Source: Candidatus Eiseniibacteriota bacterium (GTDB lineage: Bacteria; Eisenbacteria; RBG-16-71-46; JABDJR01). Taken from it: 64,000 nucleotides of DNA. The notes under the pieces were generated by a model. It made no database searches. It saw nothing but the letters and a program-made list of their open reading frames with translations, and had not been told where the DNA came from. Position 1 is the stretch's first letter, and each line of letters starts with the position of its first letter. Position numbers and translations under genes: made by a program. This document shows positions 1-64,000 of this stretch, one piece after another. The stretch covers positions 736,001 through 800,000 of the forward strand of contig CAVXKA010000001.1 in the NCBI GenBank assembly GCA_963762255.1. The letters run 5' to 3'.

Positions 1-578
1 GCGCCGGGCCCCTGGCCCATGCCGGGTGCGCAGCTTCCCTGACCCATGCCGCGCCCCTGACCCATCCCGGCACCGCCGCGCCCTTGCATCCGCCCATGCC
101 GGGAGTGCATGCCGTTGCGCGGCGCATCGCGGCGCATCTGCTTCAACTGCTCGCGCTGCTCCGTCGTGAACACCTCGCGGGTGGAGAGCCGCGCTTCCAG
201 CCTCGCGTCGGCAGCCGCGGCCTGCAGGGCGCTCATCTCGCGATGCAGCGTGCGGATCTTGTCCTTGTCGAGGTTGTCGTTCATGAACTCGACGCGGATC
301 TGCGCTTGAAGATCCGCCATCTTGCCGTGGCGCAGGACCTGCTGGCGCTGCGTGTCCTCGCGGATCGCGGCCAGCTTCTCCTTCTGCGCATCGGAGAGGT
401 TCAGCTTTTCGGCCGCCTGCTCGCGCATCCCCATCTGGCGCATCTCCATCTTCGGCGCCGGCAACCCGTCGCGGACCCGTCCCCGCCGCGGTTGCGCATC
501 GGCGATGGAAATCGCGGCAATGCTTGCGACGATCGCCAGCGCTCCTACCGTCATCATTCTTCTAGTCGTGCGTGTCAT
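1..578 (-). CDS. Spy/CpxP-family periplasmic protein (3' end runs off window)
   Basis: Not in the ORF track because it is incomplete. ATG at 578 overlaps the upstream TGA (ATGA). Hand translation MTRTTRRMMTVGALAIVASIAAISIADAQ (signal peptide)...LNLSDAQKEKL...VFTTEQREQLKQ shows two LTxxQ-like motifs and a G/M-rich tail. Confidence 0.8.
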   Translation of the reverse strand, partial: MTRTTRRMMTVGALAIVASIAAISIADAQPRRGRVRDGLPAPKMEMRQMGMREQAAEKLNLSDAQKEKLAAIREDTQRQQVLRHGKMADLQAQIRVEFMNDNLDKDKIRTLHREMSALQAAAADARLEARLSTREVFTTEQREQLKQMRRDAPRNGMHSRHGRMQGRGGAGMGQGRGMGQGSCAPGMGQGPG

Positions 579-1105
579 GGTCTTTCGTTCCTTTCGTTCA
601 TCCGGCCCGGACTCTCGGTTTCCGGCCCCCATTCCATCTCGTGAATCTTGCGGCGCTGTTCGGGGGTGAAGATCGCGCCTTCGCGGAGCATGGCCTCCGC
701 CACCAAACTGTCGAGCTGTGCTTGCAGCATGTTCACCATCCGCGCCTGCCGGTGGACCAACTCCCGATCCTCCTCGAGAAGCGCCTTGCGCATGAGCGTC
801 CGCTCGCGCAGGAGGTCCTCGCTGCGGGCGCGTATGGCCTCGCGCAGCTCCTCCAGCGAAGCACGCAACTGTGTTTCCTGCTCCGGCGTGAGATCGAGAG
901 CCTGGCTCAGCCGATCCACCCGCCGCTGCGGCCACTGGCGCATGAGGCCCATAGGCCTCTGCCCGAACCGATGAAGAGGGCCGGGCGAGATCGCCGGCGG
1001 GGGGGGCGCCCGGTGCACATCCGACCAATGCACGATCGCGCCCGAGACGAATCCCACGTTGAGGGCAATCGATACGACAAGGAGGATCCACAGCCCGCGT
1101 CTCAT
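575..1105 (-). CDS. Periplasmic heavy-metal-sensor / Spy-CpxP-like protein
   Basis: C-terminal part of ORF 575..1684. MRRGLWILLVVSIALNVGF TM segment, then LDLTPEQ and IFTPEQRRK motifs. ATG overlaps the stop of the anti-sigma gene. Confidence 0.8.
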   Translation of the reverse strand: MRRGLWILLVVSIALNVGFVSGAIVHWSDVHRAPPPPAISPGPLHRFGQRPMGLMRQWPQRRVDRLSQALDLTPEQETQLRASLEELREAIRARSEDLLRERTLMRKALLEEDRELVHRQARMVNMLQAQLDSLVAEAMLREGAIFTPEQRRKIHEMEWGPETESPGRMNERNERP

Positions 1106-1626
1106 CGCTGCGCCTCCTCGCCCGTCGACTCGGTGTTGGCGCCGAGATCCTCGTCGAGATACGCGGCGGCGAGCGATCCCGACGGGGTGTCCAGAAGCGC
1201 GGAGAGGTCGAGCGCTTCCGCGCCGTTGCCGGTGTCGCTGACGACCGTATCCGACCCCGCTCCGAGCAGCGCGCGTCCCGCTACATGTCCACCCACCAAC
1301 GCGATCGCCATGAGACCCAATCCCGCGTAGGCCACGGGGGTGTGCAGGGCCTCGCCCATCGCGATCCGCCAGCGGGGCCGCAGCACCGGCACCGTGGTGC
1401 CGCCGCGCGGGCGGTCCAAGGCTTCCGCGACCCGCGGCCACAAGGGCGTGTCGGGTAGGGTCGAGGCCGGGTCGGTTTCCAGAACCGCCCACATGACCCG
1501 GGTCGCGGAAAGGAGATTGCGGCAGCGCGCGCATTCGGTGACGTGGTCCTCGGCTTGCCGGGCCTCCTCGGGGGAGGCCTCGCCAAGGGCCAATCGCGCT
1601 GCCTGTGTGTCGTTGAAGTGCTTCAT
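1102..1626 (-). CDS. Zinc-binding (zf-HC2) membrane anti-sigma factor
   Basis: HxxxCxxC motif (EDHVTECARC), one TM helix, directly downstream of an ECF sigma gene. Confidence 0.85.
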   Translation of the reverse strand: MKHFNDTQAARLALGEASPEEARQAEDHVTECARCRNLLSATRVMWAVLETDPASTLPDTPLWPRVAEALDRPRGGTTVPVLRPRWRIAMGEALHTPVAYAGLGLMAIALVGGHVAGRALLGAGSDTVVSDTGNGAEALDLSALLDTPSGSLAAAYLDEDLGANTESTGEEAQR

Positions 1627-1771
1627 GTTCCTTCACCCGCGCGCTCGCCCGACCGGTGGGGAGCGCTCTAGGTACACCCGGCATAACCCGCCACCGGGGA
1701 GAATCCTGCGGGGCGGGAGGATCTTTTTCGGAGAGGGCGACATCGGGCGCCGGACCCGCCGCCGCCCGGGA

Positions 1772-2347
1772 TCAGCCGGCGCCCAGTCCCTTGCGCAGCG
1801 CTGCCATGCCGCGGACCAGGAGCGACTCGACCGCCGAGACCGAGATTCCCATCGCCTCGGCGATCTCGTCCTGCGTGAACCCCTCGAATCGTTTCAACAT
1901 AACCGCCACGCGTTGTCGCTCGGGGAGCTTGAGCAGAGCGTGTCGCACCCGCTCGGCGTCGCGGGTGCGCGTCCACACGATGTCGGGGCGATCCGCGTCC
2001 GCGGCTTCCACGCTCAGGACCGCGTCCTCGTCGCCCTCCACACCCGATTCGCCCCAAGTCAGGAGCCTACGCACGCTACGGCGTCGAATCTCGTTGCGGG
2101 CCAGGTTTCCGGCGATCCGAAAGAGAAACGGGGCGAACCGACCTCGGGAAACGTAGGTGGGCGCGGCGCGATGGAGCCGGATGAACGTCTCTTGCGCCAG
2201 GTCGGCCGCGTCATCCGCGGAGCCCAGGCTCCGGAAGAAGAACGCGAGCACGCGACGCTCCCAGCGCTCGACCAACACCCGAAACGCCGCTTCGTCTCCG
2301 GTGGCGGAGGCGCTCATCAGGGCATCGTCGTCGCGCAGATCGGTCAT
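1772..2347 (-). CDS. ECF RNA polymerase sigma factor (sigma70 group 4)
   Basis: Region 2 (DAADLAQETFIRL, FLFRIAGN) and region 4 (LPERQRVAVML, EIAEAMGIS..AVESLLVRG). Confidence 0.93.
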   Translation of the reverse strand: MTDLRDDDALMSASATGDEAAFRVLVERWERRVLAFFFRSLGSADDAADLAQETFIRLHRAAPTYVSRGRFAPFLFRIAGNLARNEIRRRSVRRLLTWGESGVEGDEDAVLSVEAADADRPDIVWTRTRDAERVRHALLKLPERQRVAVMLKRFEGFTQDEIAEAMGISVSAVESLLVRGMAALRKGLGAG

Positions 2348-2441
2348 GATCGAGCGAGCATACTATCTGCACACCGCCCCCTGACAAGGACGTCGCCAAG
2401 CCGGTGACAGCGTGCGATGGCCTGGGCTATGCTCCGCAGCC

Positions 2442-3446
2442 ATGAAACGCACCGGATACCTCATCGCGCTCCTGGTCGTGCTCGTCGTGGTCGTCCTGGC
2501 CGTTCTCGTCGCGCGCAAACCCCGCACGGGGGCGCCGTCGCAAGCGGCCATGCAATCGACCGCCCTCTATCGCGAGGCGGCCGGCTTCGTGTCTCCGGAC
2601 AGCCTCGGTCCCGCCTGGCCCGGCGAGGATGTCCTGCGCGCGGTGCGCGGCGAATGGCGCGCGCTCGGCTTCCGCGACTCGATGATCTGCGAAGAGCTGA
2701 CGCGAGCGGCGATGTATCCGGACGACGGGGAGCCCCTCATCGTGCCCAACGTGTCTCAAACCCCCACCGGATCGAGCGTGGAACTCACCGAGCGGCTCCG
2801 CTTCGGGGAACGCCTGCTCGCCCACCCGCGCTGGCGCATGGGATCGCTGCGCCACTTCCCGGTATTGGCAGCCACGCTTTCCTCGACCGAGAAGAGCGTG
2901 CTCGCCTATCTCTCGGGGCCCGGCCGCAAGCCGACGAAGCTCGACTCTCTGGCGATGGCCCTCGACCTTCCGCGAGAAGAGGTCGCGCCCGTGTTGACGA
3001 CCCTCCAGTCGGTCGGTTGGGTGCGCGCCGACGTCGCCGCGGATTCGACGCTCTACACGATCGCCGATCCTTCGATCGCGAAGGGGGGCGCGTTACAGTT
3101 TGTGGAGATCGCAGCGGGCGCGGGGAGGCCGATGGACATGGTGTCGATCGCGGCCGTGTTCGCCCGCACCTCGCCGACGCTCTTCGCGAGCCGGGTCGTG
3201 CTGCGCGGACCCTGCGCCGCCACCGGACGAACCGTCGTCATCGAAGTGGGCGCGGGCAAGCTCTTCCGAGGCCGCCCCGGCAGCGCGTGGGCCGCGGAGA
3301 TCCGGCCTCCCGGTCGCAGCTCCGGACTCTTCGTGTCCCAGCGAGCCTTCGAGCGGTGGCGGGCCGAACATCCCGACGTGCAGGTGGGCGCGCAGAGCAC
3401 CGTGCTCGATCTGTATCGAATCGAGCGAAGCGGCGTGAGCGAATAG
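2442..3446 (+). CDS. Membrane-anchored protein with wHTH and degenerate MerB (alkylmercury lyase)-like domain
   Basis: N-terminal TM (YLIALLVVLVVVVLAVLV), wHTH-like LAMALDLPREEVAPVLTTL, then GPCAATGRTVVIEV and LFVSQRAFERWRAEHP resembling MerB SHCAATGAPVSLTV and FFASVPTAEDWASKH. Confidence 0.6.
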   Translation: MKRTGYLIALLVVLVVVVLAVLVARKPRTGAPSQAAMQSTALYREAAGFVSPDSLGPAWPGEDVLRAVRGEWRALGFRDSMICEELTRAAMYPDDGEPLIVPNVSQTPTGSSVELTERLRFGERLLAHPRWRMGSLRHFPVLAATLSSTEKSVLAYLSGPGRKPTKLDSLAMALDLPREEVAPVLTTLQSVGWVRADVAADSTLYTIADPSIAKGGALQFVEIAAGAGRPMDMVSIAAVFARTSPTLFASRVVLRGPCAATGRTVVIEVGAGKLFRGRPGSAWAAEIRPPGRSSGLFVSQRAFERWRAEHPDVQVGAQSTVLDLYRIERSGVSE

Positions 3447-3507
3447 ACGGTTCCTCGGCGCTGCTGGGTCAGACCGCGTTTCCCTCGGCCGAAACCAGCC
3501 ATGGAAT

Positions 3508-3532
3508 TAACTCATTTATTTTGAATGAGTTA
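3508..3532. promoter_or_regulatory. AT-rich inverted repeat TAACTCATT-N7-AATGAGTTA (IHF-like sites or enhancer UAS)
   Basis: Perfect 9-bp arms about 160 bp upstream of a sigma54 promoter. The left arm extends to TAACTCATTTATT, one mismatch from IHF YAANNNNTTGATW. Confidence 0.5.
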
Positions 3533-3691
3533 GGGCCCTAAACACCCCCGCTTGCGGCCACCGGGGACGCCGGCACTCGTCGATTTCCCCAGGGCGGCGC
3601 CCGGGCGCCGCTGACGTATCCCGGGCCAGCCAGACATTTAACGTGTTACCGCACAATGGGTTGCAACTGGATCCGCTGCGCCGGAAACGCT

Positions 3692-3707
3692 TGGCACGAC
3701 CCCTGCT
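3692..3707 (+). promoter_or_regulatory. sigma54 (-24/-12) promoter
   Basis: TGGCACGACCCCTGCT is intergenic and has exact GG-N10-GC spacing. Predicted +1 is about 3716-3718. Confidence 0.75.
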
Positions 3708-3715
3708 CTTTACCC

Positions 3716-4018
3716 GGGCGAACGCCCTCGCAAGGGGATCACCGAAAGGTGAAGCGGTTCGCCCGTCGGAGCGGGGCTAGGAGCCAACCCTCTCCAGTCC
3801 AACTCCCCTCCTCGCCGGCTTTGACTTCGCACCGGCGGGCGGCCGATCCCCTGGAAGGCGCCAGACTTGGTGGCCGGTTGCAGTGACACTGTGTTCCCGG
3901 AAAGCGCCCCTGAGGTCTATGGGCCGGCCACCAGATCTTCGAAGCGCACGAGCGTTGCTGAGCGGGGCCCGGCAAGGGACCTGGGTGATTCCTCCTCCTC
4001 ACCCGGGTCCCTCTTTTT
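3716..4018 (+). ncRNA. Candidate ~300-nt structured sigma54-dependent ncRNA of unknown family
   Basis: Begins at the predicted +1 with stem GGGCGAAC/GTTCGCCC enclosing two GNRA-capped hairpins (GCAA, GAAA). Further stems CGCCGG/CCGGCG and TGGTGGCCGG/CCGGCCACCA. Ends at an intrinsic terminator. No credible ORF. Confidence 0.6.
3975..4018 (+). terminator. Intrinsic terminator with C-rich (anti-SD-like) loop
   Basis: 14-bp stem AGGGACCTGGGTGA/TCACCCGGGTCCCT (one G-U), loop TTCCTCCTCC, followed by CTTTTT. Confidence 0.8.
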
Positions 4019-4045
4019 GTGGGGCGGGAGGGGAGAGACCGCCGG

Positions 4046-4903
4046 CTAGACCTTCGGCTTCGCCGCCACTTCGTCGACCTCGATGATGCGGTCGAGGCGG
4101 AAGTCCCGATCCTCTTTGCGCAGGTGGCAGTACGCCCGCATGTTCATCCCCTTGATGTTCTTGGGGGTCACGCGCCGATACGTCTGGCCGCCGCTCCCGC
4201 GGTAGGTGATCTCGAGATCCATGTGCGTCTCGATCGCTCGCCGGATGCTCTCCACCACCAACTGAAAGCTGTTCTCCTCGCGCCCGTGCCCCCCGATCGA
4301 GAACTGGTACGAAGTGCGGTAGCCGGGAACGCGCGTAATGTCGTCCTGGCCGCGCTGGTGGTACTCGGCCAGGTAATGGAGCAGCACGCGTCCGGCCATG
4401 CGCGCATCGTCGAGCGCGCGGTGGGCGTGCGGACCTTCGATGCCCAGCCGGTTGGCAAGAACTCCGAGCGTGAACGGACCGGTGTCGTCCTGCGCCCGCG
4501 CCAACTCCAGGGTATCGAGCACGGGGTTCCCCACCTGATTGCGGCCCATCTTCTCGAGCTTGTACTGGAGGAACCCCATGTCGAACTCGGCGTTGTGGGC
4601 CACGATGATGGCATCGGAAAGGAGCGGCAGGAACTGATCCGCCAGATCCTCGAAGCGCGGCTGCCCCGCGAGCATCTCGGGTGTGATGCCGCTCACTTGC
4701 GCGGCGGCCGGATCGAGCGGCCGGCCCGGATCGACCAGCGCGCTGTACTCCTTGACGATCTCTCCGTCTTCGAACCGCGCCAACCCGATCTCGCAGATCT
4801 CGTCGCCGACAGCGGGATAGAGCCCCGTGGTCTCGAAATCGATGACCGCGAACGCGCGCGCCAGAAGAGGATTGGGCAACTCGCTGAACAGATCGAAGGA
4901 CAT
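4046..4903 (-). CDS. DEDDh 3'-5' exonuclease (DnaQ/epsilon-like) fused to C-terminal WYL domain
   Basis: ExoI IDFETTG, ExoII HNAEFD, ExoIII HRALDDA. WYL motif ITY..RRVTP..MRAYCHLRKEDRDFRLDRI. Start MSFDLF at 4903 follows an AAGGA SD. Confidence 0.88.
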   Translation of the reverse strand: MSFDLFSELPNPLLARAFAVIDFETTGLYPAVGDEICEIGLARFEDGEIVKEYSALVDPGRPLDPAAAQVSGITPEMLAGQPRFEDLADQFLPLLSDAIIVAHNAEFDMGFLQYKLEKMGRNQVGNPVLDTLELARAQDDTGPFTLGVLANRLGIEGPHAHRALDDARMAGRVLLHYLAEYHQRGQDDITRVPGYRTSYQFSIGGHGREENSFQLVVESIRRAIETHMDLEITYRGSGGQTYRRVTPKNIKGMNMRAYCHLRKEDRDFRLDRIIEVDEVAAKPKV

Positions 4904-5061
4904 CCGGAATCCTTTGCGGAGGGGTGTGACTCGATACGATGTCGCTATCTTAGCGGCTCGGAGGGCGTTGCGAAACCCACGCGCGGCTCGCCGCCACCGG
5001 ATGCGCGCGCGGCCCGTGGTACACTCCTCGCCGCCGCAAGACATGGGAAAGGACCCCAAAC

Positions 5062-5445
5062 GTGTTCGAAATCGTCAAGAGTGCGGAGTTCGCCGCGGCG
5101 CACGCGCTACGGGATTACGACGGCCCCTGCGCCCGCAACCACGGCCACAACTACAAGATCGAGATCGTGATTCGGGGGGAGCGGCTCGACAAGCAAGAGA
5201 TGCTCATCGACTTCGCTCACCTGGACCGCGTTTTCGCCCCGCTGATCGAGCGGGTGGACCACCGAAACCTCAACGACATGCCTCCCTTCGATCGCGTGAA
5301 CCCCACGGCGGAGGCGGTGGCGGCGTGGTTCTACCGCGAGATGCGGCCCCGGATCGCGGAGGTGAGCGGCGGGCGCGCCGCCCTGAACGCGGTGCGCCTG
5401 TGGGAGACGCCCGATTCCTGCGTGACCTACACCGAGGAGTCGTGA
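5062..5445 (+). CDS. queD: 6-carboxytetrahydropterin synthase
   Basis: FAAAH..CARNHGHNY, DHRNLND, PTAE and WETP motifs. Confidence 0.9.
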   Translation: MFEIVKSAEFAAAHALRDYDGPCARNHGHNYKIEIVIRGERLDKQEMLIDFAHLDRVFAPLIERVDHRNLNDMPPFDRVNPTAEAVAAWFYREMRPRIAEVSGGRAALNAVRLWETPDSCVTYTEES

Positions 5446-6086
5446 ACCGGTTGAAGGTCACCGAGATCTTCCTCTCCATCCAGGGCGAGTCGTCACAGGC
5501 CGGGCGGCCGTGCGTGTTCGTGCGGCTCACCGCCTGCGATCTGCGCTGCCGCTGGTGCGATACCACCTACGCCTTCACCGAGGGGCACCCGATGACGACG
5601 GGGGCCGTCCTCGACGCGGTCCTCGCCCACGATTGCCGGCTGGTCGAGATCACGGGAGGCGAGCCGCTCTTGCAGGAGGAGACGCCCGATCTGTGCCGGC
5701 GTCTGCTCGCCGCGGGCCGCGAGGTGATGATCGAGACCGGCGGTCATCGCGACATCTCCCTGTTGCCCGATGGAGTGAAGGTGATCCTCGACGTGAAGTG
5801 CCCAGGGAGCGGGGAGTCGGAGCGGGTGCGTTGGGAGAACCTCGATCGTCTCGGATCGGACGGCGAGGTGAAGTTCGTCATCGCCGACCGGCGGGACTAC
5901 GACTGGGCGCGAGAGGTCGTGCGAGCCCGCGGGCTGGCGGAGCGCTTCGCGGTGCTCTTCGCCCCCGTCTTCGGCGAACTCGATTACGCGGATCTCGCGG
6001 CGTGGATCCTCGAGGATCGCCTCGATGTCCGCCTCCAACTGCAGATCCACAAACACATCTGGGAGCCTTCCCGTCGTGGCGTCTGA
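5442..6086 (+). CDS. queE: 7-carboxy-7-deazaguanine synthase (radical SAM)
   Basis: EIFLSIQGE, CDLRCRWCDT, ITGGEPLLQ, LQIHK. GTG start overlaps the queD stop. Confidence 0.9.
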   Translation: MNRLKVTEIFLSIQGESSQAGRPCVFVRLTACDLRCRWCDTTYAFTEGHPMTTGAVLDAVLAHDCRLVEITGGEPLLQEETPDLCRRLLAAGREVMIETGGHRDISLLPDGVKVILDVKCPGSGESERVRWENLDRLGSDGEVKFVIADRRDYDWAREVVRARGLAERFAVLFAPVFGELDYADLAAWILEDRLDVRLQLQIHKHIWEPSRRGV

Positions 6087-7020
6087 ATCGGATCACGCGC
6101 CTCGCGCCGGCGTCGATTCCTCGCCGGGCGCGGCCACCCAGGCCGTCGTGTTCGGCATCCTCACCCTCATCTGGGGCACGACGTGGCTCGGCATCAAGAT
6201 CGGCCTCGAGTCGTTCCCCCCGTTCTTCTCGCTGGCATTGCGGTTCGGACTGTCGGGGCCGATCTTTCTGCTCATCATGAAGCTGCGCGGCGTGAAGATC
6301 CCCTGGGAGCCGCGCTACCAGCCGTTCTTCCTGACCATCGGGTTTCTCTCGTTCGTCGTCTCCTACGGGGTCGTCTACTGGAGCGAGCAGTACATCACGA
6401 GCGGCCTCGCCGCCGTGCTGTTCGCGCTGCTGCCACTCCTCACCGCCGTGTTCGCGCACTTCATGCTGCACGAGGAGAAGCTGGGGACGTGGAAGGTGGC
6501 GGGACTGGGGCTGAGCCTGGCGGGGATTGCGATCATCTATTCGGAGGACCTCCGCCAGATCCATCCGCTCGCCCCCGTGGCCGCGCTGGTCATGTTGATC
6601 TCACCGGCGGTCACGGCGCTTTCCGGAGTTCTCAGCAAGCGGCGAAGCCGCGAGATCTCGCCGCTGGCCATGGCCGGCATCCCCATGACCTACGGCGCCA
6701 TCGCGCACACGATCCTCTGGTTGCTACTGGAGCGCGGTGAGCCCATTGCCTGGACCTGGCCCGGGGTGATGTCCGTGCTCTACCTCACCCTCTTCGGGTC
6801 GGTCATCGCATTCGGCGGCTATTACTGGCTCCTGCAGCACATGCCGGTCGGCCGACTCGCGCTCATGGCGTATCTCACGCCGATCGTCGCGCTTCTCCTC
6901 GGCATCTTCGGCGCCCACGAGCACATGACCGCGCGCATCATGATCGGAGCGACGCTGGTTCTGGCGGGGGTGGCGGGGGCGGAGCTGATGCGGGGGCGCA
7001 GGCCGCAGGCGGCGCCATGA
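6076..7020 (+). CDS. EamA/DMT family transporter
   Basis: About 10 TM segments; IWGTTW, EQYITSGLAAV, PIVALLLG motifs. Start codon uncertain. Confidence 0.85.
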   Translation: MASESDHAPRAGVDSSPGAATQAVVFGILTLIWGTTWLGIKIGLESFPPFFSLALRFGLSGPIFLLIMKLRGVKIPWEPRYQPFFLTIGFLSFVVSYGVVYWSEQYITSGLAAVLFALLPLLTAVFAHFMLHEEKLGTWKVAGLGLSLAGIAIIYSEDLRQIHPLAPVAALVMLISPAVTALSGVLSKRRSREISPLAMAGIPMTYGAIAHTILWLLLERGEPIAWTWPGVMSVLYLTLFGSVIAFGGYYWLLQHMPVGRLALMAYLTPIVALLLGIFGAHEHMTARIMIGATLVLAGVAGAELMRGRRPQAAP

Positions 7021-7599
7021 TCAAAGCCGGCGCATCGCCCGAGCAAGTCGGTGCATCGATTCCGGGCTCATCTCCGCGGTGCGGTTGAGGCCCAATGCCG
7101 CAAGCGCCGCACCCAACGTGAAGACCGAGAGCAGGGTTTCCCCGGCGCCGCCCGGCAGGAAGAACCACAGGATGGCGCCATAGGTCAGCCCAGCGCCCAG
7201 CACGAAGAGCCGCACGCCAAGCAACGCGCGCGCCGCCTTCTCCGCGCCGACCCGCCCCATCATGTCCAGCGCGAACCTCAACGAGGCCGCGGCCAAGCCC
7301 ACCGCCAGCACGACGAACGCGAGCAGGATCTCGGCGCCAACCAGGATGCCCCAGTGGAGGCGCGCCCACGCGGTCACCCCCCACGCAATCACGGCCGGAA
7401 CCTGGAGCGCCAACCCGACCTGGGCGGCTCTTCCCAGCGCGGCAAGCAGGTGATCGCGCACGTTTCTCGAATCGCGCAGCTCGTCGTGGGCGCCTCGGCG
7501 GGCCAGCTCCTGAAATGCCACCCACTGCATGGCGGGGAGCATCAGGAGAAAGAGGACAACGGCGAGGCGAAGGAGGTCTCGAAAAATGTCGGCCGGCAT
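7021..7599 (-). CDS. Hypothetical integral membrane protein
   Basis: About 5 hydrophobic segments; starts 7 bp after the rex stop. Confidence 0.6.
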   Translation of the reverse strand: MPADIFRDLLRLAVVLFLLMLPAMQWVAFQELARRGAHDELRDSRNVRDHLLAALGRAAQVGLALQVPAVIAWGVTAWARLHWGILVGAEILLAFVVLAVGLAAASLRFALDMMGRVGAEKAARALLGVRLFVLGAGLTYGAILWFFLPGGAGETLLSVFTLGAALAALGLNRTAEMSPESMHRLARAMRRL

Positions 7600-7606
7600 C
7601 GCCGTC

Positions 7607-8236
7607 TCACTTCAGCGCGTAGGAAAGACTCTCCAGCTCGATGGCCAGGTTCACGTTGCGCAGGTTCACGTGATCGGGCAAGAACAGCTTCTTTGGCGCG
7701 AAGTTGAGGATCCCGCGCACGCCCGCCCGGACGAGACGGTCGGCCACATCCGCCGCCGCGGCCGCGGGGGTGGTGATGATGCCTATCTCGATGCGCTCCT
7801 TGTCGACGGCATCCGAGAGCTCGTCGATCGACCGCACCAGCATCCCATTCCAATCCTGGCCGATCTTGTCGGGATCGTTGTCGAAGACGGCCATGATCTC
7901 GAATCCCTCGCGCGCGAATTCCCGGTACGCCACCAGCGCGTGGGCGAGGTTTCCGGCGCCGACCAACCCCACGCGCCAGCTTCGGTTGAGACCGAGGATC
8001 GTGCGGATCTCGATTTCGAGCTGGGACACCGAATACCCGGTGCCGCGCTTGCCGAAGTGCCCGAAGAGCGAGAGGTCCTTGCGCACCTGCGCCGGGGTGG
8101 CGCCGGCGCGGCGCGCGAGTCCGTACGAGGACACGGTCTCTTCGCCCGCGGCGCGCAGGTCACCGAGGATGCGGTAGTACCCCGAGAGCCGGCGCACGGT
8201 GGGATCCGAAATGCGGAGCTCCTCCGCTGCGTTCAC
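7607..8236 (-). CDS. rex: Redox-sensing transcriptional repressor Rex
   Basis: [40 protein letters not shown]. Confidence 0.95.
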
Positions 8237-10869
8237 TCGTTCTCCTCGCCGTCATCCTCGTCTTCTTCGATGTCGATGTCGTCGTCGAGGTCGACGTCCT
8301 CCTCGTCTTCGGTCAGGTCGTCGTCCCCCGCGCCGTCCCCCTCGATCGCCTCGTCGTCCTCGGCGACGTCCTCCAACCCCTTGACGGCGCCGGCTGCGGC
8401 CGCCCCGCCACCACCCACGACGCCGGCCTCCTCTTCGTCGTCCTTCACGATGCGGGCGACATCGGCCACGGTATCGCCGGCCTCGAGGTTGATCAGGCGG
8501 ACCCCCTGGGTGTTGCGGCCGAGCACCGAGACGTCGTGGATGGGGAGCCGGATCACGATGCCGTTGCGACTCGTGATCATGAGTTCATCGTCGGACTTCA
8601 CCTCGCGGATCGCGATCAGCGTGCCGTTCCGCGTGGAGGGCTTGATGGTGATGATGCCCTTCCCGCCGCGGCCGGTCACGCGGTAGTCCTCGACCCGACT
8701 CCGCTTGCCGAACCCGTTGGCGGTCACGGCGAGGATCTCCGAGTCCTCGCGTTGCAAGACCACCATTCCGATGACGTCGTCCTGATCGGTGTCCAGGGTC
8801 ACGCCGCGCACGCCGCGCGTGTTGCGTCCCATGGACCGTACCTTGGATTCGTTGAATCGGATGGCCCTGCCGAGGCGCTTGGCCAGCACGACCTCCCTGC
8901 GCCCATCTGTGAGGACGACGTCGATGATCTCGTCCCCCTCGTCCAGCGCGATCGCGATGATGCCGTCGCGGCGGACGTTGGCGTACGCGGTGAGGTTGGT
9001 CTTCTTGACCTGCCCCTTCTTGGTCGCGAAGAGGAGGAAGTAGGCGGGATCGAAGTCCCGCACCGCGGCCACCGAAGCGATACGCTCGCCCGCCTTCAGC
9101 ATGACCAGGTTCACGATGGCCTTGCCCTTGGCGGTGCGGCCTCCCTGCGGAATCTCGTGGACCTTGAGCCAGTAGACGCGGCCCATGTTCGTGAACACGA
9201 GCACGTAGGAATGCGTCGACGCGATGAAGAGGTGCTCGACGAAGTCGTCCTCGCGGGTGGTCTGGCCGGTGACCCCGCGGCCGCCGCGGCGCTGGCGGCG
9301 GTAGGTGTTCACCGGGAGCCGCTTGATGTAGCCGAGGTGGCTGATGGTGATGACCATGTCCTCGTCGGCGATGAGATCCTCCACCGAGAACTCGCCCTCC
9401 GCCGACCGGATCTCCGTGCGGCGCCGGTCGCCGTACTTGGCCTTGAGTTCGACCATCTCCCCCTGGATGAGATCGAGCACCCGCCGCTCGCTAGCCAGGA
9501 TCGCCTTGTACTCGGCGATCAGGAGTTGCAGCTCCGCGTACTCCGCCTCGATCTTGCCGCGCTCGAGGCCGGTGAGGCGCGCCAGACGCATGTCGAGGAT
9601 CGCCTGAGCTTGCAGGTCCGAAAGCCCGAACTGCCGCATGAGGCCGTCCTTGGCCTCGGCGGGGTCCTTGCTGGCGCGGATGAGATGGACCACCGCGTCG
9701 ATGTTGTCGAGGGCGATGCGAAGCCCTTCCAGGATGTGGGCGCGCTTCTCCGCCTGATCGAGGTCGTACTGGGTCCGCCGGACGATGACCTCCCGGCGGT
9801 GCTCGATGAAGTGCCGGATCATCTCCTTCAGGGTCATGGTCACCGGCCGGTTGTTCACGAGGGCCAGCAAGTTGGCGCCGAAGGTCTGCTGCATCTGAGT
9901 GTGCTTGAAGAGCTGGTTCAGGATGACCTGGGAGGCCACGTCGCGCTTCAGCTCGATCACGATCCGCATGCCGTTGCGGTCGGACTCGTCGCGCAGATCG
10001 GAGACGCCGTTGATGGCGCCGGAACGCACGAGGTCGGCGATCTTCTCGAGGAGCGCCGACTTGTTGACCATGTACGGGATCTCGGTGACGAGAATGACCT
10101 CGCGGTTGTTCTCCATCACATCGATCGTGGCCCGCGCGCGAACGGTGATGAGCCCGCGGCCGGTGGCGTACGCACTGCGAATCCCATCCCGCCCCATGAT
10201 GATGCCGCCGGTGGGGAAGTCGGGGCCCGGCACGATCTGGAGCAGCTCCTCGTCGGTCAGGTCGGGGTTGTCGATCAGCTCCGACACCGCGTCGGCCACC
10301 TCGTTGAGGTTGTGCGGCGGCACGTTGGTGGCCATGCCCACCGCGATCCCGGCCGCGCCGTTGCAGAGCAGATTGGGGAAACGTCCGGGGAGCACCACCG
10401 GCTCCTCGCGGACGTTTTCGTAGTTGGGACGGAAATTGACGGTCTGCCGGTCGATCTCCGAGAGCATCTCCATGCCGACCGGGGAGAGGCGCGCCTCGGT
10501 GTACCGCTCGGCCGCTGCCGAATCGCCGTCGACGCTGCCAAAGTTCCCCTGGCCGTCCACCAGCGGGTAACGCAGCGAGAAGTTCTGGGCAAGACGCACC
10601 ATCGCGTCGTAGATCGCCGAGGTGCCGTGGGGGTGATAGTTACCGTTGACGTCCCCGGTGATCTTGGCGCTCTTGCGATACGGCCGATCCGGGGAAAGGT
10701 TGAGGTCGTTCATCGCGACCAGAATCCGGCGCTGCACCGGCTTCATACCGTCGCGCACATCGGGAAGCGCCCGGTTCACGATGACCGACATCGAGTAGTC
10801 GAGATACGCGGTGCGCATCTCATCTTCAATGGCCGCGGGAATCACGCGCTTCCCTGCTTCGTCTGCCAT
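8233..10869 (-). CDS. gyrA: DNA gyrase subunit A with long acidic C-terminal tail
   Basis: [21 protein letters not shown], catalytic RYTE, GyrA-box QRRGGRG. Confidence 0.97.
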
Positions 10870-11133
10870 TCCAACTCCTTGGTCTTCAACGGGTTGCTAA
10901 TCGCGCCGAGCGGGTGGGGGCGGCCGTCGGGCCCGCGAGACACACGCCTGCCGGTGGGGGAATAAGCAGGGGTCGAAACGCTGAACCGAATCGTGGCCAG
11001 GACGGGTTGCCCCCCCGTCGCACAAGTCGGAATTGTATAGAGTTAGGCCGATTTCAACCAGCCTGTTTCTCGGGCCGGAGCGAGGCCGCGCCGGGGGCCG
11101 CGCAGCCCGCCTGAAGGCCGCGGGTCATCGTCC

Positions 11134-12297
11134 CTAGAGCGCGACCTTCGCCGCCCACCGCACCAGCGGGTAGCTCAGGCTGATGCTCTGCGACACACGG
11201 CCGTCCAGCTCCAGGAAGCGCCACTTCCATCCCAGGCCCAGGCTGATCTCCGGCTCGCGCAGGGAGCCCGCGGTGTCGCGACTTCGGGATGTATCCCCGG
11301 AAGAGATCCCCATGCCGAGCCGACGCTCATCGGTGATCGTGAAGGTCGCGGGCGCCACGACGCCTGCGCGTACGATGAGATCCTTGGACACTTCTTTCTC
11401 GCCGGACAGGAAGAGGTTTCCGCTGTAGACCGTCTTGCTGCTGGCGCGAATCTCGGTGGAGCTGTACCCGCCGCCCAGCGTCATGGTGGTCCGGTCGGAC
11501 CAACTGACGCTGGCCCCGATCACGAGATCGTCCAGCTTCTCGTGGCGCAATCGCCACCCGAGGTCCAGCGAAAGCGTCTTGCGCACCAGATCGACCGAAT
11601 ACGGCCCGCTCCATTTCGGCCGCAGATCTTCATAGGAGAACCGGGCCGCGGCGAGAAGCCCGGAGTCCACGGCGAGGGTGCGCAGGCCGATCTCTCCGCC
11701 GAGCCCCGAGTCGCCATCGAATCGCACCGACCCGGAATCGATGTCCCCGCCACTACCGAGCTGGTAGAACCTCGACTCGCCCTCGCTCTGGATCAGGGAG
11801 CCCGCCGTCGCGATCTCGAAGATGCGCCCGTTTTCGTCCCCGGCCCGCCATCCCAGACCCAGCCGAAACGCCCGTTCGGCGTTCTCGGAACGATTGGCAT
11901 TCTCGGAATTCACTTCGAGCCCCGTGCCGGTTGCGCCACGGTGGAAGTAGACCCTGTCATCCTCACTGCTCGAATAGCCATCCCGAAAACCGAGGGTCAT
12001 TCCCCATCGCGAAGGCCCGCTCACGATCAGGTTATGGGTCTTGCCGTCCACGAGGTAGCCGTAACGAAAGCTCTCTCCCATCAGAACCAGGGCCAGGTCG
12101 TCATCCAGTAGCACCTCGGATCCGTTCATTCCCGCAAGGGCCGGGTAGAGGAACAGCACCGAGGCGTCCGAGGCAAGACCGCCCGGAAGCGCGCGGGATT
12201 CGAGCGCCGCTCGCGATGCGCGGGCCGGTGCCGCCGCGAGAAGAACGCCCACTGCCAGGACCCAAACCATCATCCATTGCCGCATTGTCGTCATCAT
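11134..12297 (-). CDS. Putative outer-membrane beta-barrel protein (paralog A)
   Basis: Signal peptide, alternating amphipathic strands, C-terminal WAAKVAL. Start assigned by the GAAGGAG SD. Paralogous to 12309..13556. Confidence 0.65.
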   Translation of the reverse strand: MMTTMRQWMMVWVLAVGVLLAAAPARASRAALESRALPGGLASDASVLFLYPALAGMNGSEVLLDDDLALVLMGESFRYGYLVDGKTHNLIVSGPSRWGMTLGFRDGYSSSEDDRVYFHRGATGTGLEVNSENANRSENAERAFRLGLGWRAGDENGRIFEIATAGSLIQSEGESRFYQLGSGGDIDSGSVRFDGDSGLGGEIGLRTLAVDSGLLAAARFSYEDLRPKWSGPYSVDLVRKTLSLDLGWRLRHEKLDDLVIGASVSWSDRTTMTLGGGYSSTEIRASSKTVYSGNLFLSGEKEVSKDLIVRAGVVAPATFTITDERRLGMGISSGDTSRSRDTAGSLREPEISLGLGWKWRFLELDGRVSQSISLSYPLVRWAAKVAL

Positions 12298-12308
12298 CCC
12301 GCGCTCCT

Positions 12309-13556
12309 TCAGAAGGACACCCGCGCAGCCCATCGCATGAGGGGTGCGTCCCAAGAGAAATCGTTCTGGACCCATGCCTCCACGTCGAGTGATCGCCATC
12401 GCCAGCCGCCCCCCAATCGGATGTCCGGCCCAAACATCGCCTGCATCACCTTGCGTGTGTTGACGACCTCCCACTCGGGGTCGCCGAGTTTGTAGGGTTC
12501 GACCGGGGAGGCATACTCCCGCTCGGTGACATCCCTCATGAACGGGGTACGCACGCCGCCTCGGAGGGTGAGGAAATCGCCCACGCGCTCTTGCATGGAG
12601 ATGAAGACCACCCCCGTCCAATCGGTCGAGACCGTGTGGTCCACCGTTACGGCTTTGGGTTCCACCCGGGGCTTGGATTCCTCAGAACGAGAGCGCAGCA
12701 CCTCGATGCCCACCAGCACCTCATCCACCGCGCCCGGACGCATACGCCAACCCGATTGCAGGACGCCTTGCTCGAAGGAATCCGTCCACCCCGGCCGCCC
12801 CGAGTTCCGAGCATCCCATCGATCCCGACGATAGTGCGCGGCGAGAAGAAGCCCGGGGCGCGAGGTCGCCGTGCGCGCGGCCACCTCGAATCGGACCCCG
12901 CCGCGCAGGTCCCAGGTTTCGGGTTGCCTGGTGGCGATCGAGTCCGTCGGGTCCTCCCCCCACCACTCGGTGGTCCCATCCACGACCCCGCCGGCCATCG
13001 CCACCTCGAAGGTGCGTCCCGAGGGGCTCCGCATCATCCACTCGGCACCCACCCGCGCTTCTCGGGTCTTGAGTTCATTGCCGTAATGCGAGCCCCACGT
13101 CAGCGAGTCGTGCATCCAGACGCTTTCGTACTCGTTTCCGGCCACATACTGCCGCCATCCAAAGGAGAGCCCCCAACCGCCGACACCGGCCAGAAGGAGC
13201 GTGTGCGTGTCCCCGTCAAGAAGGTAGCCCGCACGGAGCGCCCCGCGCCCCGCCAGAGCAAGCGCGAAGTCTTGCCGCGCCGTGTCCTCGACGTACCACG
13301 AGTCTTCCCCGCCGACATTCGCCACAAGGCTTGAACCCCAGACCTCCCGCCGGTCATAGAGCAGGCACGCGGCAAATCCGGACGCGGAAGCAGGAAAGAG
13401 CGCCAGCGATCCCTCATCCGGGGCGAGAAGATCCGGAAGGGCCTTGGCGGCCAACGCAGTCGGCGTTGCCCCGACTCGACGCGCGGGGCCGGCCAGACTC
13501 GACACCATCGTCAGGAGGCCGACCACCCCGACGACGATGCCCCTGCCCAGCCTCAT
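12309..13556 (-). CDS. Putative outer-membrane beta-barrel protein (paralog B)
   Basis: Signal peptide, C-terminal WAARVSF beta-signal-like end, AGGAGG SD. Confidence 0.7.
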   Translation of the reverse strand: MRLGRGIVVGVVGLLTMVSSLAGPARRVGATPTALAAKALPDLLAPDEGSLALFPASASGFAACLLYDRREVWGSSLVANVGGEDSWYVEDTARQDFALALAGRGALRAGYLLDGDTHTLLLAGVGGWGLSFGWRQYVAGNEYESVWMHDSLTWGSHYGNELKTREARVGAEWMMRSPSGRTFEVAMAGGVVDGTTEWWGEDPTDSIATRQPETWDLRGGVRFEVAARTATSRPGLLLAAHYRRDRWDARNSGRPGWTDSFEQGVLQSGWRMRPGAVDEVLVGIEVLRSRSEESKPRVEPKAVTVDHTVSTDWTGVVFISMQERVGDFLTLRGGVRTPFMRDVTEREYASPVEPYKLGDPEWEVVNTRKVMQAMFGPDIRLGGGWRWRSLDVEAWVQNDFSWDAPLMRWAARVSF

Positions 13557-13566
13557 ACCGCCCCTC

Positions 13567-14529
13567 CTATACATGATTACGGAGCATCAACTCTTTGGGG
13601 TGTGGATCGAGGTACGCCTGACCCAGAAGATACTCCTGGTTCCCTGCCCGTGCGTGATGCCGGATCAGCGTGATGGGGACGATGAGCGGCACGAGACCGG
13701 TTCGGTAGTCGTCGACGACCTGGGTCAGCTCCGCGCGCGAAGCCGCATCCAGGTCCCGCTTGAAGTAGCCCGCCATGTGCTGCAGCACGTTGGTGTGCTT
13801 GCGCACGGTCGTGCGCTCGGCAACGGCCTGCATGAACGCGGTCCCGTACTGCGCCTTCGCCGCAGCGGCCCCCAGTTCCTTAGCCCGCGCCACGAGGCGC
13901 CCGAGTTCCACGTATCGCTTCGGACTGTGGGAAAGCAGGAGCAGCTTGTGTGCGGTGTGGAAGGCCACCAGCCGCCCCGTCGTGTACCGCTCATTCAGGA
14001 AGTCCATCCATCGGCGGTAGGCGAAGACGCGCTCGATGAAGTTCTCGCGCAGCACGGGGTCGTTGAGGCGCCCCTCCTCCTCAACCGGCAGAAGCGGGTA
14101 TCGCTCCATGAGGGCGCACGCAAAGAGCCCCACGCCGCCGCGGCCCGGCACCCGCCCCTCGGCGCCGTACACCTTCACCCGCTCCATGCCGCAACTCGGG
14201 GAATTCTTCTTGAGGATGTACCCGCAGAGCCCCGCCGAGTCCAGCTCCTCTGCGCGCCGGCGCGAGTAGGCTTCCATGGCCCGCGTGTGATCCGTGCCGG
14301 ACCGCGTTCCCACCATGCGCGGTGAGGCGGGCTCTCCCTGCAAGCGCACCGGCTCTCGGGGAATGCCCATCCCCACCTCGACCTCGGGACAGACGGGGAC
14401 GTACGTGACGAAGCGGCCGAGCGTGTCGGTGAGAAACGGATCCCGCTTGTGGCCGCCGTCGAAGCGCACCTGCTCGCCGAGAAGGCACTGCGAGATCCCG
14501 ATGCGGATCGCCTGCCCCGCGGCCTCCAC
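13567..14529 (-). CDS. DUF523 (2-thiouracil desulfurase-like) + DUF1722 YbgA-family protein
   Basis: GISQCLLGEQVRFDGGHK, CPEVEVGMGIPRE, KKNSPSCG, and C-terminal YLDPHPKELMLRNHV. Confidence 0.88.
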   Translation of the reverse strand: MEAAGQAIRIGISQCLLGEQVRFDGGHKRDPFLTDTLGRFVTYVPVCPEVEVGMGIPREPVRLQGEPASPRMVGTRSGTDHTRAMEAYSRRRAEELDSAGLCGYILKKNSPSCGMERVKVYGAEGRVPGRGGVGLFACALMERYPLLPVEEEGRLNDPVLRENFIERVFAYRRWMDFLNERYTTGRLVAFHTAHKLLLLSHSPKRYVELGRLVARAKELGAAAAKAQYGTAFMQAVAERTTVRKHTNVLQHMAGYFKRDLDAASRAELTQVVDDYRTGLVPLIVPITLIRHHARAGNQEYLLGQAYLDPHPKELMLRNHV

Positions 14530-14538
14530 GCCAGTCGC

Positions 14539-16786
<2,248 letters not shown>

Positions 16787-16860
16787 GCTTCGATGTCACT
16801 TGCGGACGAGCGCCCGCGGGCCGCGTGGCCGACCGGACCGCGATACGCCGTCGCCGGTGA

Positions 16861-17973
16861 TCACGCCTCCTGGAGCCGCAGCGGCATGACGAGGCAAAGC
16901 AGATCCTCGTTGGCCGCCTGTTGCACCGGTCGGAGAATCCCCGGGCTCAACGCAGTGTTCAGTTCGAGCTGCACGTCGGTGCCATCCATGGTCCGCAAGG
17001 CTTCCAAGAGGTACGCTGCGTTGTAGCCCACCGCGAGCGGCTCCCCGGCGTACTGGACCGTCACCATCTCCTGGCCTTCCCCGACGTCGGCCGTGCTCAC
17101 GCTCAAGTCCATCCGATTGGTGTTCACGCTCACCTTGATCTGGCGAGTCACGCTGTCGGAGAGTACGGCCACGCGGCGGAGGGCGGCGATGAGCTCGTCG
17201 CGGCGAATCGTGAGCTTCTTGGGGTTGTCCTTGGGAATGACCTGTTCGTACTGGGGGAAGTTTCCGTCGATGAGCCGCGAGAAGACGGTGGTAGGCCCCA
17301 CTTCGAAGACGGCGAAGTTCTTGCTCACGGCCAGGTTGATCGTCGCCTGACCGGCCGCCAATCGGACCACTTGTCCCAGAGCCTTCGGCGGAATGAGCAG
17401 GTCGCGGCCTTCCAGACCCTTGAACTCACCCTTGAAGGTAGCCTTGGCGAGCCGGTGCCCGTCGGTGGCGATCATTCTCAACTCGCCGCCCTTGAACTGC
17501 AGCAGGGCTCCGGTCAGGTTCTGGCGGGTCTCGTCGGTTCCGACGGAATACGTGGTCCGCCGAACCGCCTTATCGAGAGTCTCCGTCGGAAGGGTAACCA
17601 TCTTCTCCGCATCGACCTGGGGAAGGTGGGGAAAATCCTCCGGTCCCATGCCCACGATGGAGAACGTGCCGTTGGCGCAGGAAAGCTTCATTTTGGCGTC
17701 TTTGACGGTTACCTTGATGTCCGCATCGGGCAGCTCGCGAACAATCTCTCCCATCCGCTTGGCGGGTACGGTGACCCGACCGGTCTCCGTGACTTCGGCT
17801 TCGCCGCGGGTGCGAATCGAGATATCAAGGTCGGTCGCGACAAGCGTCAGGCCTTCCTTGTCGGCTTCGATGAGAATGTTCGAGAGGATGGGGAGGGTGC
17901 TCTTGGCCGGCACCGCACTGACTACGATTTGCAGGAGCTCCTGCAGGGCTCCCTTGGAAATGGAGAACTTCAT
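16861..17973 (-). CDS. dnaN: DNA polymerase III beta clamp
   Basis: LPILSNILI, ATDLD, ATDGHRLA, RLIDGNFPQY, VMPLRL. Confidence 0.97.
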   Translation of the reverse strand: MKFSISKGALQELLQIVVSAVPAKSTLPILSNILIEADKEGLTLVATDLDISIRTRGEAEVTETGRVTVPAKRMGEIVRELPDADIKVTVKDAKMKLSCANGTFSIVGMGPEDFPHLPQVDAEKMVTLPTETLDKAVRRTTYSVGTDETRQNLTGALLQFKGGELRMIATDGHRLAKATFKGEFKGLEGRDLLIPPKALGQVVRLAAGQATINLAVSKNFAVFEVGPTTVFSRLIDGNFPQYEQVIPKDNPKKLTIRRDELIAALRRVAVLSDSVTRQIKVSVNTNRMDLSVSTADVGEGQEMVTVQYAGEPLAVGYNAAYLLEALRTMDGTDVQLELNTALSPGILRPVQQAANEDLLCLVMPLRLQEA

Positions 17974-18199
17974 TCTGGATTCCCTTCACTCCGATCGGAA
18001 CGAACCTGACGAGCCTGGTGCGTTCGCATGAGGCGGGGTCACTAAACTCGAACCGGGATTATAGCCCCCGTTTCCGTCGTTTCACAAGGCTCCTTCCCCT
18101 CAATAACGCGTTGTCACGAAGCCAGATGAGTCACCTCCGCGTATGCGGGAAACAACCCTTCCCCTCTCGTGCATCGCGGTCCTGGGGAGAACAGGTCTC

Positions 18200-18400
18200 C
18201 TTCTTCCTATAGGTATTAGAAAGGTAGTTGTAGTAGTAGGGAACCAAAAACGGTGGAGAACCGACAGGGTCTCAATGAAAGCGTTGCTGCTTGCCGTGTT
18301 ACCTGTTCGGCACCTGTCACCGCTTCTCCCCAGCTTTCCGGACTTCTCCCCGGAGACTCGGTCCAACCCGAGCTCCGGGGAGGTTGTCCACGTCTTTTCC
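18200..18400. promoter_or_regulatory. oriC unwinding module: DnaA-trios, AT-rich patch and relaxed DnaA boxes
   Basis: TAGTTGTAGTAGTAG at 18225-18239 (DnaA-trio repeats) next to box GGTGGAGAA (18252-18260). Other box-like sites TTCTCCCCA and TTGTCCACG. Lies between dnaA and dnaN. Confidence 0.75.
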
Positions 18401-18406
18401 GGAACG

Positions 18407-19765
18407 TTACGACCTTCCGCGCAACCGCTCTTCCAGCTCTTCCACCGTACGCTTGTATTCGGGATCGACATCCATCATCTCGCGCACGCGCTCGCACGCG
18501 TAGAGAACGGTCGTGTGATCGCGACCGCCAAATGCCTTGCCGACATCCGTGAGAGCCATCTCGGTGAGACTGCGACAGATATACATCGCGGTCTGCCGAG
18601 GGACCACGATCACGTTCGTGCGTCGCTTTCCCTTGAGCGATTCCACGGTGGTGTGGAACTGCTGGGCGACCGCTTTGCTGATCGCGGCAGCGTCGGGACG
18701 GGAGGCCTTGCCGCCGCGCATGAAGTCGGTGAGGACATGGTTGGCCAGATCCACCGAGATCGTGCTGCCGGTCAGGGTGGCGACCGCTACCAGCCGGACG
18801 AGAGATCCCTCAAGTTCACGGATGTTGGAGCGGACGTTTTCAGCGATGAGGAGTGCGACATCCTCGGGGAGGTGGACGCTTTCGGTTTCCGCCTTCTTGC
18901 GGAGGATGGCCACCCGCGTCTCGAGATCGGGCGGCTGGAGATCGGCCACCAGGCCCCAGTGAAAGCGGCTCACCAGCCGCTCTTCCAGCATCCGGATCTC
19001 CTTCGGCGGCCGGTCGCTGGTCATGACGATCTGCTTCTTGGACTCGTACAAGGCGTTGAAGGTGTGGAAGAACTCCTCCTGCGTGCTTTCCTTGCCGGCC
19101 AGAAACTGGATGTCGTCGATGAGGAGAAAGTCCGCGCTGCGGTACTTGCGCTTGAAATCCAGCGTCTTGTTGTTCTGGATCGAGTAGATCATCTCGTAGG
19201 TGAACTTCTCGCTGGACACGTAGTACACCCGGGCAGTGGGGCGGCGGGCGAGGGCTGCGTTTCCGATGGCCTGCATGAGATGGGTCTTGCCCATCCCCAC
19301 TCCGCCATATAGGAAAAGGGGGTTGTAGGAAGTAGCGGGATTCTCCGCTACGGCCTTGCATGCGGCGTGGGCGAGTTGGTTGCTCTTGCCGACCACGAAG
19401 CTCTCGAACGTGTACTTCGGGTCCAGCCGAGGCGCCTCCTCGAACACTCGCGGGGGGCGGGGCGCGCCGGGGCGAGGGGCCGGCGACTCGTGCACCGAGT
19501 GCACCTCGAGGAGGGGATCCACTTTGAAGCGAATGTCGCGGCCGTCGCCGTAGGTCCGTGTCGCGGCGCGACGTAGTACGTCGAGGTAGTTCTCGGAGAG
19601 CCATTCAGCGGCGAACTGGTTGGGCACCCCGATGGTGAGCTTCTCATCGTCGATGGAATCGAAACGAATGGGGCGGAACCAGGTCTCGTAGGCCTGGTCC
19701 TGGACGCGAGATCGCACCTCCTGCAGGAACATCCGCCAGTCGGGAGACAGGGGCTCTGTTGCCAT
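18407..19765 (-). CDS. dnaA: Chromosomal replication initiator DnaA
   Basis: [42 protein letters not shown]. Confidence 0.98.
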
Positions 19766-19789
19766 GGACGGGGGACTCCTTCATGCGTG

Positions 19790-20260
19790 TTATCCACAGC
19801 GCCGCGCACAAGCCGAGCGCGCAGGCGCCGGACGAGTTAGGTCTGCTCGGGGGGCGTTCAGCGAGGCACAGGGGCCCGGTGAGCGCCACCCCCTTTCCAC
19901 AGCTGTGGAAAGGGCCACAACGTGAAGCCGTGTTTGCGTTTAGGTCTTGATCGAGGGTGCCGGGGGCTCGGGGTTGTCCACAGGTGCGAGTGACCCCGGA
20001 GGGGGATTCCTGAGTCACACCTTAAACCCTTGTGCTCCAGAAGCTTAGAAGCAATGAAACCGTGGCTGAACCTCGGTTTCGAGCGTTGCGGCAGGATAGC
20101 ACAGGCCCCTGGGGCCCTCAACTCGAAATCCGGGGGGTGTGCGCAGCACTTAACTCATTATGTATGAATAGAATACATCGTTATTTTCGCGTTCAGTCTT
20201 ACGCGAGCCGCAGAGAAGTCCAGAATGTGGAATATTCACCAGATGACCGGGATTCCACAA
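19790..20260. promoter_or_regulatory. DnaA-box cluster upstream of dnaA (bipartite oriC / autoregulation)
   Basis: TTATCCACA at 19790-19798; palindromic pair CTTTCCACA/TGTGGAAAG at 19893-19912; TTGTCCACA at 19974-19982; AT-rich patch 20150-20190. Confidence 0.8.
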
Positions 20261-20428
20261 CGCGGGGGTGGGCTTGAGATTAACCTCGTGGACCACCCGC
20301 TCGCGGCTTGACTCGAGCGCGCCCGAATCGTACTCTCTTTCGTCCTGTCCCGAATCAGGCACTTTGTGCCGCCGAGGACCCGCCCCGGGGTTCTCCGAAC
20401 CCTACCACCGAACTTATGGGGGAGCATC

Positions 20429-20563
20429 GTGAAACGCACCTTCCAACCGCACAATCGCAGGCGCAAGAAGAAGCACGGCTTTCGTGCGCGCATGAAGACG
20501 AAGGGCGGACGCCTTGTCTTGAAGCGCCGCCGCGCCAAGGGCAGAGCCCGGCTCGTCGTGTAG
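20429..20563 (+). CDS. rpmH: 50S ribosomal protein L34
   Basis: (M)[27 protein letters not shown]. Confidence 0.97.
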
Positions 20564-20976
20564 TGTCCCTTGACGGGGCACGTCGAGGGGATCGCGATCT
20601 AGGCCTCGATCGGAGCCAGCGGCTTCACCGAACCGGCGAGTTTCAACGCGTTTACCGCGAAGGTGTCTCCTTCCCCGGCCGGTTCCAGGTTCTCTTCGTT
20701 CTGCGCGCCCCTGAACTCCAGCGCAAGGCCGGCTTCGTGGCCGGTCGCAGGGTGGGCAACGCGGTGCGGCGCGCGCGGTCCAAGCGACTCATGCGCGAAG
20801 CCTACCGGCGCCTCAAGGTCGAACTCCCCGAGTCAGGTCTGAATTTGGTGCTCGTGGCCCGGGTCGGGTGCGCCCAAGCCGGCGGGGCCGCTGTTGCGAC
20901 AGACCTCTCCGCCCTTCTGCGGCGGGCCGGCCTGTCGCCCCCCTCATCGGGCTCGGCTGAGCCCGGGGGACGCTGA
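20563..20976 (+). CDS. rnpA: Ribonuclease P protein component
   Basis: [31 protein letters not shown] (RNR-like motif); follows rpmH. Start approximate. Confidence 0.9.
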
Positions 20977-20978
20977 GG

Positions 20979-21233
20979 TTGAACGGACACGCATTGGATC
21001 GATTCCCTGACTCGTTCCTCTCCCGAGCCGCGATCACGCTGCTTCGCGCTTACCAGCGGCTGGTGTCCCCGCTCTTCCCTCCGTCCTGCCGCTTTTCCCC
21101 GAGTTGTTCGCAGTACGCCGTGGAGGCGATCCAGCGGTTCGGAGTGTTCCGAGGCGGCTGGATGACTCTGCGGCGCCTTCTGCGTTGTCATCCCTTTCAT
21201 CCCGGAGGCCACGACCCCGTCGAGGGGCCCTAG
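20979..21233 (+). CDS. yidD: Membrane protein insertion efficiency factor
   Basis: [25 protein letters not shown]. Confidence 0.93.
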
Positions 21234-21255
21234 CCGCGAAGCCCCGAGGAGATCC

Positions 21256-22893
21256 ATGGATCGCCGATTCTTCATGGCCATAGTTCTCTCCGCCCTCGTG
21301 CTGATCACGTTCCAGATGTTCCTGGCTCCCAAGCAGCCGACGGAACCGGTTCCGACGCCCCCGGTGTCTCGGGCCGAGCCGGGTGACGACACGCCCCCCG
21401 AGGTACGAGCGGCTGAAACCGCCGCTGGTGTGGTGGGTGGCTCCGTGCAGCAGCCGGGGCCCGCCTTCAGTCGGGCCGCGACTGAAACGACGGTGAGTTT
21501 CCGAACGGATGACTACGCGGTGACCCTCACGAACCGCGGGGCCCGAATCCAGAGTTGGCGGCTGCTGAAGTACGCGGGCAAGACCGGCGAGCCGGTGGAG
21601 CTGGTCGGCGGGGACCCGGAGCTCGATCTTGAGCTGGAGACGGAGGCCGGCCCCATCGACTTGGGGCAAGCCCTGTACGACACAAGGGAGGAGACCCTCT
21701 CCGACGGCGGTCGCCGCATCGTGTTCAGCGCCGGGTTGGAGGAAGGCGTCCGGATCACGAAGACCTACTCATTGCCCGCCGAGGGCTATCTTGTCGATCT
21801 CAGCGTGGACATCTCCGGCGCCGCGGACGCGGTCGGTTATCGGCTGATCTGGAGAGACGCCGTTCCCCCCGCCGAGAAGAGCCCCAAGCTCGACGAGCAG
21901 GCCTCGGGGACGATTGCCCTTCTCGGCAATCAACGGGAGACGGTGCGCCCCGGCTCCTTCAAGCGATCGCCGGAGAAGGTGCTCGAAGGAAACGTCCGTT
22001 GGGTGGGGGTCCGGAACAAGTACTTCATGGCGGTGGTGGTCCCCCCCGACGGCGCCACCAGCCGCGTGGTGGCCACCGGGGACGCCGTTACCCGCGCCTC
22101 GGGCGCCGAAATCGTGATGCCGCTCCTGCGCGGCACGGGCAGCGATCAGTTCAAGGTATACCTGGGCCCCATCGACTACGACGGCCTCAAGTCCGTCGGC
22201 CACGAACTCGAGCGCGCGGTCGATCTTGGGTGGAACATCTTCCGCCCGATCTCGAAGGCGCTGCTTTGGCTCATGGTCTGGCTACACGGCATCCTCCCCA
22301 ACTACGGGGTAGTGATCATCATCGTGTCCGCCCTGACCAAGGTGATCTTCTACCCGCTCACCCGCACCAGCATGCGCAGCATGAAGGCGATGCAGCACCT
22401 GCAACCGCAGATCAAGGCGATGCAGGAGAAGTACAAGGGGGATCCGCAGCGCTCGCAGGCCGAGATGATGAAGCTCTACAAGGAGAACAAGGTCAACCCG
22501 ATGGGCGGCTGCCTGCCGATCGTGGTGCAGATGCCGGTGTTCTTCGCCCTCTACTCGGTCCTCGCGAACAGCATCGCGATGCGCGGGGCCGGTTTCATGC
22601 TCTGGATCAACGATCTGTCCGTTCCCGACACCGTGGCGACCATCAGCGGCTTTTCCATCCACGTCCTGCCGTTTCTCCTCTTCGTCACCACCATCCTCCA
22701 GCAGAAGTTGACGCCGATGTCTGCCGATCCGCGGCAGAAGATGATGGGATACATGATGCCGGCGGTGATGCTCTTCATCTTCTACTCGTTCCCCGCGGGC
22801 CTGAACCTGTACTGGACCGTGAACAACATTCTGACCGTGGCGCAGCAATGGTGGGTCCACCGCGAGGGGAGCGAGGCGCCGTCGCGCGCGTGA
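21256..22893 (+). CDS. yidC: Membrane protein insertase YidC
   Basis: NPMGGCLP, QMPVFFALY, WINDLS, GLNLYW. Confidence 0.95.
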   Translation: MDRRFFMAIVLSALVLITFQMFLAPKQPTEPVPTPPVSRAEPGDDTPPEVRAAETAAGVVGGSVQQPGPAFSRAATETTVSFRTDDYAVTLTNRGARIQSWRLLKYAGKTGEPVELVGGDPELDLELETEAGPIDLGQALYDTREETLSDGGRRIVFSAGLEEGVRITKTYSLPAEGYLVDLSVDISGAADAVGYRLIWRDAVPPAEKSPKLDEQASGTIALLGNQRETVRPGSFKRSPEKVLEGNVRWVGVRNKYFMAVVVPPDGATSRVVATGDAVTRASGAEIVMPLLRGTGSDQFKVYLGPIDYDGLKSVGHELERAVDLGWNIFRPISKALLWLMVWLHGILPNYGVVIIIVSALTKVIFYPLTRTSMRSMKAMQHLQPQIKAMQEKYKGDPQRSQAEMMKLYKENKVNPMGGCLPIVVQMPVFFALYSVLANSIAMRGAGFMLWINDLSVPDTVATISGFSIHVLPFLLFVTTILQQKLTPMSADPRQKMMGYMMPAVMLFIFYSFPAGLNLYWTVNNILTVAQQWWVHREGSEAPSRA

Positions 22894-22898
22894 CGCCC

Positions 22899-23597
22899 AT
22901 GAACAGCATGTCGCCGGTGGCGGCACAGACCGCGGATGCGCTGGAATTCGTCGGGGACACCATCGAGGACGCCCTGGCCTCGGCGCTGCGCGCTCTGGGG
23001 CTCACCGCCGAAGAGGCCGAGGTGGACGTGCTCGACCGCGGAACGCGCGGGTTCCTTGGCTTCGGTGGCCGCCCCGCCAGGGTGCGAGTGGCTTCGCGGG
23101 CGCGGCTTGAGCCGACGGTTCAGAAGATGGCCGAGGAGTTGTTGCGGCTGATGCGTATCCCCGCCGAGATCGCGGTCACCCGCACCGGCGGCGGCGTGAC
23201 GGTGGAAATTCGCGGCGGAGAAGCGGACGGGCTGCTCATCGGTCGCAAGGGAGAGACGCTCGCCGCGCTCCAGCACCTCCTGGTGCGCATGGCGGCGCGG
23301 CGCGTGAACGGGGACGCCGGGGTGATTCAGGTGGACGTAGCCGGCTACCGCGGCCGCCGCGAAGACCATCTGCGCGAACTGGCCCGCGAACTCGCGGACC
23401 GCGTTCGTCGTACCGGCCACCGCACCATGACCGAGCCCCTCTCGCCGGCGGAACGACGGGTCGTTCATCAGGCCCTCGTCGATGAGGGCGGCGTGGAAAG
23501 CCACGCCGCGGGTGCGGGACTGCACAAACGGGTGGTTCTCCTGCCCGCGCGACACGGCGGACAGAGCGAGACCGCACCTGACAACGGCCGCGCGTGA
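22899..23597 (+). CDS. jag: Jag/EloR (KhpB) RNA-binding protein
   Basis: Jag_N GFLGFG, KH LIGRKGETL, R3H ERRVVH. Confidence 0.9.
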   Translation: MNSMSPVAAQTADALEFVGDTIEDALASALRALGLTAEEAEVDVLDRGTRGFLGFGGRPARVRVASRARLEPTVQKMAEELLRLMRIPAEIAVTRTGGGVTVEIRGGEADGLLIGRKGETLAALQHLLVRMAARRVNGDAGVIQVDVAGYRGRREDHLRELARELADRVRRTGHRTMTEPLSPAERRVVHQALVDEGGVESHAAGAGLHKRVVLLPARHGGQSETAPDNGRA

Positions 23598-24976
23598 GCG
23601 CCGGCACGTCTGCCGACACCATCGTTGCCCTGGCCACGCCTCCCGGCGGTGGAGCGCTTGCCGTCGTCCGCGTGAGCGGCCCCGGCTCCATTGCTGCGGC
23701 GGGGCGCGTCTTTCGCGGACATCGCAGCCTTGAGGATGTCGCCGGATTCGAGGGCGCGCACGGGTGGATCGAGGGGCGCGAGGGTCCGGTGGACGAAGTC
23801 GTGGCGTGGGTGTACCACGCGCCGCGTTCCTATACCGGCGAGAACATGGTGGAGATCTCGTGCCACGGCGGGACGGTTTCGGCCGGTCGGGTGATCGAAT
23901 CGCTCTGGGCCCAGGGGGCGCGACCCGCGGAGCCGGGAGAGTTCACCCGGCGCGCGTTCTTGAACGGCAGGATGGATCTGGCGCAGGCGGAGGCCGTGGC
24001 GGATCTGATCGCCGCCCGCGGGCGGCGCGCGCACGATCAGGCGCTGGCGAATCTGCGCGGAGGCCTGTCGCGGCGCGTGCGGGAGTTAGCCGCGGATATC
24101 CGCGGAACGCTGGCCCGCATCGAAGCGCATCTCGATTTCGGCGACGATGTGCCCGAAGCGCCCGATGCAGAGGAGCTGGCCCGCGATCTCGATCGCACAC
24201 AACGCGAGCTGAACCGCCTGGCCGACAGCTATGCCAGATCCCGCGGGGCTCGCGATGGACTGGTCGTGGCCATCACCGGGCGCCCCAATGTAGGGAAGTC
24301 GTCGCTGTTGAACGCGCTTGCCGGGTTCGATCGCGCCATCGTGCACGAGGCGCCGGGGACGACGCGAGATGTCGTCGATGCCGTGGTCGAATGGGCCGGG
24401 GTGCCGGTGCGGATCGTCGACACCGCGGGGCATCGGGGGGACGCCGGCGAAGTCGAGCGTGCAGGGATGGAGCGAAGTCGGCTGGAGGCGTCTCGCGCCG
24501 ATCTGGTGCTCTGGGTGGTGGAGGCGACAGAACCCCCGGGTGCCGAGGACCATGCCGCGGTTGCGGAGCTCGACGGCGCGCGCGTTCACCTGGTCATGAA
24601 CAAGACCGATCTTGGGCCTCCCCACTCCGACTGGTCGGCGGCGGGAAACGTGAGGGCGCGCCACGTGACTTCCGCGCGCACCGGGGAGGGCATCGGAGAT
24701 CTTGCCCTCGCGCTCGAGGCGGAACTGAGAGGAGACATCGTCACCGCCCCCGAAGAGGAACCGGCCTGGGTGGCCAACGAGCGCCACGCGCACGAGCTGG
24801 CTCGCGCGGCGCGAGCCCTCGATCGCGCCCGACAAATCCTGGAGCGCGGTGAACCCGTGGAGCTCGCCGCCGCGGATCTTCATCGAAGCCTGGAGAGCTT
24901 GGCCTCCATCACCGGCGAGCGCGCCGGCGAGGATCTGCTGAACGAGATCTTCCGGCGCTTCTGCATCGGCAAATGA
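23594..24976 (+). CDS. mnmE: tRNA modification GTPase MnmE
   Basis: [34 protein letters not shown]. Confidence 0.96.
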
Positions 24977-26877
24977 CCGGCGACATCTACGACATCGTCG
25001 TCATCGGCGCCGGACACGCGGGTTGCGAGGCGGCCTCGGCATCCGCGCGTCTCGGCATGCGGACCCTCCTGCTCACGCTGAACCTGGACCACGTCGCCCA
25101 GATGTCCTGCAACCCGGCGATCGGCGGGGTGGGCAAGGGACAGATGGTGCGGGAGATCGACGCCCTGGGCGGACTCATGGCGCGCACCATTGACGCCACC
25201 GGTATTCAATTCCGCATGTTGAACCGCAGCAAGGGCCCGGCAGTCCATTCTCCCCGGGCGCAGGCCGACAAGCGACGTTATCAGCACGCGATGCGCCGCG
25301 CGGTGGAGAGCACGCCGGGGCTCGATCTTCGGCAGGGGCAGGTTGTCGAGATCGTTCTCGACGGCGAGCGCATCGCCGGCGTTGTTCTGCAGAGCGGCCG
25401 GCACGTCGCCTGCCGAGCCCTCGTCATCACCCCCGGCACGTTTCTCAACGGGCTCATCCACCTGGGCGAGTCGCACTATCCGGGCGGCCGCAGCGGCGAG
25501 ATCTCGGCGCCCCTGCTATCGGAATCCCTGCGCGCGCGCGGGTTCCGGCTGGGGCGCATGAAGACCGGCACGCCCCCGCGACTACACCGGCGCAGCATCG
25601 ACTTCGAGCGGCTCGCCGTCCAGCGCGGGGACGAACCACCGGAACCGTTTTCGCATTTCACTTCCGCGCTCGACGTGGACCAGGTGACCTGCTGGGTGAC
25701 GCGCACCACCGAGGCCACCCACGCCGTGATCCGCGAGAACATGCACCTGTCGCCGCTCTATTCCGGCCGCATCCGCGGTGTGGGCCCTCGGTATTGCCCG
25801 TCCATCGAAGACAAGGTCGTCAAGTTCCCCGATCGAGACGGCCATCACCTGTGGATCGAACCGGAGGGGCGCGACACCGACGAGATGTATGTGAACGGTC
25901 TCTCCACCAGCCTCCCCGAGGATGTGCAGATGCGCATTCTCGCCACGGTGCCCGGGCTCGAGGAAGCTGAGATGCTGCGGCCGGGCTACGCGGTGGAATA
26001 CGACTTCGTATTTCCGGACCAGCTCCACGCAAGCCTGGAGACGAAACTCGTGCGGAACCTGTTCCTCGCCGGACAGATCAACGGCACCACCGGATACGAA
26101 GAGGCAGCGGGACAGGGGCTACTAGCCGGCATCAACGCCGCCCGGTCGCTGCGCGGCGAGCCTGCGGTGGTCCTGCGGCGCTGGGAAGCTTACGTCGGGG
26201 TCATGATCGACGATCTGGTGACCCTGGGGACCGAAGAGCCCTATCGGGTATTCACGTCCCAATCCGAATACCGCCTATTGCTTCGAAACGACAATGCGGA
26301 TGAGCGACTCATGCCTCTGGGCGCGGAGCTGGGGCTGGTCGCGGCGGCGGAGCGCGCAGTGTGGCTGGACAGGCGCGAACGCATCCGCGTCGAGCGGCGA
26401 AGACTTCGTGACACCACGGTCTCCGTCCATCGAATCCGTGCTGCGCTGCCCGCTCTCGATCTTCCCGAATTCGGGGGCGCGAGCCTCGAGGAATTGCTCC
26501 GCCGCCCGGGTGTGGCCTATCGCGACCTGGTCGCGTTCTCGGACGGCGGGCTCCTACCGGAAGATCTTGGCCGGCGCGTGGAGATCGAAGTGAAGTACGC
26601 CGGTTACATCCGCCGCGAGGAAGAGAGCCTTCAGAGGCAGCAGACCATGGAGGATCGCGCCATCCCGAGCGCGTTCTGGGCGGGGCCTCTCCGCGGAGTG
26701 TCCAACGAAGGCCGTGAGGCGCTTCTACGCGTGCGGCCGGAAAACGTGGGGCAAGCCGCTCGAGTGCGCGGCGTGTCGCCGGCGGATCTCGGCGTGCTCT
26801 TGATCCGGCTCGAGGAGTTTCAGAAGATGGGCGCCGACGGCCACGGTCCGCCGCGCGAAGGAGGAGGCGATCGGTGA
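24973..26877 (+). CDS. mnmG: tRNA uridine 5-carboxymethylaminomethyl modification enzyme MnmG
   Basis: [41 protein letters not shown]. Confidence 0.97.
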
Positions 26878-27506
26878 ACGATAAAGAACAATTTCTAGCA
26901 TGGATTGATGATAATATAGTCGATATATCAGAGTCGGCCCGCGAGCGACTTCTGCAGTTCGCGGACATGGTTATCGAGGGGAGCGAGCGAATGGGGCTGG
27001 TCGCGCGCGGCGACCTCCCGCGACTGTACATGCGACACCTACGGGAGGCGGTCGCCCCGGCCCTCTTGGCCGCGATCCCAGCCGGGGCAAAGGTGCTGGA
27101 TGTGGGTAGTGGAGGTGGTTTTCCGGGGGTGCCATTGGCTATCTTGCGCAATGATATAGAGATAACGCTTCTGGAGCCGCGCCATCGGCGGGCGGCCTTC
27201 CTCGAACGCGCGGTCCTGGTCTTGGGGCTTGGAGAAGTGAAGGTCCACACGGCGTCCATGGATGCCTTCTCGCTGCAACCGGGAGGTCCGCGATTCGATT
27301 GGGTCGTCTCGCGAGGTGTTGCGTGGACGGCGCCGATGATCCGGTGCCTCGGGAGCGTCACGCTGGACGATGCCGTGCTGATTCGCTTTGGCTCTCCAGG
27401 GTTCGAACATCCGGGGGTACAGGTGATTCCGATAGATGGCGAAGCACCTCGATCGATCCAGATTTGGCCGCGCCCCACGTGGGAGGGGCTCCCGCAGGCG
27501 CGATGA
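26874..27506 (+). CDS. rsmG: 16S rRNA m7G527 methyltransferase RsmG
   Basis: [23 protein letters not shown]; follows mnmG. Confidence 0.88.
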
Positions 27507-27555
27507 GCCAGGAGGGTGCACTGCTGGCGGGCGGTCCGCCCCCAGTGGATGCGAA

Positions 27556-27571
27556 TGTTTCACGTGAAACA
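27556..27571. promoter_or_regulatory. parS site
   Basis: Perfect TGTTTCACGTGAAACA. Confidence 0.95.
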
Positions 27572-27761
27572 GCGGTTCCCCGCGGCCTCCCGACAGGCGC
27601 ATCGTTTGTACAGTTGTATTGAGTTGTTTTGTTGGTTGCGCCCCGGCTCCCCATGAGGTTTTCGGGGGTTGCCACCTTGGGAATCTGCAAGAGGGCCGGC
27701 CGGGCTCCAGCCCGCTCCAGGGAGCCGGGGCGCGCGCTGGCGCCCCCTCCGGTCAGCCCTA

Positions 27762-27777
27762 CGTTTCACGTGAAACA
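27762..27777. promoter_or_regulatory. parS site
   Basis: CGTTTCACGTGAAACA. Confidence 0.92.
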
Positions 27778-27852
27778 GGGGCGGCCCAGAGAGCGCCACG
27801 TCGTGATCCTTGAACCGACCCGCGGTCGCTTCACGCGAACGATGGGCACAGT

Positions 27853-27868
27853 AGTTTCACGTGAAACA
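27853..27868. promoter_or_regulatory. parS site
   Basis: AGTTTCACGTGAAACA. Confidence 0.92.
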
Positions 27869-28065
27869 TAGACGCAGCGCCCCTCCCGCAAGACCAGGGG
27901 CCCGCTGCGGAATGAAACCGGCGCGAGCGGTTTCAGGGGGCGCTTCCGGATTGACACGGCGGCTGTCTCGGGCGCAGTATTGCGCCCTGGCCGGCGGGTC
28001 ATCGTATGTGTCGGCTCTGTTAACTGAATACAAAATACGAGGTTGATGGCTGGTGACCCCGCTGG

Positions 28066-28200
28066 GGTCCAGTTCCGGAGTCCAGTTCCGGAGTCCAGTT
28101 CCGGGGCCCGGCTCCTGGGTCCAGCTCCTGGGTCCGGCTCTCGGTCCGGCTCCCGGGTCCAGCTCCTGGGCCCGGTTCCTGGGCCCGGCTCCGGGGTCCC
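28066..28200. repeat. 13-bp tandem repeat array (10 units plus a partial) in the parA leader
   Basis: Units: GGTCCAGTTCCGG, AGTCCAGTTCCGG x2, GGCCCGGCTCCTG, GGTCCAGCTCCTG, GGTCCGGCTCTC (12 bp), GGTCCGGCTCCCG, GGTCCAGCTCCTG, GGCCCGGTTCCTG, GGCCCGGCTCCGG. Confidence 0.9.
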
Positions 28201-28249
28201 CCGCGATGTTGCCCGCCGGGTCCTCACCCGTTCGGAAAGGAAGCCGGTC

Positions 28250-29044
28250 GTGCATCGGTTCATTGCAATCGCCAACCAGAAAGGCGGCGTCGGCAAGACC
28301 ACTACCGCAGTGAATCTCGCCGCCGCGCTCGCCACCCTTGGCCGGCGGGTCCTCCTGATGGACATGGACCCGCAGGGAAACGCGGGAAGCGGGTTCGGAA
28401 TCTCGGCCAATCAGGTCGAGAAGGGGATCTATGAAGTCCTGACTGACAGTTGCCCGCTGATCGAAGCCATCTCGCCCACGGTGATGCCGGGCGTGGATCT
28501 GGTTCCATCTGGGCAACGTCTTATTGGGGCTGAAGTTGAGCTGGTTTCCACTCCCAATCGGGAGCACGTGCTCGCCGCGCATCTTCAGGGTGTTCGAGAA
28601 CGGTACGACTTCATCCTGGCGGATTGCCCGCCATCCCTCGGTCTTCTCACCGTGAACACCCTCACCGCTGCCGACGCCGTTCTGGTCCCGATCCAGTGCG
28701 AGTACTACGCCCTCGAGGGGCTGACTCAACTTCTGAACGCCATCCGCCTCATCCAGCAGTCGCTCAATCCCGGGCTCGAGATCGAGGGGATTCTCCTCAC
28801 GATGTACGACTCGCGTCTGAACCTCTCCCAGGAAGTGGCCCAAGAAGCCAGAAAGTTCTTCAGTGGAAGGGTTTACGAGAGCGTGATTCCCCGCAATGTC
28901 CGGCTGAGCGAGGCGCCCTCCTTTGGGATGCCCGTCATCCAATACGATCGCGCCTGCGCCGGCGCGCAAAGCTACATCAACCTGGCCCACGAGATCTTGG
29001 CCCACGAGGCCGAGCGCGAAAGAGAGACGGTGACCCATGAATAG
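28250..29044 (+). CDS. parA: Chromosome partitioning ATPase ParA/Soj
   Basis: IANQKGGVGKTTT, DMDPQGNA, DCPPSLG, PRNVRLSEAPSFG. GTG start follows GAAAGGAAG. Confidence 0.96.
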   Translation: MHRFIAIANQKGGVGKTTTAVNLAAALATLGRRVLLMDMDPQGNAGSGFGISANQVEKGIYEVLTDSCPLIEAISPTVMPGVDLVPSGQRLIGAEVELVSTPNREHVLAAHLQGVRERYDFILADCPPSLGLLTVNTLTAADAVLVPIQCEYYALEGLTQLLNAIRLIQQSLNPGLEIEGILLTMYDSRLNLSQEVAQEARKFFSGRVYESVIPRNVRLSEAPSFGMPVIQYDRACAGAQSYINLAHEILAHEAERERETVTHE

Positions 29045-29924
29045 GAAAGCTCTTGGCCGCGGACTGGAGGCGCTCATCCCGGCGGCCCCGACCTCGGCGC
29101 CGACTCCGGCCACCCCGTCGCCTGAAAGCGAAGCTTCCGGCAGTCGCGCGGTGCCGGTGGAGCGCATACGACCGAATCCCTATCAACCCCGAACCCAGTT
29201 CGATGCGGAGGCCTTGAGAGAGCTGGCGGATTCGATCCGCGAGAACGGGCTCCTGCAGCCACTTCTGGTGCGAGACGCCGGCCACGGGGAATTCGAGCTC
29301 ATCGCTGGCGAGCGAAGGTTCATCGCCGCGAAACAGGCGGGCCTGCGCGAGGTTCCGGTGGTTGTGCGCACCGCGTCGAAACGGGAGATGCTGCAGATGG
29401 CGCTCGTGGAGAACCTCCAGCGCCAAGACCTGAACGGGATCGAAGAGGCAGAAGCCTACCAGCGCCTCGCCACGGAGTTCGGGCTGACCCAGGAAGTGAT
29501 TGCCGATCGCGTGGGCAAGAGCCGTGTCGCCGTGACCAACGCGCTCCGCCTCCTTTCGTTGGAGGAGGAGTACCGCGACATGGTTTCACGTGGAACGCTC
29601 ACCGCGGGGCACGCACGCGCACTGCTCTCGGTCGCTGAGGGCTCGGCGCGCCGCCGCCTGGCGAACGACATCGTGAAGCAGGGGCTCTCTGTGCGGCAGG
29701 CCGAGGTGCGTGCGCAAGGTCAGCGGCCAAAATCGGCGCGCCCCGCAGCGCGTCGCCGATCCCATCCCGCGCTCGGAGAGTGGGAAGATCGGTTGCGTGC
29801 CCGCTTCGGCACGCAGGTGCGCATCGCCGGGGGCATCGCCCGCGGCCGCGTCGAGATCCACTACTTCAGCGAAGAGGATCTGGAGCGGATCCTCGAATTG
29901 AGTGGGGTTGGGTCTGGACTCTAG
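29037..29924 (+). CDS. parB: Chromosome partitioning protein ParB/Spo0J
   Basis: ALGRGLEALI, NPYQPR, IAGERR, ENLQRQDL, GKSRVAVTNALRLL. Confidence 0.96.
   Translation: MNRKALGRGLEALIPAAPTSAPTPATPSPESEASGSRAVPVERIRPNPYQPRTQFDAEALRELADSIRENGLLQPLLVRDAGHGEFELIAGERRFIAAKQAGLREVPVVVRTASKREMLQMALVENLQRQDLNGIEEAEAYQRLATEFGLTQEVIADRVGKSRVAVTNALRLLSLEEEYRDMVSRGTLTAGHARALLSVAEGSARRRLANDIVKQGLSVRQAEVRAQGQRPKSARPAARRRSHPALGEWEDRLRARFGTQVRIAGGIARGRVEIHYFSEEDLERILELSGVGSGL
29582..29597. promoter_or_regulatory. parS-like site inside parB
   Basis: GGTTTCACGTGGAACG (reverse complement CGTTCCACGTGAAACC). Confidence 0.7.
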
Positions 29925-29933
29925 GACACTCCG

Positions 29934-30713
29934 GTGACTCAGGAAGCGGAGCACGCATACCACATCTCCATCGTCATCCCCCGCTCGCGGGGGCGGAAGC
30001 CCGTGGTGCTGAGCGTGGCTCGGGCCTGGGCCTGGGTCGCCACCCTCCTGTTCATGGGGCTTCTTGGCGCGGCGGTGGTTGCCGTGGTCACCTACGCACA
30101 GGCGATGCGGCGACTTCACGAGTACTCCGCGCTGGCGGTCGAAGTAGAGACGCTCCGGCGTCAGAATCAAGCCGTGAAGGAGCTGGAGTCCGAGTTGAAA
30201 GATCTGCGTGCGCTGCAGCAGCAGATGCTCCACTTGGCAGGCATTCGCCCCGCGCTAGGGACCGACGGAGGCCTAACTTCCGAGCTCCCGGGGTCGGGTC
30301 GCGCCTTCGATGGCGACGCACCGAAACTCGTCTTCTGGCCGGTGGAGGGAGAGATCGTTCGGGTTTACGATCGTACTCATGCCGCAGTCGATATTGCGGC
30401 ACCGCGCAAGCGCTCCGTCATGGCCGCGGGCTCCGGTGTCGTGACGGAAGCGAACCGAGACAAGCGGCTCGGATTGCGCCTCGTAATCGCCCATGGCGAT
30501 TCTCTGATGACGGTCTATGCAAGCAACGAGGTGAACCTCGTTGCCCCCGGTGATTCGGTGGAGGCCGGGCAGGTGATTGCCCTGGTCGGGGTCTGTGCAG
30601 AGAGCGCGGTGCCCCATCTCCACTTCGAGGTGAGGAAAGGGAGTTTACCCATGAGGCCCCGGGATGCCATCCCGGACCTCTTCCCCGACGAAGAGACTTC
30701 GGGGAGCCAATAG
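29934..30713 (+). CDS. M23 family peptidase with TM and coiled coil
   Basis: HxxxD (HAAVD) and HxH (PHLHFEV) motifs. Confidence 0.85.
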   Translation: MTQEAEHAYHISIVIPRSRGRKPVVLSVARAWAWVATLLFMGLLGAAVVAVVTYAQAMRRLHEYSALAVEVETLRRQNQAVKELESELKDLRALQQQMLHLAGIRPALGTDGGLTSELPGSGRAFDGDAPKLVFWPVEGEIVRVYDRTHAAVDIAAPRKRSVMAAGSGVVTEANRDKRLGLRLVIAHGDSLMTVYASNEVNLVAPGDSVEAGQVIALVGVCAESAVPHLHFEVRKGSLPMRPRDAIPDLFPDEETSGSQ

Positions 30714-30721
30714 GAGGAGCC

Positions 30722-31183
30722 ATGGCAATGTTCGGATCCAAAGAGAAGGAACAGGTGGTTGCGGCTCCGAGCAGCGGCACCAAGGACAAGCGAGTCAACA
30801 GCGTGCTCGGAGAGGGCGCTACCTTCAGCGGGACGATGCGCGTGGACGGCAGCCTCGTCATCCACGGCGAATTCGAGGGAACCCTCACCTGTACCGAGGG
30901 CCTCGTTGTGGGAAAGACGGGCCGACTCAAGGCGGAGATGGACGTCCAGAACGCCACGATCGGCGGCCGTGTCGAGGGCCGCATCTTCGCCAAGGAACGC
31001 GTCGAACTCCAGACGGGGAGCCACTTCCTCGGAGATGTGCACTCCCGCTCATTTGTCATCCAGGACGGCGTCTTCTTCCAGGGCAACTGCACGATGGGGG
31101 AGACCCAAAGGGGCGGTCCGGCGGCCAAGGAGCCGGCGGGGGCACCCCCGCGACAGGAGTTGGGGATTCTCAAGCAGCCATAA
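30722..31183 (+). CDS. Bactofilin (polymer-forming cytoskeletal protein)
   Basis: SVLGEGATFSG..VDGSLVIHGEFEG..IQDGVFFQGNC beta-helix; usual M23-bactofilin pairing. Confidence 0.92.
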   Translation: MAMFGSKEKEQVVAAPSSGTKDKRVNSVLGEGATFSGTMRVDGSLVIHGEFEGTLTCTEGLVVGKTGRLKAEMDVQNATIGGRVEGRIFAKERVELQTGSHFLGDVHSRSFVIQDGVFFQGNCTMGETQRGGPAAKEPAGAPPRQELGILKQP

Positions 31184-31211
31184 ACCGTCAACGAATGTGT
31201 CAGGTCGGGGC

Positions 31212-31270
31212 TGTGGAGAACAGGCCCTGCGGTGTGGAAAACACACAACTCATTGCATTACAAGTTATTG
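31212..31270. promoter_or_regulatory. Two DnaA-box-like sites plus AT-rich IHF-like site
   Basis: TGTGGAGAA at 31212-31220, TGTGGAAAA at 31233-31241, then CAACTCATTGCATTACAAGTTA. Confidence 0.5.
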
Positions 31271-31392
31271 CGAAAACAACACCCGCTGTCGGGGGTGTCT
31301 TTTCAACATGACAGGTGCGGCGAAACCGCTGAACCGCCGCGGGCGTCGGCGCCCCGCGGGCGGAACCCGGGCAGGCCGGCAGGGAGATTCAC

Positions 31393-31617
31393 GTGAGCAT
31401 TTCACCCAGAGCCAAGCAGATCCTCGCGGCTGTCGGCGTGCTTCTGGTGTTCATCATCACCGTGCAGAACATGGGTCAGGTGCGGCTGCGTTTTCTGGTG
31501 TGGAGCGCGACGATCGACCAGCTCTTCCTCATCCCCTTCCTGTTCCTTTGCGGGGTGGGCGTGGGCATGATCCTGCAGTGGGGCCTTCGCCGCAAACCTC
31601 GAACCGCGCGCAGGTAA
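31393..31617 (+). CDS. LapA-like (DUF1049) small membrane protein
   Basis: Two TM helices with a VQN..QVRLRFLVW motif. Confidence 0.75.
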   Translation: MSISPRAKQILAAVGVLLVFIITVQNMGQVRLRFLVWSATIDQLFLIPFLFLCGVGVGMILQWGLRRKPRTARR

Positions 31618-31647
31618 GCCCACCGCGCCGGGGAATCCGCGGCGCAC

Positions 31648-32973
31648 TCACTCCAACATCGCGAGCGTCGCCAAGCCATGTGGGATGACGAGCACGCGCG
31701 CGCGGTCTCCGAGTCGGTCCAGCACGTGCGCGACCGCAGCGTCGGCGCCCTCGGCGGATTCCATGTGACAGGCTGCTGCCACGGACGGAAGCTCGGAACC
31801 GACCAGAAGGCAGCGGTATCGCTCCAGGGCGCGGGCCACCATGAACGCGCGCTGCCCGCCGACGCCGAACCCCGTCTCGCGCAGACGCCGCACCACGTCC
31901 GCCGGGGAAGTACCGGCGCGCATCCGAGAGAGGAACTCCTCCTCGCCGGGGCCTCGGCCCGCCCCCTCCTCGCATCGTGCCACGAGCACGACCCACCCGC
32001 CGTCGCGAAGCGCCGGATTGGTCGCGAAGGCGACGTAGGTGAGGGCGCGGGACGCCTGGTACAGGTTGGCGTCCTTGGGGGCGCCGACCCCCACGATGAC
32101 CGAGTCGAACGGCTCCCGTCCGACGGGCGCCCACGTGAACGGCGCGAGTCGTGTCGAAAGATCTTGCAGGACGTCCGCCGGCGCACCCGCCGCCGCCCCC
32201 ACCAGACGCCCCTCACCGTCGAGCGCGACGTTCAACACGAACTGTAGCCGCGCGCGCCGCGCGATCGCATCGAGCGCCGCGTGAAGCGGGTTTCCTTCCA
32301 GGCGCCCGAGGCGAGTCCCCGCATGCTCGAGGAAGGCAATCCCGTGGAGCGCGCGGATGGTCTCTTCCGCCGCGCACCCGATCGCCACCGTCTTTCGCCC
32401 GCCGGAGAAGCCCGCGTATTGATGCGGCTCCACGATGCCGGTGGAGATCAGGAGATCGCACTCGATCGCGCGCCGGTGCAGGCGCACGGGAACCGCTGCA
32501 GGAAGCGGCGTGGGCGCTGTGTCCTCGGGGGCGAGGGCGCCCATATCCCGGTATTCATCGCGCGAGGCGCCCTGAGCGTCTTCGACTCGAAGCGATTCGG
32601 CCCAAGTCCCGAGCTTCTGCGTCCGCTCGCCCGCGGTGGAATGCCGGTGCATGCCGAGGGCAATGAGCACCGTGATGTCCTCGTGGCGCACGCCGCCCGC
32701 GCGCAGTTCCTCGATGAGGAGCGGGACGAGGATGTGGTCCGGACAGGGCCGTGTCGCGTCGGTGATGGCGATCGTCACGGTGGAACCCGGGCGCGCGAGA
32801 TCGCGCAGGCGGGGACCGGCTTTGGGTGTGGAGAGCGCATCTCGAGCCGCGCCCTCCACCGAACGGGTCTCTGCCGGAAGCGCCGGATCCGCGCGCCGGA
32901 CATCCCAGGTTCCGGGAAGAGAGAAGACGAGGCTGCCGGTGCCGTAGGGAATCTCCACGCGGTGCTCGGCCAT
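31648..32973 (-). CDS. larA: Nickel-pincer dependent lactate racemase family protein
   Basis: IPYG, DATRP, ALGMHR, EPHQYAGFSGGRK, NLYQA. Real start MAEHRVE at 32973. Confidence 0.85.
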   Translation of the reverse strand: MAEHRVEIPYGTGSLVFSLPGTWDVRRADPALPAETRSVEGAARDALSTPKAGPRLRDLARPGSTVTIAITDATRPCPDHILVPLLIEELRAGGVRHEDITVLIALGMHRHSTAGERTQKLGTWAESLRVEDAQGASRDEYRDMGALAPEDTAPTPLPAAVPVRLHRRAIECDLLISTGIVEPHQYAGFSGGRKTVAIGCAAEETIRALHGIAFLEHAGTRLGRLEGNPLHAALDAIARRARLQFVLNVALDGEGRLVGAAAGAPADVLQDLSTRLAPFTWAPVGREPFDSVIVGVGAPKDANLYQASRALTYVAFATNPALRDGGWVVLVARCEEGAGRGPGEEEFLSRMRAGTSPADVVRRLRETGFGVGGQRAFMVARALERYRCLLVGSELPSVAAACHMESAEGADAAVAHVLDRLGDRARVLVIPHGLATLAMLE

Positions 32974-33069
32974 GGGGTCGAGGGTACCATGCGCGACCGA
33001 GTGGGAGCATAATGCGGCGCACGAGGCACGGCTCGGCCCCCGCCGTGTCTCCAACAAGGAAACGCAGTC

Positions 33070-33978
33070 ATGATGGATGTCACTCCCGCCGACCGCGCGC
33101 ATCTCGCCGTCAAGCGCGACCGCGAGGTCAACGGCGTACTGTGGAAAGTACTCTTCCTCAACCTGCTGGTCGCCGTGCTGAAGCTCATCTTCGGGTTCCT
33201 CTCCGGCGCCATCAGCATGGTCGCGGACGGGTTCCATTCCGCCCTCGATGCTTCGAGCAACGTCGTCGGCCTGGTCGGGATGAAGCTGGCGGCCAAGGAA
33301 GCCGACCCCGAACACCCCTACGGCCACCGCAAGTTCGAAGCTCTGGCCGCGCTGGCCATCGCGCTCTTTCTCTTCATCACCTGCTACGAGATCCTCTCTC
33401 GCGTGATCGATCAGTTCCATGGCGCGCACGACGTCGATCCCAGGCTGATCACGTTCCTGGTGATGGTCCTCACCATGGGCGTGAACTTCGGCGTCTCGCG
33501 CTACGAGCGGCGTCAGGGGGTTCGGCTTCGCAGCCTCATCCTGGCGGCGGACTCGCGACACACGCAGAGCGACATCTTCGCGAGCTTCGGCGTGCTGGTC
33601 TCCCTTGCCGCAGCGTTGCTCGGGTTCCCCGTGCTGGACCTCGTGGTGGCGGTCGCGATCGCGGGCTTCATCGCCTTCTCGGGATACCGGATCGTGAGCC
33701 AGGCGTTCACCTCTCTCGCCGACGCGCAGATGGTGGAGCCCAGCGTGGTGGCGGACATCGTGCGCAGCGTGGACGGAGTGACCGACGTGCACCGCGTTCG
33801 TAGTCGGGGCCTCCCCGATGACATTCACATCGACCTCCACGTGCACGTCTCTCCCCAGATGAGCATCGCCGAGGCCCACGAGTTGGCCCACGCGGCGTCG
33901 GAGCGCATCCGCACGGAGATCACGGGGACGACGGACGTGGTTATCCACATGGAGCCGGAGGGGGAGCACGAGGAGTAG
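33070..33978 (+). CDS. Cation diffusion facilitator (CDF) transporter
   Basis: ADGFHSALD, HPYGHRKFE, DSRHTQSD, IHMEP. Confidence 0.93.
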   Translation: MMDVTPADRAHLAVKRDREVNGVLWKVLFLNLLVAVLKLIFGFLSGAISMVADGFHSALDASSNVVGLVGMKLAAKEADPEHPYGHRKFEALAALAIALFLFITCYEILSRVIDQFHGAHDVDPRLITFLVMVLTMGVNFGVSRYERRQGVRLRSLILAADSRHTQSDIFASFGVLVSLAAALLGFPVLDLVVAVAIAGFIAFSGYRIVSQAFTSLADAQMVEPSVVADIVRSVDGVTDVHRVRSRGLPDDIHIDLHVHVSPQMSIAEAHELAHAASERIRTEITGTTDVVIHMEPEGEHEE

Positions 33979-34088
33979 CTGGCTACAATCGATTGGACGG
34001 CAATCAATTGGGGTCTGCGGCGTCCGCCGCCGCTCCCCAGCGAAAAATCCTGGAACATTCCTTCCCGGACCGCTGTAGTAGCAGTCAC

Positions 34089-34375
34089 GCACCGCGAGTA
34101 AAGCACCCGCGGATCGCCGGATCGGTTTGGGGGCCTACCCTGTGGCATTGGTGCCCTCCGGATGGCGTCCTTTTAGCTGGCGCCGTTAAGTCCGGTAGGC
34201 CACGGTGCAGATGGGGGCGGGACCCCCCTTGTTTCCCCAGGTGCGAGCCTGGATGTCAGAGAAGCGCGAGACCTCCATCACCTCCGTTCGAGTCAGGGAC
34301 AGCAGAGAAGAGCAGCCGGCCGACAGCGGCCGGCGAGGGAAAGCCCGCCAGGGACCGGCGGGCTTTCTCTTTTCT
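34089..34375 (+). ncRNA. Candidate structured ncRNA (or long structured 3' UTR) of unknown family
   Basis: Nested stems GCACCG/CGGTGC, GGCCTACC/GGTAGGCC and GATGGCGTC/GGCGCCGTT. Hairpins GGGGG/CCCCC, CCAGGT-GCGA-GCCTGG (GNRA) and GCCGGCCG/CGGCCGGC. Ends in a + strand terminator. Confidence 0.45.
34337..34375 (+). terminator. Intrinsic terminator
   Basis: GAAAGCCCGCC-N7-GGCGGGCTTTC followed by TCTTTTCT. Confidence 0.85.
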
Positions 34376-34420
34376 ATCCGTTTCGCGCGGTTTCGGAGTC
34401 TGTGATCCGGACGGTGGCGC

Positions 34421-35266
34421 CTAGACCGCGCCGAGGCTTGTCTGAAACCAGGAGATCGTCCGCTCGATGGCGCGATGCAGTGCGGGAGGAGTTCCGGAGA
34501 ACGGGTGCGTTGCCCCGAAGGTGTGGTTCGCCCCCTCGATGAGGGCCTGACGCGTGAGGCCGGGATCCGACACGCGGGCCAGCTTGGCCGCCTCCTCAAC
34601 CGGCACCGATTCATCACGCGTGCCGTGCACGATCAGGTAAGGGATGCGCAAGCGGCGCGCAGCGAGCACCGGATCGTAGGCATCGGCGTGTGCGTCGAGA
34701 TCGTCGAGAAACCCCACGCCGAGCTTGAAGACCTGATGCGTGCGCGCGTTCTCGATCTCCACATAACCCTGCTCGCGCCAGAGCTGTCTGGCCGCATCGT
34801 CGAATCGCTGGAAACTGGCCACGGCGGCCCATGTCGCGATCGAGCGCACGCGCGGATCGCGGCCCGCCCGCACGATCGCCACCCCGCCGCCCCGACTATG
34901 GCCGAGAAGACCGAGTCGCCGGACGTCCACGCTCCCCACAGGGATCTCGCGATGACCCACCGCCTCCAGTACGCAGCCGAGATCGTCCAGCTCCTTGCCG
35001 ATCGTGTTGGCCTCGAAGCGAGCCGGCTCCGTGAAGTTCTGAAAGTCCTCGCCGATCCCCGACCCTGAGAAGTTGAAGGTCACGAGCGCGAGCTTGCTCT
35101 CGGCGAATCGCTTCCCGACTTCCGGCCAGAAGCCCCAATTCTTGAAGCCCTTGAATCCGTGGCAGGCGACGATGATCGGCGCGGCTCGAGGCTCCGGGGG
35201 GAGATAGATGTCACCGCAGAGATCGCCATGGGGACCGTCGAGAATCCGGAACGGAGTGGGTGTCAT
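34421..35266 (-). CDS. Alpha/beta hydrolase
   Basis: HGFKGFK, nucleophile GHSRGG, HGTRDESV, GANHTF. Confidence 0.9.
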   Translation of the reverse strand: MTPTPFRILDGPHGDLCGDIYLPPEPRAAPIIVACHGFKGFKNWGFWPEVGKRFAESKLALVTFNFSGSGIGEDFQNFTEPARFEANTIGKELDDLGCVLEAVGHREIPVGSVDVRRLGLLGHSRGGGVAIVRAGRDPRVRSIATWAAVASFQRFDDAARQLWREQGYVEIENARTHQVFKLGVGFLDDLDAHADAYDPVLAARRLRIPYLIVHGTRDESVPVEEAAKLARVSDPGLTRQALIEGANHTFGATHPFSGTPPALHRAIERTISWFQTSLGAV

Positions 35267-35478
35267 GAGCGAGGATCTTGAGGGAGAGACGGGGTGGCGA
35301 CAAGGCGTGCGGCCGGACAGAGAAACGCCGCCACTGCAAGCATGCTGGCCGCTATAGCAAGCCTGCCCGGCGGACGGGGATCCGACGGTGTGGCGGCTGC
35401 AGAAACTCTAGAGCGCGCCCGGCGCCCAGGTCAAGAGATGAGCTAAAAATTAAGGATTAGGCTGGGGGCGGGCTGCGG

Positions 35479-37179
35479 TCAGGCAGGCCAGCGGGCCGCG
35501 ATGGGCATCCGCCGCCCGGAGCCGAAAGCTACAGGGGAGATCTTGAGGCCCGGCGCGGCCTGCCGCCGCTTGTACTCCGCCCGGGCAACCATCTTGAGGA
35601 CTCGCCGAACCAGTTCCTCGGGGAGGCCCTCCGCCACCAGCGACTCCACGCCCAGATCCTCCTCCACCGCGCCTTCGAGAATCCGGTCGAGAAGATCGTA
35701 CGGGGGGAGGGTGTCCTGGTCGGTCTGATCCGGCTTCAGCTCGGCCGACGGGGGCTTGTCCATGGTGCTGCGGGGGATGATCTCGCGATCCCGATTCAGC
35801 CGTTGAGCCACCGCGTATACCGTGGTCTTGGGAAGATCGCTGATCACAGCCAGACCGCCGGCCATGTCGCCGTAGAGGGTGCAGTAGCCGACCGCGAGTT
35901 CGCTCTGGTTGCCGGTCGCCAGGAGCAGGTGGCCGAACTTGTTCGAGAGCGCCATGAGCAGAACGGCGCGCGCGCGGGCCTGCAGGTTCTCCTCCGTGAG
36001 GCCGGGCGTCGTGTCGTGGAACAGGCGGTCGAGGGACTGGAGCGACGCGGCGAAGACGGGCTCGATGGAGATGTTTTCGAAGTGGATGCCGAGGTTCTTC
36101 GCCACGGCTTCGGCGTCGCTCACGCTTCCCGGGCTGGAGTAGCGGCTGGGAAGCGCGATCCCCCAGACGTTCTCCGGGCCGAGCGCCTCGGCGGCGATCG
36201 CGGCGGTGAGAGCCGAATCGATGCCGCCCGAGAGCCCGAGCACGGCGGACTGGAACCCGCACTTGTGCGCGTAGTCTCGCAGACCGAGGGTGAGCGCTCG
36301 CCGGATCGACTCGATCTCGTCCAACTCCGGCCGCGCCGCCGCCGGCCAGGGGCTCACGTGCGGACGGCTGGGGTCGAGCGAGACGAGCGGCGCCACCGGG
36401 CGCGGCGATCCTTCGCCCACCTCGGCAAAGAGCATCTCCTCTTCGAAAGGCCGCCCGCAGGCGACCAATTCTCCGGAGGCGTCAAACACGTAGCCCTCGC
36501 CGTCGAAGATCAGCTCGTCGTTGCCCCCCACCTGATTCGTGTAGAGGAACGGCAATCCGTGGCGCGCGGCGTGGCTGGCGAACATCGAGCGGCGCAGCTC
36601 CATCTTCTTCGCGTGGAACGGCGACGAGGAGATGTTGAGGAGCACTTCCGCGCCCGCCTGGGCGAGTTCCTCGACGGGGTCCCGCAGATACAGACGCCTG
36701 GGCCAGAAGCCCGCCTCGTTCCAGGCGTCCTCGCAGATGTGGAGTCCCCAGCGGACGCCGCCGAACTCCACCGGGCGCGCGGGAGATTCGTCGGCTTCGA
36801 AGTAGCGTCCCTCGTCGAACACGTCGTAGGAGGGAAGGAGCTTCTTGCGCACCTCGGCCAGCACGCGCCCCTCCGCGCAGAGGAGGGCACCGTTGCTGAG
36901 CGGTTTGCCTTCGCGGGCCGGATTGGTGAGGGGCGTCCCGAAGATGAGTCCCGCCCGCCCGGTCGCCGCGGCCAGCGAGCCGGCGGTGCGCCCGGCGGCG
37001 GCGACGAACTCGGCCTGGCGAAGGAGATCCCTTGGCGGGTAGCCCGTGAGCGCGAGTTCGGGGAACACCACGAGGTCCGCCCCGCGCGCCACCGCCAGGT
37101 CGTACCAGGCACGGATGCGGGCGGCATTGCCCTCGAGATCGCCCACCACGGGATTGATCTGGCTCAGCGCCACGCGCAT
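35479..37179 (-). CDS. nadE: Glutamine-dependent NAD+ synthetase
   Basis: Nitrilase domain (FPEL, ICEDAW) plus LSGGIDS, ENLQAR, PSAEL. Confidence 0.95.
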   Translation of the reverse strand: MRVALSQINPVVGDLEGNAARIRAWYDLAVARGADLVVFPELALTGYPPRDLLRQAEFVAAAGRTAGSLAAATGRAGLIFGTPLTNPAREGKPLSNGALLCAEGRVLAEVRKKLLPSYDVFDEGRYFEADESPARPVEFGGVRWGLHICEDAWNEAGFWPRRLYLRDPVEELAQAGAEVLLNISSSPFHAKKMELRRSMFASHAARHGLPFLYTNQVGGNDELIFDGEGYVFDASGELVACGRPFEEEMLFAEVGEGSPRPVAPLVSLDPSRPHVSPWPAAARPELDEIESIRRALTLGLRDYAHKCGFQSAVLGLSGGIDSALTAAIAAEALGPENVWGIALPSRYSSPGSVSDAEAVAKNLGIHFENISIEPVFAASLQSLDRLFHDTTPGLTEENLQARARAVLLMALSNKFGHLLLATGNQSELAVGYCTLYGDMAGGLAVISDLPKTTVYAVAQRLNRDREIIPRSTMDKPPSAELKPDQTDQDTLPPYDLLDRILEGAVEEDLGVESLVAEGLPEELVRRVLKMVARAEYKRRQAAPGLKISPVAFGSGRRMPIAARWPA

Positions 37180-37268
37180 GAACGCGGCCCTCCTTGAGCG
37201 GCACAGTCTAGCACCGACCGCGCGGTGTGCCGGTTGGCGCGACCGATGCGGGGTGCTAGTTTCGTCTC

Positions 37269-38306
37269 ATGCTTCGCAGGCCAACCGAGCCGACACGACC
37301 CGCCGCCCCCGAGCACGATCCGGCGGGAGGCGAGTCGGCGCCCCTAGAACACGAGGTCGTGCACCGGCGCATCCTTGCCGTGCTGAACCCGGTGGCGGGT
37401 CCGCGCGCCATCCCGCGCCCGACCAAGGAACTGCGCCGCTGGGCGGAGCGGCTCGGAGTGCACCTCGACATCGTGGAGACGCGCCCTGACCTGAACGGTG
37501 AGGCGGCGGTGGAGTCCGTGGGGAGCGAGTACGACTGCCTGCTCGCCGTGGGCGGAGATGGAACGGTGATGGAGGTCGCGGGCGCGGCGATGAAGCTGGG
37601 AATCCCGCTGGCCATCCTCCCGCGCGGAACCGCGAACGCGGTGGCGTGGCGCTTCGGCATCCCCTTCGACGTGGGCCAGGCACTCAAGGTGGCGGCTCAC
37701 GGGCGGTCGGTGTGCATCGACGTCGCCCGAACCCCGCATCGCGACTTTCTGATCATGGCGGGGTTGGGCTACGACGCCGCCGTGATCCGCGGCGCCACGC
37801 GAAGCCTGAAGCGCAGGCTCGGGTTCCTGGCGTACCTCTATTCTGCGCTGCGCAATCTCCGCCGGCGCCCCTATCACTTCCGTGTCTTTCTGGACGACCG
37901 CCCCCCTTTCCGTATCCGCGGAGCCACCGCGGTGATCGCTGATATCGGAACCCTTGCCGGCAACATCCGCCTGGTCAAAGAAGTCGACCCTCAGGACGGG
38001 GTGCTCGATCTCGTCGTGATCGCCCCCGAAAACTTCCGCGACTTCTTCCGCCTCGTATTCTGGGGAGTGTTGGGCCGGCTCGCTGAAGACCCCCGCGTGC
38101 GCACCTACCGCGCGTCGAAGATCAAGCTCGAGTGCCGACCGCTGGCGCCTCTGCAGGTGGACGGTGACGACATTCAAGGCCGTCACCGCGAGCTGGAGGC
38201 CGAGGTGCTCCCCAAGGCACTCATGCTGATGGTGCCCCACGAGGCCAAGCGCTTCCCGTGGATGCCCGAGGTCAAGTGGGAGCAGGGGAAGTTGAGGCGG
38301 CAGTAG
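37269..38306 (+). CDS. Diacylglycerol/lipid kinase family protein
   Basis: NPVAG, GGDGT, PRGTAN, QVDGD. Confidence 0.9.
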   Translation: MLRRPTEPTRPAAPEHDPAGGESAPLEHEVVHRRILAVLNPVAGPRAIPRPTKELRRWAERLGVHLDIVETRPDLNGEAAVESVGSEYDCLLAVGGDGTVMEVAGAAMKLGIPLAILPRGTANAVAWRFGIPFDVGQALKVAAHGRSVCIDVARTPHRDFLIMAGLGYDAAVIRGATRSLKRRLGFLAYLYSALRNLRRRPYHFRVFLDDRPPFRIRGATAVIADIGTLAGNIRLVKEVDPQDGVLDLVVIAPENFRDFFRLVFWGVLGRLAEDPRVRTYRASKIKLECRPLAPLQVDGDDIQGRHRELEAEVLPKALMLMVPHEAKRFPWMPEVKWEQGKLRRQ

Positions 38307-38336
38307 ACGACGGTCGTTGGGGGTCGGCGGCTCCGC

Positions 38337-39170
38337 CTAGGCGTACTCCACGCGCACCGGCCCGGGAAGGAGCCCCTTCTCGAAGCCCTCCGTGAGCAGG
38401 AGGTGAACGGCCTGGCGGCCGCGCTCCCCGTAGTCCACGGTGAGGTCGTTGACGTACATCCCCACGAAACGGTCCGTGAGATCCTCGGTCATGTCGCGCC
38501 CATATCGCATGGAGTGGTGCAGAGCATCGCCCCGATGTTCGAGCCCGTAGACGATGGACCGGCGCAGGATGTCCGAGACCGTTGCGATCAACTCGGGGCC
38601 CAGGGAGCGGCGGATGGCGTTCCCTCCAAGCGGCAACGGCAGGCCGTCGGTGCGATCGCGCCACCAGAGGCCGAGGTTCAGGATCTCGACGAGGCCGAGG
38701 TTGTGATACGTGAGTTGGCCCTCATGGATGATGAGCCCGGCGTCGGCGCGGCCCGCCGCCACTTCTTCGAGGATGCGATCGAAGGGGACCACGCGGAATC
38801 GGAAGTTCCCGATGGCGAGCTTGAGGTGCAAGAACGCGCTGGTCATCACGCCCGGCACCGCGATCAGCCTGGAAGGGAGATCGGCCGGCGCGATGGGCTC
38901 GCGAGCCACCACCATGGGGCCGTATCCGTCTCCCATGCTCGCGCCATGAGGGAGGAGCATGTAGCGGTCCTGGAGGTAGGCGTAGGCGTGGATGCTCACC
39001 GCGGTGATGTCGAGTTCCTCCCGCATCGCCCTCCAGTTGAGGGTCTCGATGTCCTGGAGGATGTGCTCGAAGCGGAGCCCCTCCGTGTCGATCTTGTTCG
39101 CGGCGAGGGCGTAGAACATGAAGGCGTCGTCGGGATCGGGGCTGTGCCCCAGGGTCAAGGTGCGGGCCAT
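38337..39170 (-). CDS. mqnD: 1,4-dihydroxy-6-naphthoate synthase (futalosine pathway)
   Basis: LGHSPDPDDAFMFYAL, IIHEGQLTY, LPLPLGG, MYVN. Confidence 0.88.
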   Translation of the reverse strand: MARTLTLGHSPDPDDAFMFYALAANKIDTEGLRFEHILQDIETLNWRAMREELDITAVSIHAYAYLQDRYMLLPHGASMGDGYGPMVVAREPIAPADLPSRLIAVPGVMTSAFLHLKLAIGNFRFRVVPFDRILEEVAAGRADAGLIIHEGQLTYHNLGLVEILNLGLWWRDRTDGLPLPLGGNAIRRSLGPELIATVSDILRRSIVYGLEHRGDALHHSMRYGRDMTEDLTDRFVGMYVNDLTVDYGERGRQAVHLLLTEGFEKGLLPGPVRVEYA

Positions 39171-39201
39171 GGAAATCCTCCCGCGCCAGCCTATCACGGT
39201 C

Positions 39202-39272
39202 GACGCCCCCCTTCACCCGGCGCTTGACGCTGCCCTTCACCGAGCGCCTACGTCCCCCTTCACCCGGCGCTT
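39202..39272. repeat. Three 23-24-bp tandem repeats in a divergent promoter region
   Basis: GACGCCCCCCTTCACCCGGCGCTT / GACGCTGCCCTTCACCGAGCGCCT / ACGTCCCCCTTCACCCGGCGCTT. Confidence 0.85.
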
Positions 39273-39299
39273 GACGCTCCAGCCCGTACCCTCTTTAAT
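39271..39299 (+). promoter_or_regulatory. sigma70-type promoter
   Basis: TTGACG-17 bp-TTTAAT, upstream of an AGGAGG SD and ATG 39336. Confidence 0.65.
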
Positions 39300-39335
39300 G
39301 CGCTGGATATCGTCCCGCGAACAAGGAGGGTTCTC

Positions 39336-40151
39336 ATGCGCGCACGTGTGTTGGGGGCGCGAGCGATCGTTCGGCCGGTCATGGCCCTCGCGATTCTGGC
39401 CGGGCTGGCGTCGCAGGCCGCCGCCGAGGCGCCGTTCTTCTACGACGATCTGTCCGTCGCCGCTTCCTACGACCCCAGCTTCGATCCCTCGGCCCGGTCG
39501 GTCGGGACGCTGACCGTGCTCGCACAGGCGTGGTCCCTCCCGCCGGCGGACGATCCTGGCCAAGGCGTCTCGGACCAGGACTACACGCAGCAGTACCGGG
39601 CGCAGTGGAACTTCACGCTGGATGACCGGTCGGCCATCTCCGTCGAGCTGAAGGGCGCGTCCAAAGGAATGGTGGTCGGCGACGACTACTTCATGAAGAG
39701 CGAGTACATCTACAAGGGCGCGCGGGCGCCGCTGTGGGCGTACGGCGGCATCCGCGTTCCGAACGAGACCGATTTCGTGGTGTACGGCGGCGTCGAGACC
39801 ATGTCGTACCGGCTGGGCGATCTGTTCACGAACATGGCCAGCGACCTTCCGCTGGCCTACAAGGGATACGTCGAGATCCGGCACGACCTCGACGATAAGA
39901 ACCCGGCGCTTCGACTCATGCTCCTCGGGCACACCATCCCCGACTGGCTGGTGCCGCGGTTGACCCTGGGCGCCGGTCTGGACACGTATTTCCGCGAGGG
40001 GATGGATCCGAAGTGGTACGTCCAGGGCCATGCCGATTACCTGATCCGGCAGGGCTTCGGCCGGCTGAGCGCCGTTGCCGGATACGCCGTCGATCTGGAC
40101 AGCGACGGGGAGCAGCGGCTGAGCCTGGGCGTCTCCGTGGGGCTTTTCTAG
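39336..40151 (+). CDS. Putative outer-membrane beta-barrel protein
   Basis: Signal peptide (AAA cleavage), aromatic amphipathic strands, terminal LGVSVGLF. Confidence 0.65.
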   Translation: MRARVLGARAIVRPVMALAILAGLASQAAAEAPFFYDDLSVAASYDPSFDPSARSVGTLTVLAQAWSLPPADDPGQGVSDQDYTQQYRAQWNFTLDDRSAISVELKGASKGMVVGDDYFMKSEYIYKGARAPLWAYGGIRVPNETDFVVYGGVETMSYRLGDLFTNMASDLPLAYKGYVEIRHDLDDKNPALRLMLLGHTIPDWLVPRLTLGAGLDTYFREGMDPKWYVQGHADYLIRQGFGRLSAVAGYAVDLDSDGEQRLSLGVSVGLF

Positions 40152-40257
40152 GGCGGGGAAGGCCCCGGGGGCTGACGGGGTAGAAGGACCGTGTTCACAA
40201 GGCGGCCCGGCTCGGGACGCCCCCGCGATGGTCAGACCCCCGGTGAGGTTTCTTGCG

Positions 40258-40821
40258 ATGAAGAAGACGATCCTGCTCTGGATAGCGTGCGTTCTGGTTC
40301 TCGTGCCGGCTCTTGCCGAGGCCGCGCCGGCCGGCCTCGAAGTCATCAAGATCACCCCGGCTTCGGCCCCCGAAAACACCAAATCTGCCATCAAACTGCT
40401 CGAGAAGATGCCGGGTTTCGCAAAGGCAGAGTGGGACGCGGAAGCGGGCCTGTTCACGGTCACCGTCGAGGACAGCGCCCACTTCGAACCGCGCGGCCTG
40501 GTTGAGGCGCTGCGGGGCGAGAGGGTCGAGGTCACGCGCCTCTCCATGCACTTCGAGGAAGTCCACGCGCGAACCGAGAACAGCGCCGGGATCATTTACT
40601 CCCCTCCCAACCGGCTCTCCTTTCCAGCGGTGTTCACCTGGAGCGGCCAGCGTTTCTGGGGCTTCTGGGGCAACAACCCCCGCGGGCAGAGCGCGGCGTT
40701 TCGCATGGACCTCGATATCCATCTCGGCGCGGTGGGCGCCGACGGCAAGGCCGCGCCCGATTCGGTAGAGATCATCCGCTTTGAACTGACCAAGCCATAC
40801 TACAAGGGTCAGGAGAACTGA
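40258..40821 (+). CDS. Secreted hypothetical protein with HMA-like fold lacking CxxC
   Basis: Signal peptide MKKTILLWIACVLVLVPALAEA; LLEKMPG..AEWD..AGLFTVTV..LVEAL resembles an HMA domain. Confidence 0.55.
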   Translation: MKKTILLWIACVLVLVPALAEAAPAGLEVIKITPASAPENTKSAIKLLEKMPGFAKAEWDAEAGLFTVTVEDSAHFEPRGLVEALRGERVEVTRLSMHFEEVHARTENSAGIIYSPPNRLSFPAVFTWSGQRFWGFWGNNPRGQSAAFRMDLDIHLGAVGADGKAAPDSVEIIRFELTKPYYKGQEN

Positions 40822-40838
40822 CCGGCAAGGAGATCGGC

Positions 40839-41252
40839 GTGACCTTCGAAGCACAGCTTCCTTCCGGGAACGATCCGGAGCGTCTCGCCGAGGCACGGGG
40901 TCTGGGGTGGAATTGGGGCGGGTTCTTCCTCCCCTATTGGTGGCTCCTGGGACACGGCCAGCCTGGCGTGGGGCTTCTGCTTCTGGTGAGCGTCTATATC
41001 CCTTTCGTGAGCATGATCCACCTGCTCCTCTACCCGATCACCGGCATCTACCTGGGGCTGAACGGGTACGAGATGGCCTGGAAGCACAGCCCGTATCACT
41101 CGGTGGCGCAGCTTCAGGACCGCGAGCGACCCTGGGCGTGGTGGGGACTCGCAGGAGTGATTCTGTTCATGGGCTTCGGGCTTCTTGTCCTCGCGTTTTG
41201 GGCCTCGATCGCCGCAAGCCTTCGCGAAGCGCTCCAGGGGCTGCCGGGCTGA
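40839..41252 (+). CDS. Hypothetical membrane protein
   Basis: WNWGGFFL..W motif, three TM segments, GNxxAW-like LNGYEMAW. Confidence 0.7.
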   Translation: MTFEAQLPSGNDPERLAEARGLGWNWGGFFLPYWWLLGHGQPGVGLLLLVSVYIPFVSMIHLLLYPITGIYLGLNGYEMAWKHSPYHSVAQLQDRERPWAWWGLAGVILFMGFGLLVLAFWASIAASLREALQGLPG

Positions 41253-41362
41253 GGGCCTTCGGGTTTGTGACCTCCGCGCGGGTGGTGTGACCGTCGCGCT
41301 GGTGGCGTGACCCTCGCCGGGAACTTGCGTCCTACCGGGTGGAGACCAAACCCGGAGGAAAC

Positions 41363-41998
41363 ATGATCCCTGACCGAGACAAACCCAAAGTTCGCGAGAA
41401 GCTGTCCCGCATGGACAAGCCCGTCACTATTGTTTACTTCACCCAGGAAGACGAGTGCCTCTACTGTCGGGAGACCCACGAACTTCTGGAGGATCTCGCG
41501 GCGCTATCCGAGCACATCAAGCTCGAGGTCTACGATTTCGTTGCGGACGCCGAGAAGGCTCGTGAGTACGGCGTGACCAAGATCCCGGCCATGGTGCTCC
41601 TGGGCGACAAGGATCACGGCATTCGCTACTTCGGCGTGCCGGCGGGATACGAGTTCGCGGGCCTGCTCGAGGATCTGGTCATGGTCTCGAACCGCGACTC
41701 GGGATTGTCCAAGACGTCGCGCGCGCGGCTCAAGGCGCTGAATCAGCCGCTGCACTTGCAAGTATTTGTCACGCCAACGTGTCCGTATTGTCCGGGCGTG
41801 GTGCGGCTGGCGCATCAGTTCGCGCTGGAGAGCGATCACGTGACGAGCGACATGGTGGAGGCCACCGAGTTCCCCGAGTTGAGCAATCGCTATGCGGTGA
41901 TGGGGGTGCCCAAGACGGTGGTGAACGAAATCCCCGCCATGGAAGGGATGGTCGGCGAGGAAGAGTTTCTGGACGCCGTGTTGACGGCAGTGGAGTGA
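41363..41998 (+). CDS. Protein disulfide oxidoreductase (two thioredoxin folds, AhpF N-domain-like)
   Basis: CLYC and CPYC motifs, FGVPAGYEF, MGVPKT; GGAGG SD. Confidence 0.9.
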   Translation: MIPDRDKPKVREKLSRMDKPVTIVYFTQEDECLYCRETHELLEDLAALSEHIKLEVYDFVADAEKAREYGVTKIPAMVLLGDKDHGIRYFGVPAGYEFAGLLEDLVMVSNRDSGLSKTSRARLKALNQPLHLQVFVTPTCPYCPGVVRLAHQFALESDHVTSDMVEATEFPELSNRYAVMGVPKTVVNEIPAMEGMVGEEEFLDAVLTAVE

Positions 41999-42041
41999 GG
42001 AGAGCGCGACAGTGTGCGCTGGCGGCGGTCGCGAGCCGCCG

Positions 42042-43181
42042 TCAGCCCAGCACGCGCTTGAAGTAATCGAGAAGATTCTGCCCCAGGAACCCGGTGAGTT
42101 CCTCTTCGCGCCAGCCGCGCTCGAGGAGGCGGGCGGTGAGGTTAGGGAGCAGGCCCACGTGCTCGAGCCCCATCGGGAAGCGGCGCGCGCCGTCGAAGTC
42201 GGAGCCCAGCCCCACTGCGCCGGTGCCCATCACGCGTAGCGCGTGCTCGACGTGGTCCGCAGCGTCGTCGAGGGTGGCTAGCGACACGTTGCGGCAGTAG
42301 GTGTCGTAGTCCACGTCCGGGACCGCTCCCCAGAGCCGGTCTTCCAGTGGTGTGCCGGGTGGCGTGTAGCCGGTCTCCTGCTTCGCCCGTTCCCACCGTC
42401 CCGCCTCATCCACCAGAAACGGACTGACGAGGCAAACGCTCATCACCCCGCCCTTGTCCGCCAACGCGCGCATCTGCGCGTCGTCCAGGTTCCGGCGATG
42501 GTGATTGATGGCCTTCACCGAGGAGTGGCTCGCGAAGGGGGGCTTCTCGCCGTGGTCGAGCACGTCCCAGAAGGTGGCAGGAGCCACGTGCGAGACGTCC
42601 ACCGCCATGCCGATCTCCTCCATCGTTCCCAGCACGCGGCGGCCCAGGTCGTTGAGCCCTCCGTGCTGGGGGAGCTTCGGGTCCATCGGGCCGCAGCCAT
42701 CCGCCCAGTTGTTGGTGTTGTTCCATGTCAGCGTCATCGCACGGATGCCGCGGGCGTGGAAGCGGCGGAGCGTGTCGAGGGAGTCTTCAATGGCGTGGCC
42801 GCCCTCGATGCTCAGCATTCCGCCGAAGCGGCCGGCGCGCCAGGCGGCTTCGAGATCGCTCCCGCTCTTGCACGCGACGAGGCGGTCGGGGAATCGGCGC
42901 GTTTCCTCTTCGAACCGGTCGATCAGGCGATCCACTTCCGCTGCGGCGCGATCCGGGATGAACTTGGGCGAGACGTAGCAGGCGAAGACCTGCGCCTTGA
43001 GGCCGCCGGTCGCGATCTTCTCCCAGGAGAGGTGGACGTCGTCGGGGGCGCTCCCGAGATCGTAGCCGCGGTCAGCCATCTCGGAGACGGTGTCCACGTG
43101 GGAATCCAAAATGAAGGCGCGGGCGTGAAGCGCCCGCGCTCTCTCTATCGCCTGCTGGCTGGGGGGCTCTGCCGTTGTCAT
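42042..43181 (-). CDS. Membrane dipeptidase (peptidase M19)
   Basis: DSHVD, SIEGG, TLTWN, DVSH, SHS, GSDFDG. Confidence 0.92.
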   Translation of the reverse strand: MTTAEPPSQQAIERARALHARAFILDSHVDTVSEMADRGYDLGSAPDDVHLSWEKIATGGLKAQVFACYVSPKFIPDRAAAEVDRLIDRFEEETRRFPDRLVACKSGSDLEAAWRAGRFGGMLSIEGGHAIEDSLDTLRRFHARGIRAMTLTWNNTNNWADGCGPMDPKLPQHGGLNDLGRRVLGTMEEIGMAVDVSHVAPATFWDVLDHGEKPPFASHSSVKAINHHRRNLDDAQMRALADKGGVMSVCLVSPFLVDEAGRWERAKQETGYTPPGTPLEDRLWGAVPDVDYDTYCRNVSLATLDDAADHVEHALRVMGTGAVGLGSDFDGARRFPMGLEHVGLLPNLTARLLERGWREEELTGFLGQNLLDYFKRVLG

Positions 43182-43206
43182 CGCCCCATGTTAATCGGCG
43201 GCGCGG

Positions 43207-43875
43207 TCAGTCGTCGAGATAGTAGCCGTCGAGCACGATCACCGTGAGGGCGTTCGGGTGTCGGTGATACCGCAAGTGCTGGTGGTATTCGGACACCGAC
43301 CAGAACTCCATGTCGCAGTATGGGTCGTAGAACACGAATCCCTCGGGCGGGGCGTCGCCGAGTTCCAGGCGCAGGGCGAGGCCACCGAGGTAGATGCCCA
43401 GCCCGGCGTGGAAGTAGAACGGGTCGTCATGCACGTAGATCCGTTGGACGTCGCGATACCAGGGACGGACGACGTAACGAGGCGGCGGGCAGGCGCGCAG
43501 GTCGCGATGGCGCACGACGACGCGTTGCCGGCGATCGTAACGGCCGTGGTCGCGATCGTTGTCGCGGTCACGGATGACGATGCGATCGCGGTCTCTGTCG
43601 CGGTCGTTGTCCCGGCCGCGCACGGAGCGGTCGTCTTCGCGGCCTCGAACCGCGCGGTCGTCGCGGCGGTCTTTGCTGCGGTCGTTACTGCGGACGGCCC
43701 GGTCGCTCTTGCGCGCGCGTTCCGGCTTCTTGACGGTGCGCTCCTGGCGTTGGTCATTTTTCCGGCTGCGGCTGTTGTCGGCAGCCTGCGCCGCAGTCGT
43801 GCCGACAGTGCCGGCCAGGACCGCGAGGGCAATAGCGGTGAGCGCGACGCGTTTCAATGAGCTGGGGGTTTTCAT
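43207..43875 (-). CDS. Secreted Arg/Asp-rich protein with C-terminal C2H2-like (D-C-H-H) finger
   Basis: Signal peptide MKTPSSLKRVALTAIALAVLAG..AQA, RD-rich repeats, DPYCDMEFWSVSEYHQHLRYH; GAGGAG SD. Confidence 0.7.
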   Translation of the reverse strand: MKTPSSLKRVALTAIALAVLAGTVGTTAAQAADNSRSRKNDQRQERTVKKPERARKSDRAVRSNDRSKDRRDDRAVRGREDDRSVRGRDNDRDRDRDRIVIRDRDNDRDHGRYDRRQRVVVRHRDLRACPPPRYVVRPWYRDVQRIYVHDDPFYFHAGLGIYLGGLALRLELGDAPPEGFVFYDPYCDMEFWSVSEYHQHLRYHRHPNALTVIVLDGYYLDD

Positions 43876-43967
43876 GGCTCTGTCTCCTCTTCCGGGGCGC
43901 GCTTTGGCCGATGTGCGTGCTTGCCGGGCTTCGCGCGCCGGCCGGTGATGCAACGCAGGGCGTATAG

Positions 43968-43983
43968 AGCAGGAGACGTGCCA
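43968..43983 (-). promoter_or_regulatory. sigma54 (-24/-12) promoter
   Basis: Minus strand TGGCACGTCTCCTGCT with GG-N10-GC spacing, about 90 bp upstream of ATG 43875. Confidence 0.75.
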
Positions 43984-43991
43984 GTGGGGCG

Positions 43992-44021
43992 TGCTCACCC
44001 GGGTGATCACCCGGGTGAGCA
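43992..44021. repeat. Perfect 30-bp palindrome built from two tandem 12-bp palindromes
   Basis: TGC-TCACCCGGGTGA-TCACCCGGGTGA-GCA. Confidence 0.9.
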
Positions 44022-44407
44022 GGGGAAGTCCTTGTTTTGGTTGGACCTATGGGAGGCGGGGTGACGACTTTACCCGGGGAAAGTGGAGGGCGCCGCAGGC
44101 CTCCTGGTGTGTCGCGAGGGGAACAGGGTGGGGCGAGGGAGATCGGCCATGGTCCCTCATGCTCGTCCGGGCCTTCACGCGTTTCCATTCCGAGGCGATC
44201 GTCGCGCCTGCCGTCGCACGGCGTCCCCATCGCGTTACACGGACCCCGCTCGCAGGCTAACACCCGAGGCTGTCATCGCGAATCACCGGAGACGCCGGTG
44301 ACCCGAGAGGGGGGCGGGCGCGGCTATACTGGGCAGGAAGACAGCCCTGAGCGGAGCGATTCGCGGGTCAATGGGGCGTTAGCGCCTGGATAGTTAGGAG
44401 GGCAACG

Positions 44408-44812
44408 ATGGCCAGGATTACCGGAGTCGGCGGCGTATTCTTCAAGAGCAAAGGCGACAGCGCTGCACTGGCAGCGTGGTATCGGAAGCACCTGGGCATG
44501 TCGCTGGAAGACTTTGGTGGCGCCATTCTCAGATGGCCGGACGACAAGGCCGAGGACCGAGGCCTTACTGTGTGGCATGTCGCGGAGAAAGACAGCCAGT
44601 GGTTCAGCCCAAGCAATTCTTCCTTCATGATCAACTACCGGGTCGACAACCTCGGCGAGCTGCTGGAGCAGCTGCGCGCGGGAGGTGTGGAAATCATCCA
44701 AGGACCCGAATCGCACGAGAACGGCAAGTTTGCGTGGATCATGGATCCAGACGACAATAAGGTCGAGCTCTGGGAGCCGAAGGTCTGGGACGACAAGAAC
44801 AAAGGTGTCTGA
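44408..44812 (+). CDS. VOC/glyoxalase family protein (integron gene cassette)
   Basis: RITGVGGVFFK, MINYRV, GKFAWIMDPDDNKVELWEP; attC starts 7 bp after the stop. Confidence 0.9.
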   Translation: MARITGVGGVFFKSKGDSAALAAWYRKHLGMSLEDFGGAILRWPDDKAEDRGLTVWHVAEKDSQWFSPSNSSFMINYRVDNLGELLEQLRAGGVEIIQGPESHENGKFAWIMDPDDNKVELWEPKVWDDKNKGV

Positions 44813-44819
44813 GAGCGCC

Positions 44820-44883
44820 GCCTAACAGCCGGTTGCAGCGGACGGTCCGCTGCGCGGCCCGTCGCTGGGCCGGAGCGTTACCT
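44820..44883 (+). mobile_element. Integron attC site
   Basis: R'' GCCTAAC; imperfect inverted repeat CCGGTT[G]CAGCG[G]ACGG...CCGTCGCTGGGCCGG with extrahelical bases; ends in GTTA(CCT), a degenerate R'. Confidence 0.75.
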
Positions 44884-44991
44884 AGCCCGACTTCTGCGTC
44901 GCGACCTCGTGCGGGCTGCGCACCAGCAGTTGGTGAGCGAGAGGCGGCACCATCGGTCATCTGCACGCTAGAGGAGTTGACGGAGGAGTAG
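44879..44991 (+). pseudogene. Internally deleted PIN/VapC-like toxin remnant
   Basis: YLARLLRRDLVRAAHQQLVSE (resembles the family N-terminus SYL..PSRDL..AAHQQ) is joined out of frame to PSVICTLEELTEE* (resembles the family C-terminus PVICTPEEL). Confidence 0.6.
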
Positions 44992-44993
44992 CC

Positions 44994-45179
44994 CTGCGCC
45001 GAGATCCTATCGTCGAAGAAGTCCGCGTCATCCGCGACGAACTTGCCAAGCGTCACGGCTACGACATCGGCGCCATCGTCCGGGCCCTGCAGAAGGCGTC
45101 CGTGGACGATGGCCGGGAGCTGGTCTCGCTTCCGCTGAGGCCCTTGGCGGAAGAGAACGACGACCGCAAAGCAGGCTAG
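44994..45179 (+). CDS. Small DPIVEEVR-type protein (usual partner of this PIN family), CTG start
   Basis: GGAGGAG SD, 5 nt, then CTG-RRDPIVEEVRVIRDELAKRHGYDIGAIVRALQ...KAG*. Not in the ORF track. Confidence 0.55.
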   Translation: MRRDPIVEEVRVIRDELAKRHGYDIGAIVRALQKASVDDGRELVSLPLRPLAEENDDRKAG

Positions 45180-45310
45180 CGATCGCAGCCGGCCATTCGC
45201 GGTGGGCCTTGGGCCAAGGAGGCGGCGGCCTGACTTCCCGTCGGTTAGTAGGGTGTTCGCCGGACGTTTCCCTCGCGCCGACGCGGTTGCGATGAAAGGG
45301 GGCAAGAGCC

Positions 45311-45640
45311 ATGCAGTTCGGGACTCTGCCATTCACGACGACAGACTGGAAGGCGATGCCGACAACTGAGCACCCCGGGGAATCGGGGGTAGCTCTCTGG
45401 CGGACCGTCGAAGCGGGAGACTTGCGTGTTCGCATGGTGGACTACAGCCCGGGCTATGTGGCGGACCACTGGTGCAGCCGCGGGCATGTTCTCCTCGTGC
45501 TCGAGGGGGAATTGACCACTGAGCTGCAGGACGGCCGGGTTGTCACGCTCACTCCCGGCATGAGCTACCAAGTGGCTCACGATACCGCGCCTCACAAGTC
45601 GCGGACCGAGGTCGGAGCAAAGCTGTTCATAGTTGACTGA
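45311..45640 (+). CDS. DHCW-motif cupin protein
   Basis: YSPGYVADHWCSRGH, GMSYQV. Confidence 0.85.
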   Translation: MQFGTLPFTTTDWKAMPTTEHPGESGVALWRTVEAGDLRVRMVDYSPGYVADHWCSRGHVLLVLEGELTTELQDGRVVTLTPGMSYQVAHDTAPHKSRTEVGAKLFIVD

Positions 45641-45677
45641 TGAGGGGCAATTCGCTCGCGTTCAGGGGGTCCGGCCA

Positions 45678-46049
45678 ATGCCAAAGGTTGTCAACATCGA
45701 CGACTGCTTCAAAAGATTCGCGGACACGTTCTCACCCAAGATCGTGGCCGACCTGAATGGCCAGCACGTCAAGCTCGCACGGCTGGAGGGCGACAAGGTC
45801 CCGTGGCACACGCACGCGAAGGAAGACGAACTGTTCTACGTTCTGGACGGCACGCTCGACATCCAGGACGAGGGCGACATGTTCACGGTGCGCGCGGGCG
45901 AGTTCTACATCGTCCTCCGCGGGAGGAAGCACCGTATTGTTCCCCGCGGACACGTGAAGCTGATGCTGTTCGAGCCGGCGGGCATCGCTCACACCGGCGA
46001 CGCGCGGGCCGAGATCACGCGCGATTCGTGCGATCGGCTGGAGTTGTGA
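45678..46049 (+). CDS. Cupin domain protein
   Basis: SPKIVADLNGQHVKL, WHTHAKEDELF, MLFEP. Confidence 0.85.
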   Translation: MPKVVNIDDCFKRFADTFSPKIVADLNGQHVKLARLEGDKVPWHTHAKEDELFYVLDGTLDIQDEGDMFTVRAGEFYIVLRGRKHRIVPRGHVKLMLFEPAGIAHTGDARAEITRDSCDRLEL

Positions 46050-46083
46050 GGCGGGGGGCCTGGTGCCGCCCGGGAGATCAACG

Positions 46084-46407
46084 ATGCCCAAGACAAAGCT
46101 ACCGCCTGTGACCCCCGGTGAACTCCTGCTCGAGGAGTTCCTGAAGCCTATGGGGATCTCACGGTACCGACTGGCCAAGGAGATCGGGGTGCCTGCCCAG
46201 CGAATCGGTGAGATTGTTGCGGGCAGGCGGTCGATCACCGCAGACACCGACCTGCGCTTGTGCCGGTTCTTCGGCTTGTCGAACGGATACTGGCTTCGCG
46301 CTCAGGCCGCCTACGACACAGAAGTCGCAGCAGACGCGCTCTCGGATACGCTGAGGAAGATCAAGCCCTGGGCTGGTCCTGGTCGGCGGGCGGGTCACGC
46401 GGCTTGA
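46084..46407 (+). CDS. higA: HigA-family antitoxin (XRE HTH), no adjacent toxin
   Basis: PVTPGELLLEEFLKPMGISRYRLAK, ITADTDLRL, WLRAQ. Confidence 0.88.
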   Translation: MPKTKLPPVTPGELLLEEFLKPMGISRYRLAKEIGVPAQRIGEIVAGRRSITADTDLRLCRFFGLSNGYWLRAQAAYDTEVAADALSDTLRKIKPWAGPGRRAGHAA

Positions 46408-46727
46408 CTGTGTAGACTTCGGGGAGTTCGGGGCTGCTCTATGTCCTCAAGAAGTGGTGCGGTCCAGAAGCGACATCGGGACCGGGGGCATGGGCCGGGG
46501 CCGCCCCACAACCAGCTCTGAAGCCTTGTCCTCCCAATCGCTCCTGACTAGATTTCCGAGTCACGGACTTGATGGAGACCCTCTTGGCGTTTCGCCCAAG
46601 GCGATGCTCTTGACGAAAGGCCTGAACCGGACTTTAACTCGGAAGCCATCGACTTCCGAGTAGCTTCTGAGTTGGTTGGCGAGCTTCGACCATCGGGTGA
46701 TCGGAGGTTCCCGTGCAGAAGTCGCAG

Positions 46728-46946
46728 ATGCTGGCGAGCGTCGCGATCATACTGGGCGCACTGGCGCTGCTGCTGAGCTGGGGCGCGACGCTTGCCCTCC
46801 TCGATATCGTGCAGGGAAGAGAGCCCGACCTGTCACTCGAGTGGACCGTCGTCTGGATCGCCTTGCCGGTGATAACTCTGGCACAGGTCGTCTCCATCGC
46901 GGCGCTCGTGACGATGCAGGCATGCCGCACGAGGTCAACCAAATGA
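46728..46946 (+). CDS. Small two-TM hypothetical protein
   Basis: Hydrophobic ORF (ALLDIVQGREPDLSLEW); stop overlaps the next ATG. Confidence 0.5.
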   Translation: MLASVAIILGALALLLSWGATLALLDIVQGREPDLSLEWTVVWIALPVITLAQVVSIAALVTMQACRTRSTK

Positions 46947-47449
46947 GTGTGACGATCTCCCTTTCACAGGTAGTGGCGGGCCTTGAGATGGTCTCCACCG
47001 AATGCACCAGCTATCTCAATCGCCTGACCGGAGAGGTCATCTCCTGTTCGGATGATGAACTTGATGCGGCCGAGGACGAGTCGATGGAGGATGACGCGGA
47101 GCGTCCCGACTGGGAGCAGGGGCTGATCGAGCAAGCACGGGCGGTCATCGCTTCGGACGATTGGGTCGCCCTTCCCGATAGCTTCGAGATCCACGAACAC
47201 CGGATCATGGAGGATTTCGCCGAGTCCCAGTCCGGCAGCCTCCGGGACGAGCTGTTGCGAGCGCTTCGGGGAGCCGGTACCTTCCGCCGGTTCAAGAACG
47301 AGCTTGAGCGCCTGGGAATCCGTGACGAGTGGTTTCGTTATCGTCGGCAGGCCTTCGGGGGAATCGCACGGGATTGGCTGGAAGCCAACGAACTTCCGTT
47401 CGATCCGACGGACGATCCGGACGCGGATGGGGCGCCGGAGGGTAAGTAA
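46943..47449 (+). CDS. UPF0158 family protein
   Basis: YLNRLTGEV, LPDSFEIHEHRIMEDF, GAGTFRRFK, DWLEAN. Confidence 0.85.
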   Translation: MSVTISLSQVVAGLEMVSTECTSYLNRLTGEVISCSDDELDAAEDESMEDDAERPDWEQGLIEQARAVIASDDWVALPDSFEIHEHRIMEDFAESQSGSLRDELLRALRGAGTFRRFKNELERLGIRDEWFRYRRQAFGGIARDWLEANELPFDPTDDPDADGAPEGK

Positions 47450-47488
47450 GGCGATCCGTGCTGTCCCCTCACCCTGGGAGGTTTCACC

Positions 47489-48317
47489 ATGAATCGTGTG
47501 AGCGTGTCGATCGGTGCCATCCTGCTCTCACTTGCGACCCTCCCGATGCGGGCCGGCGCGCAGGAGCCCCCCAAGTCCCATCGTGACCTGGACTGGCAGG
47601 CGCCGCGCCGATGGGTGCACGTGGACAACGTCGACGCGCAGAAGGCATCGCTGTTCGTGGACGCCCGCCTGAGCTGGCTGGCAAAGTTGCGCACCGACGA
47701 CGGGCTCCTCGCCGACGGCAGGCCGCTCTTCTGGCATGCGCGATCTTCGAAGGCCGGCGAGACGTTCTTCTCGTTCTACCCCTTCCGCACATGGACGGAC
47801 CTCGACGCGCGCGGGCAAATGGCCACCGAGACGGTCAAGGTGGTCGGGGAAGACGCCTTGAAGGCATACGACTCGGGTGACGAAGCGCTGGTCTCCCCGC
47901 ATTACTCGCAGATCTGGTCGCGCGTGGCGGAGTACGACATCGCCGTGCCGGCCACCGAGTCCTTGACCGAACTCAGCGCGACGGCGGGCAGGCTCGAAGT
48001 TCATTCGGTAGACATAACCCGGTGGGAACGTCTTCGAGCAGTCGTGGAAGCAGATCACGGACGCGCTTGTCGCCGCCGAGTACCCCCTGGCCTGCCGCGC
48101 CTTCAGGAGCACCTACGGGAAGGGCGAGTACATGATCTGGTGGTTGGCGCCGGACTCCGCCGCGTACATGAGCGCCCCATCGATCCAGGATGTTCTCGAC
48201 GAGCAACTCGGCCCGCAGAAGAGCGCGGAACTCCGCGGGGCCCTCGATGCGGTCTTCCCCGTCGAGGAGTTCTATGAGGTCGAGCGCCGCGCGGACTTGT
48301 CCAACTTGGGCAGGTAA
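47489..48317 (+). pseudogene. Secreted two-domain hypothetical protein with a +1 frameshift near 48027
   Basis: Signal peptide ORF from 47489. Removing one A from TGGGAACGTC gives W-D-V-F-E-Q-S-W-K... continuing into ORF 48132..48317 (ERRADLSNLGR*). Confidence 0.7.
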
Positions 48318-48350
48318 CGCGACCCGCCGCGAGGCAGAAAGGAGATAACG

Positions 48351-48764
48351 ATGATGGAGACCGTCGAGGAAGGGATCCTGAGGCGCGTTAGGGAATTCGA
48401 AGCGGCCTACAACGCGGGAGATGCCGACGCTCTGGCGGCCATCTACGCCGTCGACGGTACGCACACCTATGCGCTTGGCTTCACGCACCGCGGACGGACG
48501 GAGATCGGGAAAGGGCTCAAGGAGCAGTTCGCCGGGCCGTTCAAGGGCACGAAGATGGCCATCACACCGCTCCGTATTCGCGCGCTTTCATCGAGCATTG
48601 GGGTCGAAGAGGCGTCCTTCACCCTCTCGGGTCTCAAGGGCGCGGATGGCGCGGTACTGCCGCCATTCGGCGGATTCTGTCTGGTCGTCTACCAGAAGGA
48701 CGGCGACACCTGGTACGTCGCCGCAGCTCAGTGCATGGTGCCGCCGCCGATGCCGCAGCAGTAG
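48351..48764 (+). CDS. NTF2-like (SnoaL/DUF4440) protein
   Basis: AAYNAGDADALAAIYA.DG, HRGRTEI, VYQKDGDTWY. Confidence 0.85.
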   Translation: MMETVEEGILRRVREFEAAYNAGDADALAAIYAVDGTHTYALGFTHRGRTEIGKGLKEQFAGPFKGTKMAITPLRIRALSSSIGVEEASFTLSGLKGADGAVLPPFGGFCLVVYQKDGDTWYVAAAQCMVPPPMPQQ

Positions 48765-48824
48765 CGATTCCAGGCAGGCCGGATTTGCCGACGGGTGGAT
48801 GTGGTCTTGATTCCCACCTCCGGC

Positions 48825-49235
48825 TCACTTCGCCGGATAGGGCACGAGATGGAGTTTGAGCCACTTCGCCAAGGCCGCCTCGGAAAGGTCGCCCGCCGCG
48901 AGCTTGAGCATCACCGCCACGACTTCGGTCTCCGGGGCCTCAAGGTCGTAATCATTCAGCCCTAGGAAAACGAGCATCGTCAGAAACGCGACTCTCTTGT
49001 TGCCGTCGCGATAGGGGTGATTCCGGGCCAGGCCGAAACCGTGGGTTGCCGCGAGGGTGGCTATGGACGCGTTGCGTCCGTAGACCCAGCGGTGCCGCGG
49101 CCGGGCGAGCGCGGATTCCAGAGCGTTCTCATCCCGGACCCCGAGAAGTCCGCCGTGCGTGCGGATGAGGTCCAAGCGGATAGCGTCCACGATCACTCGA
49201 TCCACCCACACCGGCTCGCGCCGCCCCTTGGGCAT
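48825..49235 (-). CDS. doc: Death-on-curing (Doc/Fic) toxin
   Basis: GVRDENALESALARP and Fic motif HPYRDGNKR. Confidence 0.9.
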   Translation of the reverse strand: MPKGRREPVWVDRVIVDAIRLDLIRTHGGLLGVRDENALESALARPRHRWVYGRNASIATLAATHGFGLARNHPYRDGNKRVAFLTMLVFLGLNDYDLEAPETEVVAVMLKLAAGDLSEAALAKWLKLHLVPYPAK

Positions 49236-49238
49236 GAT

Positions 49239-49466
49239 CTACTTCGCCAACTCCCGCAAGGCGTTCCGATACTTGCGTGCCCCTCGGGCCGCGATGGCCA
49301 GCGCCTTCTCGACCGTGGGGTCGTAGGGAGTCAGAAGGATGCCGCGGTCCGTCTCGATGGCGATGACGCGATCCCCCACCGCGAGGTGGAGTCGGTCCGC
49401 CATTTCCTTGGGCAGGGTGGCGCCTATGGACCCACCGACCTGACGCAGGACGACGTCTCGAGTCAT
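49239..49466 (-). CDS. AbrB/MazE-type antitoxin
   Basis: LRQVGGSIGATLPKE, LTPYDP, YRNALRELAK; immediately upstream of doc. Confidence 0.9.
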   Translation of the reverse strand: MTRDVVLRQVGGSIGATLPKEMADRLHLAVGDRVIAIETDRGILLTPYDPTVEKALAIAARGARKYRNALRELAK

Positions 49467-49506
49467 GCTTCCTCCGGGTTTGCCAGCACAGCCGCCGAAG
49501 GTGACA

Positions 49507-49524
49507 GTAGCACCAGAGTGCTAC
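49507..49524. promoter_or_regulatory. Putative TA operator inverted repeat
   Basis: GTAGCAC-CAGA-GTGCTAC, 40 bp upstream of the antitoxin start. Confidence 0.55.
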
Positions 49525-49543
49525 ATCTGCAAGCTCCAAGGTC

Positions 49544-49694
49544 TACAGCCGCGTGATCCGCACCTCGTCCTGGCCGTCGCGCACGTGCACGAGGTCGCCT
49601 CGGGGGGCGTGACGCAGTGCCTTGATGAGTCCCGTGGTGGAGAACCCCTCGCGGTCATGCGCGGCCAGGATCCGCGCCACCGACTTCACGGGCA
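49544..49694 (-). repeat. Diverged direct-repeat copy of the 3' 151 bp of gene 53638..54156
   Basis: Aligns without gaps to 53638-53788 with 13 mismatches by hand count; includes the stop codon. Confidence 0.92.
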
Positions 49695-49744
49695 TCTAGG
49701 TACATTAGCGATACCCGTTCAGGTTGCGGCTCTGCATGCGCCCC

Positions 49745-52700
49745 TCACTTTCCCGACTCAGGCGGGTTCGCCCCTCCCGCAAGCCTCACGCCTGCAGGTA
49801 CGGGCACTGGTATTGGGGGCGTGGAGTCGCCAGTGAGCAGCCTCCAGTTAGCGGCGGCACAGCGATGCAACCAATCGAGCATCCATGTGTTCAGTCGCTG
49901 GTGATTCGGGTTCGGTGAGTCGTTGGTCTCCCACCGCGCCAAGACTCGATCACCAATCTCACGACGGATAGTCATGCGCTTCCTGTGGTGCTCGACCAAG
50001 ACGCGGAGGCCGACAAAGAACAGTACCTGGTGGGCCGATAGGTGTCCGTCCCCGAGATCACCGGCAAGCTCACGCATGATGCCGTCGATCTGGGACTGTG
50101 CTGGCCAAAAACAAGAAGTCTGTGTCGCATCCAATCCGAGGAGAGCGCATGACCCGCACAGCTCCAAACGGCAGATCGCGCCTTCATCGTTATCGCAGCG
50201 AGAAAGGAAACGAATTAGCCCAGATGCCCTATGAACCAAAGCTTCAGAAGGGAAGTACTCGTGGACGAAGGCGGGCGTCCACGCCCACAGAGAGAATAGG
50301 GCAATTGCGATGTCGCGCGGCGGAAGCCTGATGTAGTTTCTCTCCAGCCACTCTCGGGAGGCAACCCTGTCCAGAAACTGACGGAGATCAGCCTCCGGCG
50401 TCGGTTCGATACTACGAAGAACAGTCGAGACGAGGCCCAATGAAAGCGACTGAGATCTCCATGCGGCGTCCGCGTCCTCCTGAATGAGTAAACATGACAG
50501 CTCCGATAGTATTTCCTGACAGTCACAGCTCCTGAGGAGCCCAGCGATGCGCGGAAACAACCTCGCGTCGCGCAGCACAGGCTCCAAGCGAGGGTGGTGG
50601 ACACCTTGAGCTCGAAATTCAACGGCGATTGTGTGGCGCACCAGATCTGCAAGTTCAGGAAACACGTCGACCGCGTACTGGAGGAATCCGTTGAGGCTAC
50701 CAGATTCAGTGTCCGACGCCGTTCGGACGACTTTGGCGCAGCTCCTATCGGCGGTCAATCCGTGACGGATTGCCTCAAATGTCTCGGGGAGCGCGATCGC
50801 TGCGTATTCTGCAAAATTTTGCAGATCACCGAGTCTCGAGTCTACCGCGGTCTGCACCAACTTCCCTTGGTTCGCCTCCACCAAGAACGCTGCGCGGATC
50901 GCCTCGAAGGCCGTCGGCATTTGCACTTCGGCGTACTCCAAGAAGTTGCGGAGAGCATGCAGGGGCGAGGCCACCGCCGTCTCTACCAATCGTCTCTGAT
51001 TGTCCGCCACAGAGAAGGCTACTCGAATCGCATCGAACGCCTCCGGCATCTTGACTTCCGCGTACTCCAAGAAGTTCCGGAGGGTATGCAGAGGCGAGGC
51101 CACCGTTGTCTCTACCAATCGCTTCTGATTGTCCGTCACGGAGAAGGCCGCTCGAATCGCACCGAACGCCTCCGGCATATTGGCTTCCACGTACTCCACG
51201 AAGTTCCGGAGAAAATGCAGCGGGGTCTCCAAGATGGCTTGGACGAGTCGTTCTTGGTTCTCCGCCAGTAAGAACGCAGCACTGATCGCATCGAACGCTT
51301 CCGGAATCTTGACTTCCACGTACTCCATGAAGTTCCGGAGAAAATGCAGCGGTGTTTCCAGGACAGCGCGGGCCAGCGCTTTCCGATTGGCCTCGGCGGA
51401 TAACGCGTCGGTGATTGAAGCATACGCTGCGGGTAGTCTAGCTTCAGCGTATTCCAAGAAATTGGGCAGGTATCCCAGGTGCGAATCCAACGCAGCCTGC
51501 CCGAGCTTTGGCAGGCGGGCCTCATCCGAGAGCGCGGTTATGATCACTTCATACGTTTTCGGCAAGTGGACTTCTGTGTATTCCAGGAGGTCCCGCATCT
51601 CTCCAAGTGGGATGTCGAACACCGCCTGAGCCAAGTTGGCGGACCCACTCAAACGCCGGTCCAACGCCGTTTGCGAGAGCACCGATAACTCCAGTAACTG
51701 TTGACACTCGTCGTGCAGATGAGACACCCCGAATGTGATGAGGCGACCGAATGCGTCCTCGGCGTTGAATGCCGCCAAGAGGATGCGCTTGGCCGCGTCA
51801 GCGTCACCCTGCACGCGGCGCACGCGACTGGCCATGAGACAGGCGAAGCGCGGATTGCGCCGGCCGACTTCACATTTGTGGTCAAGGGAGGACGTGGTCG
51901 GTGTGGCCGCCGCCCACAAGAGTCGTCCCATGCCAGGATGATGGAAGCAGTAGCGGTGGAATTGACCATCACGGCCGTGGGCGGAATGCCAGACAAGTCC
52001 ATGTTGCACGCTCATCTCGAACTGGTCGGGATAAGGCAGTGCCTCCGTGGGAACGTGCAACTCCAAGTCGGCGCACGCCGCCAGGGCAATCAGGTTCTCG
52101 CGCTCTCGAGCGTCAAGCGGATACCCAGGTCGGTCGAGGTACTCCTCGCGAATGTAGTCGGCAGCGTCTGCTTCTGCCAGTCCATACTCGCCGCGCAGGA
52201 TTCTGGAAAGCTTGCGACGCGCGGCGAGGCTAAACGCCACCAGATCCCCGCCAAAGACTCTGAGCCACGTGTCCAGCACAGAGTCAGGGAGCAGTGGTCG
52301 CGACGGTACGCCCCCCCCCCGCCGCGCGATCAGTCGCTGAAGCACTCCGACCAAGTCGGCTGACTCTACCTCGAGCGTCAAAGCTGTGCGGCGCAAATCT
52401 GCGAGTGGTGATTGTCGACCGCGCCGATCCGGTCCCTTCTCTGTCAATCGTCCTTGAAACAGGAGGCGGACGGGGCAGCCGTGGTCTCGCCACGCGAGGT
52501 AGATGCTTGCGGCAAGTCGCTCGGCGACGTGGATATTGTCTATGATTACGAGCGTCTCCCTCCCGCTCAATTGAGCGACTGCGGCCAGAGCAGCCTGGCA
52601 GGACACAGCCGTCTCCGGGTCATCGTCGGCCTCAGCGAGGTCGCAATAGAATGCTCGACTGGGACCGAGCTCCGAGTCGAAGGCGAGTAGGAACGCAAGG

Positions 52701-53374
52701 GTGGTCTTACCCGATGCCCCCTTACCAAGAACGCAGGCGAATCGGCCTGTCTTCAGCGCTGTCTCCACCGAACTTGCAAGCGAGGGTCGGTGAACCCGGT
52801 GTTCCCTGTATTCCCGCTGCGATGGGCTGAAGGCATTTGGGTCACTATCATCGCCGAAACGATGCGATGCGTCTAAGACACGGATGAACGGACTGATGGC
52901 CTGGGCCGCAGGCGAACGTCTCCTGAGAAGCCAATTGTGAAGATCAGTGGCAAGGCATGTCGCTAACTGATCGGGCGTGCTGAAATCGGTGACTGTGAGA
53001 TTGCTACGGAGCTCTTCCTTCAATGCAGCGAGCCGCTGCGCCTTGTTCGGATCGAACTCTCGTTGCTCGGGGGTGATAGCCGCATCCAGCTTGATGTAGA
53101 TATAGCAGGGCAGCCCCATCTTCCTCGCGCGCCGGTACTCCTGCTCAGTGATGCCGGAACTGTAACTGCCGCCGAAAATGCCTACGTAGAGCTGGCTGCA
53201 ATCGACCTCATCTAGAGATGTCTGGGATGTGTCACCTCCGCGGCTGCCAAAGTACTCCATACCGTGGAACTTGGTCTCATGAAATCGCTGCAGGACCTTC
53301 TCGACCGCTAGACGCTCCGCCTGGAGCTCCCGCCAGGTCGAGCTGACGAAGACACGAATGTCAACCTGAGCCAT
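49745..53374 (-). CDS. DUF4062 - STAND-like P-loop NTPase - 8 x 43-aa helical repeat protein (NLR-like, putative antiphage)
   Basis: RVFVSSTWRELQAER...SGITEQEYRRA (DUF4062), Walker A GKGASGKTT, Walker B LVIIDNIH, and tandem repeats. Visibly more AT-rich than flanking genes. Confidence 0.8.
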   Translation of the reverse strand: MAQVDIRVFVSSTWRELQAERLAVEKVLQRFHETKFHGMEYFGSRGGDTSQTSLDEVDCSQLYVGIFGGSYSSGITEQEYRRARKMGLPCYIYIKLDAAITPEQREFDPNKAQRLAALKEELRSNLTVTDFSTPDQLATCLATDLHNWLLRRRSPAAQAISPFIRVLDASHRFGDDSDPNAFSPSQREYREHRVHRPSLASSVETALKTGRFACVLGKGASGKTTLAFLLAFDSELGPSRAFYCDLAEADDDPETAVSCQAALAAVAQLSGRETLVIIDNIHVAERLAASIYLAWRDHGCPVRLLFQGRLTEKGPDRRGRQSPLADLRRTALTLEVESADLVGVLQRLIARRGGGVPSRPLLPDSVLDTWLRVFGGDLVAFSLAARRKLSRILRGEYGLAEADAADYIREEYLDRPGYPLDARERENLIALAACADLELHVPTEALPYPDQFEMSVQHGLVWHSAHGRDGQFHRYCFHHPGMGRLLWAAATPTTSSLDHKCEVGRRNPRFACLMASRVRRVQGDADAAKRILLAAFNAEDAFGRLITFGVSHLHDECQQLLELSVLSQTALDRRLSGSANLAQAVFDIPLGEMRDLLEYTEVHLPKTYEVIITALSDEARLPKLGQAALDSHLGYLPNFLEYAEARLPAAYASITDALSAEANRKALARAVLETPLHFLRNFMEYVEVKIPEAFDAISAAFLLAENQERLVQAILETPLHFLRNFVEYVEANMPEAFGAIRAAFSVTDNQKRLVETTVASPLHTLRNFLEYAEVKMPEAFDAIRVAFSVADNQRRLVETAVASPLHALRNFLEYAEVQMPTAFEAIRAAFLVEANQGKLVQTAVDSRLGDLQNFAEYAAIALPETFEAIRHGLTADRSCAKVVRTASDTESGSLNGFLQYAVDVFPELADLVRHTIAVEFRAQGVHHPRLEPVLRDARLFPRIAGLLRSCDCQEILSELSCLLIQEDADAAWRSQSLSLGLVSTVLRSIEPTPEADLRQFLDRVASREWLERNYIRLPPRDIAIALFSLWAWTPAFVHEYFPSEALVHRASGLIRFLSRCDNDEGAICRLELCGSCALLGLDATQTSCFWPAQSQIDGIMRELAGDLGDGHLSAHQVLFFVGLRVLVEHHRKRMTIRREIGDRVLARWETNDSPNPNHQRLNTWMLDWLHRCAAANWRLLTGDSTPPIPVPVPAGVRLAGGANPPESGK
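50610..51634 (-). repeat. Intragenic 129-bp (43-aa) tandem repeats, about 8 copies
   Basis: For example LVETTVASPLHTLRNFLEYAEVKMPEAFDAIRVAFSVADNQRR / LVETAVASPLHALRNFLEYAEVQMPTAFEAIRAAFLVEANQGK. Confidence 0.9.
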
Positions 53375-53637
53375 GCACTCCACCGATCTCCTCACCGCGC
53401 ACCGCATGGTGATAGTAATAACTGAAGATCGCTTCGCGCGCACGCCTGCCGCGACAGCGCATCCGCATGACGGTCAGAGCGTCAGCAAATTGTACCGTAT
53501 CACACATTTTTGCGCAGCCGCGTGATGAAGCGCCACCACGCGGAGCGCCAGCGAAGTGCCACCGCGGCAGGAGAATTCGGGACCGGCGGCAGCTCCCGGG
53601 GTGATCTCGCCCGTGAGCCGATCCGCGAGCCTCGGCG

Positions 53638-54156
53638 CTACAACCTCGTGATGCGCACCTCGTCCTGGCCGTCGCGCACGTGCACGAGGTCGCCTCGGGG
53701 GGCGTGACGCAGTGCCTTGATCACTTCCATGGTGGAGAACCCCTGGCCGTCATGGGCGGCCAGGATCCGCGCCACCGACTTGAGCGGCACGCGGCAGTGC
53801 ACCTGCTCCTCCCCCTCCTTCACGTCGACGGTGATGCACTTGCCCTCCTTGCGCACCAACACCGACTCGTCGCCCTCCACGACCTCGGCGATGACGAAGT
53901 CGGGGCAGCGCGAGAGTTCCTCGGCGAGGCGCACCCCGATCTCCTGATACTGGCCGAGATCCTCGCACTTCACGTAGCGTGCCTCGTCGGGCGCGAGCGA
54001 CAGCGCGGCCTGGGCCACGATCAGCGGGACCGGGATCACGATGTGCGTCCCGTCAGGCCCACCCTCGCGCACATCTACGAGCAGAACGCCGGTGGCGCCC
54101 AGGAAGAGCGCGGAGGCGAGGAACGGCGTGGCTATGATGGCTCCGACCTTCAGCAT
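53638..54156 (-). CDS. Hypothetical membrane-anchored/exported protein
   Basis: N-terminal hydrophobic segment; paralog-like to 54192..54749 (GDLVHVRDGQDEVRI vs GEIVRVEDGDDTVRI). Confidence 0.7.
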   Translation of the reverse strand: MLKVGAIIATPFLASALFLGATGVLLVDVREGGPDGTHIVIPVPLIVAQAALSLAPDEARYVKCEDLGQYQEIGVRLAEELSRCPDFVIAEVVEGDESVLVRKEGKCITVDVKEGEEQVHCRVPLKSVARILAAHDGQGFSTMEVIKALRHAPRGDLVHVRDGQDEVRITRL

Positions 54157-54191
54157 GACATGCCCCCACTTCTACGGCCCCGAAGCCGCGA

Positions 54192-54749
54192 TCAGTCGAT
54201 CCAGATGCGGACTGTGTCGTCGCCGTCTTCGACGCGAACGATCTCGCCCTTTTTCATATCCTTCATCTTGCCGACGGCGGCTGCGACGTCCAGCTCGTTG
54301 CCCTCGCCGCTCAGGAGCGCGTCCACCACGGCGACCGGCAGCTCGATGCGCACCTTCTCGCCCTCGTCGCCGTCCACGTTCACGAACACGCTCTCGCCCC
54401 TGCGGGAGACGCTCACCGTCTCGTCGCCGTCCTTGACGGTCACGAACTCGGCGTCGCCCGCGCGGCGGACCTCGGCCCACATCTCGCGCATGTCCTCGAG
54501 GGTGAAGTCCTCGTCCTCGACGCGGAAGTGCGAGTGGCCGCCCGACTTCTCTTGGGCCATCTTGAGCGCGACGTCGGCCAGGGAGATGGGCAGGTTCACG
54601 TTCACGGTGGCCCCGTCACCGTCGTGCTCGCGCACTTCGATGTGGATCCAGGGACCGTTGGAGGCCTCGTCCTTCTGCCCCGCGAACGCGAGGGCGGGAA
54701 GGGCCAGGGCCAGGGTCAGGAATGCGATGCAGAGGATTCTCTTGTTCAT
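54192..54749 (-). CDS. Hypothetical secreted protein with internal duplication
   Basis: Signal peptide MNKRILCIAFLTLALALPALAFA; repeated V.V.LP..L/VVD and V.V.DGD.TV units. Confidence 0.75.
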   Translation of the reverse strand: MNKRILCIAFLTLALALPALAFAGQKDEASNGPWIHIEVREHDGDGATVNVNLPISLADVALKMAQEKSGGHSHFRVEDEDFTLEDMREMWAEVRRAGDAEFVTVKDGDETVSVSRRGESVFVNVDGDEGEKVRIELPVAVVDALLSGEGNELDVAAAVGKMKDMKKGEIVRVEDGDDTVRIWID

Positions 54750-54766
54750 GGCCGGCTCCCGTTGAG

Positions 54767-54860
54767 GTAGACCCCCACCGGCCCGCGAGGGGTTGCAGGG
54801 CGCGGTGCGTTTTCTGAGGATGGCTCCCGGGTCTACGCAGAGGGACCGGCCCGGGTTGCA
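54767..54860 (-). promoter_or_regulatory. Two tandem ECF-type promoters
   Basis: Minus strand TGCAACCC-N14-GCGTAGAC (54860-54831) and TGCAACCC-N15-GGGTCTAC (54797-54767), resembling AAC/CGT ECF promoters. Confidence 0.55.
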
Positions 54861-54929
54861 GGGGGTTCGAGGGGAGCCGGCCGACGGGGGGTTGCTGGGG
54901 GTTCGGCTGGGACCGGCCGGCCGGGGGGC

Positions 54930-55373
54930 CTATGCGCCCAGCAGGGTCCTCACCGCCGCCTGGACGTCCTTTCCGTCCACGCGGGAGCCGTGCTCGCCCA
55001 TGACTACCTTCATGACCTTGCCCATATCCTTTGCCGAGGTCGCGCCGGTCGTCTCGATGGCCTCCTTCACGATCTCCAGGAGCGCGGGGCCCGAGAGCAT
55101 CTGGGGCAGGTAGACGCTCAGCATCTCGGCTTCCTTGGCTTCGGTGTCTGCCAGGTCGGCCCGGTTGCCCGCTCGGTACGCCTCGACCGCCTCTTCGCGC
55201 TTCTTCACCGCTTTGCGCAGAACCTGGACCACGTCCTCGTCGGTCAGGTCGCGCATCTTCTCGATGCGGACGTTCTTGATCTCGGACAGCGTCATGCGCA
55301 ATACGCTCAGGCGCAGCGTGTCGCGGGCTTTCATGGCGGTCTTGACGTCTTCGTTGAGGCGGTCGATCAGCAT
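54930..55373 (-). CDS. GatB/YqeY domain protein
   Basis: DVKTAMKARD..RLSVLRM, YLPQML, KDMGKVM, RVDGK. Confidence 0.92.
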   Translation of the reverse strand: MLIDRLNEDVKTAMKARDTLRLSVLRMTLSEIKNVRIEKMRDLTDEDVVQVLRKAVKKREEAVEAYRAGNRADLADTEAKEAEMLSVYLPQMLSGPALLEIVKEAIETTGATSAKDMGKVMKVVMGEHGSRVDGKDVQAAVRTLLGA

Positions 55374-55479
55374 GGCGACTCCGTTTCACTTGGGTCGGGG
55401 ACGGGGGCCGAGGCCGCTCAACGCTACCAGAGAGGCGTGGCCGGGGACAATCCGCACGAGCCGGTGCTAGTCTCGCGGC

Positions 55480-56019
55480 ATGACACGCGAGCGCAATTTC
55501 GGCGAGAAGCGATTGGTCGTGATGCCGGGCGACATCACCGAGCAGCGCGTGGACGCGATCGTCAACGCCGCCAACGAGTGGCTCGTCCACGGGGGCGGGG
55601 TCGCAGGCGCGATCTCCCGCGCTGCCGGGCCGCGGCTCCAGGAAGAGTCGAGCCCGAAGGCGCCCATTCGCGCCGGCGAGGCGGTGGCTACCTCTGGCTG
55701 GCGGCTGCCTGCGAAGCACGTGATCCACACCGTGGGGCCGCGAGGCGGGGACGAGGACGGCGACGTCGTGCTTTTGAGCGCGGTCGAGAGTTCGTTGCGC
55801 GTGGCGGAGGAGAACGGCGTGCGCTCGATCGCGTTCCCTGCGATCTCGGCAGGCATCTTCGGATACCCGCTCGAATCGGTGGCGCGGATTCTGGTGGGAG
55901 CGGCCGCGGCGTGGCTTCGCGATCCCGCGCACGCGATCGAGGAGATCCGATTCGTGCTCTTCGATGCGCGCACGTTGCGCGCCTTCGAGGCGGCGCTGGA
56001 CGCGGAAACCGCGGACTGA
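55480..56019 (+). CDS. Macro domain protein (ADP-ribose hydrolase family)
   Basis: GDIT, DAIVNAAN, GGGVAGAI, IHTVGP, FPAISAGIFGYP. Confidence 0.92.
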   Translation: MTRERNFGEKRLVVMPGDITEQRVDAIVNAANEWLVHGGGVAGAISRAAGPRLQEESSPKAPIRAGEAVATSGWRLPAKHVIHTVGPRGGDEDGDVVLLSAVESSLRVAEENGVRSIAFPAISAGIFGYPLESVARILVGAAAAWLRDPAHAIEEIRFVLFDARTLRAFEAALDAETAD

Positions 56020-56061
56020 CACGAGCCCGGCTGACACGCGCCCGGCCCCGTGCGGGCTGAT

Positions 56062-56682
56062 CTATAGGAACGGCTCCGGGTCGCCTTTCCCCTCGCGCAG
56101 GACCCGCGGCGTTTCCTCGGTGAGGTCCACCACCGTGGTCGGATCGGCCGGGCAGAACCCGCCGTCGATGATGAGATCCACCTGGTTCTCGAGATGCGTG
56201 CGGATCTCGATGGCCTCGGAGAGCGGCTGCTCCTCGCCGGGCAGGATGAGCGTCGTGCTCATCATTGGCTCGTCGAGCTCCGCCAGGAGCGCCAGCGTGA
56301 TGCGGTGATCGGGCACGCGGAGCCCGATCGTCTTGCGCTTGGGGTGCAAGAGCCGGCGCGGCACTTCCTTGGTCGCGCGCAGGATGAACGTATAGGAGCC
56401 CGGCGTGTTCGAGCGCAGGATGCGATAGATACGGTCGTCGAAGTTCGCGTAGGTGGCCGATTCCGAGAGATCGCGGCAGATCAACGTGAAGTTGTGATCG
56501 GGGCCGAGCGAGCGGATGCGGCGGATGCGCTCGAGGCCCTCCTTGTTACCGATCGAGCAGCCAAGCGCGTAACCCGAATCGGTGGGATACGCGACGACGC
56601 CTCCATCGTGAACGATGTCCACCGCCTGCCGAATCAGGCGGTCCTGCGGGTTCTGGGGATGGATCTCGAGTTGAAGCGTCAT
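56062..56682 (-). CDS. yciO: Sua5/YciO/YrdC family protein (YciO-like)
   Basis: IHPQNPQ.RLI, YPTDSGYALGC, HNFTLIC, KTIGLRVP. Confidence 0.85.
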   Translation of the reverse strand: MTLQLEIHPQNPQDRLIRQAVDIVHDGGVVAYPTDSGYALGCSIGNKEGLERIRRIRSLGPDHNFTLICRDLSESATYANFDDRIYRILRSNTPGSYTFILRATKEVPRRLLHPKRKTIGLRVPDHRITLALLAELDEPMMSTTLILPGEEQPLSEAIEIRTHLENQVDLIIDGGFCPADPTTVVDLTEETPRVLREGKGDPEPFL

Positions 56683-56693
56683 CGCGTGTCCGC

Positions 56694-57392
56694 CTACCCC
56701 CCGATCCAGCGGGCGATGAAATACGCGGCGGCCGCGGCGACCCCGCCGATCAGCGTGGTCTGCACGGCGCTGCGCAGCACGCGCGTTCCGGTGAAGTGCC
56801 CTTTGATCCCGCCGAACACAGCGAGGGCCGCCAGGGTGAGCACGACCGAGATGGGGAGTGCCCGCTGCGGCGAGCCGAGCGCGATGTAGGGCGAGAGCGG
56901 GATCAAACCGCCCACGATGTAAGCGCCGCCGATCGTGAGCGCCGAGCGCAGCGCGCGACGCGGGTCGGGCTCTTCCAGCCCCAACTCGAAACGCATCATG
57001 AAGTCGACCCATCGGGTCGGATTCCGCCGAAGCGCGGCAACTACCGGCGCGCTCTCCTCGGGCGGGATGCTGTAGCCCTCGAAGATCTCCACGATCTCCG
57101 CGCTTTCCGTGTCGGGGACCTCATCGATCTCCCGCTCCTCGCGCGCCCGCTCGCTCGCGTAGTGCTCCATGTCCCCGCGCGCGGCGAGGAACCCGCCGAG
57201 ACCCATCGCGATCGCACCCGCAGCGATCTCGGCGGCGCCCGCGGTGACGATGATCCTGGCCGAGTCGATGGCCCCGGTGAGACCGGCGGCCAGGGCGAAC
57301 GGGACGGTGAGGCCGTCGGCCATGCCGATGACGATGTCGCGCACGGACTCGCCTGCGGTGAAGTGCTTTTCGAGGTGAGGCGTTGTCGGCAT
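56694..57392 (-). CDS. VIT1/CCC1 family iron/manganese transporter
   Basis: VRDIVIGMADGLTVPFALAAG, MMRFELGL, GLIPLSPY. Confidence 0.92.
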   Translation of the reverse strand: MPTTPHLEKHFTAGESVRDIVIGMADGLTVPFALAAGLTGAIDSARIIVTAGAAEIAAGAIAMGLGGFLAARGDMEHYASERAREEREIDEVPDTESAEIVEIFEGYSIPPEESAPVVAALRRNPTRWVDFMMRFELGLEEPDPRRALRSALTIGGAYIVGGLIPLSPYIALGSPQRALPISVVLTLAALAVFGGIKGHFTGTRVLRSAVQTTLIGGVAAAAAYFIARWIGG

Positions 57393-57417
57393 CGACTTCC
57401 CTCTTCCGGCCCGCGGC

Positions 57418-58455
57418 CTAACGCGCCTGCCGAAACTCGGCGAGCAGGTCGCGCGGGCGTATCTCGGCGGCGGCGAGCAGCACCTCGGGGAGGATGGACG
57501 CGGTGGGATAGCAGAGATAGCGCGTCTCCCACTCCGGATGGAACTTACGCTTGAACGCATGGAGTCCGGCGAACCGGTACCGGCCGTGCGCGTGGCGGAA
57601 GACCCAGTCGAGGCCGCGCTCCATCCAACCCGCGTGCGGGCCCGTTCCAAGTCCGGAGAGAGGAGAGAGCCCCAGGTTGAGCCACGCGCGCCCTTCCCGG
57701 CGGTAGAGGTGCGCGATCCCGGTGAGGAGCGCGTCCATGCTGCCCGGCGGCATGCCCGCGCGGTGCCTCATGAGATCGACCGCCCCTTCATCCGAGCGGT
57801 ATCCCTCGAGGAGGCTGACGAACGCCATCGTTCTGCCGCGCCGGTCGTGCAACACCCCGAGGCGGTGGCGATCGAGATGACGCGGATCGAACCAACCCGA
57901 GCCGAACCGACGCTCCGGCACGCCGCGAGAGCGAAGCCACCGGTCGGAGATATCGCTGACTGCGGCGAGGCGATCGTCGCCGTGAGGCGGCGTCCAGACC
58001 TCGACGCGCACCCCGTCCCGCACCGCGCGCCGCACGCTCTTGCGCAGCGAGCGGAAACGGCTCTCGTCCAGATTCAACTCCTGCACCGACACGCGCGCCT
58101 CGAGGCCGATAGGCAGGATGCGGAAGCCCTCTTCCAGGAAAAGCCCGAGGCGCTCCCCCGAAACGGGCACCCACGCCGGGTGAAGCCCGCGCACGCGGCA
58201 GTGCTCGCTGAACGCGCGCACGGCGCCGCGCAGCGCGGAAGGCGGCCCCGCCGGTTCGTCGAGGGCCAGTGCGATCCGGCCCGAGCGCATGTAAGAAACC
58301 ACCGCGCCCGCCACGAGGTGATCGTAGTTGGGCAGGAGCGCCACCCTCGAGTACTGGGTGGTTCCCCATTCTTCCACCAGCGCGTGTACCCGTCCGGGTA
58401 TCTCGTGCGACGTGCGCGTGCGCGCCGGCTGCGCCTGCGGAATCCCGTGACTCAT
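57418..58455 (-). CDS. Stand-alone DUF2156 (MprF C-terminal aminoacyl-transferase) domain protein
   Basis: IGLEARV, ISDRWL, VDLMRH, LNLGLSPL, YRFAGLHAFKRKFHPEWETRYL; no TM domain. Confidence 0.82.
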   Translation of the reverse strand: MSHGIPQAQPARTRTSHEIPGRVHALVEEWGTTQYSRVALLPNYDHLVAGAVVSYMRSGRIALALDEPAGPPSALRGAVRAFSEHCRVRGLHPAWVPVSGERLGLFLEEGFRILPIGLEARVSVQELNLDESRFRSLRKSVRRAVRDGVRVEVWTPPHGDDRLAAVSDISDRWLRSRGVPERRFGSGWFDPRHLDRHRLGVLHDRRGRTMAFVSLLEGYRSDEGAVDLMRHRAGMPPGSMDALLTGIAHLYRREGRAWLNLGLSPLSGLGTGPHAGWMERGLDWVFRHAHGRYRFAGLHAFKRKFHPEWETRYLCYPTASILPEVLLAAAEIRPRDLLAEFRQAR

Positions 58456-59684
58456 GAGCGGGCGAGCCAGCGGCGCGCCGCCTCGGTGAGAACGGCGACG
58501 GCGGTTTCGAGCACGTCCTCGTCGGGGTTGAAGCGCGGGTGATGGTGGGGGAACACCTCGCCCTTGGGCGGGGCCGATCCGATGAAGAAATAGCAGCCGG
58601 GCGCGAGTTCCTGGTACGCGGAGAAATCCTCGCCGCCCATCGACGGTTCGGCGTCGATCACGTTCGTTTTGCCCAACACGTCTCGCGCCACTTCACGCAC
58701 GAAGGCAGCCATGGCGGCGTCGTTGACCACCGCGCCGTGTTCGCGCGAGTACTGGATCTCCGCGGTCGCGCCCATGGCCCGGGCCACGCCGGTCACGATT
58801 TCCTTGAAGCGCTTCGGGATTGTGCGCCCGGCTTCCTTGGAGAAGGTGCGCACCGTGCCCTCGAGGACGACCTGCGGCGGGATGATGTTGAACGCGCTTC
58901 CGCCTTCGATGCGGCCCACCGTGACCACCCCGGTATCGATGGGGCTCACGTTGCGCGCGACGATGCTCTGGAGCGCGGTCACGATCTGCGCGGCGGCGAC
59001 GATGGGATCCACCGAGAGGTGCGGATACGCGGCGTGCCCTCCCTTGCCGCGCACCGTCACCACGAACCGGTCCACCGCTGCCATGCAGGGCCCGGTCACC
59101 ACGCCCACCTTCCCCAACGGGACCTGCTGCCAGATGTGGTAGCCAAGCACCGCGTCCACCTTGGGGCTCTCCATGATGCCGGCCTTGATCATGGCCCCCG
59201 CGCCGTTCAGTCCTTCCTCCGCGGGCTGAAAGTTGAGCTTCACCCGCCCGCGCGCCGGGCGCTCCTGCACCAGTACCTTGGCGGTGCCGAGCATGATCGC
59301 GGTGTGGAAGTCGTGCCCGCATGCGTGCATGACCCCGGGGTTCTCGCTCTTGAACGCGAAGTCGTTCTCCTCTGCGATGGGGAGCGCGTCGAGGTCGCAG
59401 CGCAGCATGAGCGTCTTGCCCGGGGATGAGCCCTCGATGAGCGCCGTCACGCCGGTGCCGGCCAGGGTCTTCGGCTTGAGGCCGAGCGCCTCGAGGTGCG
59501 CTCGCACGAGAGCCGATGTGCGCGTCTCGGTGAAGGCGACCTCCGGGTGGCGGTGGATGTCGCGGCGCAGCGCGATCAGCTCCTCGCGGGTGATCGATCG
59601 TGACGGATGCATGAGCAGAGCCGGCGTGCCGGCCGGGGCCTTGCCCGGCTTCGACGGGGTCTGGGGTTTGCGGGTCTCGCTCAT
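58452..59684 (-). CDS. M20D amidohydrolase
   Basis: RRDIHRHPE, DLDALPI, HACGHD, FQPAEE, GGEDF, HHPRF. Confidence 0.93.
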   Translation of the reverse strand: MSETRKPQTPSKPGKAPAGTPALLMHPSRSITREELIALRRDIHRHPEVAFTETRTSALVRAHLEALGLKPKTLAGTGVTALIEGSSPGKTLMLRCDLDALPIAEENDFAFKSENPGVMHACGHDFHTAIMLGTAKVLVQERPARGRVKLNFQPAEEGLNGAGAMIKAGIMESPKVDAVLGYHIWQQVPLGKVGVVTGPCMAAVDRFVVTVRGKGGHAAYPHLSVDPIVAAAQIVTALQSIVARNVSPIDTGVVTVGRIEGGSAFNIIPPQVVLEGTVRTFSKEAGRTIPKRFKEIVTGVARAMGATAEIQYSREHGAVVNDAAMAAFVREVARDVLGKTNVIDAEPSMGGEDFSAYQELAPGCYFFIGSAPPKGEVFPHHHPRFNPDEDVLETAVAVLTEAARRWLARS

Positions 59685-59940
59685 TCATCCTCCGCCGGCT
59701 GGGGCGCGGTTCCGTTGCCCGTCGCCGATCGGGTGCAGGGGAAAACCGATATAGAGTACCACCGATCCGGTGCCCTTCCGCCATCGGACCGTCACAAACA
59801 CGACATCCCCTTGCCTCCGACCCGCCATCTGTTCGCCCCCTCCGGCGCGCATTCTCCCCCGCGTCACCCGGCTCAGCGTGACGACACGGACCGTTGCCCG
59901 GTCCGCTAGGCCCTCAACCAACTGTCCAGGAGGTGAATGG

Positions 59941-60561
59941 ATGACTTGGAGCAACCGTGCCCTTGCGGTCGCGCTCATCGCCGGGGCCATTTTCGCGGGC
60001 ACGGCTGCCGCGGGTATCCCGGACCCCGGACTCAGCGTGGTCCCGAACGTCGTGATGTCGCCGGGCGGCGACATCGAGTACGTGGTGACCGTCAACGGTT
60101 CGCAGGGACCGGTGGTGGACTCGATCGTGCAGATCGTGTTCTCGTCCGAGGCGGACGCCTTGGTCTGCTGGTGCGCGGGCCAGGCCCATCCGGCGGTCAC
60201 GGCGACGACCGACGCGGCCGGCCAGGCCCGGTTCTTCATCGCGGCCGGTGGGTGCATCGACCCGGGCCTCGTCGCCTCCCCGCCCGCAGTCTCGGTCTAC
60301 GCCAACGGCATCAGGCTTCGGGAAGTGGGCGCCGTCGGCCCCGACGCCGTCGACGGCGCAGGCTTGGTCCCGACTCTCGGTTGGAACCCCGGCACCTCGT
60401 GCGAAGTCAGCCTCTCGGACGCAGCTCTCCACAGCACTCCCATCAAGGACGGCAGCTATTCCTTCTGCTCGGACATGAACTCGGACCTCCAAGTCGACCT
60501 GACCGACGCGGTCGTGCTCTCCGCGGCCATCAAGTCCGGCCCGACCTGTCCTAGGCAATAG
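59941..60561 (+). CDS. Secreted Cys-rich protein with C-terminal dockerin/EF-hand-like motif
   Basis: Signal peptide ending AAA-GIPDP, DMNSDLQVDLTDAVVL; AGGAGG SD. Confidence 0.75.
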   Translation: MTWSNRALAVALIAGAIFAGTAAAGIPDPGLSVVPNVVMSPGGDIEYVVTVNGSQGPVVDSIVQIVFSSEADALVCWCAGQAHPAVTATTDAAGQARFFIAAGGCIDPGLVASPPAVSVYANGIRLREVGAVGPDAVDGAGLVPTLGWNPGTSCEVSLSDAALHSTPIKDGSYSFCSDMNSDLQVDLTDAVVLSAAIKSGPTCPRQ

Positions 60562-60621
60562 GTCGATGCGACACGCGCCACCCGGATGTCCAAGCACACC
60601 TTTCACGGAGGAAACCACGAA

Positions 60622-62367
60622 ATGAAACTTAAGATCGCGATCGGCCGGCTCCTCGGGGGGCTCTTCTTGAGCGGCTTCGCGTTGATCGCCGCCGTCCCCG
60701 CAACCGCACAAGACACGACGCTCGTCATCGACGGGAACCTCTTCTGGGATAACGACGGAGGCTCCTACCAGGCGCGTAGCGGCGGCCTCACCTGCCCCGG
60801 CGGCATCTACACCGTGACGCAGTTGGCGACGGTGAAGTTCGTACACAACCAGACCGCCAACCCGCTCTTGAACGCACAGGTCTACAACGACACGAACCCG
60901 CGCTGGGATCCGCAGGTTTCGAGCCCGGCCCTGGCCGGCAACTCGGGATCCATGGTGCTCAAGGCCTCGGACCTCGACCCCTGGTTTCAGGATGTCTGCT
61001 ATGCCGGCGCCGTGCCCTACACGGGCGGAGTCGACGCCAATGACTGGACCGCCGGGTGGACCTATTACAACCTGGACGGCGGCCTCGGTCGCACCGACAT
61101 CGACACGACGAAGACGGTCGTGACGGTCAACACCGACATCAACGCAAGCACCACCTGGACGAGCAACAACAACTATCTCCTGGTGGGACGTATCAGTGTG
61201 AACCCCCCCGCGACCCTAACCATCGAGCCGGGAACTGTGATCCTGGGAAGCGGGGTGGGTTCCTATCTCGTGATTCGGCAGGGTGCCACGATTGACGCGC
61301 AGGGGACCCGAGCCCTGCCGATCATCTTTACGAGCGGCGCTCGCTGGCAGGAAGGCCAGCAGGCGCCGGCCGACTGGGGTGGAGTCGTGATCCTCGGCGC
61401 CGCCCAGGCCAATTGCGCGCCCAACGGCTCCAACCCGCCCGTCAACTGCGCGGTGACCACCGCGCTCAAGAAGTGCGTGAGCGAAGGCGACGCGACGCTG
61501 GTCTTCGGCGGCGCCAACGACGACGACAACAGCGGGATCATGCGGTACTGCCGCATCGAGTACTCCGGCTTCGAGGTGGCCCCCAACAACGAGCTGAACT
61601 GCCTGACCATGGACGCGGTCGGTCGCGGCACCACGATGGAGTACATCCAGTGCCACGCCGGCAGCGACGACCTCTTCGAGTGGTTCGGCGGCACCGCCAC
61701 CCTGCGCTACGCCGTCGCGACCGCCGGGCAGGACGACAGCTACGACTGGCAGATGGGCTTCCGCGGCAAGGTGCAGTTCGCGGTTTGCCGGCAGGTCAGC
61801 GGACTCACCGGCATCGACAAGGGGATCGAAGCGGACAACAACGAGTTCAACTTCGACTGCCCGCTCCAGTCGAGCCCGATGCTGGCCAACCTCACGCTGG
61901 TGGGCACCGGTCCCGCCATCGATGGTGCCAGGGGGATTCACCTGCGCCGCGGAACCGGCGGCAAGGTGATCAACTCGATCGTTGCCGGCTGGCATGGCAC
62001 CGGGCTCGACGTCGAGAACGAGCAGACCTTCGCGAACTGCGCCGGGACGGGCCCCTCGTTGCTCAACTGCGACGTGTTGGCTGTCCACGAGCCGGCGGCC
62101 GGCTTCGGTCAGCTTCTCGTGAAGGCATCCCCGAATCCGATCCTCGGCGCGACCCGCCTGTCGTTCTCGCTTTCCCGAGACCAGGACGTGCGCGTGGAGA
62201 TCTACGACATCGCGGGACGACTCGTGCAGAGCCTGGCGGACGAATTCATGGGAGCCGGCTATCACGAGATGGAGTGGGACGCACAGCGCCGCCCGGCGGG
62301 GCTGTACTTCTACCGCGTGCGCACGTCGGAGGGCGAGACGACCGGGAAGCTTGTGGTGGCTCGGTAG
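60622..62367 (+). CDS. Secreted beta-helix protein with C-terminal T9SS/FlgD-like sorting domain
   Basis: TLTIEPGT, DWGGVVILG, DDNSGIMRYCRIEYSG, DDLFEWFGG, EADNN; C-terminal SPNP..VEIYDIAGRLV..GLYFYRV..KLVVAR. Confidence 0.85.
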   Translation: MKLKIAIGRLLGGLFLSGFALIAAVPATAQDTTLVIDGNLFWDNDGGSYQARSGGLTCPGGIYTVTQLATVKFVHNQTANPLLNAQVYNDTNPRWDPQVSSPALAGNSGSMVLKASDLDPWFQDVCYAGAVPYTGGVDANDWTAGWTYYNLDGGLGRTDIDTTKTVVTVNTDINASTTWTSNNNYLLVGRISVNPPATLTIEPGTVILGSGVGSYLVIRQGATIDAQGTRALPIIFTSGARWQEGQQAPADWGGVVILGAAQANCAPNGSNPPVNCAVTTALKKCVSEGDATLVFGGANDDDNSGIMRYCRIEYSGFEVAPNNELNCLTMDAVGRGTTMEYIQCHAGSDDLFEWFGGTATLRYAVATAGQDDSYDWQMGFRGKVQFAVCRQVSGLTGIDKGIEADNNEFNFDCPLQSSPMLANLTLVGTGPAIDGARGIHLRRGTGGKVINSIVAGWHGTGLDVENEQTFANCAGTGPSLLNCDVLAVHEPAAGFGQLLVKASPNPILGATRLSFSLSRDQDVRVEIYDIAGRLVQSLADEFMGAGYHEMEWDAQRRPAGLYFYRVRTSEGETTGKLVVAR

Positions 62368-62433
62368 CCGATCCGCCTCATCCACGTTTTCCGGCGAAGA
62401 GCACGCCGCGATTCGAAGGAAGGAGATCACGAG

Positions 62434-64000
62434 ATGAACCCGCGCTCCTTGATGGTTAGGGCGGCGGGGATGTTCCCGGCTGTCGCAATCCTTGTGTTCG
62501 CATCGATCATCCCGGCTCGGGCACAGGCCCAGACACAGACTCAACCCGCTCCCAAGGGGACGCTCTCCGGCCGCGTGACCGACGCCCAGACGCTGGAACC
62601 GCTCTCCTTCGCGAACGTCGTGGCCTTCCGCACGACGCCCGATGACACGCTCGGCGTGGTCGCCGCCGGCGGCGCAACCGGCGACGACGGCAGCTACGCG
62701 CTCAAGGTCGCCCCCGGCACCTACCGGGTCGTCTTCTCCTATGTCACCTATCAATCGCATGTTCGTCGGGACGTCACGGTCGCCGCGGGCCAGACCCTCG
62801 CGCTCAACGCCGCGCTCCGATCCGGTGCGGTCGAAGTGCAGACGTTCAAAGTGGAGGCTGCGGTGATCCGCAGCGCGGAAGGATCGATGATCTCCTCCCT
62901 GCGCAAGGGATCGACGGTGGCCGACGCCGTTACCTCGCAGGAAATGGCGCGAACCACAGACGGCAACGCCGCCGAGGCCATGCAGCGGGTGACCGGCGTC
63001 TCGGTGGTGGACGGCCGGTACGTCTTCGTGAGAGGGCTCGGCGAGCGCTACAGCGCGACCACCGTCAACGGCGCCGGCGTCGGCTCGCCGGAACCGAACA
63101 AGCGGGTCGTGCCGCTCGACATCTTCCCCACCGGCGTGATCGACAACATGGTCGTCCAGAAGACCTACGCGCCGGACATGGACGGAGACTTCGGCGGGAG
63201 CGTCATCAACATCAGCACGCGCGATTTCTCGGCGGGGCACTCCTTGCGGCAGAGCCTCTCCATCGGATCCTCGGAGGGGACGACTGGCGACGCGTTCATG
63301 ACCTACGACGGCGGCAAGTACGACTTCCTGGGCATCGACGACGGCACGCGCTCCCTGCCCGACTTGGTCGGGAGGCTGGGCAAGGACCGGCGGATCAGCA
63401 CCCAGAACTTCTCGACCCAGGAACTGGCGGAGATGGGGCAGTCCTTCAACAATACGTGGACGCCGCGGCGGAAAGAGGCGGCGCCCAACTACGGATATGC
63501 CGGTGTGCTGTCCCAGGGTACGCGACTCTTCGGGCGGGAGCTCGGGATCCTCGCCTCCGCATCGCTGAGCAACAGCCGCCGAAACGTCGATCGCGCCGAC
63601 AACGCCTACCTGGGGGGCGCGGACGCCCCGCCGCTCTATCAATACGAGGTGAAGGAGTCGACGACCTCCGTGCTGGGCGGCCTGACGGGCAACGTCGCGT
63701 ACAAATTGAGCGACACCGACAAGGTGAAACTCAACCTGCTCTACACGCGCAGCTCCAACGACAAGACCCGCCTCTCCGAAGGTCCGAACTCCGACCGCGG
63801 GTCCACCCTGCGCGTCACGCAGCTCTCGTTCGTCGAGCAGTGGCTCTTCTCCGGCGTGCTCCAGGGCAGCCACGACCTCGGGTTCCACGGCTCCCGCGTG
63901 GACTGGAACGCAGGATACTCCGAGGCCTCCCGCCACGAACCCGACCGCCGCACCAGCATCTACGAGCAGCGCGACGCGGATCAGCCGTTCCAGCTTGGGG
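62434..64000 (+). CDS. TonB-dependent receptor (partial, runs off window)
   Basis: Hand translation: signal peptide, GTLSGRVTDAQTLEPL (carboxypeptidase-regulatory-like domain), plug RVTGVSVVDGRYVFVRGLGERY..VVPLDIFP; AAGGAG SD. Confidence 0.9.
   Translation, partial: MNPRSLMVRAAGMFPAVAILVFASIIPARAQAQTQTQPAPKGTLSGRVTDAQTLEPLSFANVVAFRTTPDDTLGVVAAGGATGDDGSYALKVAPGTYRVVFSYVTYQSHVRRDVTVAAGQTLALNAALRSGAVEVQTFKVEAAVIRSAEGSMISSLRKGSTVADAVTSQEMARTTDGNAAEAMQRVTGVSVVDGRYVFVRGLGERYSATTVNGAGVGSPEPNKRVVPLDIFPTGVIDNMVVQKTYAPDMDGDFGGSVINISTRDFSAGHSLRQSLSIGSSEGTTGDAFMTYDGGKYDFLGIDDGTRSLPDLVGRLGKDRRISTQNFSTQELAEMGQSFNNTWTPRRKEAAPNYGYAGVLSQGTRLFGRELGILASASLSNSRRNVDRADNAYLGGADAPPLYQYEVKESTTSVLGGLTGNVAYKLSDTDKVKLNLLYTRSSNDKTRLSEGPNSDRGSTLRVTQLSFVEQWLFSGVLQGSHDLGFHGSRVDWNAGYSEASRHEPDRRTSIYEQRDADQPFQLG

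Follow-up and report, generated by a model that had tools for sequence, protein, structure and literature searches.

A predicted non-coding RNA of about 300 nucleotides with a sigma54-type promoter and conserved C-rich loops in one family of Candidatus Eisenbacteria

A previously uncatalogued non-coding RNA of about 300 nt is present in one family (f1, Candidatus Eisenbacteria), whose members are bacteria of soil and groundwater known only from uncultured material. The stretch of DNA analysed here, 64,000 nucleotides from one of these genomes and hereafter called the window, carries the conserved unit on its plus strand at positions 3692–4018, where a sigma54-type promoter is followed by a predicted RNA of ~302 nt and an intrinsic terminator (Table 1). 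Promoter spacing would place the first nucleotide at 3717, and the terminator would define the 3′ end. The preliminary description of this DNA had proposed a stand-alone, structured, non-coding transcription unit on the plus strand, and a conserved promoter, conserved helices and a conserved terminator around a sequence without a credible ORF bear this out. The RNA most likely represents a new family of a known functional kind, the small RNAs that target Shine-Dalgarno (SD) sequences with C-rich loops, such as LhrC, RsaE and 6C: conserved C-rich motifs lie in predicted loops, that of the terminator included, and the host has purine-rich SD sequences.

Table 1. Features of the conserved unit and of the DNA upstream of it (window coordinates).
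Feature	Position	Strand	Details and basis
Upstream block TGGGKCAGR ... GGYYGAWWYCMRCC	3465–3500		Recognized by eye; conserved in the upstream sequences of 6 genomes
AT-rich inverted repeat	3508–3532		9-bp arms TAACTCATT/AATGAGTTA, 7-nt spacer
Two proximal dyads	3639–3663		TAACGTGTTA, 3639–3648 (-53); CAATGGGTTG, 3654–3663 (-38)
Sigma54-type -24/-12 promoter TGGCACGACCCCTGCT	3692–3707	+	Consensus match, kept in 7/7 homologs
Predicted non-coding RNA, ~302 nt	3717–4018	+	Conserved block, CM matches in 7 genomes, no conserved ORF
Variable 5′ domain	3726–3751	+	P2 3726–3737 (loop GCAA), P3 3740–3751 (loop GAAA); folding
H1, 5′ strand, CGG-U-UCGCCCGUC	3755–3767	+	Pairs with 3834–3845; interrupted helix
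Purine-rich strand GGAGCGGGGCUAGGAG	3768–3783	+	Pairs with 3817–3830 (H2′), alternatively with part of the C-tract
C/U-rich tract CCAACCCUCUCCAGUCCAACUCCCCUCCUCGC	3784–3815	+	32 nt in the window; predicted apical loop of H1+H2′
3′ strands of H2′ and H1	3817–3845	+	H2′ 3817–3830 (sequence-variable), H1 3834–3845 GGCGGGCGGCCG; duplex energies
Long hairpin H5	3864–3937	+	17 stem pairs, 9 with both-side changes, 91.5% paired
Small hairpin H6 (GCGUUGC...GCGGGGC)	3952–3968	+	6 pairs, 5 never varying
Intrinsic terminator	3976–4018	+	13-bp stem (3976–4011), 10-nt loop UUCCUCCUCC (3989–3998), U-run 4012–4018

CM searches recovered the RNA in seven of the eight genomes of family f1 and in none of about 145 genomes from 16 other families in a phylum sample; a class sample outside f1 gave no match except one by chance. 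The first model covered 262 positions and excluded the terminator, and a second was built from the seven sequences. Homology begins at the promoter (3678–3692 by BLAST) and ends at the terminator. A weak partial match in genome G080 was counted as chance because it falls in coding-looking sequence without a promoter. Other search routes added no homologs. The pattern CCCTCTCCAGTCCNNCTCC occurs at 71 loci in a collection of genome contigs, of which nhmmer retains four, all known relatives, leaving 67 chance occurrences, and a metagenome scan with a 23-base pattern in three parts returned five loci, all attributable to chance. A synteny search through the neighbouring exonuclease gene found no close ortholog in the sister family, and genome G005 carries that gene while its 440 contigs yielded no copy of the RNA.

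No Rfam family accounts for the RNA, as the preliminary description had suspected. Rfam 15 gave no match at gathering score over the whole 64-kb window. With permissive filters, the best sub-threshold match in 3400–4100 was CC3664, a Caulobacter small RNA that aligns to 3869–4009 as one hairpin and then a terminator hairpin whose loop is C-rich. Its score of 23.6 bits (E = 0.11 on 701 nt) falls far short of the cut-off of 60, and the match was treated as noise because only generic GC-rich stems agree. 6S RNA, a long rod with a central bubble, was likewise set aside: its matches sit at other loci (87.3 and 49.6 bits), and the present RNA is multi-branched.

Parts of the stretch recur in 20 public runs from 16 studies of soil, groundwater, sediment, wetland and peat. 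In one metatranscriptome run, contigs cover 3729–4120 (four contig sets compared), and in a second a single contig spans 3661–3860, promoter included; these contigs carry no strand, ends or level and could reflect DNA carry-over. Two further metatranscriptome runs contain multi-gene contigs of a 90–94% relative, again with possible DNA carry-over.

The putative sigma54 promoter, present where the preliminary description had placed it, differs from TGGCAC-N5-TTGCW at one position, and the element TGGCAY-NN-CYCCTGC recurs in all seven homologs. Strict sites of this kind are scarce (37 in the 4.14-Mb genome), and a simple sigma70 promoter scan gave no match. The genome encodes rpoN (Sigma54_DBD, 216 bits) and has 23 strong Sigma54_activat matches, the nearest activator gene lying 20 kb from the RNA. 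From this arrangement we infer sigma54 dependence in vivo and transcription from 3717. A promoter of this type implies conditional rather than housekeeping expression.

Upstream of the promoter, the first conserved block falls after the stop codon (3444–3446) of a gene for a 344-aa membrane protein. The AT-rich inverted repeat of the preliminary description reads as described, and it occupies the position at which relatives carry a 10-bp distal dyad, YAAC-N2-GTTR, found at -169 to -190 from the promoter in all six other genomes; the outer TAAC...GTTA half-sites of the window's repeat are 17 nt apart. A proximal dyad is present at -37 to -54 in all seven homologs. The same motif precedes 12 of the 37 strict sigma54-like sites at -37 to -40 or -52/-53, where about 0.7 would be expected by chance, and one of these sites stands before a prepilin-like gene; prepilin genes are classic sigma54 targets. 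Being common to other sigma54-like sites, the proximal dyad is probably architectural. The motif resembles the IHF core, CAA-N4-TTR, and an IHF-like DNA-bending protein probably binds the two dyads of the window. The possibility that the proximal dyad is the specific site of the activator was dropped because 11 other sigma54-like sites carry it at the same distance.

The evidence that the RNA structure exceeds chance is conservation and covariation, not folding energy. Single-sequence folding of the window gives a z-score of only -1.73, and 6 of 100 shuffled sequences fold as well. By comparison, in an alignment that had been fitted to the model, both partners have changed in 23 of the 78 modelled pairs; shuffles give 7.4 such pairs (none of 500 reaching 23) and slid controls 3–7. 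The changes include 6 of the 13 pairs of helix H1 and 9 of the 17 of H5. The preliminary description had called for a test of covariation among homologs, and these two long helices are supported by it. The outer helix predicted by RNAalifold (columns 9–15 with 163–169) is 70.5% paired and poorly supported, and a GGAG/CUCC hairpin shows both-side changes in only 1 of 13 pairs.

H1 is paired in 92% of cells and appears in all five sub-region MFEs, and the two genomes that diverge most retain it by compensatory changes. It is continued by H2′: in genus g4, as many as 15 uninterrupted pairs join the purine-rich strand to the variable one 3′ of the C-tract, whose partner G002 lacks. Duplex energies provide a check on these helices that is independent of the model-fitted alignment: cognate H1/H2′ strands give -56.1 in G003 and -42.2 in G002, compared with -25 to -47 and -25 to -36, respectively, for non-cognate strands. 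On top of this stem of ~25 bp, the C-rich tract reported in the preliminary description is 32–36 nt long, and its segment CCUCCUCGC (3807–3815) is invariant in all seven homologs. The predicted unpaired probability of the tract is 0.40–0.85, against a mean of 0.33–0.41 for the molecule; at 0.40–0.43, the tracts of the window and of G001 are predicted to be partly paired, and alternative folds compete there. The purine partner is not conserved in G002, and therefore the C-tract is not conserved merely for intramolecular pairing.

The 5′ domain is less constant. The preliminary description had placed a three-way junction with two GNRA tetraloops at the predicted +1 position. Its hairpins P2 and P3 are indeed predicted in the window, and P3 has one covarying pair (GC/AU/CG), but P1 (GGCGAA/TTCGCC), the helix that would close the junction, shares positions with H1, the long conserved helix, and competes with it, and in G003 and G002 the whole domain is replaced by one unrelated hairpin. 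The three-way-junction fold is the predicted minimum only in genus g1. Nor are GNRA tetraloops a trait of the family: the G007 loop reads GCAG, and the P3 loop of G006 is also non-GNRA. What the family conserves here is not a three-way junction but a long helix with the C-rich tract displayed as its predicted loop. Competition between P1 and H1 in genus g1 could make the display of the C-tract switchable.

In the 3′ half, the 10-bp stem TGGTGGCCGG/CCGGCCACCA of the preliminary description is part of the 17-pair helix H5. The apical part of H5 (3891–3915) carries GUGUUCCC and GCNCCCCU, invariant in 7/7, and GUGUUCCC..CCCCU is likewise invariant in all seven homologs. H6 is missing or altered in G003 and G002, and covariation is uninformative about it because five of its six pairs never vary. 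The terminator, also correctly located at the outset with its loop TTCCTCCTCC, has three covarying stem pairs; a simple scan for terminators, limited to loops of at most 8 nt, did not report it. Within this loop CUCCUCC is found in 7/7 homologs, and the loop has an unpaired probability of 0.99–1.0. The stems around CCUCCUCGC, CUCCUCC and GUGUUCCC..CCCCU vary while the motifs themselves stay invariant. The CU-rich, anti-SD-like segments singled out in the preliminary description are the most conserved parts of the RNA and, by prediction, also the most accessible.

On the reverse complement, GGAGGAGGA would occupy a hairpin loop and the tract would contain several GGA motifs, as would be seen in a CsrB/RsmZ-like RNA acting from the minus strand. 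This reading is extremely improbable: the four supported helices contain 53 G-U cells, which would turn into A-C mismatches on that strand, against only 3 A-C cells the other way. This asymmetry favours the plus strand, as the preliminary description had argued from G-U pairs; the promoter and the U-run terminator lie on the plus strand in all seven homologs, and the minus-strand fold has a z-score of -0.90. A CsrA sponge of the CsrB/RsmZ type was rejected on the same counts and because a search of the genome, 93.6% complete, revealed no gene for CsrA. Equally hard to credit is a small-protein gene, or conserved DNA that does not act through an RNA. ORFs of 45–87 codons can be drawn in the window, but their frames and positions differ among the seven homologs, indels of 1–2 nt are scattered along the whole alignment, and the two longest ORFs have no Pfam match, in agreement with the original judgement that no ORF is credible; for inert DNA, the compensatory changes show selection on RNA pairing.

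The RNA lies directly 3′ of the 344-aa gene, on the same strand, in five of the seven genomes, and a DEDDh exonuclease-WYL gene is convergent with it in four. Past the terminator, at 4021–4038 of the window, lies a G-rich stretch with complementarity to the C-tract. These positions could suggest a cis-acting or antisense element, either a 3′ extension of the 344-aa gene or a source of interference with the exonuclease gene. We consider this very unlikely, since the RNA has its own promoter and terminator, an efflux-like operon of 7–9 kb separates it from the exonuclease gene in genus g4, the 344-aa gene lies 7.5 kb away in G004 and is absent from the G002 locus, and the G-rich stretch is not conserved.

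The host clearly uses SD sequences, to judge from its genome: the 16S 3′ end reads GGATCACCTCCTT (ending ...CACCTCCTT), with the canonical CCUCC anti-SD, and upstream of ATGs the motif GGAGG is concentrated at -15 to -9 (76 compared with ~7 in the background, about 10-fold). Hfq, ProQ and CsrA were not found in the 93.6%-complete genome. Against this background, it is a serious though tentative possibility that the RNA is a lineage-specific, trans-acting small RNA under sigma54 control that pairs with purine-rich ribosome-binding sites without a chaperone. It probably silences genes by covering these sites, because its exposed C/U-rich loops resemble the sequence with which the ribosome docks on mRNA. 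In this mechanism, sigma54 RNA polymerase and an enhancer-binding activator would switch the RNA on under some signal, assisted by a DNA-bending protein bound ~40–55 bp upstream of the promoter. In the folded RNA, a long interrupted helix would end in a loop formed by the 32–36-nt C/U-rich tract, while the H5 apex and the terminator loop would display further C-rich segments. These segments, which contain CCUCC, also the core of the organism's 16S anti-SD sequence, could base-pair with GGAGG-type ribosome-binding sites or other G-rich leaders of target mRNAs and so block 30S binding, lowering translation and/or mRNA stability. Hfq would be unnecessary because the G-C-rich pairing is strong. 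We infer mRNA pairing and repression on these grounds.

Targets were sought by k-mer complementarity, by running RNAduplex on candidate starts and by comparing one set of orthologs, with gene starts that were crude. For none of the three query segments (C-tract, terminator loop and H5 loop) were complementary sites clearly commoner than for reversed or shuffled queries; C-tract 11-mers, for example, had 109 sites, compared with 92 for the reversed and 26–81 for shuffled queries. The genome-wide duplex ranking was dominated by G-rich coding sequence. The best-looking start, that of a FadL/TodX outer-membrane protein, keeps only an ordinary AAGGAG in five relatives. Specificity counts against the SD-pairing reading, in that CCUCC would match most SDs, and so does the predicted partial pairing of the C-tract in the window and in G001, with its competing folds.

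A further point against it is that seed-type small RNAs are typically smaller and simpler than this RNA of ~300 nt with its four C-rich sites, features that would suit a protein sponge as well. In that role, the four single-stranded C/U-rich sites could titrate a pyrimidine-preferring RNA-binding protein, for example a small RRM protein, ribosomal protein S1, a cold-shock protein or Rho factor, the loading sites of which are C-rich and G-poor. The logic would be that of sigma54/CbrB-driven CrcZ or of CsrB/RsmZ with another motif. Repeated similar motifs on separate loops of a fairly large RNA, a sigma54 promoter like that of CrcZ, four RRM_1 proteins encoded in the genome, the lack of a conserved mRNA target in the target scans, and an H5 apex (GUGUUCCC..GCNCCCCUGAGG) that resembles a specific recognition site more than a seed all speak for such a role. 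It is nevertheless rather unlikely: the gene neighbourhood points to no protein partner, the RNA has only about four sites, whereas in known sponges the motif is usually sharper and present in more copies, and the motif here is identical to the anti-SD core, for which an RNA partner is obvious. RRM proteins may replace Hfq in this lineage. A sigma54-switched, multivalent decoy made of anti-SD-core copies, serving either as a general SD sponge or as a sponge for Rho, S1 or RRM proteins, is an unlikely variant. If true, the first version would throttle initiation on strong-SD mRNAs whenever the activator fires, and the second would amount, in an uncultured phylum, to a circuit of the CrcZ/CsrB type whose motif and partner are both new.

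A structured RNA of another sort is less likely still. It could be a scaffold, a ribozyme or an RNA that associates with the ribosome or with RNA polymerase, and its C-rich loops would then engage in tertiary or intermolecular contacts that have nothing to do with mRNA control. The length of ~300 nt would suit it, as would the two long helices with covariation, the internal-loop sequences of H5 that never change and the restriction to one lineage, seen in many orphan structured RNAs. However, conditional expression from a sigma54 promoter would not be that of a housekeeping RNA, the 5′ domain is freely replaced, 6S RNA is encoded elsewhere in the genome, and Rfam offers no matching family.

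The 6C RNA of Actinobacteria is a small RNA with its own Rfam family, and it shares with the present RNA C-rich loops and a high-GC host without Hfq or ProQ. C-rich loops of 6C bind G-rich ribosome-binding sites, relying on G-C pairing and needing no chaperone (PMC6486639). Its C-rich loops L2 and L3 are hairpin loops (PMC6486639), whereas the main tract of the present RNA would be a 32–36-nt loop on a ~25-bp stem; Rfam gave no match here, and phylum and promoter type differ. Among Firmicutes, LhrC of Listeria has three redundant CU-rich sites (a loop, a single strand and the terminator loop) that block an SD without needing Hfq, and UCCC motifs of RNAIII, RsaE, SprD and FsrA likewise pair with SD regions and block translation (PMC4132741). 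LhrC and the RsaE/RoxS, RNAIII, SprD and FsrA group resemble the present RNA in their redundant C/U-rich motifs in hairpin, single-strand and terminator loop. The present RNA nevertheless has no sequence or Rfam relationship to them, is three times longer than LhrC, carries CCUCC/CUCCUCC instead of UCCC, has a sigma54 promoter and comes from a high-GC uncultured phylum, which we take to belong to the FCB group.

Sigma54-dependent small RNAs include Qrr, GlmY, CrcZ/CrcY and NrsZ, which likewise are stand-alone genes with a -24/-12 promoter and upstream protein-binding sites. This promoter architecture suggests control by one enhancer-binding activator and signal. The Rfam search indicated no homology to any of them. 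The known members act through Hfq-dependent seeds, as decoys for GlmZ in the case of GlmY, or through A-rich Hfq/Crc-binding motifs; they are not known to use anti-SD-like CU motifs.

A full-text search by phylum name returned apparently no description of RNA regulation in Candidatus Eisenbacteria, the matches listed being ecology and genome surveys. With its promoter, helices and conserved loops, the RNA family is well defined and could enter Rfam. The locus is also evidence that this lineage uses sigma54 promoters with an architectural site at a fixed distance. The unit is short and self-contained and could therefore serve as a ready-made, sigma54-controlled reporter for an environmental signal. 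Finally, the RNA would provide a test case for the C-rich-loop, anti-SD strategy in high-GC bacteria that lack Hfq and lie outside the Gram-positives.

Region 3480–4040 is present in a single copy in its own genome and contains the gene for a predicted RNA of about 302 nt. BLAST against 40 relatives places the unit in four genomes, all from its own family, f1, with every match starting at 3678–3692 and ending at 4014–4034. The conserved span opens with the sigma54-like site TGGCACGACCCCTGCT and closes with the U-run behind a strong hairpin, and the sequence flanking it does not align among relatives. A first covariance model, built from five sequences, adds two divergent homologs, G003 (51 bits) and G002 (32 bits), and by the two methods the RNA is found in seven of the eight f1 genomes; the eighth, G005 (440 contigs), gave no match. 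The RNA was found neither in the two genomes of the sister family nor in a class sample of 151 genomes, except for a lone match within coding-looking sequence, which was rejected as chance. When the broader seven-sequence model was applied to a phylum sample of 151 genomes, it recovered the own genome and five of six f1 genomes, and 0 of 145 elsewhere. Pattern searches brought no further members: nhmmer confirmed 4 of 71 loci in species genomes, and all 5 loci in JGI metagenomes were judged chance matches.

Features of the RNA and its upstream neighbourhood (window coordinates).
Feature	Position	Strand	Observation
Two LTXXQ (Spy/CpxP-like) proteins	within 3–2347	−	envelope-stress-like operon (3–2347)
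Anti-sigma	1102–1626	−	same operon
ECF sigma	1772–2347	−	same operon
344-aa gene	ATG 2443	+	upstream of RNA; function not assigned; probable signal or membrane N-terminus
Putative sigma54 promoter	3692–3707		start of conserved span
Predicted RNA	3717–4018	+	mean predicted unpaired probability 0.33–0.41
H1	3755–3767 with 3834–3845	+	6/13 pairs change on both sides
C/U-rich tract	3784–3815	+	3′ end CCUCCUCGC invariant 7/7; predicted unpaired probability 0.40–0.85
H5 hairpin	3864–3937	+	9/17 pairs change on both sides; apex GUGUUCCC and CNCCCCU invariant 7/7; loop predicted unpaired probability 0.36–0.75
Terminator hairpin	3976–4018	+	loop CUCCUCC invariant 7/7; predicted unpaired probability 0.99–1.0

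Comparison of the homologs indicates that the RNA is non-coding and lies on the + strand; by Rfam search it falls outside known families. No frame or position is common to the possible ORFs of the seven homologs, indels of 1 and 2 bases are dispersed through the alignment, and Pfam gives no match for the two longest ORFs of the window, in agreement with the preliminary description, which had seen no credible ORF. Its reading of the strand from G-U pairs also holds, as the supported helices contain 53 G-U cells versus 3 A-C cells. A GGA-rich, CsrB-like RNA acting from the minus strand is correspondingly weakened, since its helices would be full of mismatches; nor was a CsrA gene found in the 93.6%-complete genome. 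The whole window has no Rfam match at the gathering score, the best permissive match reaching 23.6 bits versus a cut-off of 60, which bears out the earlier failure to place the RNA by eye. The genome encodes 6S RNA at another place. A second, weaker 6S-like match (G000:C1:103393-103588, outside the window; 49.6 bits, cut-off 46.4) begins about 26 nt downstream of the strict sigma54-like site TGGCATCACCCCTGCA, with no ORF after it, and may be a sigma54-driven 6S-like RNA.

Support for the structure is comparative, because the folding energy of the single sequence is unremarkable (z = −1.73; 6 of 100 shuffles fold equally well). In the seven-sequence alignment, which was fitted to the model and is biased towards it, both partners vary in 23 of the 78 pairs, versus 7.4 in shuffles (0/500 reach 23) and 3–7 in slid controls. 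Because such an alignment favours the model, the strand preceding the tract was also paired, alignment-free, with the strand following it, within and between genomes. Cognate pairing reaches −56.1 kcal/mol in G003 (non-cognate −25 to −47) and −42.2 in G002 (non-cognate −25 to −36). Together, H1 and H2′ form an interrupted helix of about 25 bp that stops directly at the tract in all seven sequences, so the C/U-rich segment of 32–36 nt is modelled as its apical loop. The purine-rich strand able to pair with the tract intramolecularly is variable, and missing in G002. The anatomy first proposed mostly stands, except for the 5′ three-way junction. This junction competes with H1 for TTCGCC and is the predicted minimum in just two sequences, those of the window and G001 (by 3–7 kcal/mol); H1 is the predicted minimum in the three genomes of genus g4, and G003 and G002 each have one unrelated hairpin in this region. 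The 5′ domain is consequently read as variable, and P1, the closing helix of the junction, would in genus g1 be no more than an alternative conformer. These helices could also belong to a structured RNA with another role, which we consider improbable.

The conserved span begins with the sigma54-type promoter first proposed, and the genome has a sigma54 gene and 23 strong enhancer-binding-protein matches, the closest at least 20 kb from the RNA. Strict TGGCAY-N5-YTGC sites number only 37 in 4.14 Mb. A 10-bp dyad, YAAC-N2-GTTR, lies 37–54 bp upstream of the promoter in 7/7 homologs, and a distal dyad 169–190 bp upstream in 6/7; in the window, the AT-rich inverted repeat 3508–3532 of the preliminary description takes the distal position. 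The same dyad stands at −37 to −40 or −52/−53 of 12 of the 37 strict sites of the whole genome, with about 0.7 expected. Since so many sites carry it at like distances, an activator-specific role was dropped, and the proximal dyad is more likely a common architectural site. Its core, CAA-N4-TTR, resembles the IHF consensus. The recurrence of the dyad suggests that sigma54 promoters in this lineage carry an IHF-like architectural site at a fixed distance.

Further upstream, an intergenic block (3465–3500; TGGGKCAGR, about 15 nt, GGYYGAWWYCMRCC) directly behind the 344-aa gene and ahead of the distal dyad is kept in six genomes. A GC-rich palindrome about 75–130 bp upstream of the promoter differs in each genome (GCGGCGCC-CGG-GCGCCGC at window 3593–3616) and could either be where the activator binds or act as terminator for the upstream gene. 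Elsewhere, the strict site at G000:C2:1338576, outside the window, lies 54 nt ahead of a prepilin-like gene (N-terminal ...GFTLIELMIV... motif). In window region 43875–44030 (−), another sigma54-like site, TGGCACGTCTCCTGCT (43983–43968), is preceded by the perfect 28-bp palindrome GCTCACCCGGGTGATCACCCGGGTGAGC and followed by a gene (ATG 43875) for a secreted-looking, R/D repeat-rich product.

The order of neighbours is kept in most genomes. The ECF sigma/anti-sigma/LTXXQ operon is divergent from the 344-aa gene, and a convergent DEDDh exonuclease-WYL gene lies downstream of the RNA. A long + strand ORF at 1340–2407 was rejected as a shadow of the ECF sigma gene. In genus g4 (L091–L093; G004, G006 and G007), the exonuclease-WYL gene is set off from the RNA by an operon of 7–9 kb, whose products include one protein of about 1040 aa and two of about 390–480 aa; from protein sizes alone, we guess the operon to be RND-efflux-like. 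Because this operon is interposed, and 7.5 kb separate the RNA from the 344-aa gene in G004, the RNA is an independent unit. Immediately behind the terminator stands the G-rich run GGGGCGGGAGGGGAGAG (4021–4038), whose sequence is complementary to that of the C-rich tract; relatives do not keep this run.

Sequence from parts of the stretch turns up in 16 studies, across 20 public runs that include six RNA libraries. Contigs in four metatranscriptome sets cover the RNA region, carrying neither strand nor ends; one includes the promoter, and two others are multi-gene and derive from a relative. From sequence comparison, the RNA gene is genuine, conserved, structured and non-coding, with a sigma54-type promoter and a predicted transcript.

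The repetition of the motifs, the size of the RNA and an analogy with CrcZ, a sigma54-linked sponge, would fit a protein sponge, a reading we rate as unlikely. Base pairing by an sRNA is the reading preferred here. The anti-SD of the organism is canonical (...CACCTCCTT), and a roughly 10-fold peak of GGAGG at −15 to −9 indicates that SDs are in use. Neither Hfq nor ProQ was found in the same 93.6%-complete genome. It encodes four small RRM proteins. The CCUCC-type motifs in the large loop, internal hairpin and terminator loop match the design of LhrC and UCCC-motif sRNAs (PMC4132741). Exposed C-rich motifs are likewise shared with the 6C sRNA of high-GC bacteria, which acts without a chaperone (PMC6486639). 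Sites complementary to the motifs of the RNA are not enriched relative to reversed or shuffled controls, and G-rich coding sequence predominates in the duplex ranking; the most plausible candidate start is that of a FadL/TodX porin gene, where five relatives retain AAGGAG alone.

Literature searches found no description of this RNA among the papers listed. It is new to Rfam and represents a new family of a known kind of regulator. We tentatively infer, with confidence somewhat short of even, that it is a sigma54-controlled sRNA that would base-pair through its CCUCC-type loops and thereby occlude purine-rich ribosome-binding sites.

Follow-up and report, generated by a model that had tools for sequence, protein, structure and literature searches.

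The window, a stretch of 64,000 nt from a genome of the Candidatus Eiseniibacteriota (G000, C1:736001-800000), carries on its minus strand the gene P0001 (53638..54156), whose translation gives a membrane protein of 172 aa that is hydrophobic over a stretch at its N-terminus. P0001 matched no family in Pfam or NCBIfam, and its neighbours in a protein atlas are hypothetical proteins. Orthologues are present in all seven family genomes, the one in the sister species (G001) being 81% identical, and a metagenome scan with P0001 returned three loci only, at 42-51% identity, none of them a close relative. The 3' end of this gene occurs twice. Copy B (53638..53789, minus strand) comprises the last 50 codons and the stop of P0001, runs on without a break into the remainder of the gene, and is the true 3' end of conserved P0001. 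Copy A (49543..49695, minus strand) is an orphan fragment that consists of an ATG, 49 further codons and a TAG, with an in-frame TAG directly upstream. The same gene end was matched three times in its own genome (P0001 itself, the fragment and a paralogue at 29%) and twice in each of the seven family genomes (orthologue and paralogue), which contain no third fragment.

A repeat search places the two copies in a gap-free direct repeat of 152 nt (49543-49694 and 53638-53789 of the window; 91% identical, spacing 4095 nt), and self-BLAST of the whole genome recovers the same pair at 91.4% over 152 nt, equivalent to 13 mismatches. Both searches agree with the gap-free, 13-mismatch direct repeats of a preliminary description of this DNA, whose start for copy A (49544) is off by one base. 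Read on the minus strand, the two copies code for a C-terminus ending in GDLVHVRDGQDEVRITRL followed by TAG; translation and alignment thus reproduce the earlier reading that the copies share a C-terminus and that their similarity stops at the stop codon. The opposite edge of the repeat is a start-like codon, ATG in copy A (49695-49693) and GTG in copy B.

The 13 mismatches are clustered: ten fall within the first 71 nt and three within the last 16 nt, and the 68 nt between them are free of mismatches. A maximum-gap test on their spacing gives p = 0.004. Such clustering is expected around a crossover or conversion tract. A Nei-Gojobori count assigns seven differences to the synonymous and six to the nonsynonymous class, so that the preliminary emphasis on synonymous positions was right for only about half of them. 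The three differences past the 68-nt identical core are all synonymous, and dN is 0 over the last 26 codons of copy A. Polarised by the sister species, copy B is ancestral at ten of the 13 sites, copy A at two and neither at one; identity to the sister-species gene is 117/155 for copy A and 124/155 for copy B, and the copies are 91% identical to each other. Five residues of copy A (V125, R137, T143, G144 and L145) are absent from all nine aligned full-length sequences, and two copy A-specific residues fall at nearly invariant positions (L125 and G137 in the full-length sequences).

Between the copies there is a single long ORF with a family match (49745..53443, minus strand), as the preliminary description had it when it listed a STAND gene as the only gene between the repeats. 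Its likely true start is M24 at 53374, and the database form has 1209 aa. This cargo gene encodes an NLR/Avs-like protein with DUF4062 at residues 30-106, a Walker A motif (GKGASGKTT) and helical repeats of ~43 aa. DUF4062 (PF13271) was detected with Pfam at E 7.9e-13 (48.9 bits against a cutoff of 24.7), and the TIR/DUF4062 of KpSwz in the PDB gave a weak match (E 0.055). The NTPase has a visible Walker A motif and scores below the Pfam cutoffs (nSTAND_NTPase5, 17.9 bits against 34; AAA_14, 20.4 against 27); homologues of the cargo bear NB-ARC, NACHT or AAA_16. Tandem units of 129 nt lie at 50856-51352.

The cargo differs from its flanks in base composition (GC 0.57-0.64 vs 0.67-0.68), is matched over its full length in none of 205 other genomes from the class, and has its nearest homologues, 44-46% identical, in other phyla. 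The outside origin supposed at first sight is borne out by these three results, and the cargo is a foreign gene. A scan of genome contigs with the cargo protein gave 279 pattern matches of which none was confirmed, and one with the cargo alignment gave 14 distant loci, again from other phyla; a plasmid collection searched with the protein yielded four partial matches only, at < 38% identity. With its N-terminal DUF4062, central P-loop NTPase and C-terminal repeats, the cargo resembles Avs/NLR-like proteins with a DUF4062 ('NIR') NADase effector, an architecture that appears in passages of a recent preprint (bioRxiv 10.64898/2026.09.04.749371); DUF4062 is described as a TIR-like NADase in an account of the 'Swarozyc' system. 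It differs from these proteins in that PADLOC matched 0 families, in that its NTPase lies below every Pfam cutoff, in that its repeats are built of a 43-aa unit with no Pfam family, and in that its homologues are only 44-46% identical. The most likely identity of the cargo is that of an NLR/Avs-like protein acting against phage, with DUF4062 as its NADase effector.

The spacer from the P0001 stop to the cargo ORF (53444..53637, minus strand) consists of ~100 nt of GC-rich sequence and then, ahead of the cargo gene, an AT-rich stretch, and by alignment and shuffle test it has no similarity to the sequence following copy A. On the far side of copy A, 76 nt past it, lies a gene for an AbrB/MazE-type antitoxin (doc_partner; 49239..49466, minus strand) with a GGAGG ribosome-binding site; the product matches Pfam MazE_antitoxin at E 3.4e-10 and reaches 55.0 bits with TIGR02609, just below the cutoff of 55.9. 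It is paired with a Doc/Fic-family toxin of the toxin-antitoxin type (48825..49235, minus strand; Pfam Fic E 3.5e-13; TIGR01550 52.4 bits, above the cutoff of 38.65). The spacer between copy A and the antitoxin contains a palindrome with a 7-bp stem and folds with z = -0.49. A scan of 49200-54300 for promoters and terminators found no promoter-like site and five terminator-like sites against 3.0 expected, Rfam had 0 matches over 43000-55500, and 38000-60000 contains no tRNA. The idea that copy A is kept as the holder of a toxin-antitoxin promoter was considered and dropped.

Beyond the toxin lies an older layer of the island (43616..48824), in which Pfam finds a glyoxalase, two cupins, an XRE-type HTH protein and a SnoaL-like protein alongside three family-less ORFs. 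This layer has no counterpart at the same site in relatives and no DNA match in the sister species, and synteny with three relatives (G003, G004 and G007) returns only at ~43470. From the P0001 orthologue to the next shared gene these three carry 2.2-3.5 kb of differing content, compared with 10.2 kb here. Judged by this comparison with relatives, the 4.1-kb unit is only the newest, P0001-proximal layer of a ~10-kb variable island (43.5-53.6 kb). The locus had been described as an integrase-free insertion of 4.1 kb; the absence of a recombinase stands, but the unit is not self-contained, being the proximal layer of an island that extends to ~43.5 kb.

We looked for features of mobile elements within and around the island. 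In the genome PF00589 has 13 matches and PF00239 four, none of them in the window, and the nearest on the contig are > 160 kb away; the scanned island ORFs contain no recombinase or transposase family and no other gene of a mobile genetic element. As far as these families and ORFs go, the locus has no recombinase, as first reported. Inverted alignment of the insert ends revealed no terminal inverted repeats (471/500 shuffles scored at least as well), and there is no integron attC near the locus, the genome's ~100-nt CTAAC...GTTAG repeats being found by self-BLAST only at C1:1538871-1556030. An empty site was sought in the sister species, whose contigs end at both island edges, the one with the P0001 orthologue in a poly-C run. 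The sequence downstream of this orthologue was compared with that downstream of copy A and of copy B, and neither comparison was significant (11/300 and 283/300 shuffles as good, respectively). One public sequencing run, with 6% of the words, gave three unitigs of 151 nt (51112-51262, 52446-52596 and 53473-53623) that are confined to the cargo or the spacer and contain no joints, both repeat junctions lying outside them.

The same architecture recurs at two further places in this genome. Self-BLAST gave 195 repeat pairs, of which 18 were viewed and three loci were studied in detail; many of the remaining pairs come from the integron-like array or from paralogues in tandem. At locus 2 (C2:1376198-1380241) a 702-nt repeat with 12 mismatches and one indel, made up of the 3' end of a 527-aa gene, the intergenic spacer and 47 nt of the next gene, brackets a GT2 glycosyltransferase gene and a 427-aa ORF of GC 0.59. 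The empty site exists in the sister species, where contig C5 runs directly from flank to flank. At locus 3 (C1:1252725-1262118) the bracketing sequences are two 5' fragments of a gene for a glycerophosphotransferase (88-94% identical to that gene), and the cargo between them forms two layers, one of which contains a TIR_2 protein; here the two core genes are adjacent on sister-species contig C314. At both loci the cargo lies between a core-gene fragment and the adjacent core gene, without an integrase, and the fragments contain internal deletions. The anchor sequences of the three loci are unrelated, and no motif is common to their cargo ends (0/28 pairs reach z > 3), a combination that argues against one dedicated site-specific system. 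The recurrence of the same scar type at two other sites of the genome points to ordinary recombination rather than to a new mobile element.

The analysis shows the anatomy of the locus, a cargo of foreign origin, a lack of recombinases, a position within an island, and two recurrences elsewhere in the genome for which empty sites exist. The explanation that we favour, with about even confidence, is an integrase-independent, homology-anchored capture at the boundary of a variable island, in which the resident gene end was displaced and the repeats are the scar. In the route we infer, a related lineage, diverged by ~10-15%, would have donated DNA in which the end of that lineage's P0001 allele preceded the cargo gene, and this piece would have recombined with the resident P0001 through the homologous gene end. 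The far end would be an illegitimate joint inside the resident gene, at about codon 122/123; alternatively, the whole piece may have entered as a circle by a single Campbell-type crossover. The outcome would be an intact P0001 ending in copy B, then the cargo, then the displaced resident end (copy A) still joined to the antitoxin-Doc pair; on this route copy B would be the donor's. The fragment of the anchor gene does sit between the cargo and the antitoxin-Doc pair, as homology-anchored displacement requires. The 68-nt core free of mismatches could mark where the crossover or the heteroduplex lay, or it could stem from gene conversion at a later time. A simple Campbell event predicts even divergence along the repeat, and the identical core therefore needs an extra assumption, either heteroduplex repair or later conversion. 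The suggestion in the preliminary description that the gene end served as a homology anchor gains weight from loci 2 and 3, which have the same architecture and empty sites in the sister species. Against capture it counts that an element integrating with a replacement gene end would leave the same signature (similarity stopping exactly at the stop codon, 152 nt with 13 mismatches), that the polarisation by the sister species equally fits decay of copy A after a purely local duplication, and that the searches yielded no donor allele and, for this locus itself, no empty site or alternative cargo.

A possible, though unlikely, alternative is a site-specific element of the e14/icd type that brought its own target-gene 3' end as attP and whose integrase was lost by deletion or acted in trans. 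Cis-mobilizable elements (CIMEs), which are defined by the att sites of a known ICE or IME and on which an integrase acts in trans, are already described as att-flanked elements without an integrase; the unit resembles them in being short, bounded by direct repeats and devoid of an integrase of its own. The shape also fits the icd/icdC pair at the e14 prophage of E. coli K-12, which serves as a precedent in the sections of PMC13626634 that deal with it. By our own count the icd 3' end and icdC share 165 nt, gap-free, with 12 mismatches (here 152 nt with 13) and with similarity ending just past the stop. In both cases, then, the last ~50 codons form a gap-free direct repeat (~92% identical for e14) with similarity ending at the stop, the target gene remains whole, and beyond the insert there is an orphan end. 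The three synonymous differences past the core, too, are as expected if a tail borne by the element must stay functional. However, e14 is 15 kb long with intE, xisE and phage genes, and the insert here spans 3.9 kb with a single gene and without a recombinase; e14 mismatches are spread along the repeat, and here there is a 68-nt identical core. Against an element of this type stand the lack of PF00589 and PF00239 matches in the window and of any other mobile-element gene in the island, and the cargo relatives at 14 loci in other phyla, where a P0001 fragment was found in 0/14 at E < 0.01 and the flanking repeats are not consistent (two weak pairs). The repeats of up to 702 nt at the other two loci, which span a spacer and two gene parts, are moreover unlike att sites. 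An integrase acting in trans, as had been proposed, finds no support: neither a partner element nor a second att or further gene-end copy was found in the own genome or the seven family genomes, and the cargo ends of the three loci share no motif.

Rather unlikely, in our judgement, is a local origin, in which P0001 was duplicated in tandem (partly or fully), the cargo inserted between the copies or removed most of the second one, and copy A decayed with conversion preserving its centre. Copy A is indeed nearer to copy B than either is to the sister-species gene, ten of the 13 changes fall on the branch of copy A, including the two at nearly invariant residues, and at locus 2 eight of the 12 mismatches lie in the outermost 58 nt, an edge effect expected from conversion between repeats. 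The maximum-gap test rejects uniform decay, so that this reading must add conversion, and the branch of copy A has ~5 nonsynonymous and 5 synonymous changes against ~3:1 under neutrality, which is weak evidence against it. None of the seven family genomes has a recent second copy of P0001, and a local origin leaves unexplained why foreign DNA sits exactly between the copies at three separate loci.

Copy A could also be a working small gene, a stand-alone C-terminal module of 50 residues whose transcript might include the toxin-antitoxin pair; its frame is open and begins with ATG, the source assembly calls it as a gene, and dN is 0 in its last 26 codons. We consider this very improbable: among 5.8 billion proteins copy A has no stand-alone relative, its single match being itself as the sole member of its cluster, it has no Shine-Dalgarno-like sequence whereas the next gene has GGAGG, and it is substituted at nearly invariant positions. 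An assembly artefact that concatenated two strain haplotypes with differing content after P0001 is hardly credible, for although the sister-species MAG breaks at both island edges, which means that the region is hard to assemble, and a 98% identical protein variant in public data means that strain variation is real, the genome consists of three contigs totalling 4.1 Mb, the upstream edge of copy A is an abrupt non-homologous joint rather than a join within shared sequence, and loci 2 and 3 have the same structure, their fragments carrying internal deletions.

Homology-anchored capture of the kind we favour has counterparts elsewhere. In the part of PMC5361080 concerned with mechanism, homology-facilitated illegitimate recombination that leaves displaced gene remnants is proposed, as a proposal and not a demonstration, for Vibrio T6SS and Rhs arrays. 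The V. cholerae T6SS effector-immunity and Rhs displacement arrays, as portrayed there, share with our locus a conserved anchor gene, new cargo beside it and an older neighbour and remnant pushed downstream, as well as the lack of an integrase and layers that can be stacked (PMC5361080), of which locus 3 has two. They differ in that, by that description, those toxin/immunity loci are polymorphic and vary in a portion of the anchor gene itself, whereas at our locus a small conserved protein without assigned function is the anchor and a complete, unrelated gene is the cargo. The P. aeruginosa cDHS likewise hold, as characterised in the relevant section of PMC10250203, variable defence-type cargo of lower GC between core genes with no recognisable mobile element, and the authors suggest transfer via flanking homology. 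Exchange through two flanks, however, leaves no scar, whereas the duplicated gene end left here implies that homology was confined to one side or that there was a single crossover. A homology-anchored scar is a known kind of event and involves no new principle.

A wider reading, which we regard as a long shot, is that duplicated core-gene ends constitute a general integrase-free cassette system in this uncultured lineage. If so, a RecA crossover within the repeat would free the cargo with one repeat as a circle, and one crossover would suffice to put this circle into any relative possessing the anchor gene. Because all differences past the core are synonymous, the recombinant P0001 would encode the present protein, and loss of the cassette would be scarless at the protein level. 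The three loci, with their defence-type (DUF4062-NTPase, TIR_2) or surface-glycan cargo, would then be snapshots of one process.

How defence genes reach 'hotspots' without mobile-element genes is an open practical question, and exchange through flanking homology is usually only assumed because it leaves no trace. A displaced gene end, in contrast, would be a lasting scar from which a one-sided event or a single crossover can be read. With three scars of this kind, this genome would offer concrete natural examples, and for two of them the sister species has the empty site. The cargo at P0001, a diverged DUF4062-NTPase protein with a putative sensor of 43-aa repeats, is a candidate for NADase-based phage defence.

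Read 5' to 3' on the minus strand, the locus begins with a YqeY-family gene (55373-54930) and a gene of 185 aa (54749-54192), followed by P0001 (54156-53638), a conserved gene of 172 aa with a hydrophobic segment at its N-terminus and no family match in Pfam or NCBIfam. A spacer of 194 nt separates P0001 from a long ORF (53443-49745), the cargo, and 49 nt further on lies an ORF of 50 codons (49695-49543), itself 76 nt ahead of genes for an AbrB/MazE-type antitoxin (49466-49239) and a Doc toxin (49235-48825). The 3'-terminal 152 nt of P0001 (53638-53789, copy B) align with the 50-codon ORF (49543-49694, copy A) without gaps and with 13 mismatches, at a spacing of 4095 nt; the likeness ends at the TAG stop on one edge and, on the other, at what resembles a start codon (ATG in A, GTG in B). 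The preliminary description had the repeat right in its 13 mismatches, lack of gaps and end at the stop, and placed the start of copy A one base off. P0001 and the gene preceding it (53638-54156 and 54192-54749) are old tandem paralogues, 29% identical and both terminating in the motif V.V.DG.D.VRI, and the pair is retained across the whole family and several other families of the class. The 76-nt spacer ahead of the antitoxin gene (49467-49542, minus strand) contains a perfect palindrome with a 7-bp stem, GTAGCAC-tctg-GTGCTAC, which may be the operator of the antitoxin; the fold of this spacer is not unusual (z = -0.49).

The cargo ORF carries a DUF4062 domain at residues 30-106 (E 7.9e-13) and a Walker A motif; its matches to nSTAND_NTPase5 and AAA_14 stay below threshold, and PADLOC gives none. 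We consider it a diverged DUF4062-NTPase gene and a candidate for defence. Two preprints of 2026 describe DUF4062 as an effector with TIR-like NADase activity in defence systems, Avs/NLR-like ones among them (10.64898/2026.09.04.749371; 10.64898/2026.05.01.722283). The C-terminus has 43-aa repeats, visible as four tandem 129-nt units (50856-51352) that are 75-86% identical and encode helical repeats with no match among Pfam repeat families. GC is 0.57-0.64 in the cargo gene, 0.67-0.68 alongside it and 0.66 in the window. Among 206 genomes of the class the gene is present in this one (G000) only, one other having just a 143-residue match to the DUF4062 region, and its closest homologues are 44-46% identical across 55-66% of the length. 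Fourteen distant loci were found in Verrucomicrobiota, Pseudomonadota, several acidobacterial groups, Planctomycetia and others, and the gene's GC is below that of its locus in 10 of them. From the low GC, the single occurrence in the class and the distant homologues in other phyla we conclude that the cargo was acquired horizontally.

Comparison with three family members (G004, G007 and G003) shows that the variable segment is larger than the 4.1-kb unit. In these genomes, other content of 2.2, 2.8 and 3.5 kb, respectively, separates the P0001 orthologue from shared genes whose counterparts in the window start only at ~43470 (a small conserved protein, then an M19 dipeptidase); since synteny returns only there, 43.5-53.6 kb of the window constitutes an island of ~10 kb. 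Its distal part encodes a glyoxalase, two cupins, an XRE regulator, a SnoaL-like protein, three family-less ORFs and the toxin-antitoxin pair. The nearest genome with context for the locus is 20% diverged and fragmented. In the sister species G001 (75% complete, and the sole other species of the genus compared), in which no island DNA was found, contigs end at both island edges, one of them in a poly-C run 144 nt past the gene. The preliminary description, whose observation is confirmed and whose interpretation is supported in part, had proposed a 4.1-kb insertion of captured cargo without a recombinase: an outside origin of the cargo stands, as does the lack of a tyrosine or serine recombinase in the window (the nearest of 13 tyrosine and 4 serine matches in the genome are >160 kb away), and the insertion proves to be only part of the island.

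Terminal inverted repeats are absent from the insert, and at the locus there is no tRNA gene, no Rfam match and no attC-like repeat, though an integron-like array exists elsewhere in the genome. The most serious alternative, a site-specific element that has lost its integrase and resembles the E. coli K-12 prophage e14, draws on the shape of the repeat. The e14-borne icd end and the displaced icdC align over 165 nt, gap-free and with 12 mismatches by direct count, and their similarity stops just past the stop codon, the same shape as here (for background, PMC13626634). G000 has no further copy of the P0001 end, each of seven family genomes has only the orthologue and the old paralogue, and P0001 fragments are absent beside the cargo relatives elsewhere; we regard such an element as possible, if unlikely. 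Outside the window, in the array at C1:1537634-1556030 (regions L049:7635-20000 and L050), a ~100-nt repeat that starts CTAAC and ends GTTAG occurs at least 17 times across 17 kb, at distances of 0.5-3.2 kb, next to a partial tyrosine-recombinase match (C1:1537940-1538101); the array resembles an attC-bearing chromosomal integron. At C1:602695-631475 (with region L047), several matches to tyrosine recombinases (C1:607976-613187) and one to serine recombinases (C1:623200) lie within direct repeats of 150-173 nt (87-92%; at C1:602695, 604767 and 631304). No tRNA sits by the first repeats, and the arrangement is probably one conventional integrative element or several nested together.

Whole-genome self-BLAST gave 195 nearby repeat pairs, 18 of which were inspected, and two further loci were examined in detail. 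At locus 2 (C2:1376198-1380241; L045:3199-7242), a 702-nt repeat with 12 mismatches (8 within the outermost 58 nt) and one indel takes in the last ~560 nt of a 527-aa gene, the spacer beside it and 47 nt of a GtrA-like gene. Between its copies lie 2.6 kb of cargo (GC 0.59) that hold a GT2 glycosyltransferase gene as well as an ORF of 427 aa; the copy that is a fragment has an internal deletion, and in G001 both flanks adjoin on one contig (C5), an empty site. At locus 3 (C1:1252725-1262118; L074:2726-12119), the 5' part of a glycerophosphotransferase gene recurs as two fragments (88-94% identity with the intact gene; one is internally deleted) that separate two cargo layers. One layer holds a TIR_2 protein together with a GDSL lipase and a methyltransferase, the other a metallophosphoesterase. 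The first fragment is still attached to its original upstream gene, and in G001 (contig C314) the two core genes adjoin. No recombinase families were found among the ORFs scanned in either cargo, and across all three loci the anchors are unrelated and the cargo ends share no motif. Elsewhere, a 144-nt gap-free direct repeat in ORFs (L048:3049-3192 and 6256-6399; C2:1260049-1263398) has 9 mismatches at a distance of 3.2 kb.

General homology-driven capture, a reading in which our confidence is about even, best fits the combination of three unrelated anchors, repeats (up to 702 nt) that extend across intergenic DNA, layers that are stacked and contain decayed fragments, and the lack of a recombinase. 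Incoming DNA of a diverged relative would pair with a resident core gene; its fixation could follow from an illegitimate join, with a piece of the resident gene left in place, or from one crossover involving a circular form. The same mechanism has been proposed for Rhs displacement and for the T6SS immunity arrays of Vibrio (PMC5361080). Copy A is contiguous with the toxin-antitoxin pair, the sole basis for suggesting that the cargo may have arrived after that layer.

The differences between the copies bear on the origin of copy A. When the 13 differences are polarised by the G001 orthologue, its state is found in B at 10, in A at 2 and in neither at 1. Seven are synonymous and six nonsynonymous (dS 0.20, dN 0.058), the latter all within the first 23 codons. 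Ten fall in the first 71 nt, the following 68 nt are free of them, and three, all synonymous, fall in the last 16 nt; only 0.4% of random placements yield a mismatch-free gap that long. Protein constraint alone does not explain this identical core, because 17 differences, 12 of them synonymous, separate the G001 orthologue from copy B over the last 26 codons. We read copy A as a probable non-functional relic whose centre would owe its identity with B to the founding crossover or else to gene conversion at a later stage. Conversion also figures in a rival that we consider improbable, local duplication followed by decay. That copy A is a functional 50-aa gene is very improbable: it is annotated as a gene in the source assembly, yet it is the sole member of its cluster and has no stand-alone relative in a collection of 5.8 billion proteins. 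A search for longer relatives returned eight proteins of 141-172 aa, in whose alignment V125, R137, T143, G144 and L145 are exclusive to copy A, L125 and G137 being nearly invariant in the P0001 family; copy A also has no Shine-Dalgarno-like sequence, and the antitoxin 76 nt downstream has GGAGG. An assembly artefact is a barely credible explanation of the arrangement.

A perfect block of 68 nt should be long enough for homologous recombination. A crossover within it would remove the cargo and restore a P0001 encoding exactly the present protein, because the three differences downstream of the block are synonymous, and the RecA-mediated loss or amplification of the cargo via the repeats that the preliminary description raised is therefore plausible. 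The finding is a further instance of an already known event, a gene-remnant scar from recombinational island accretion; a general RecA-driven cassette system in the lineage seems quite doubtful. The homology-driven reading bears on how integrase-free core defence hotspots get filled (PMC10250203).
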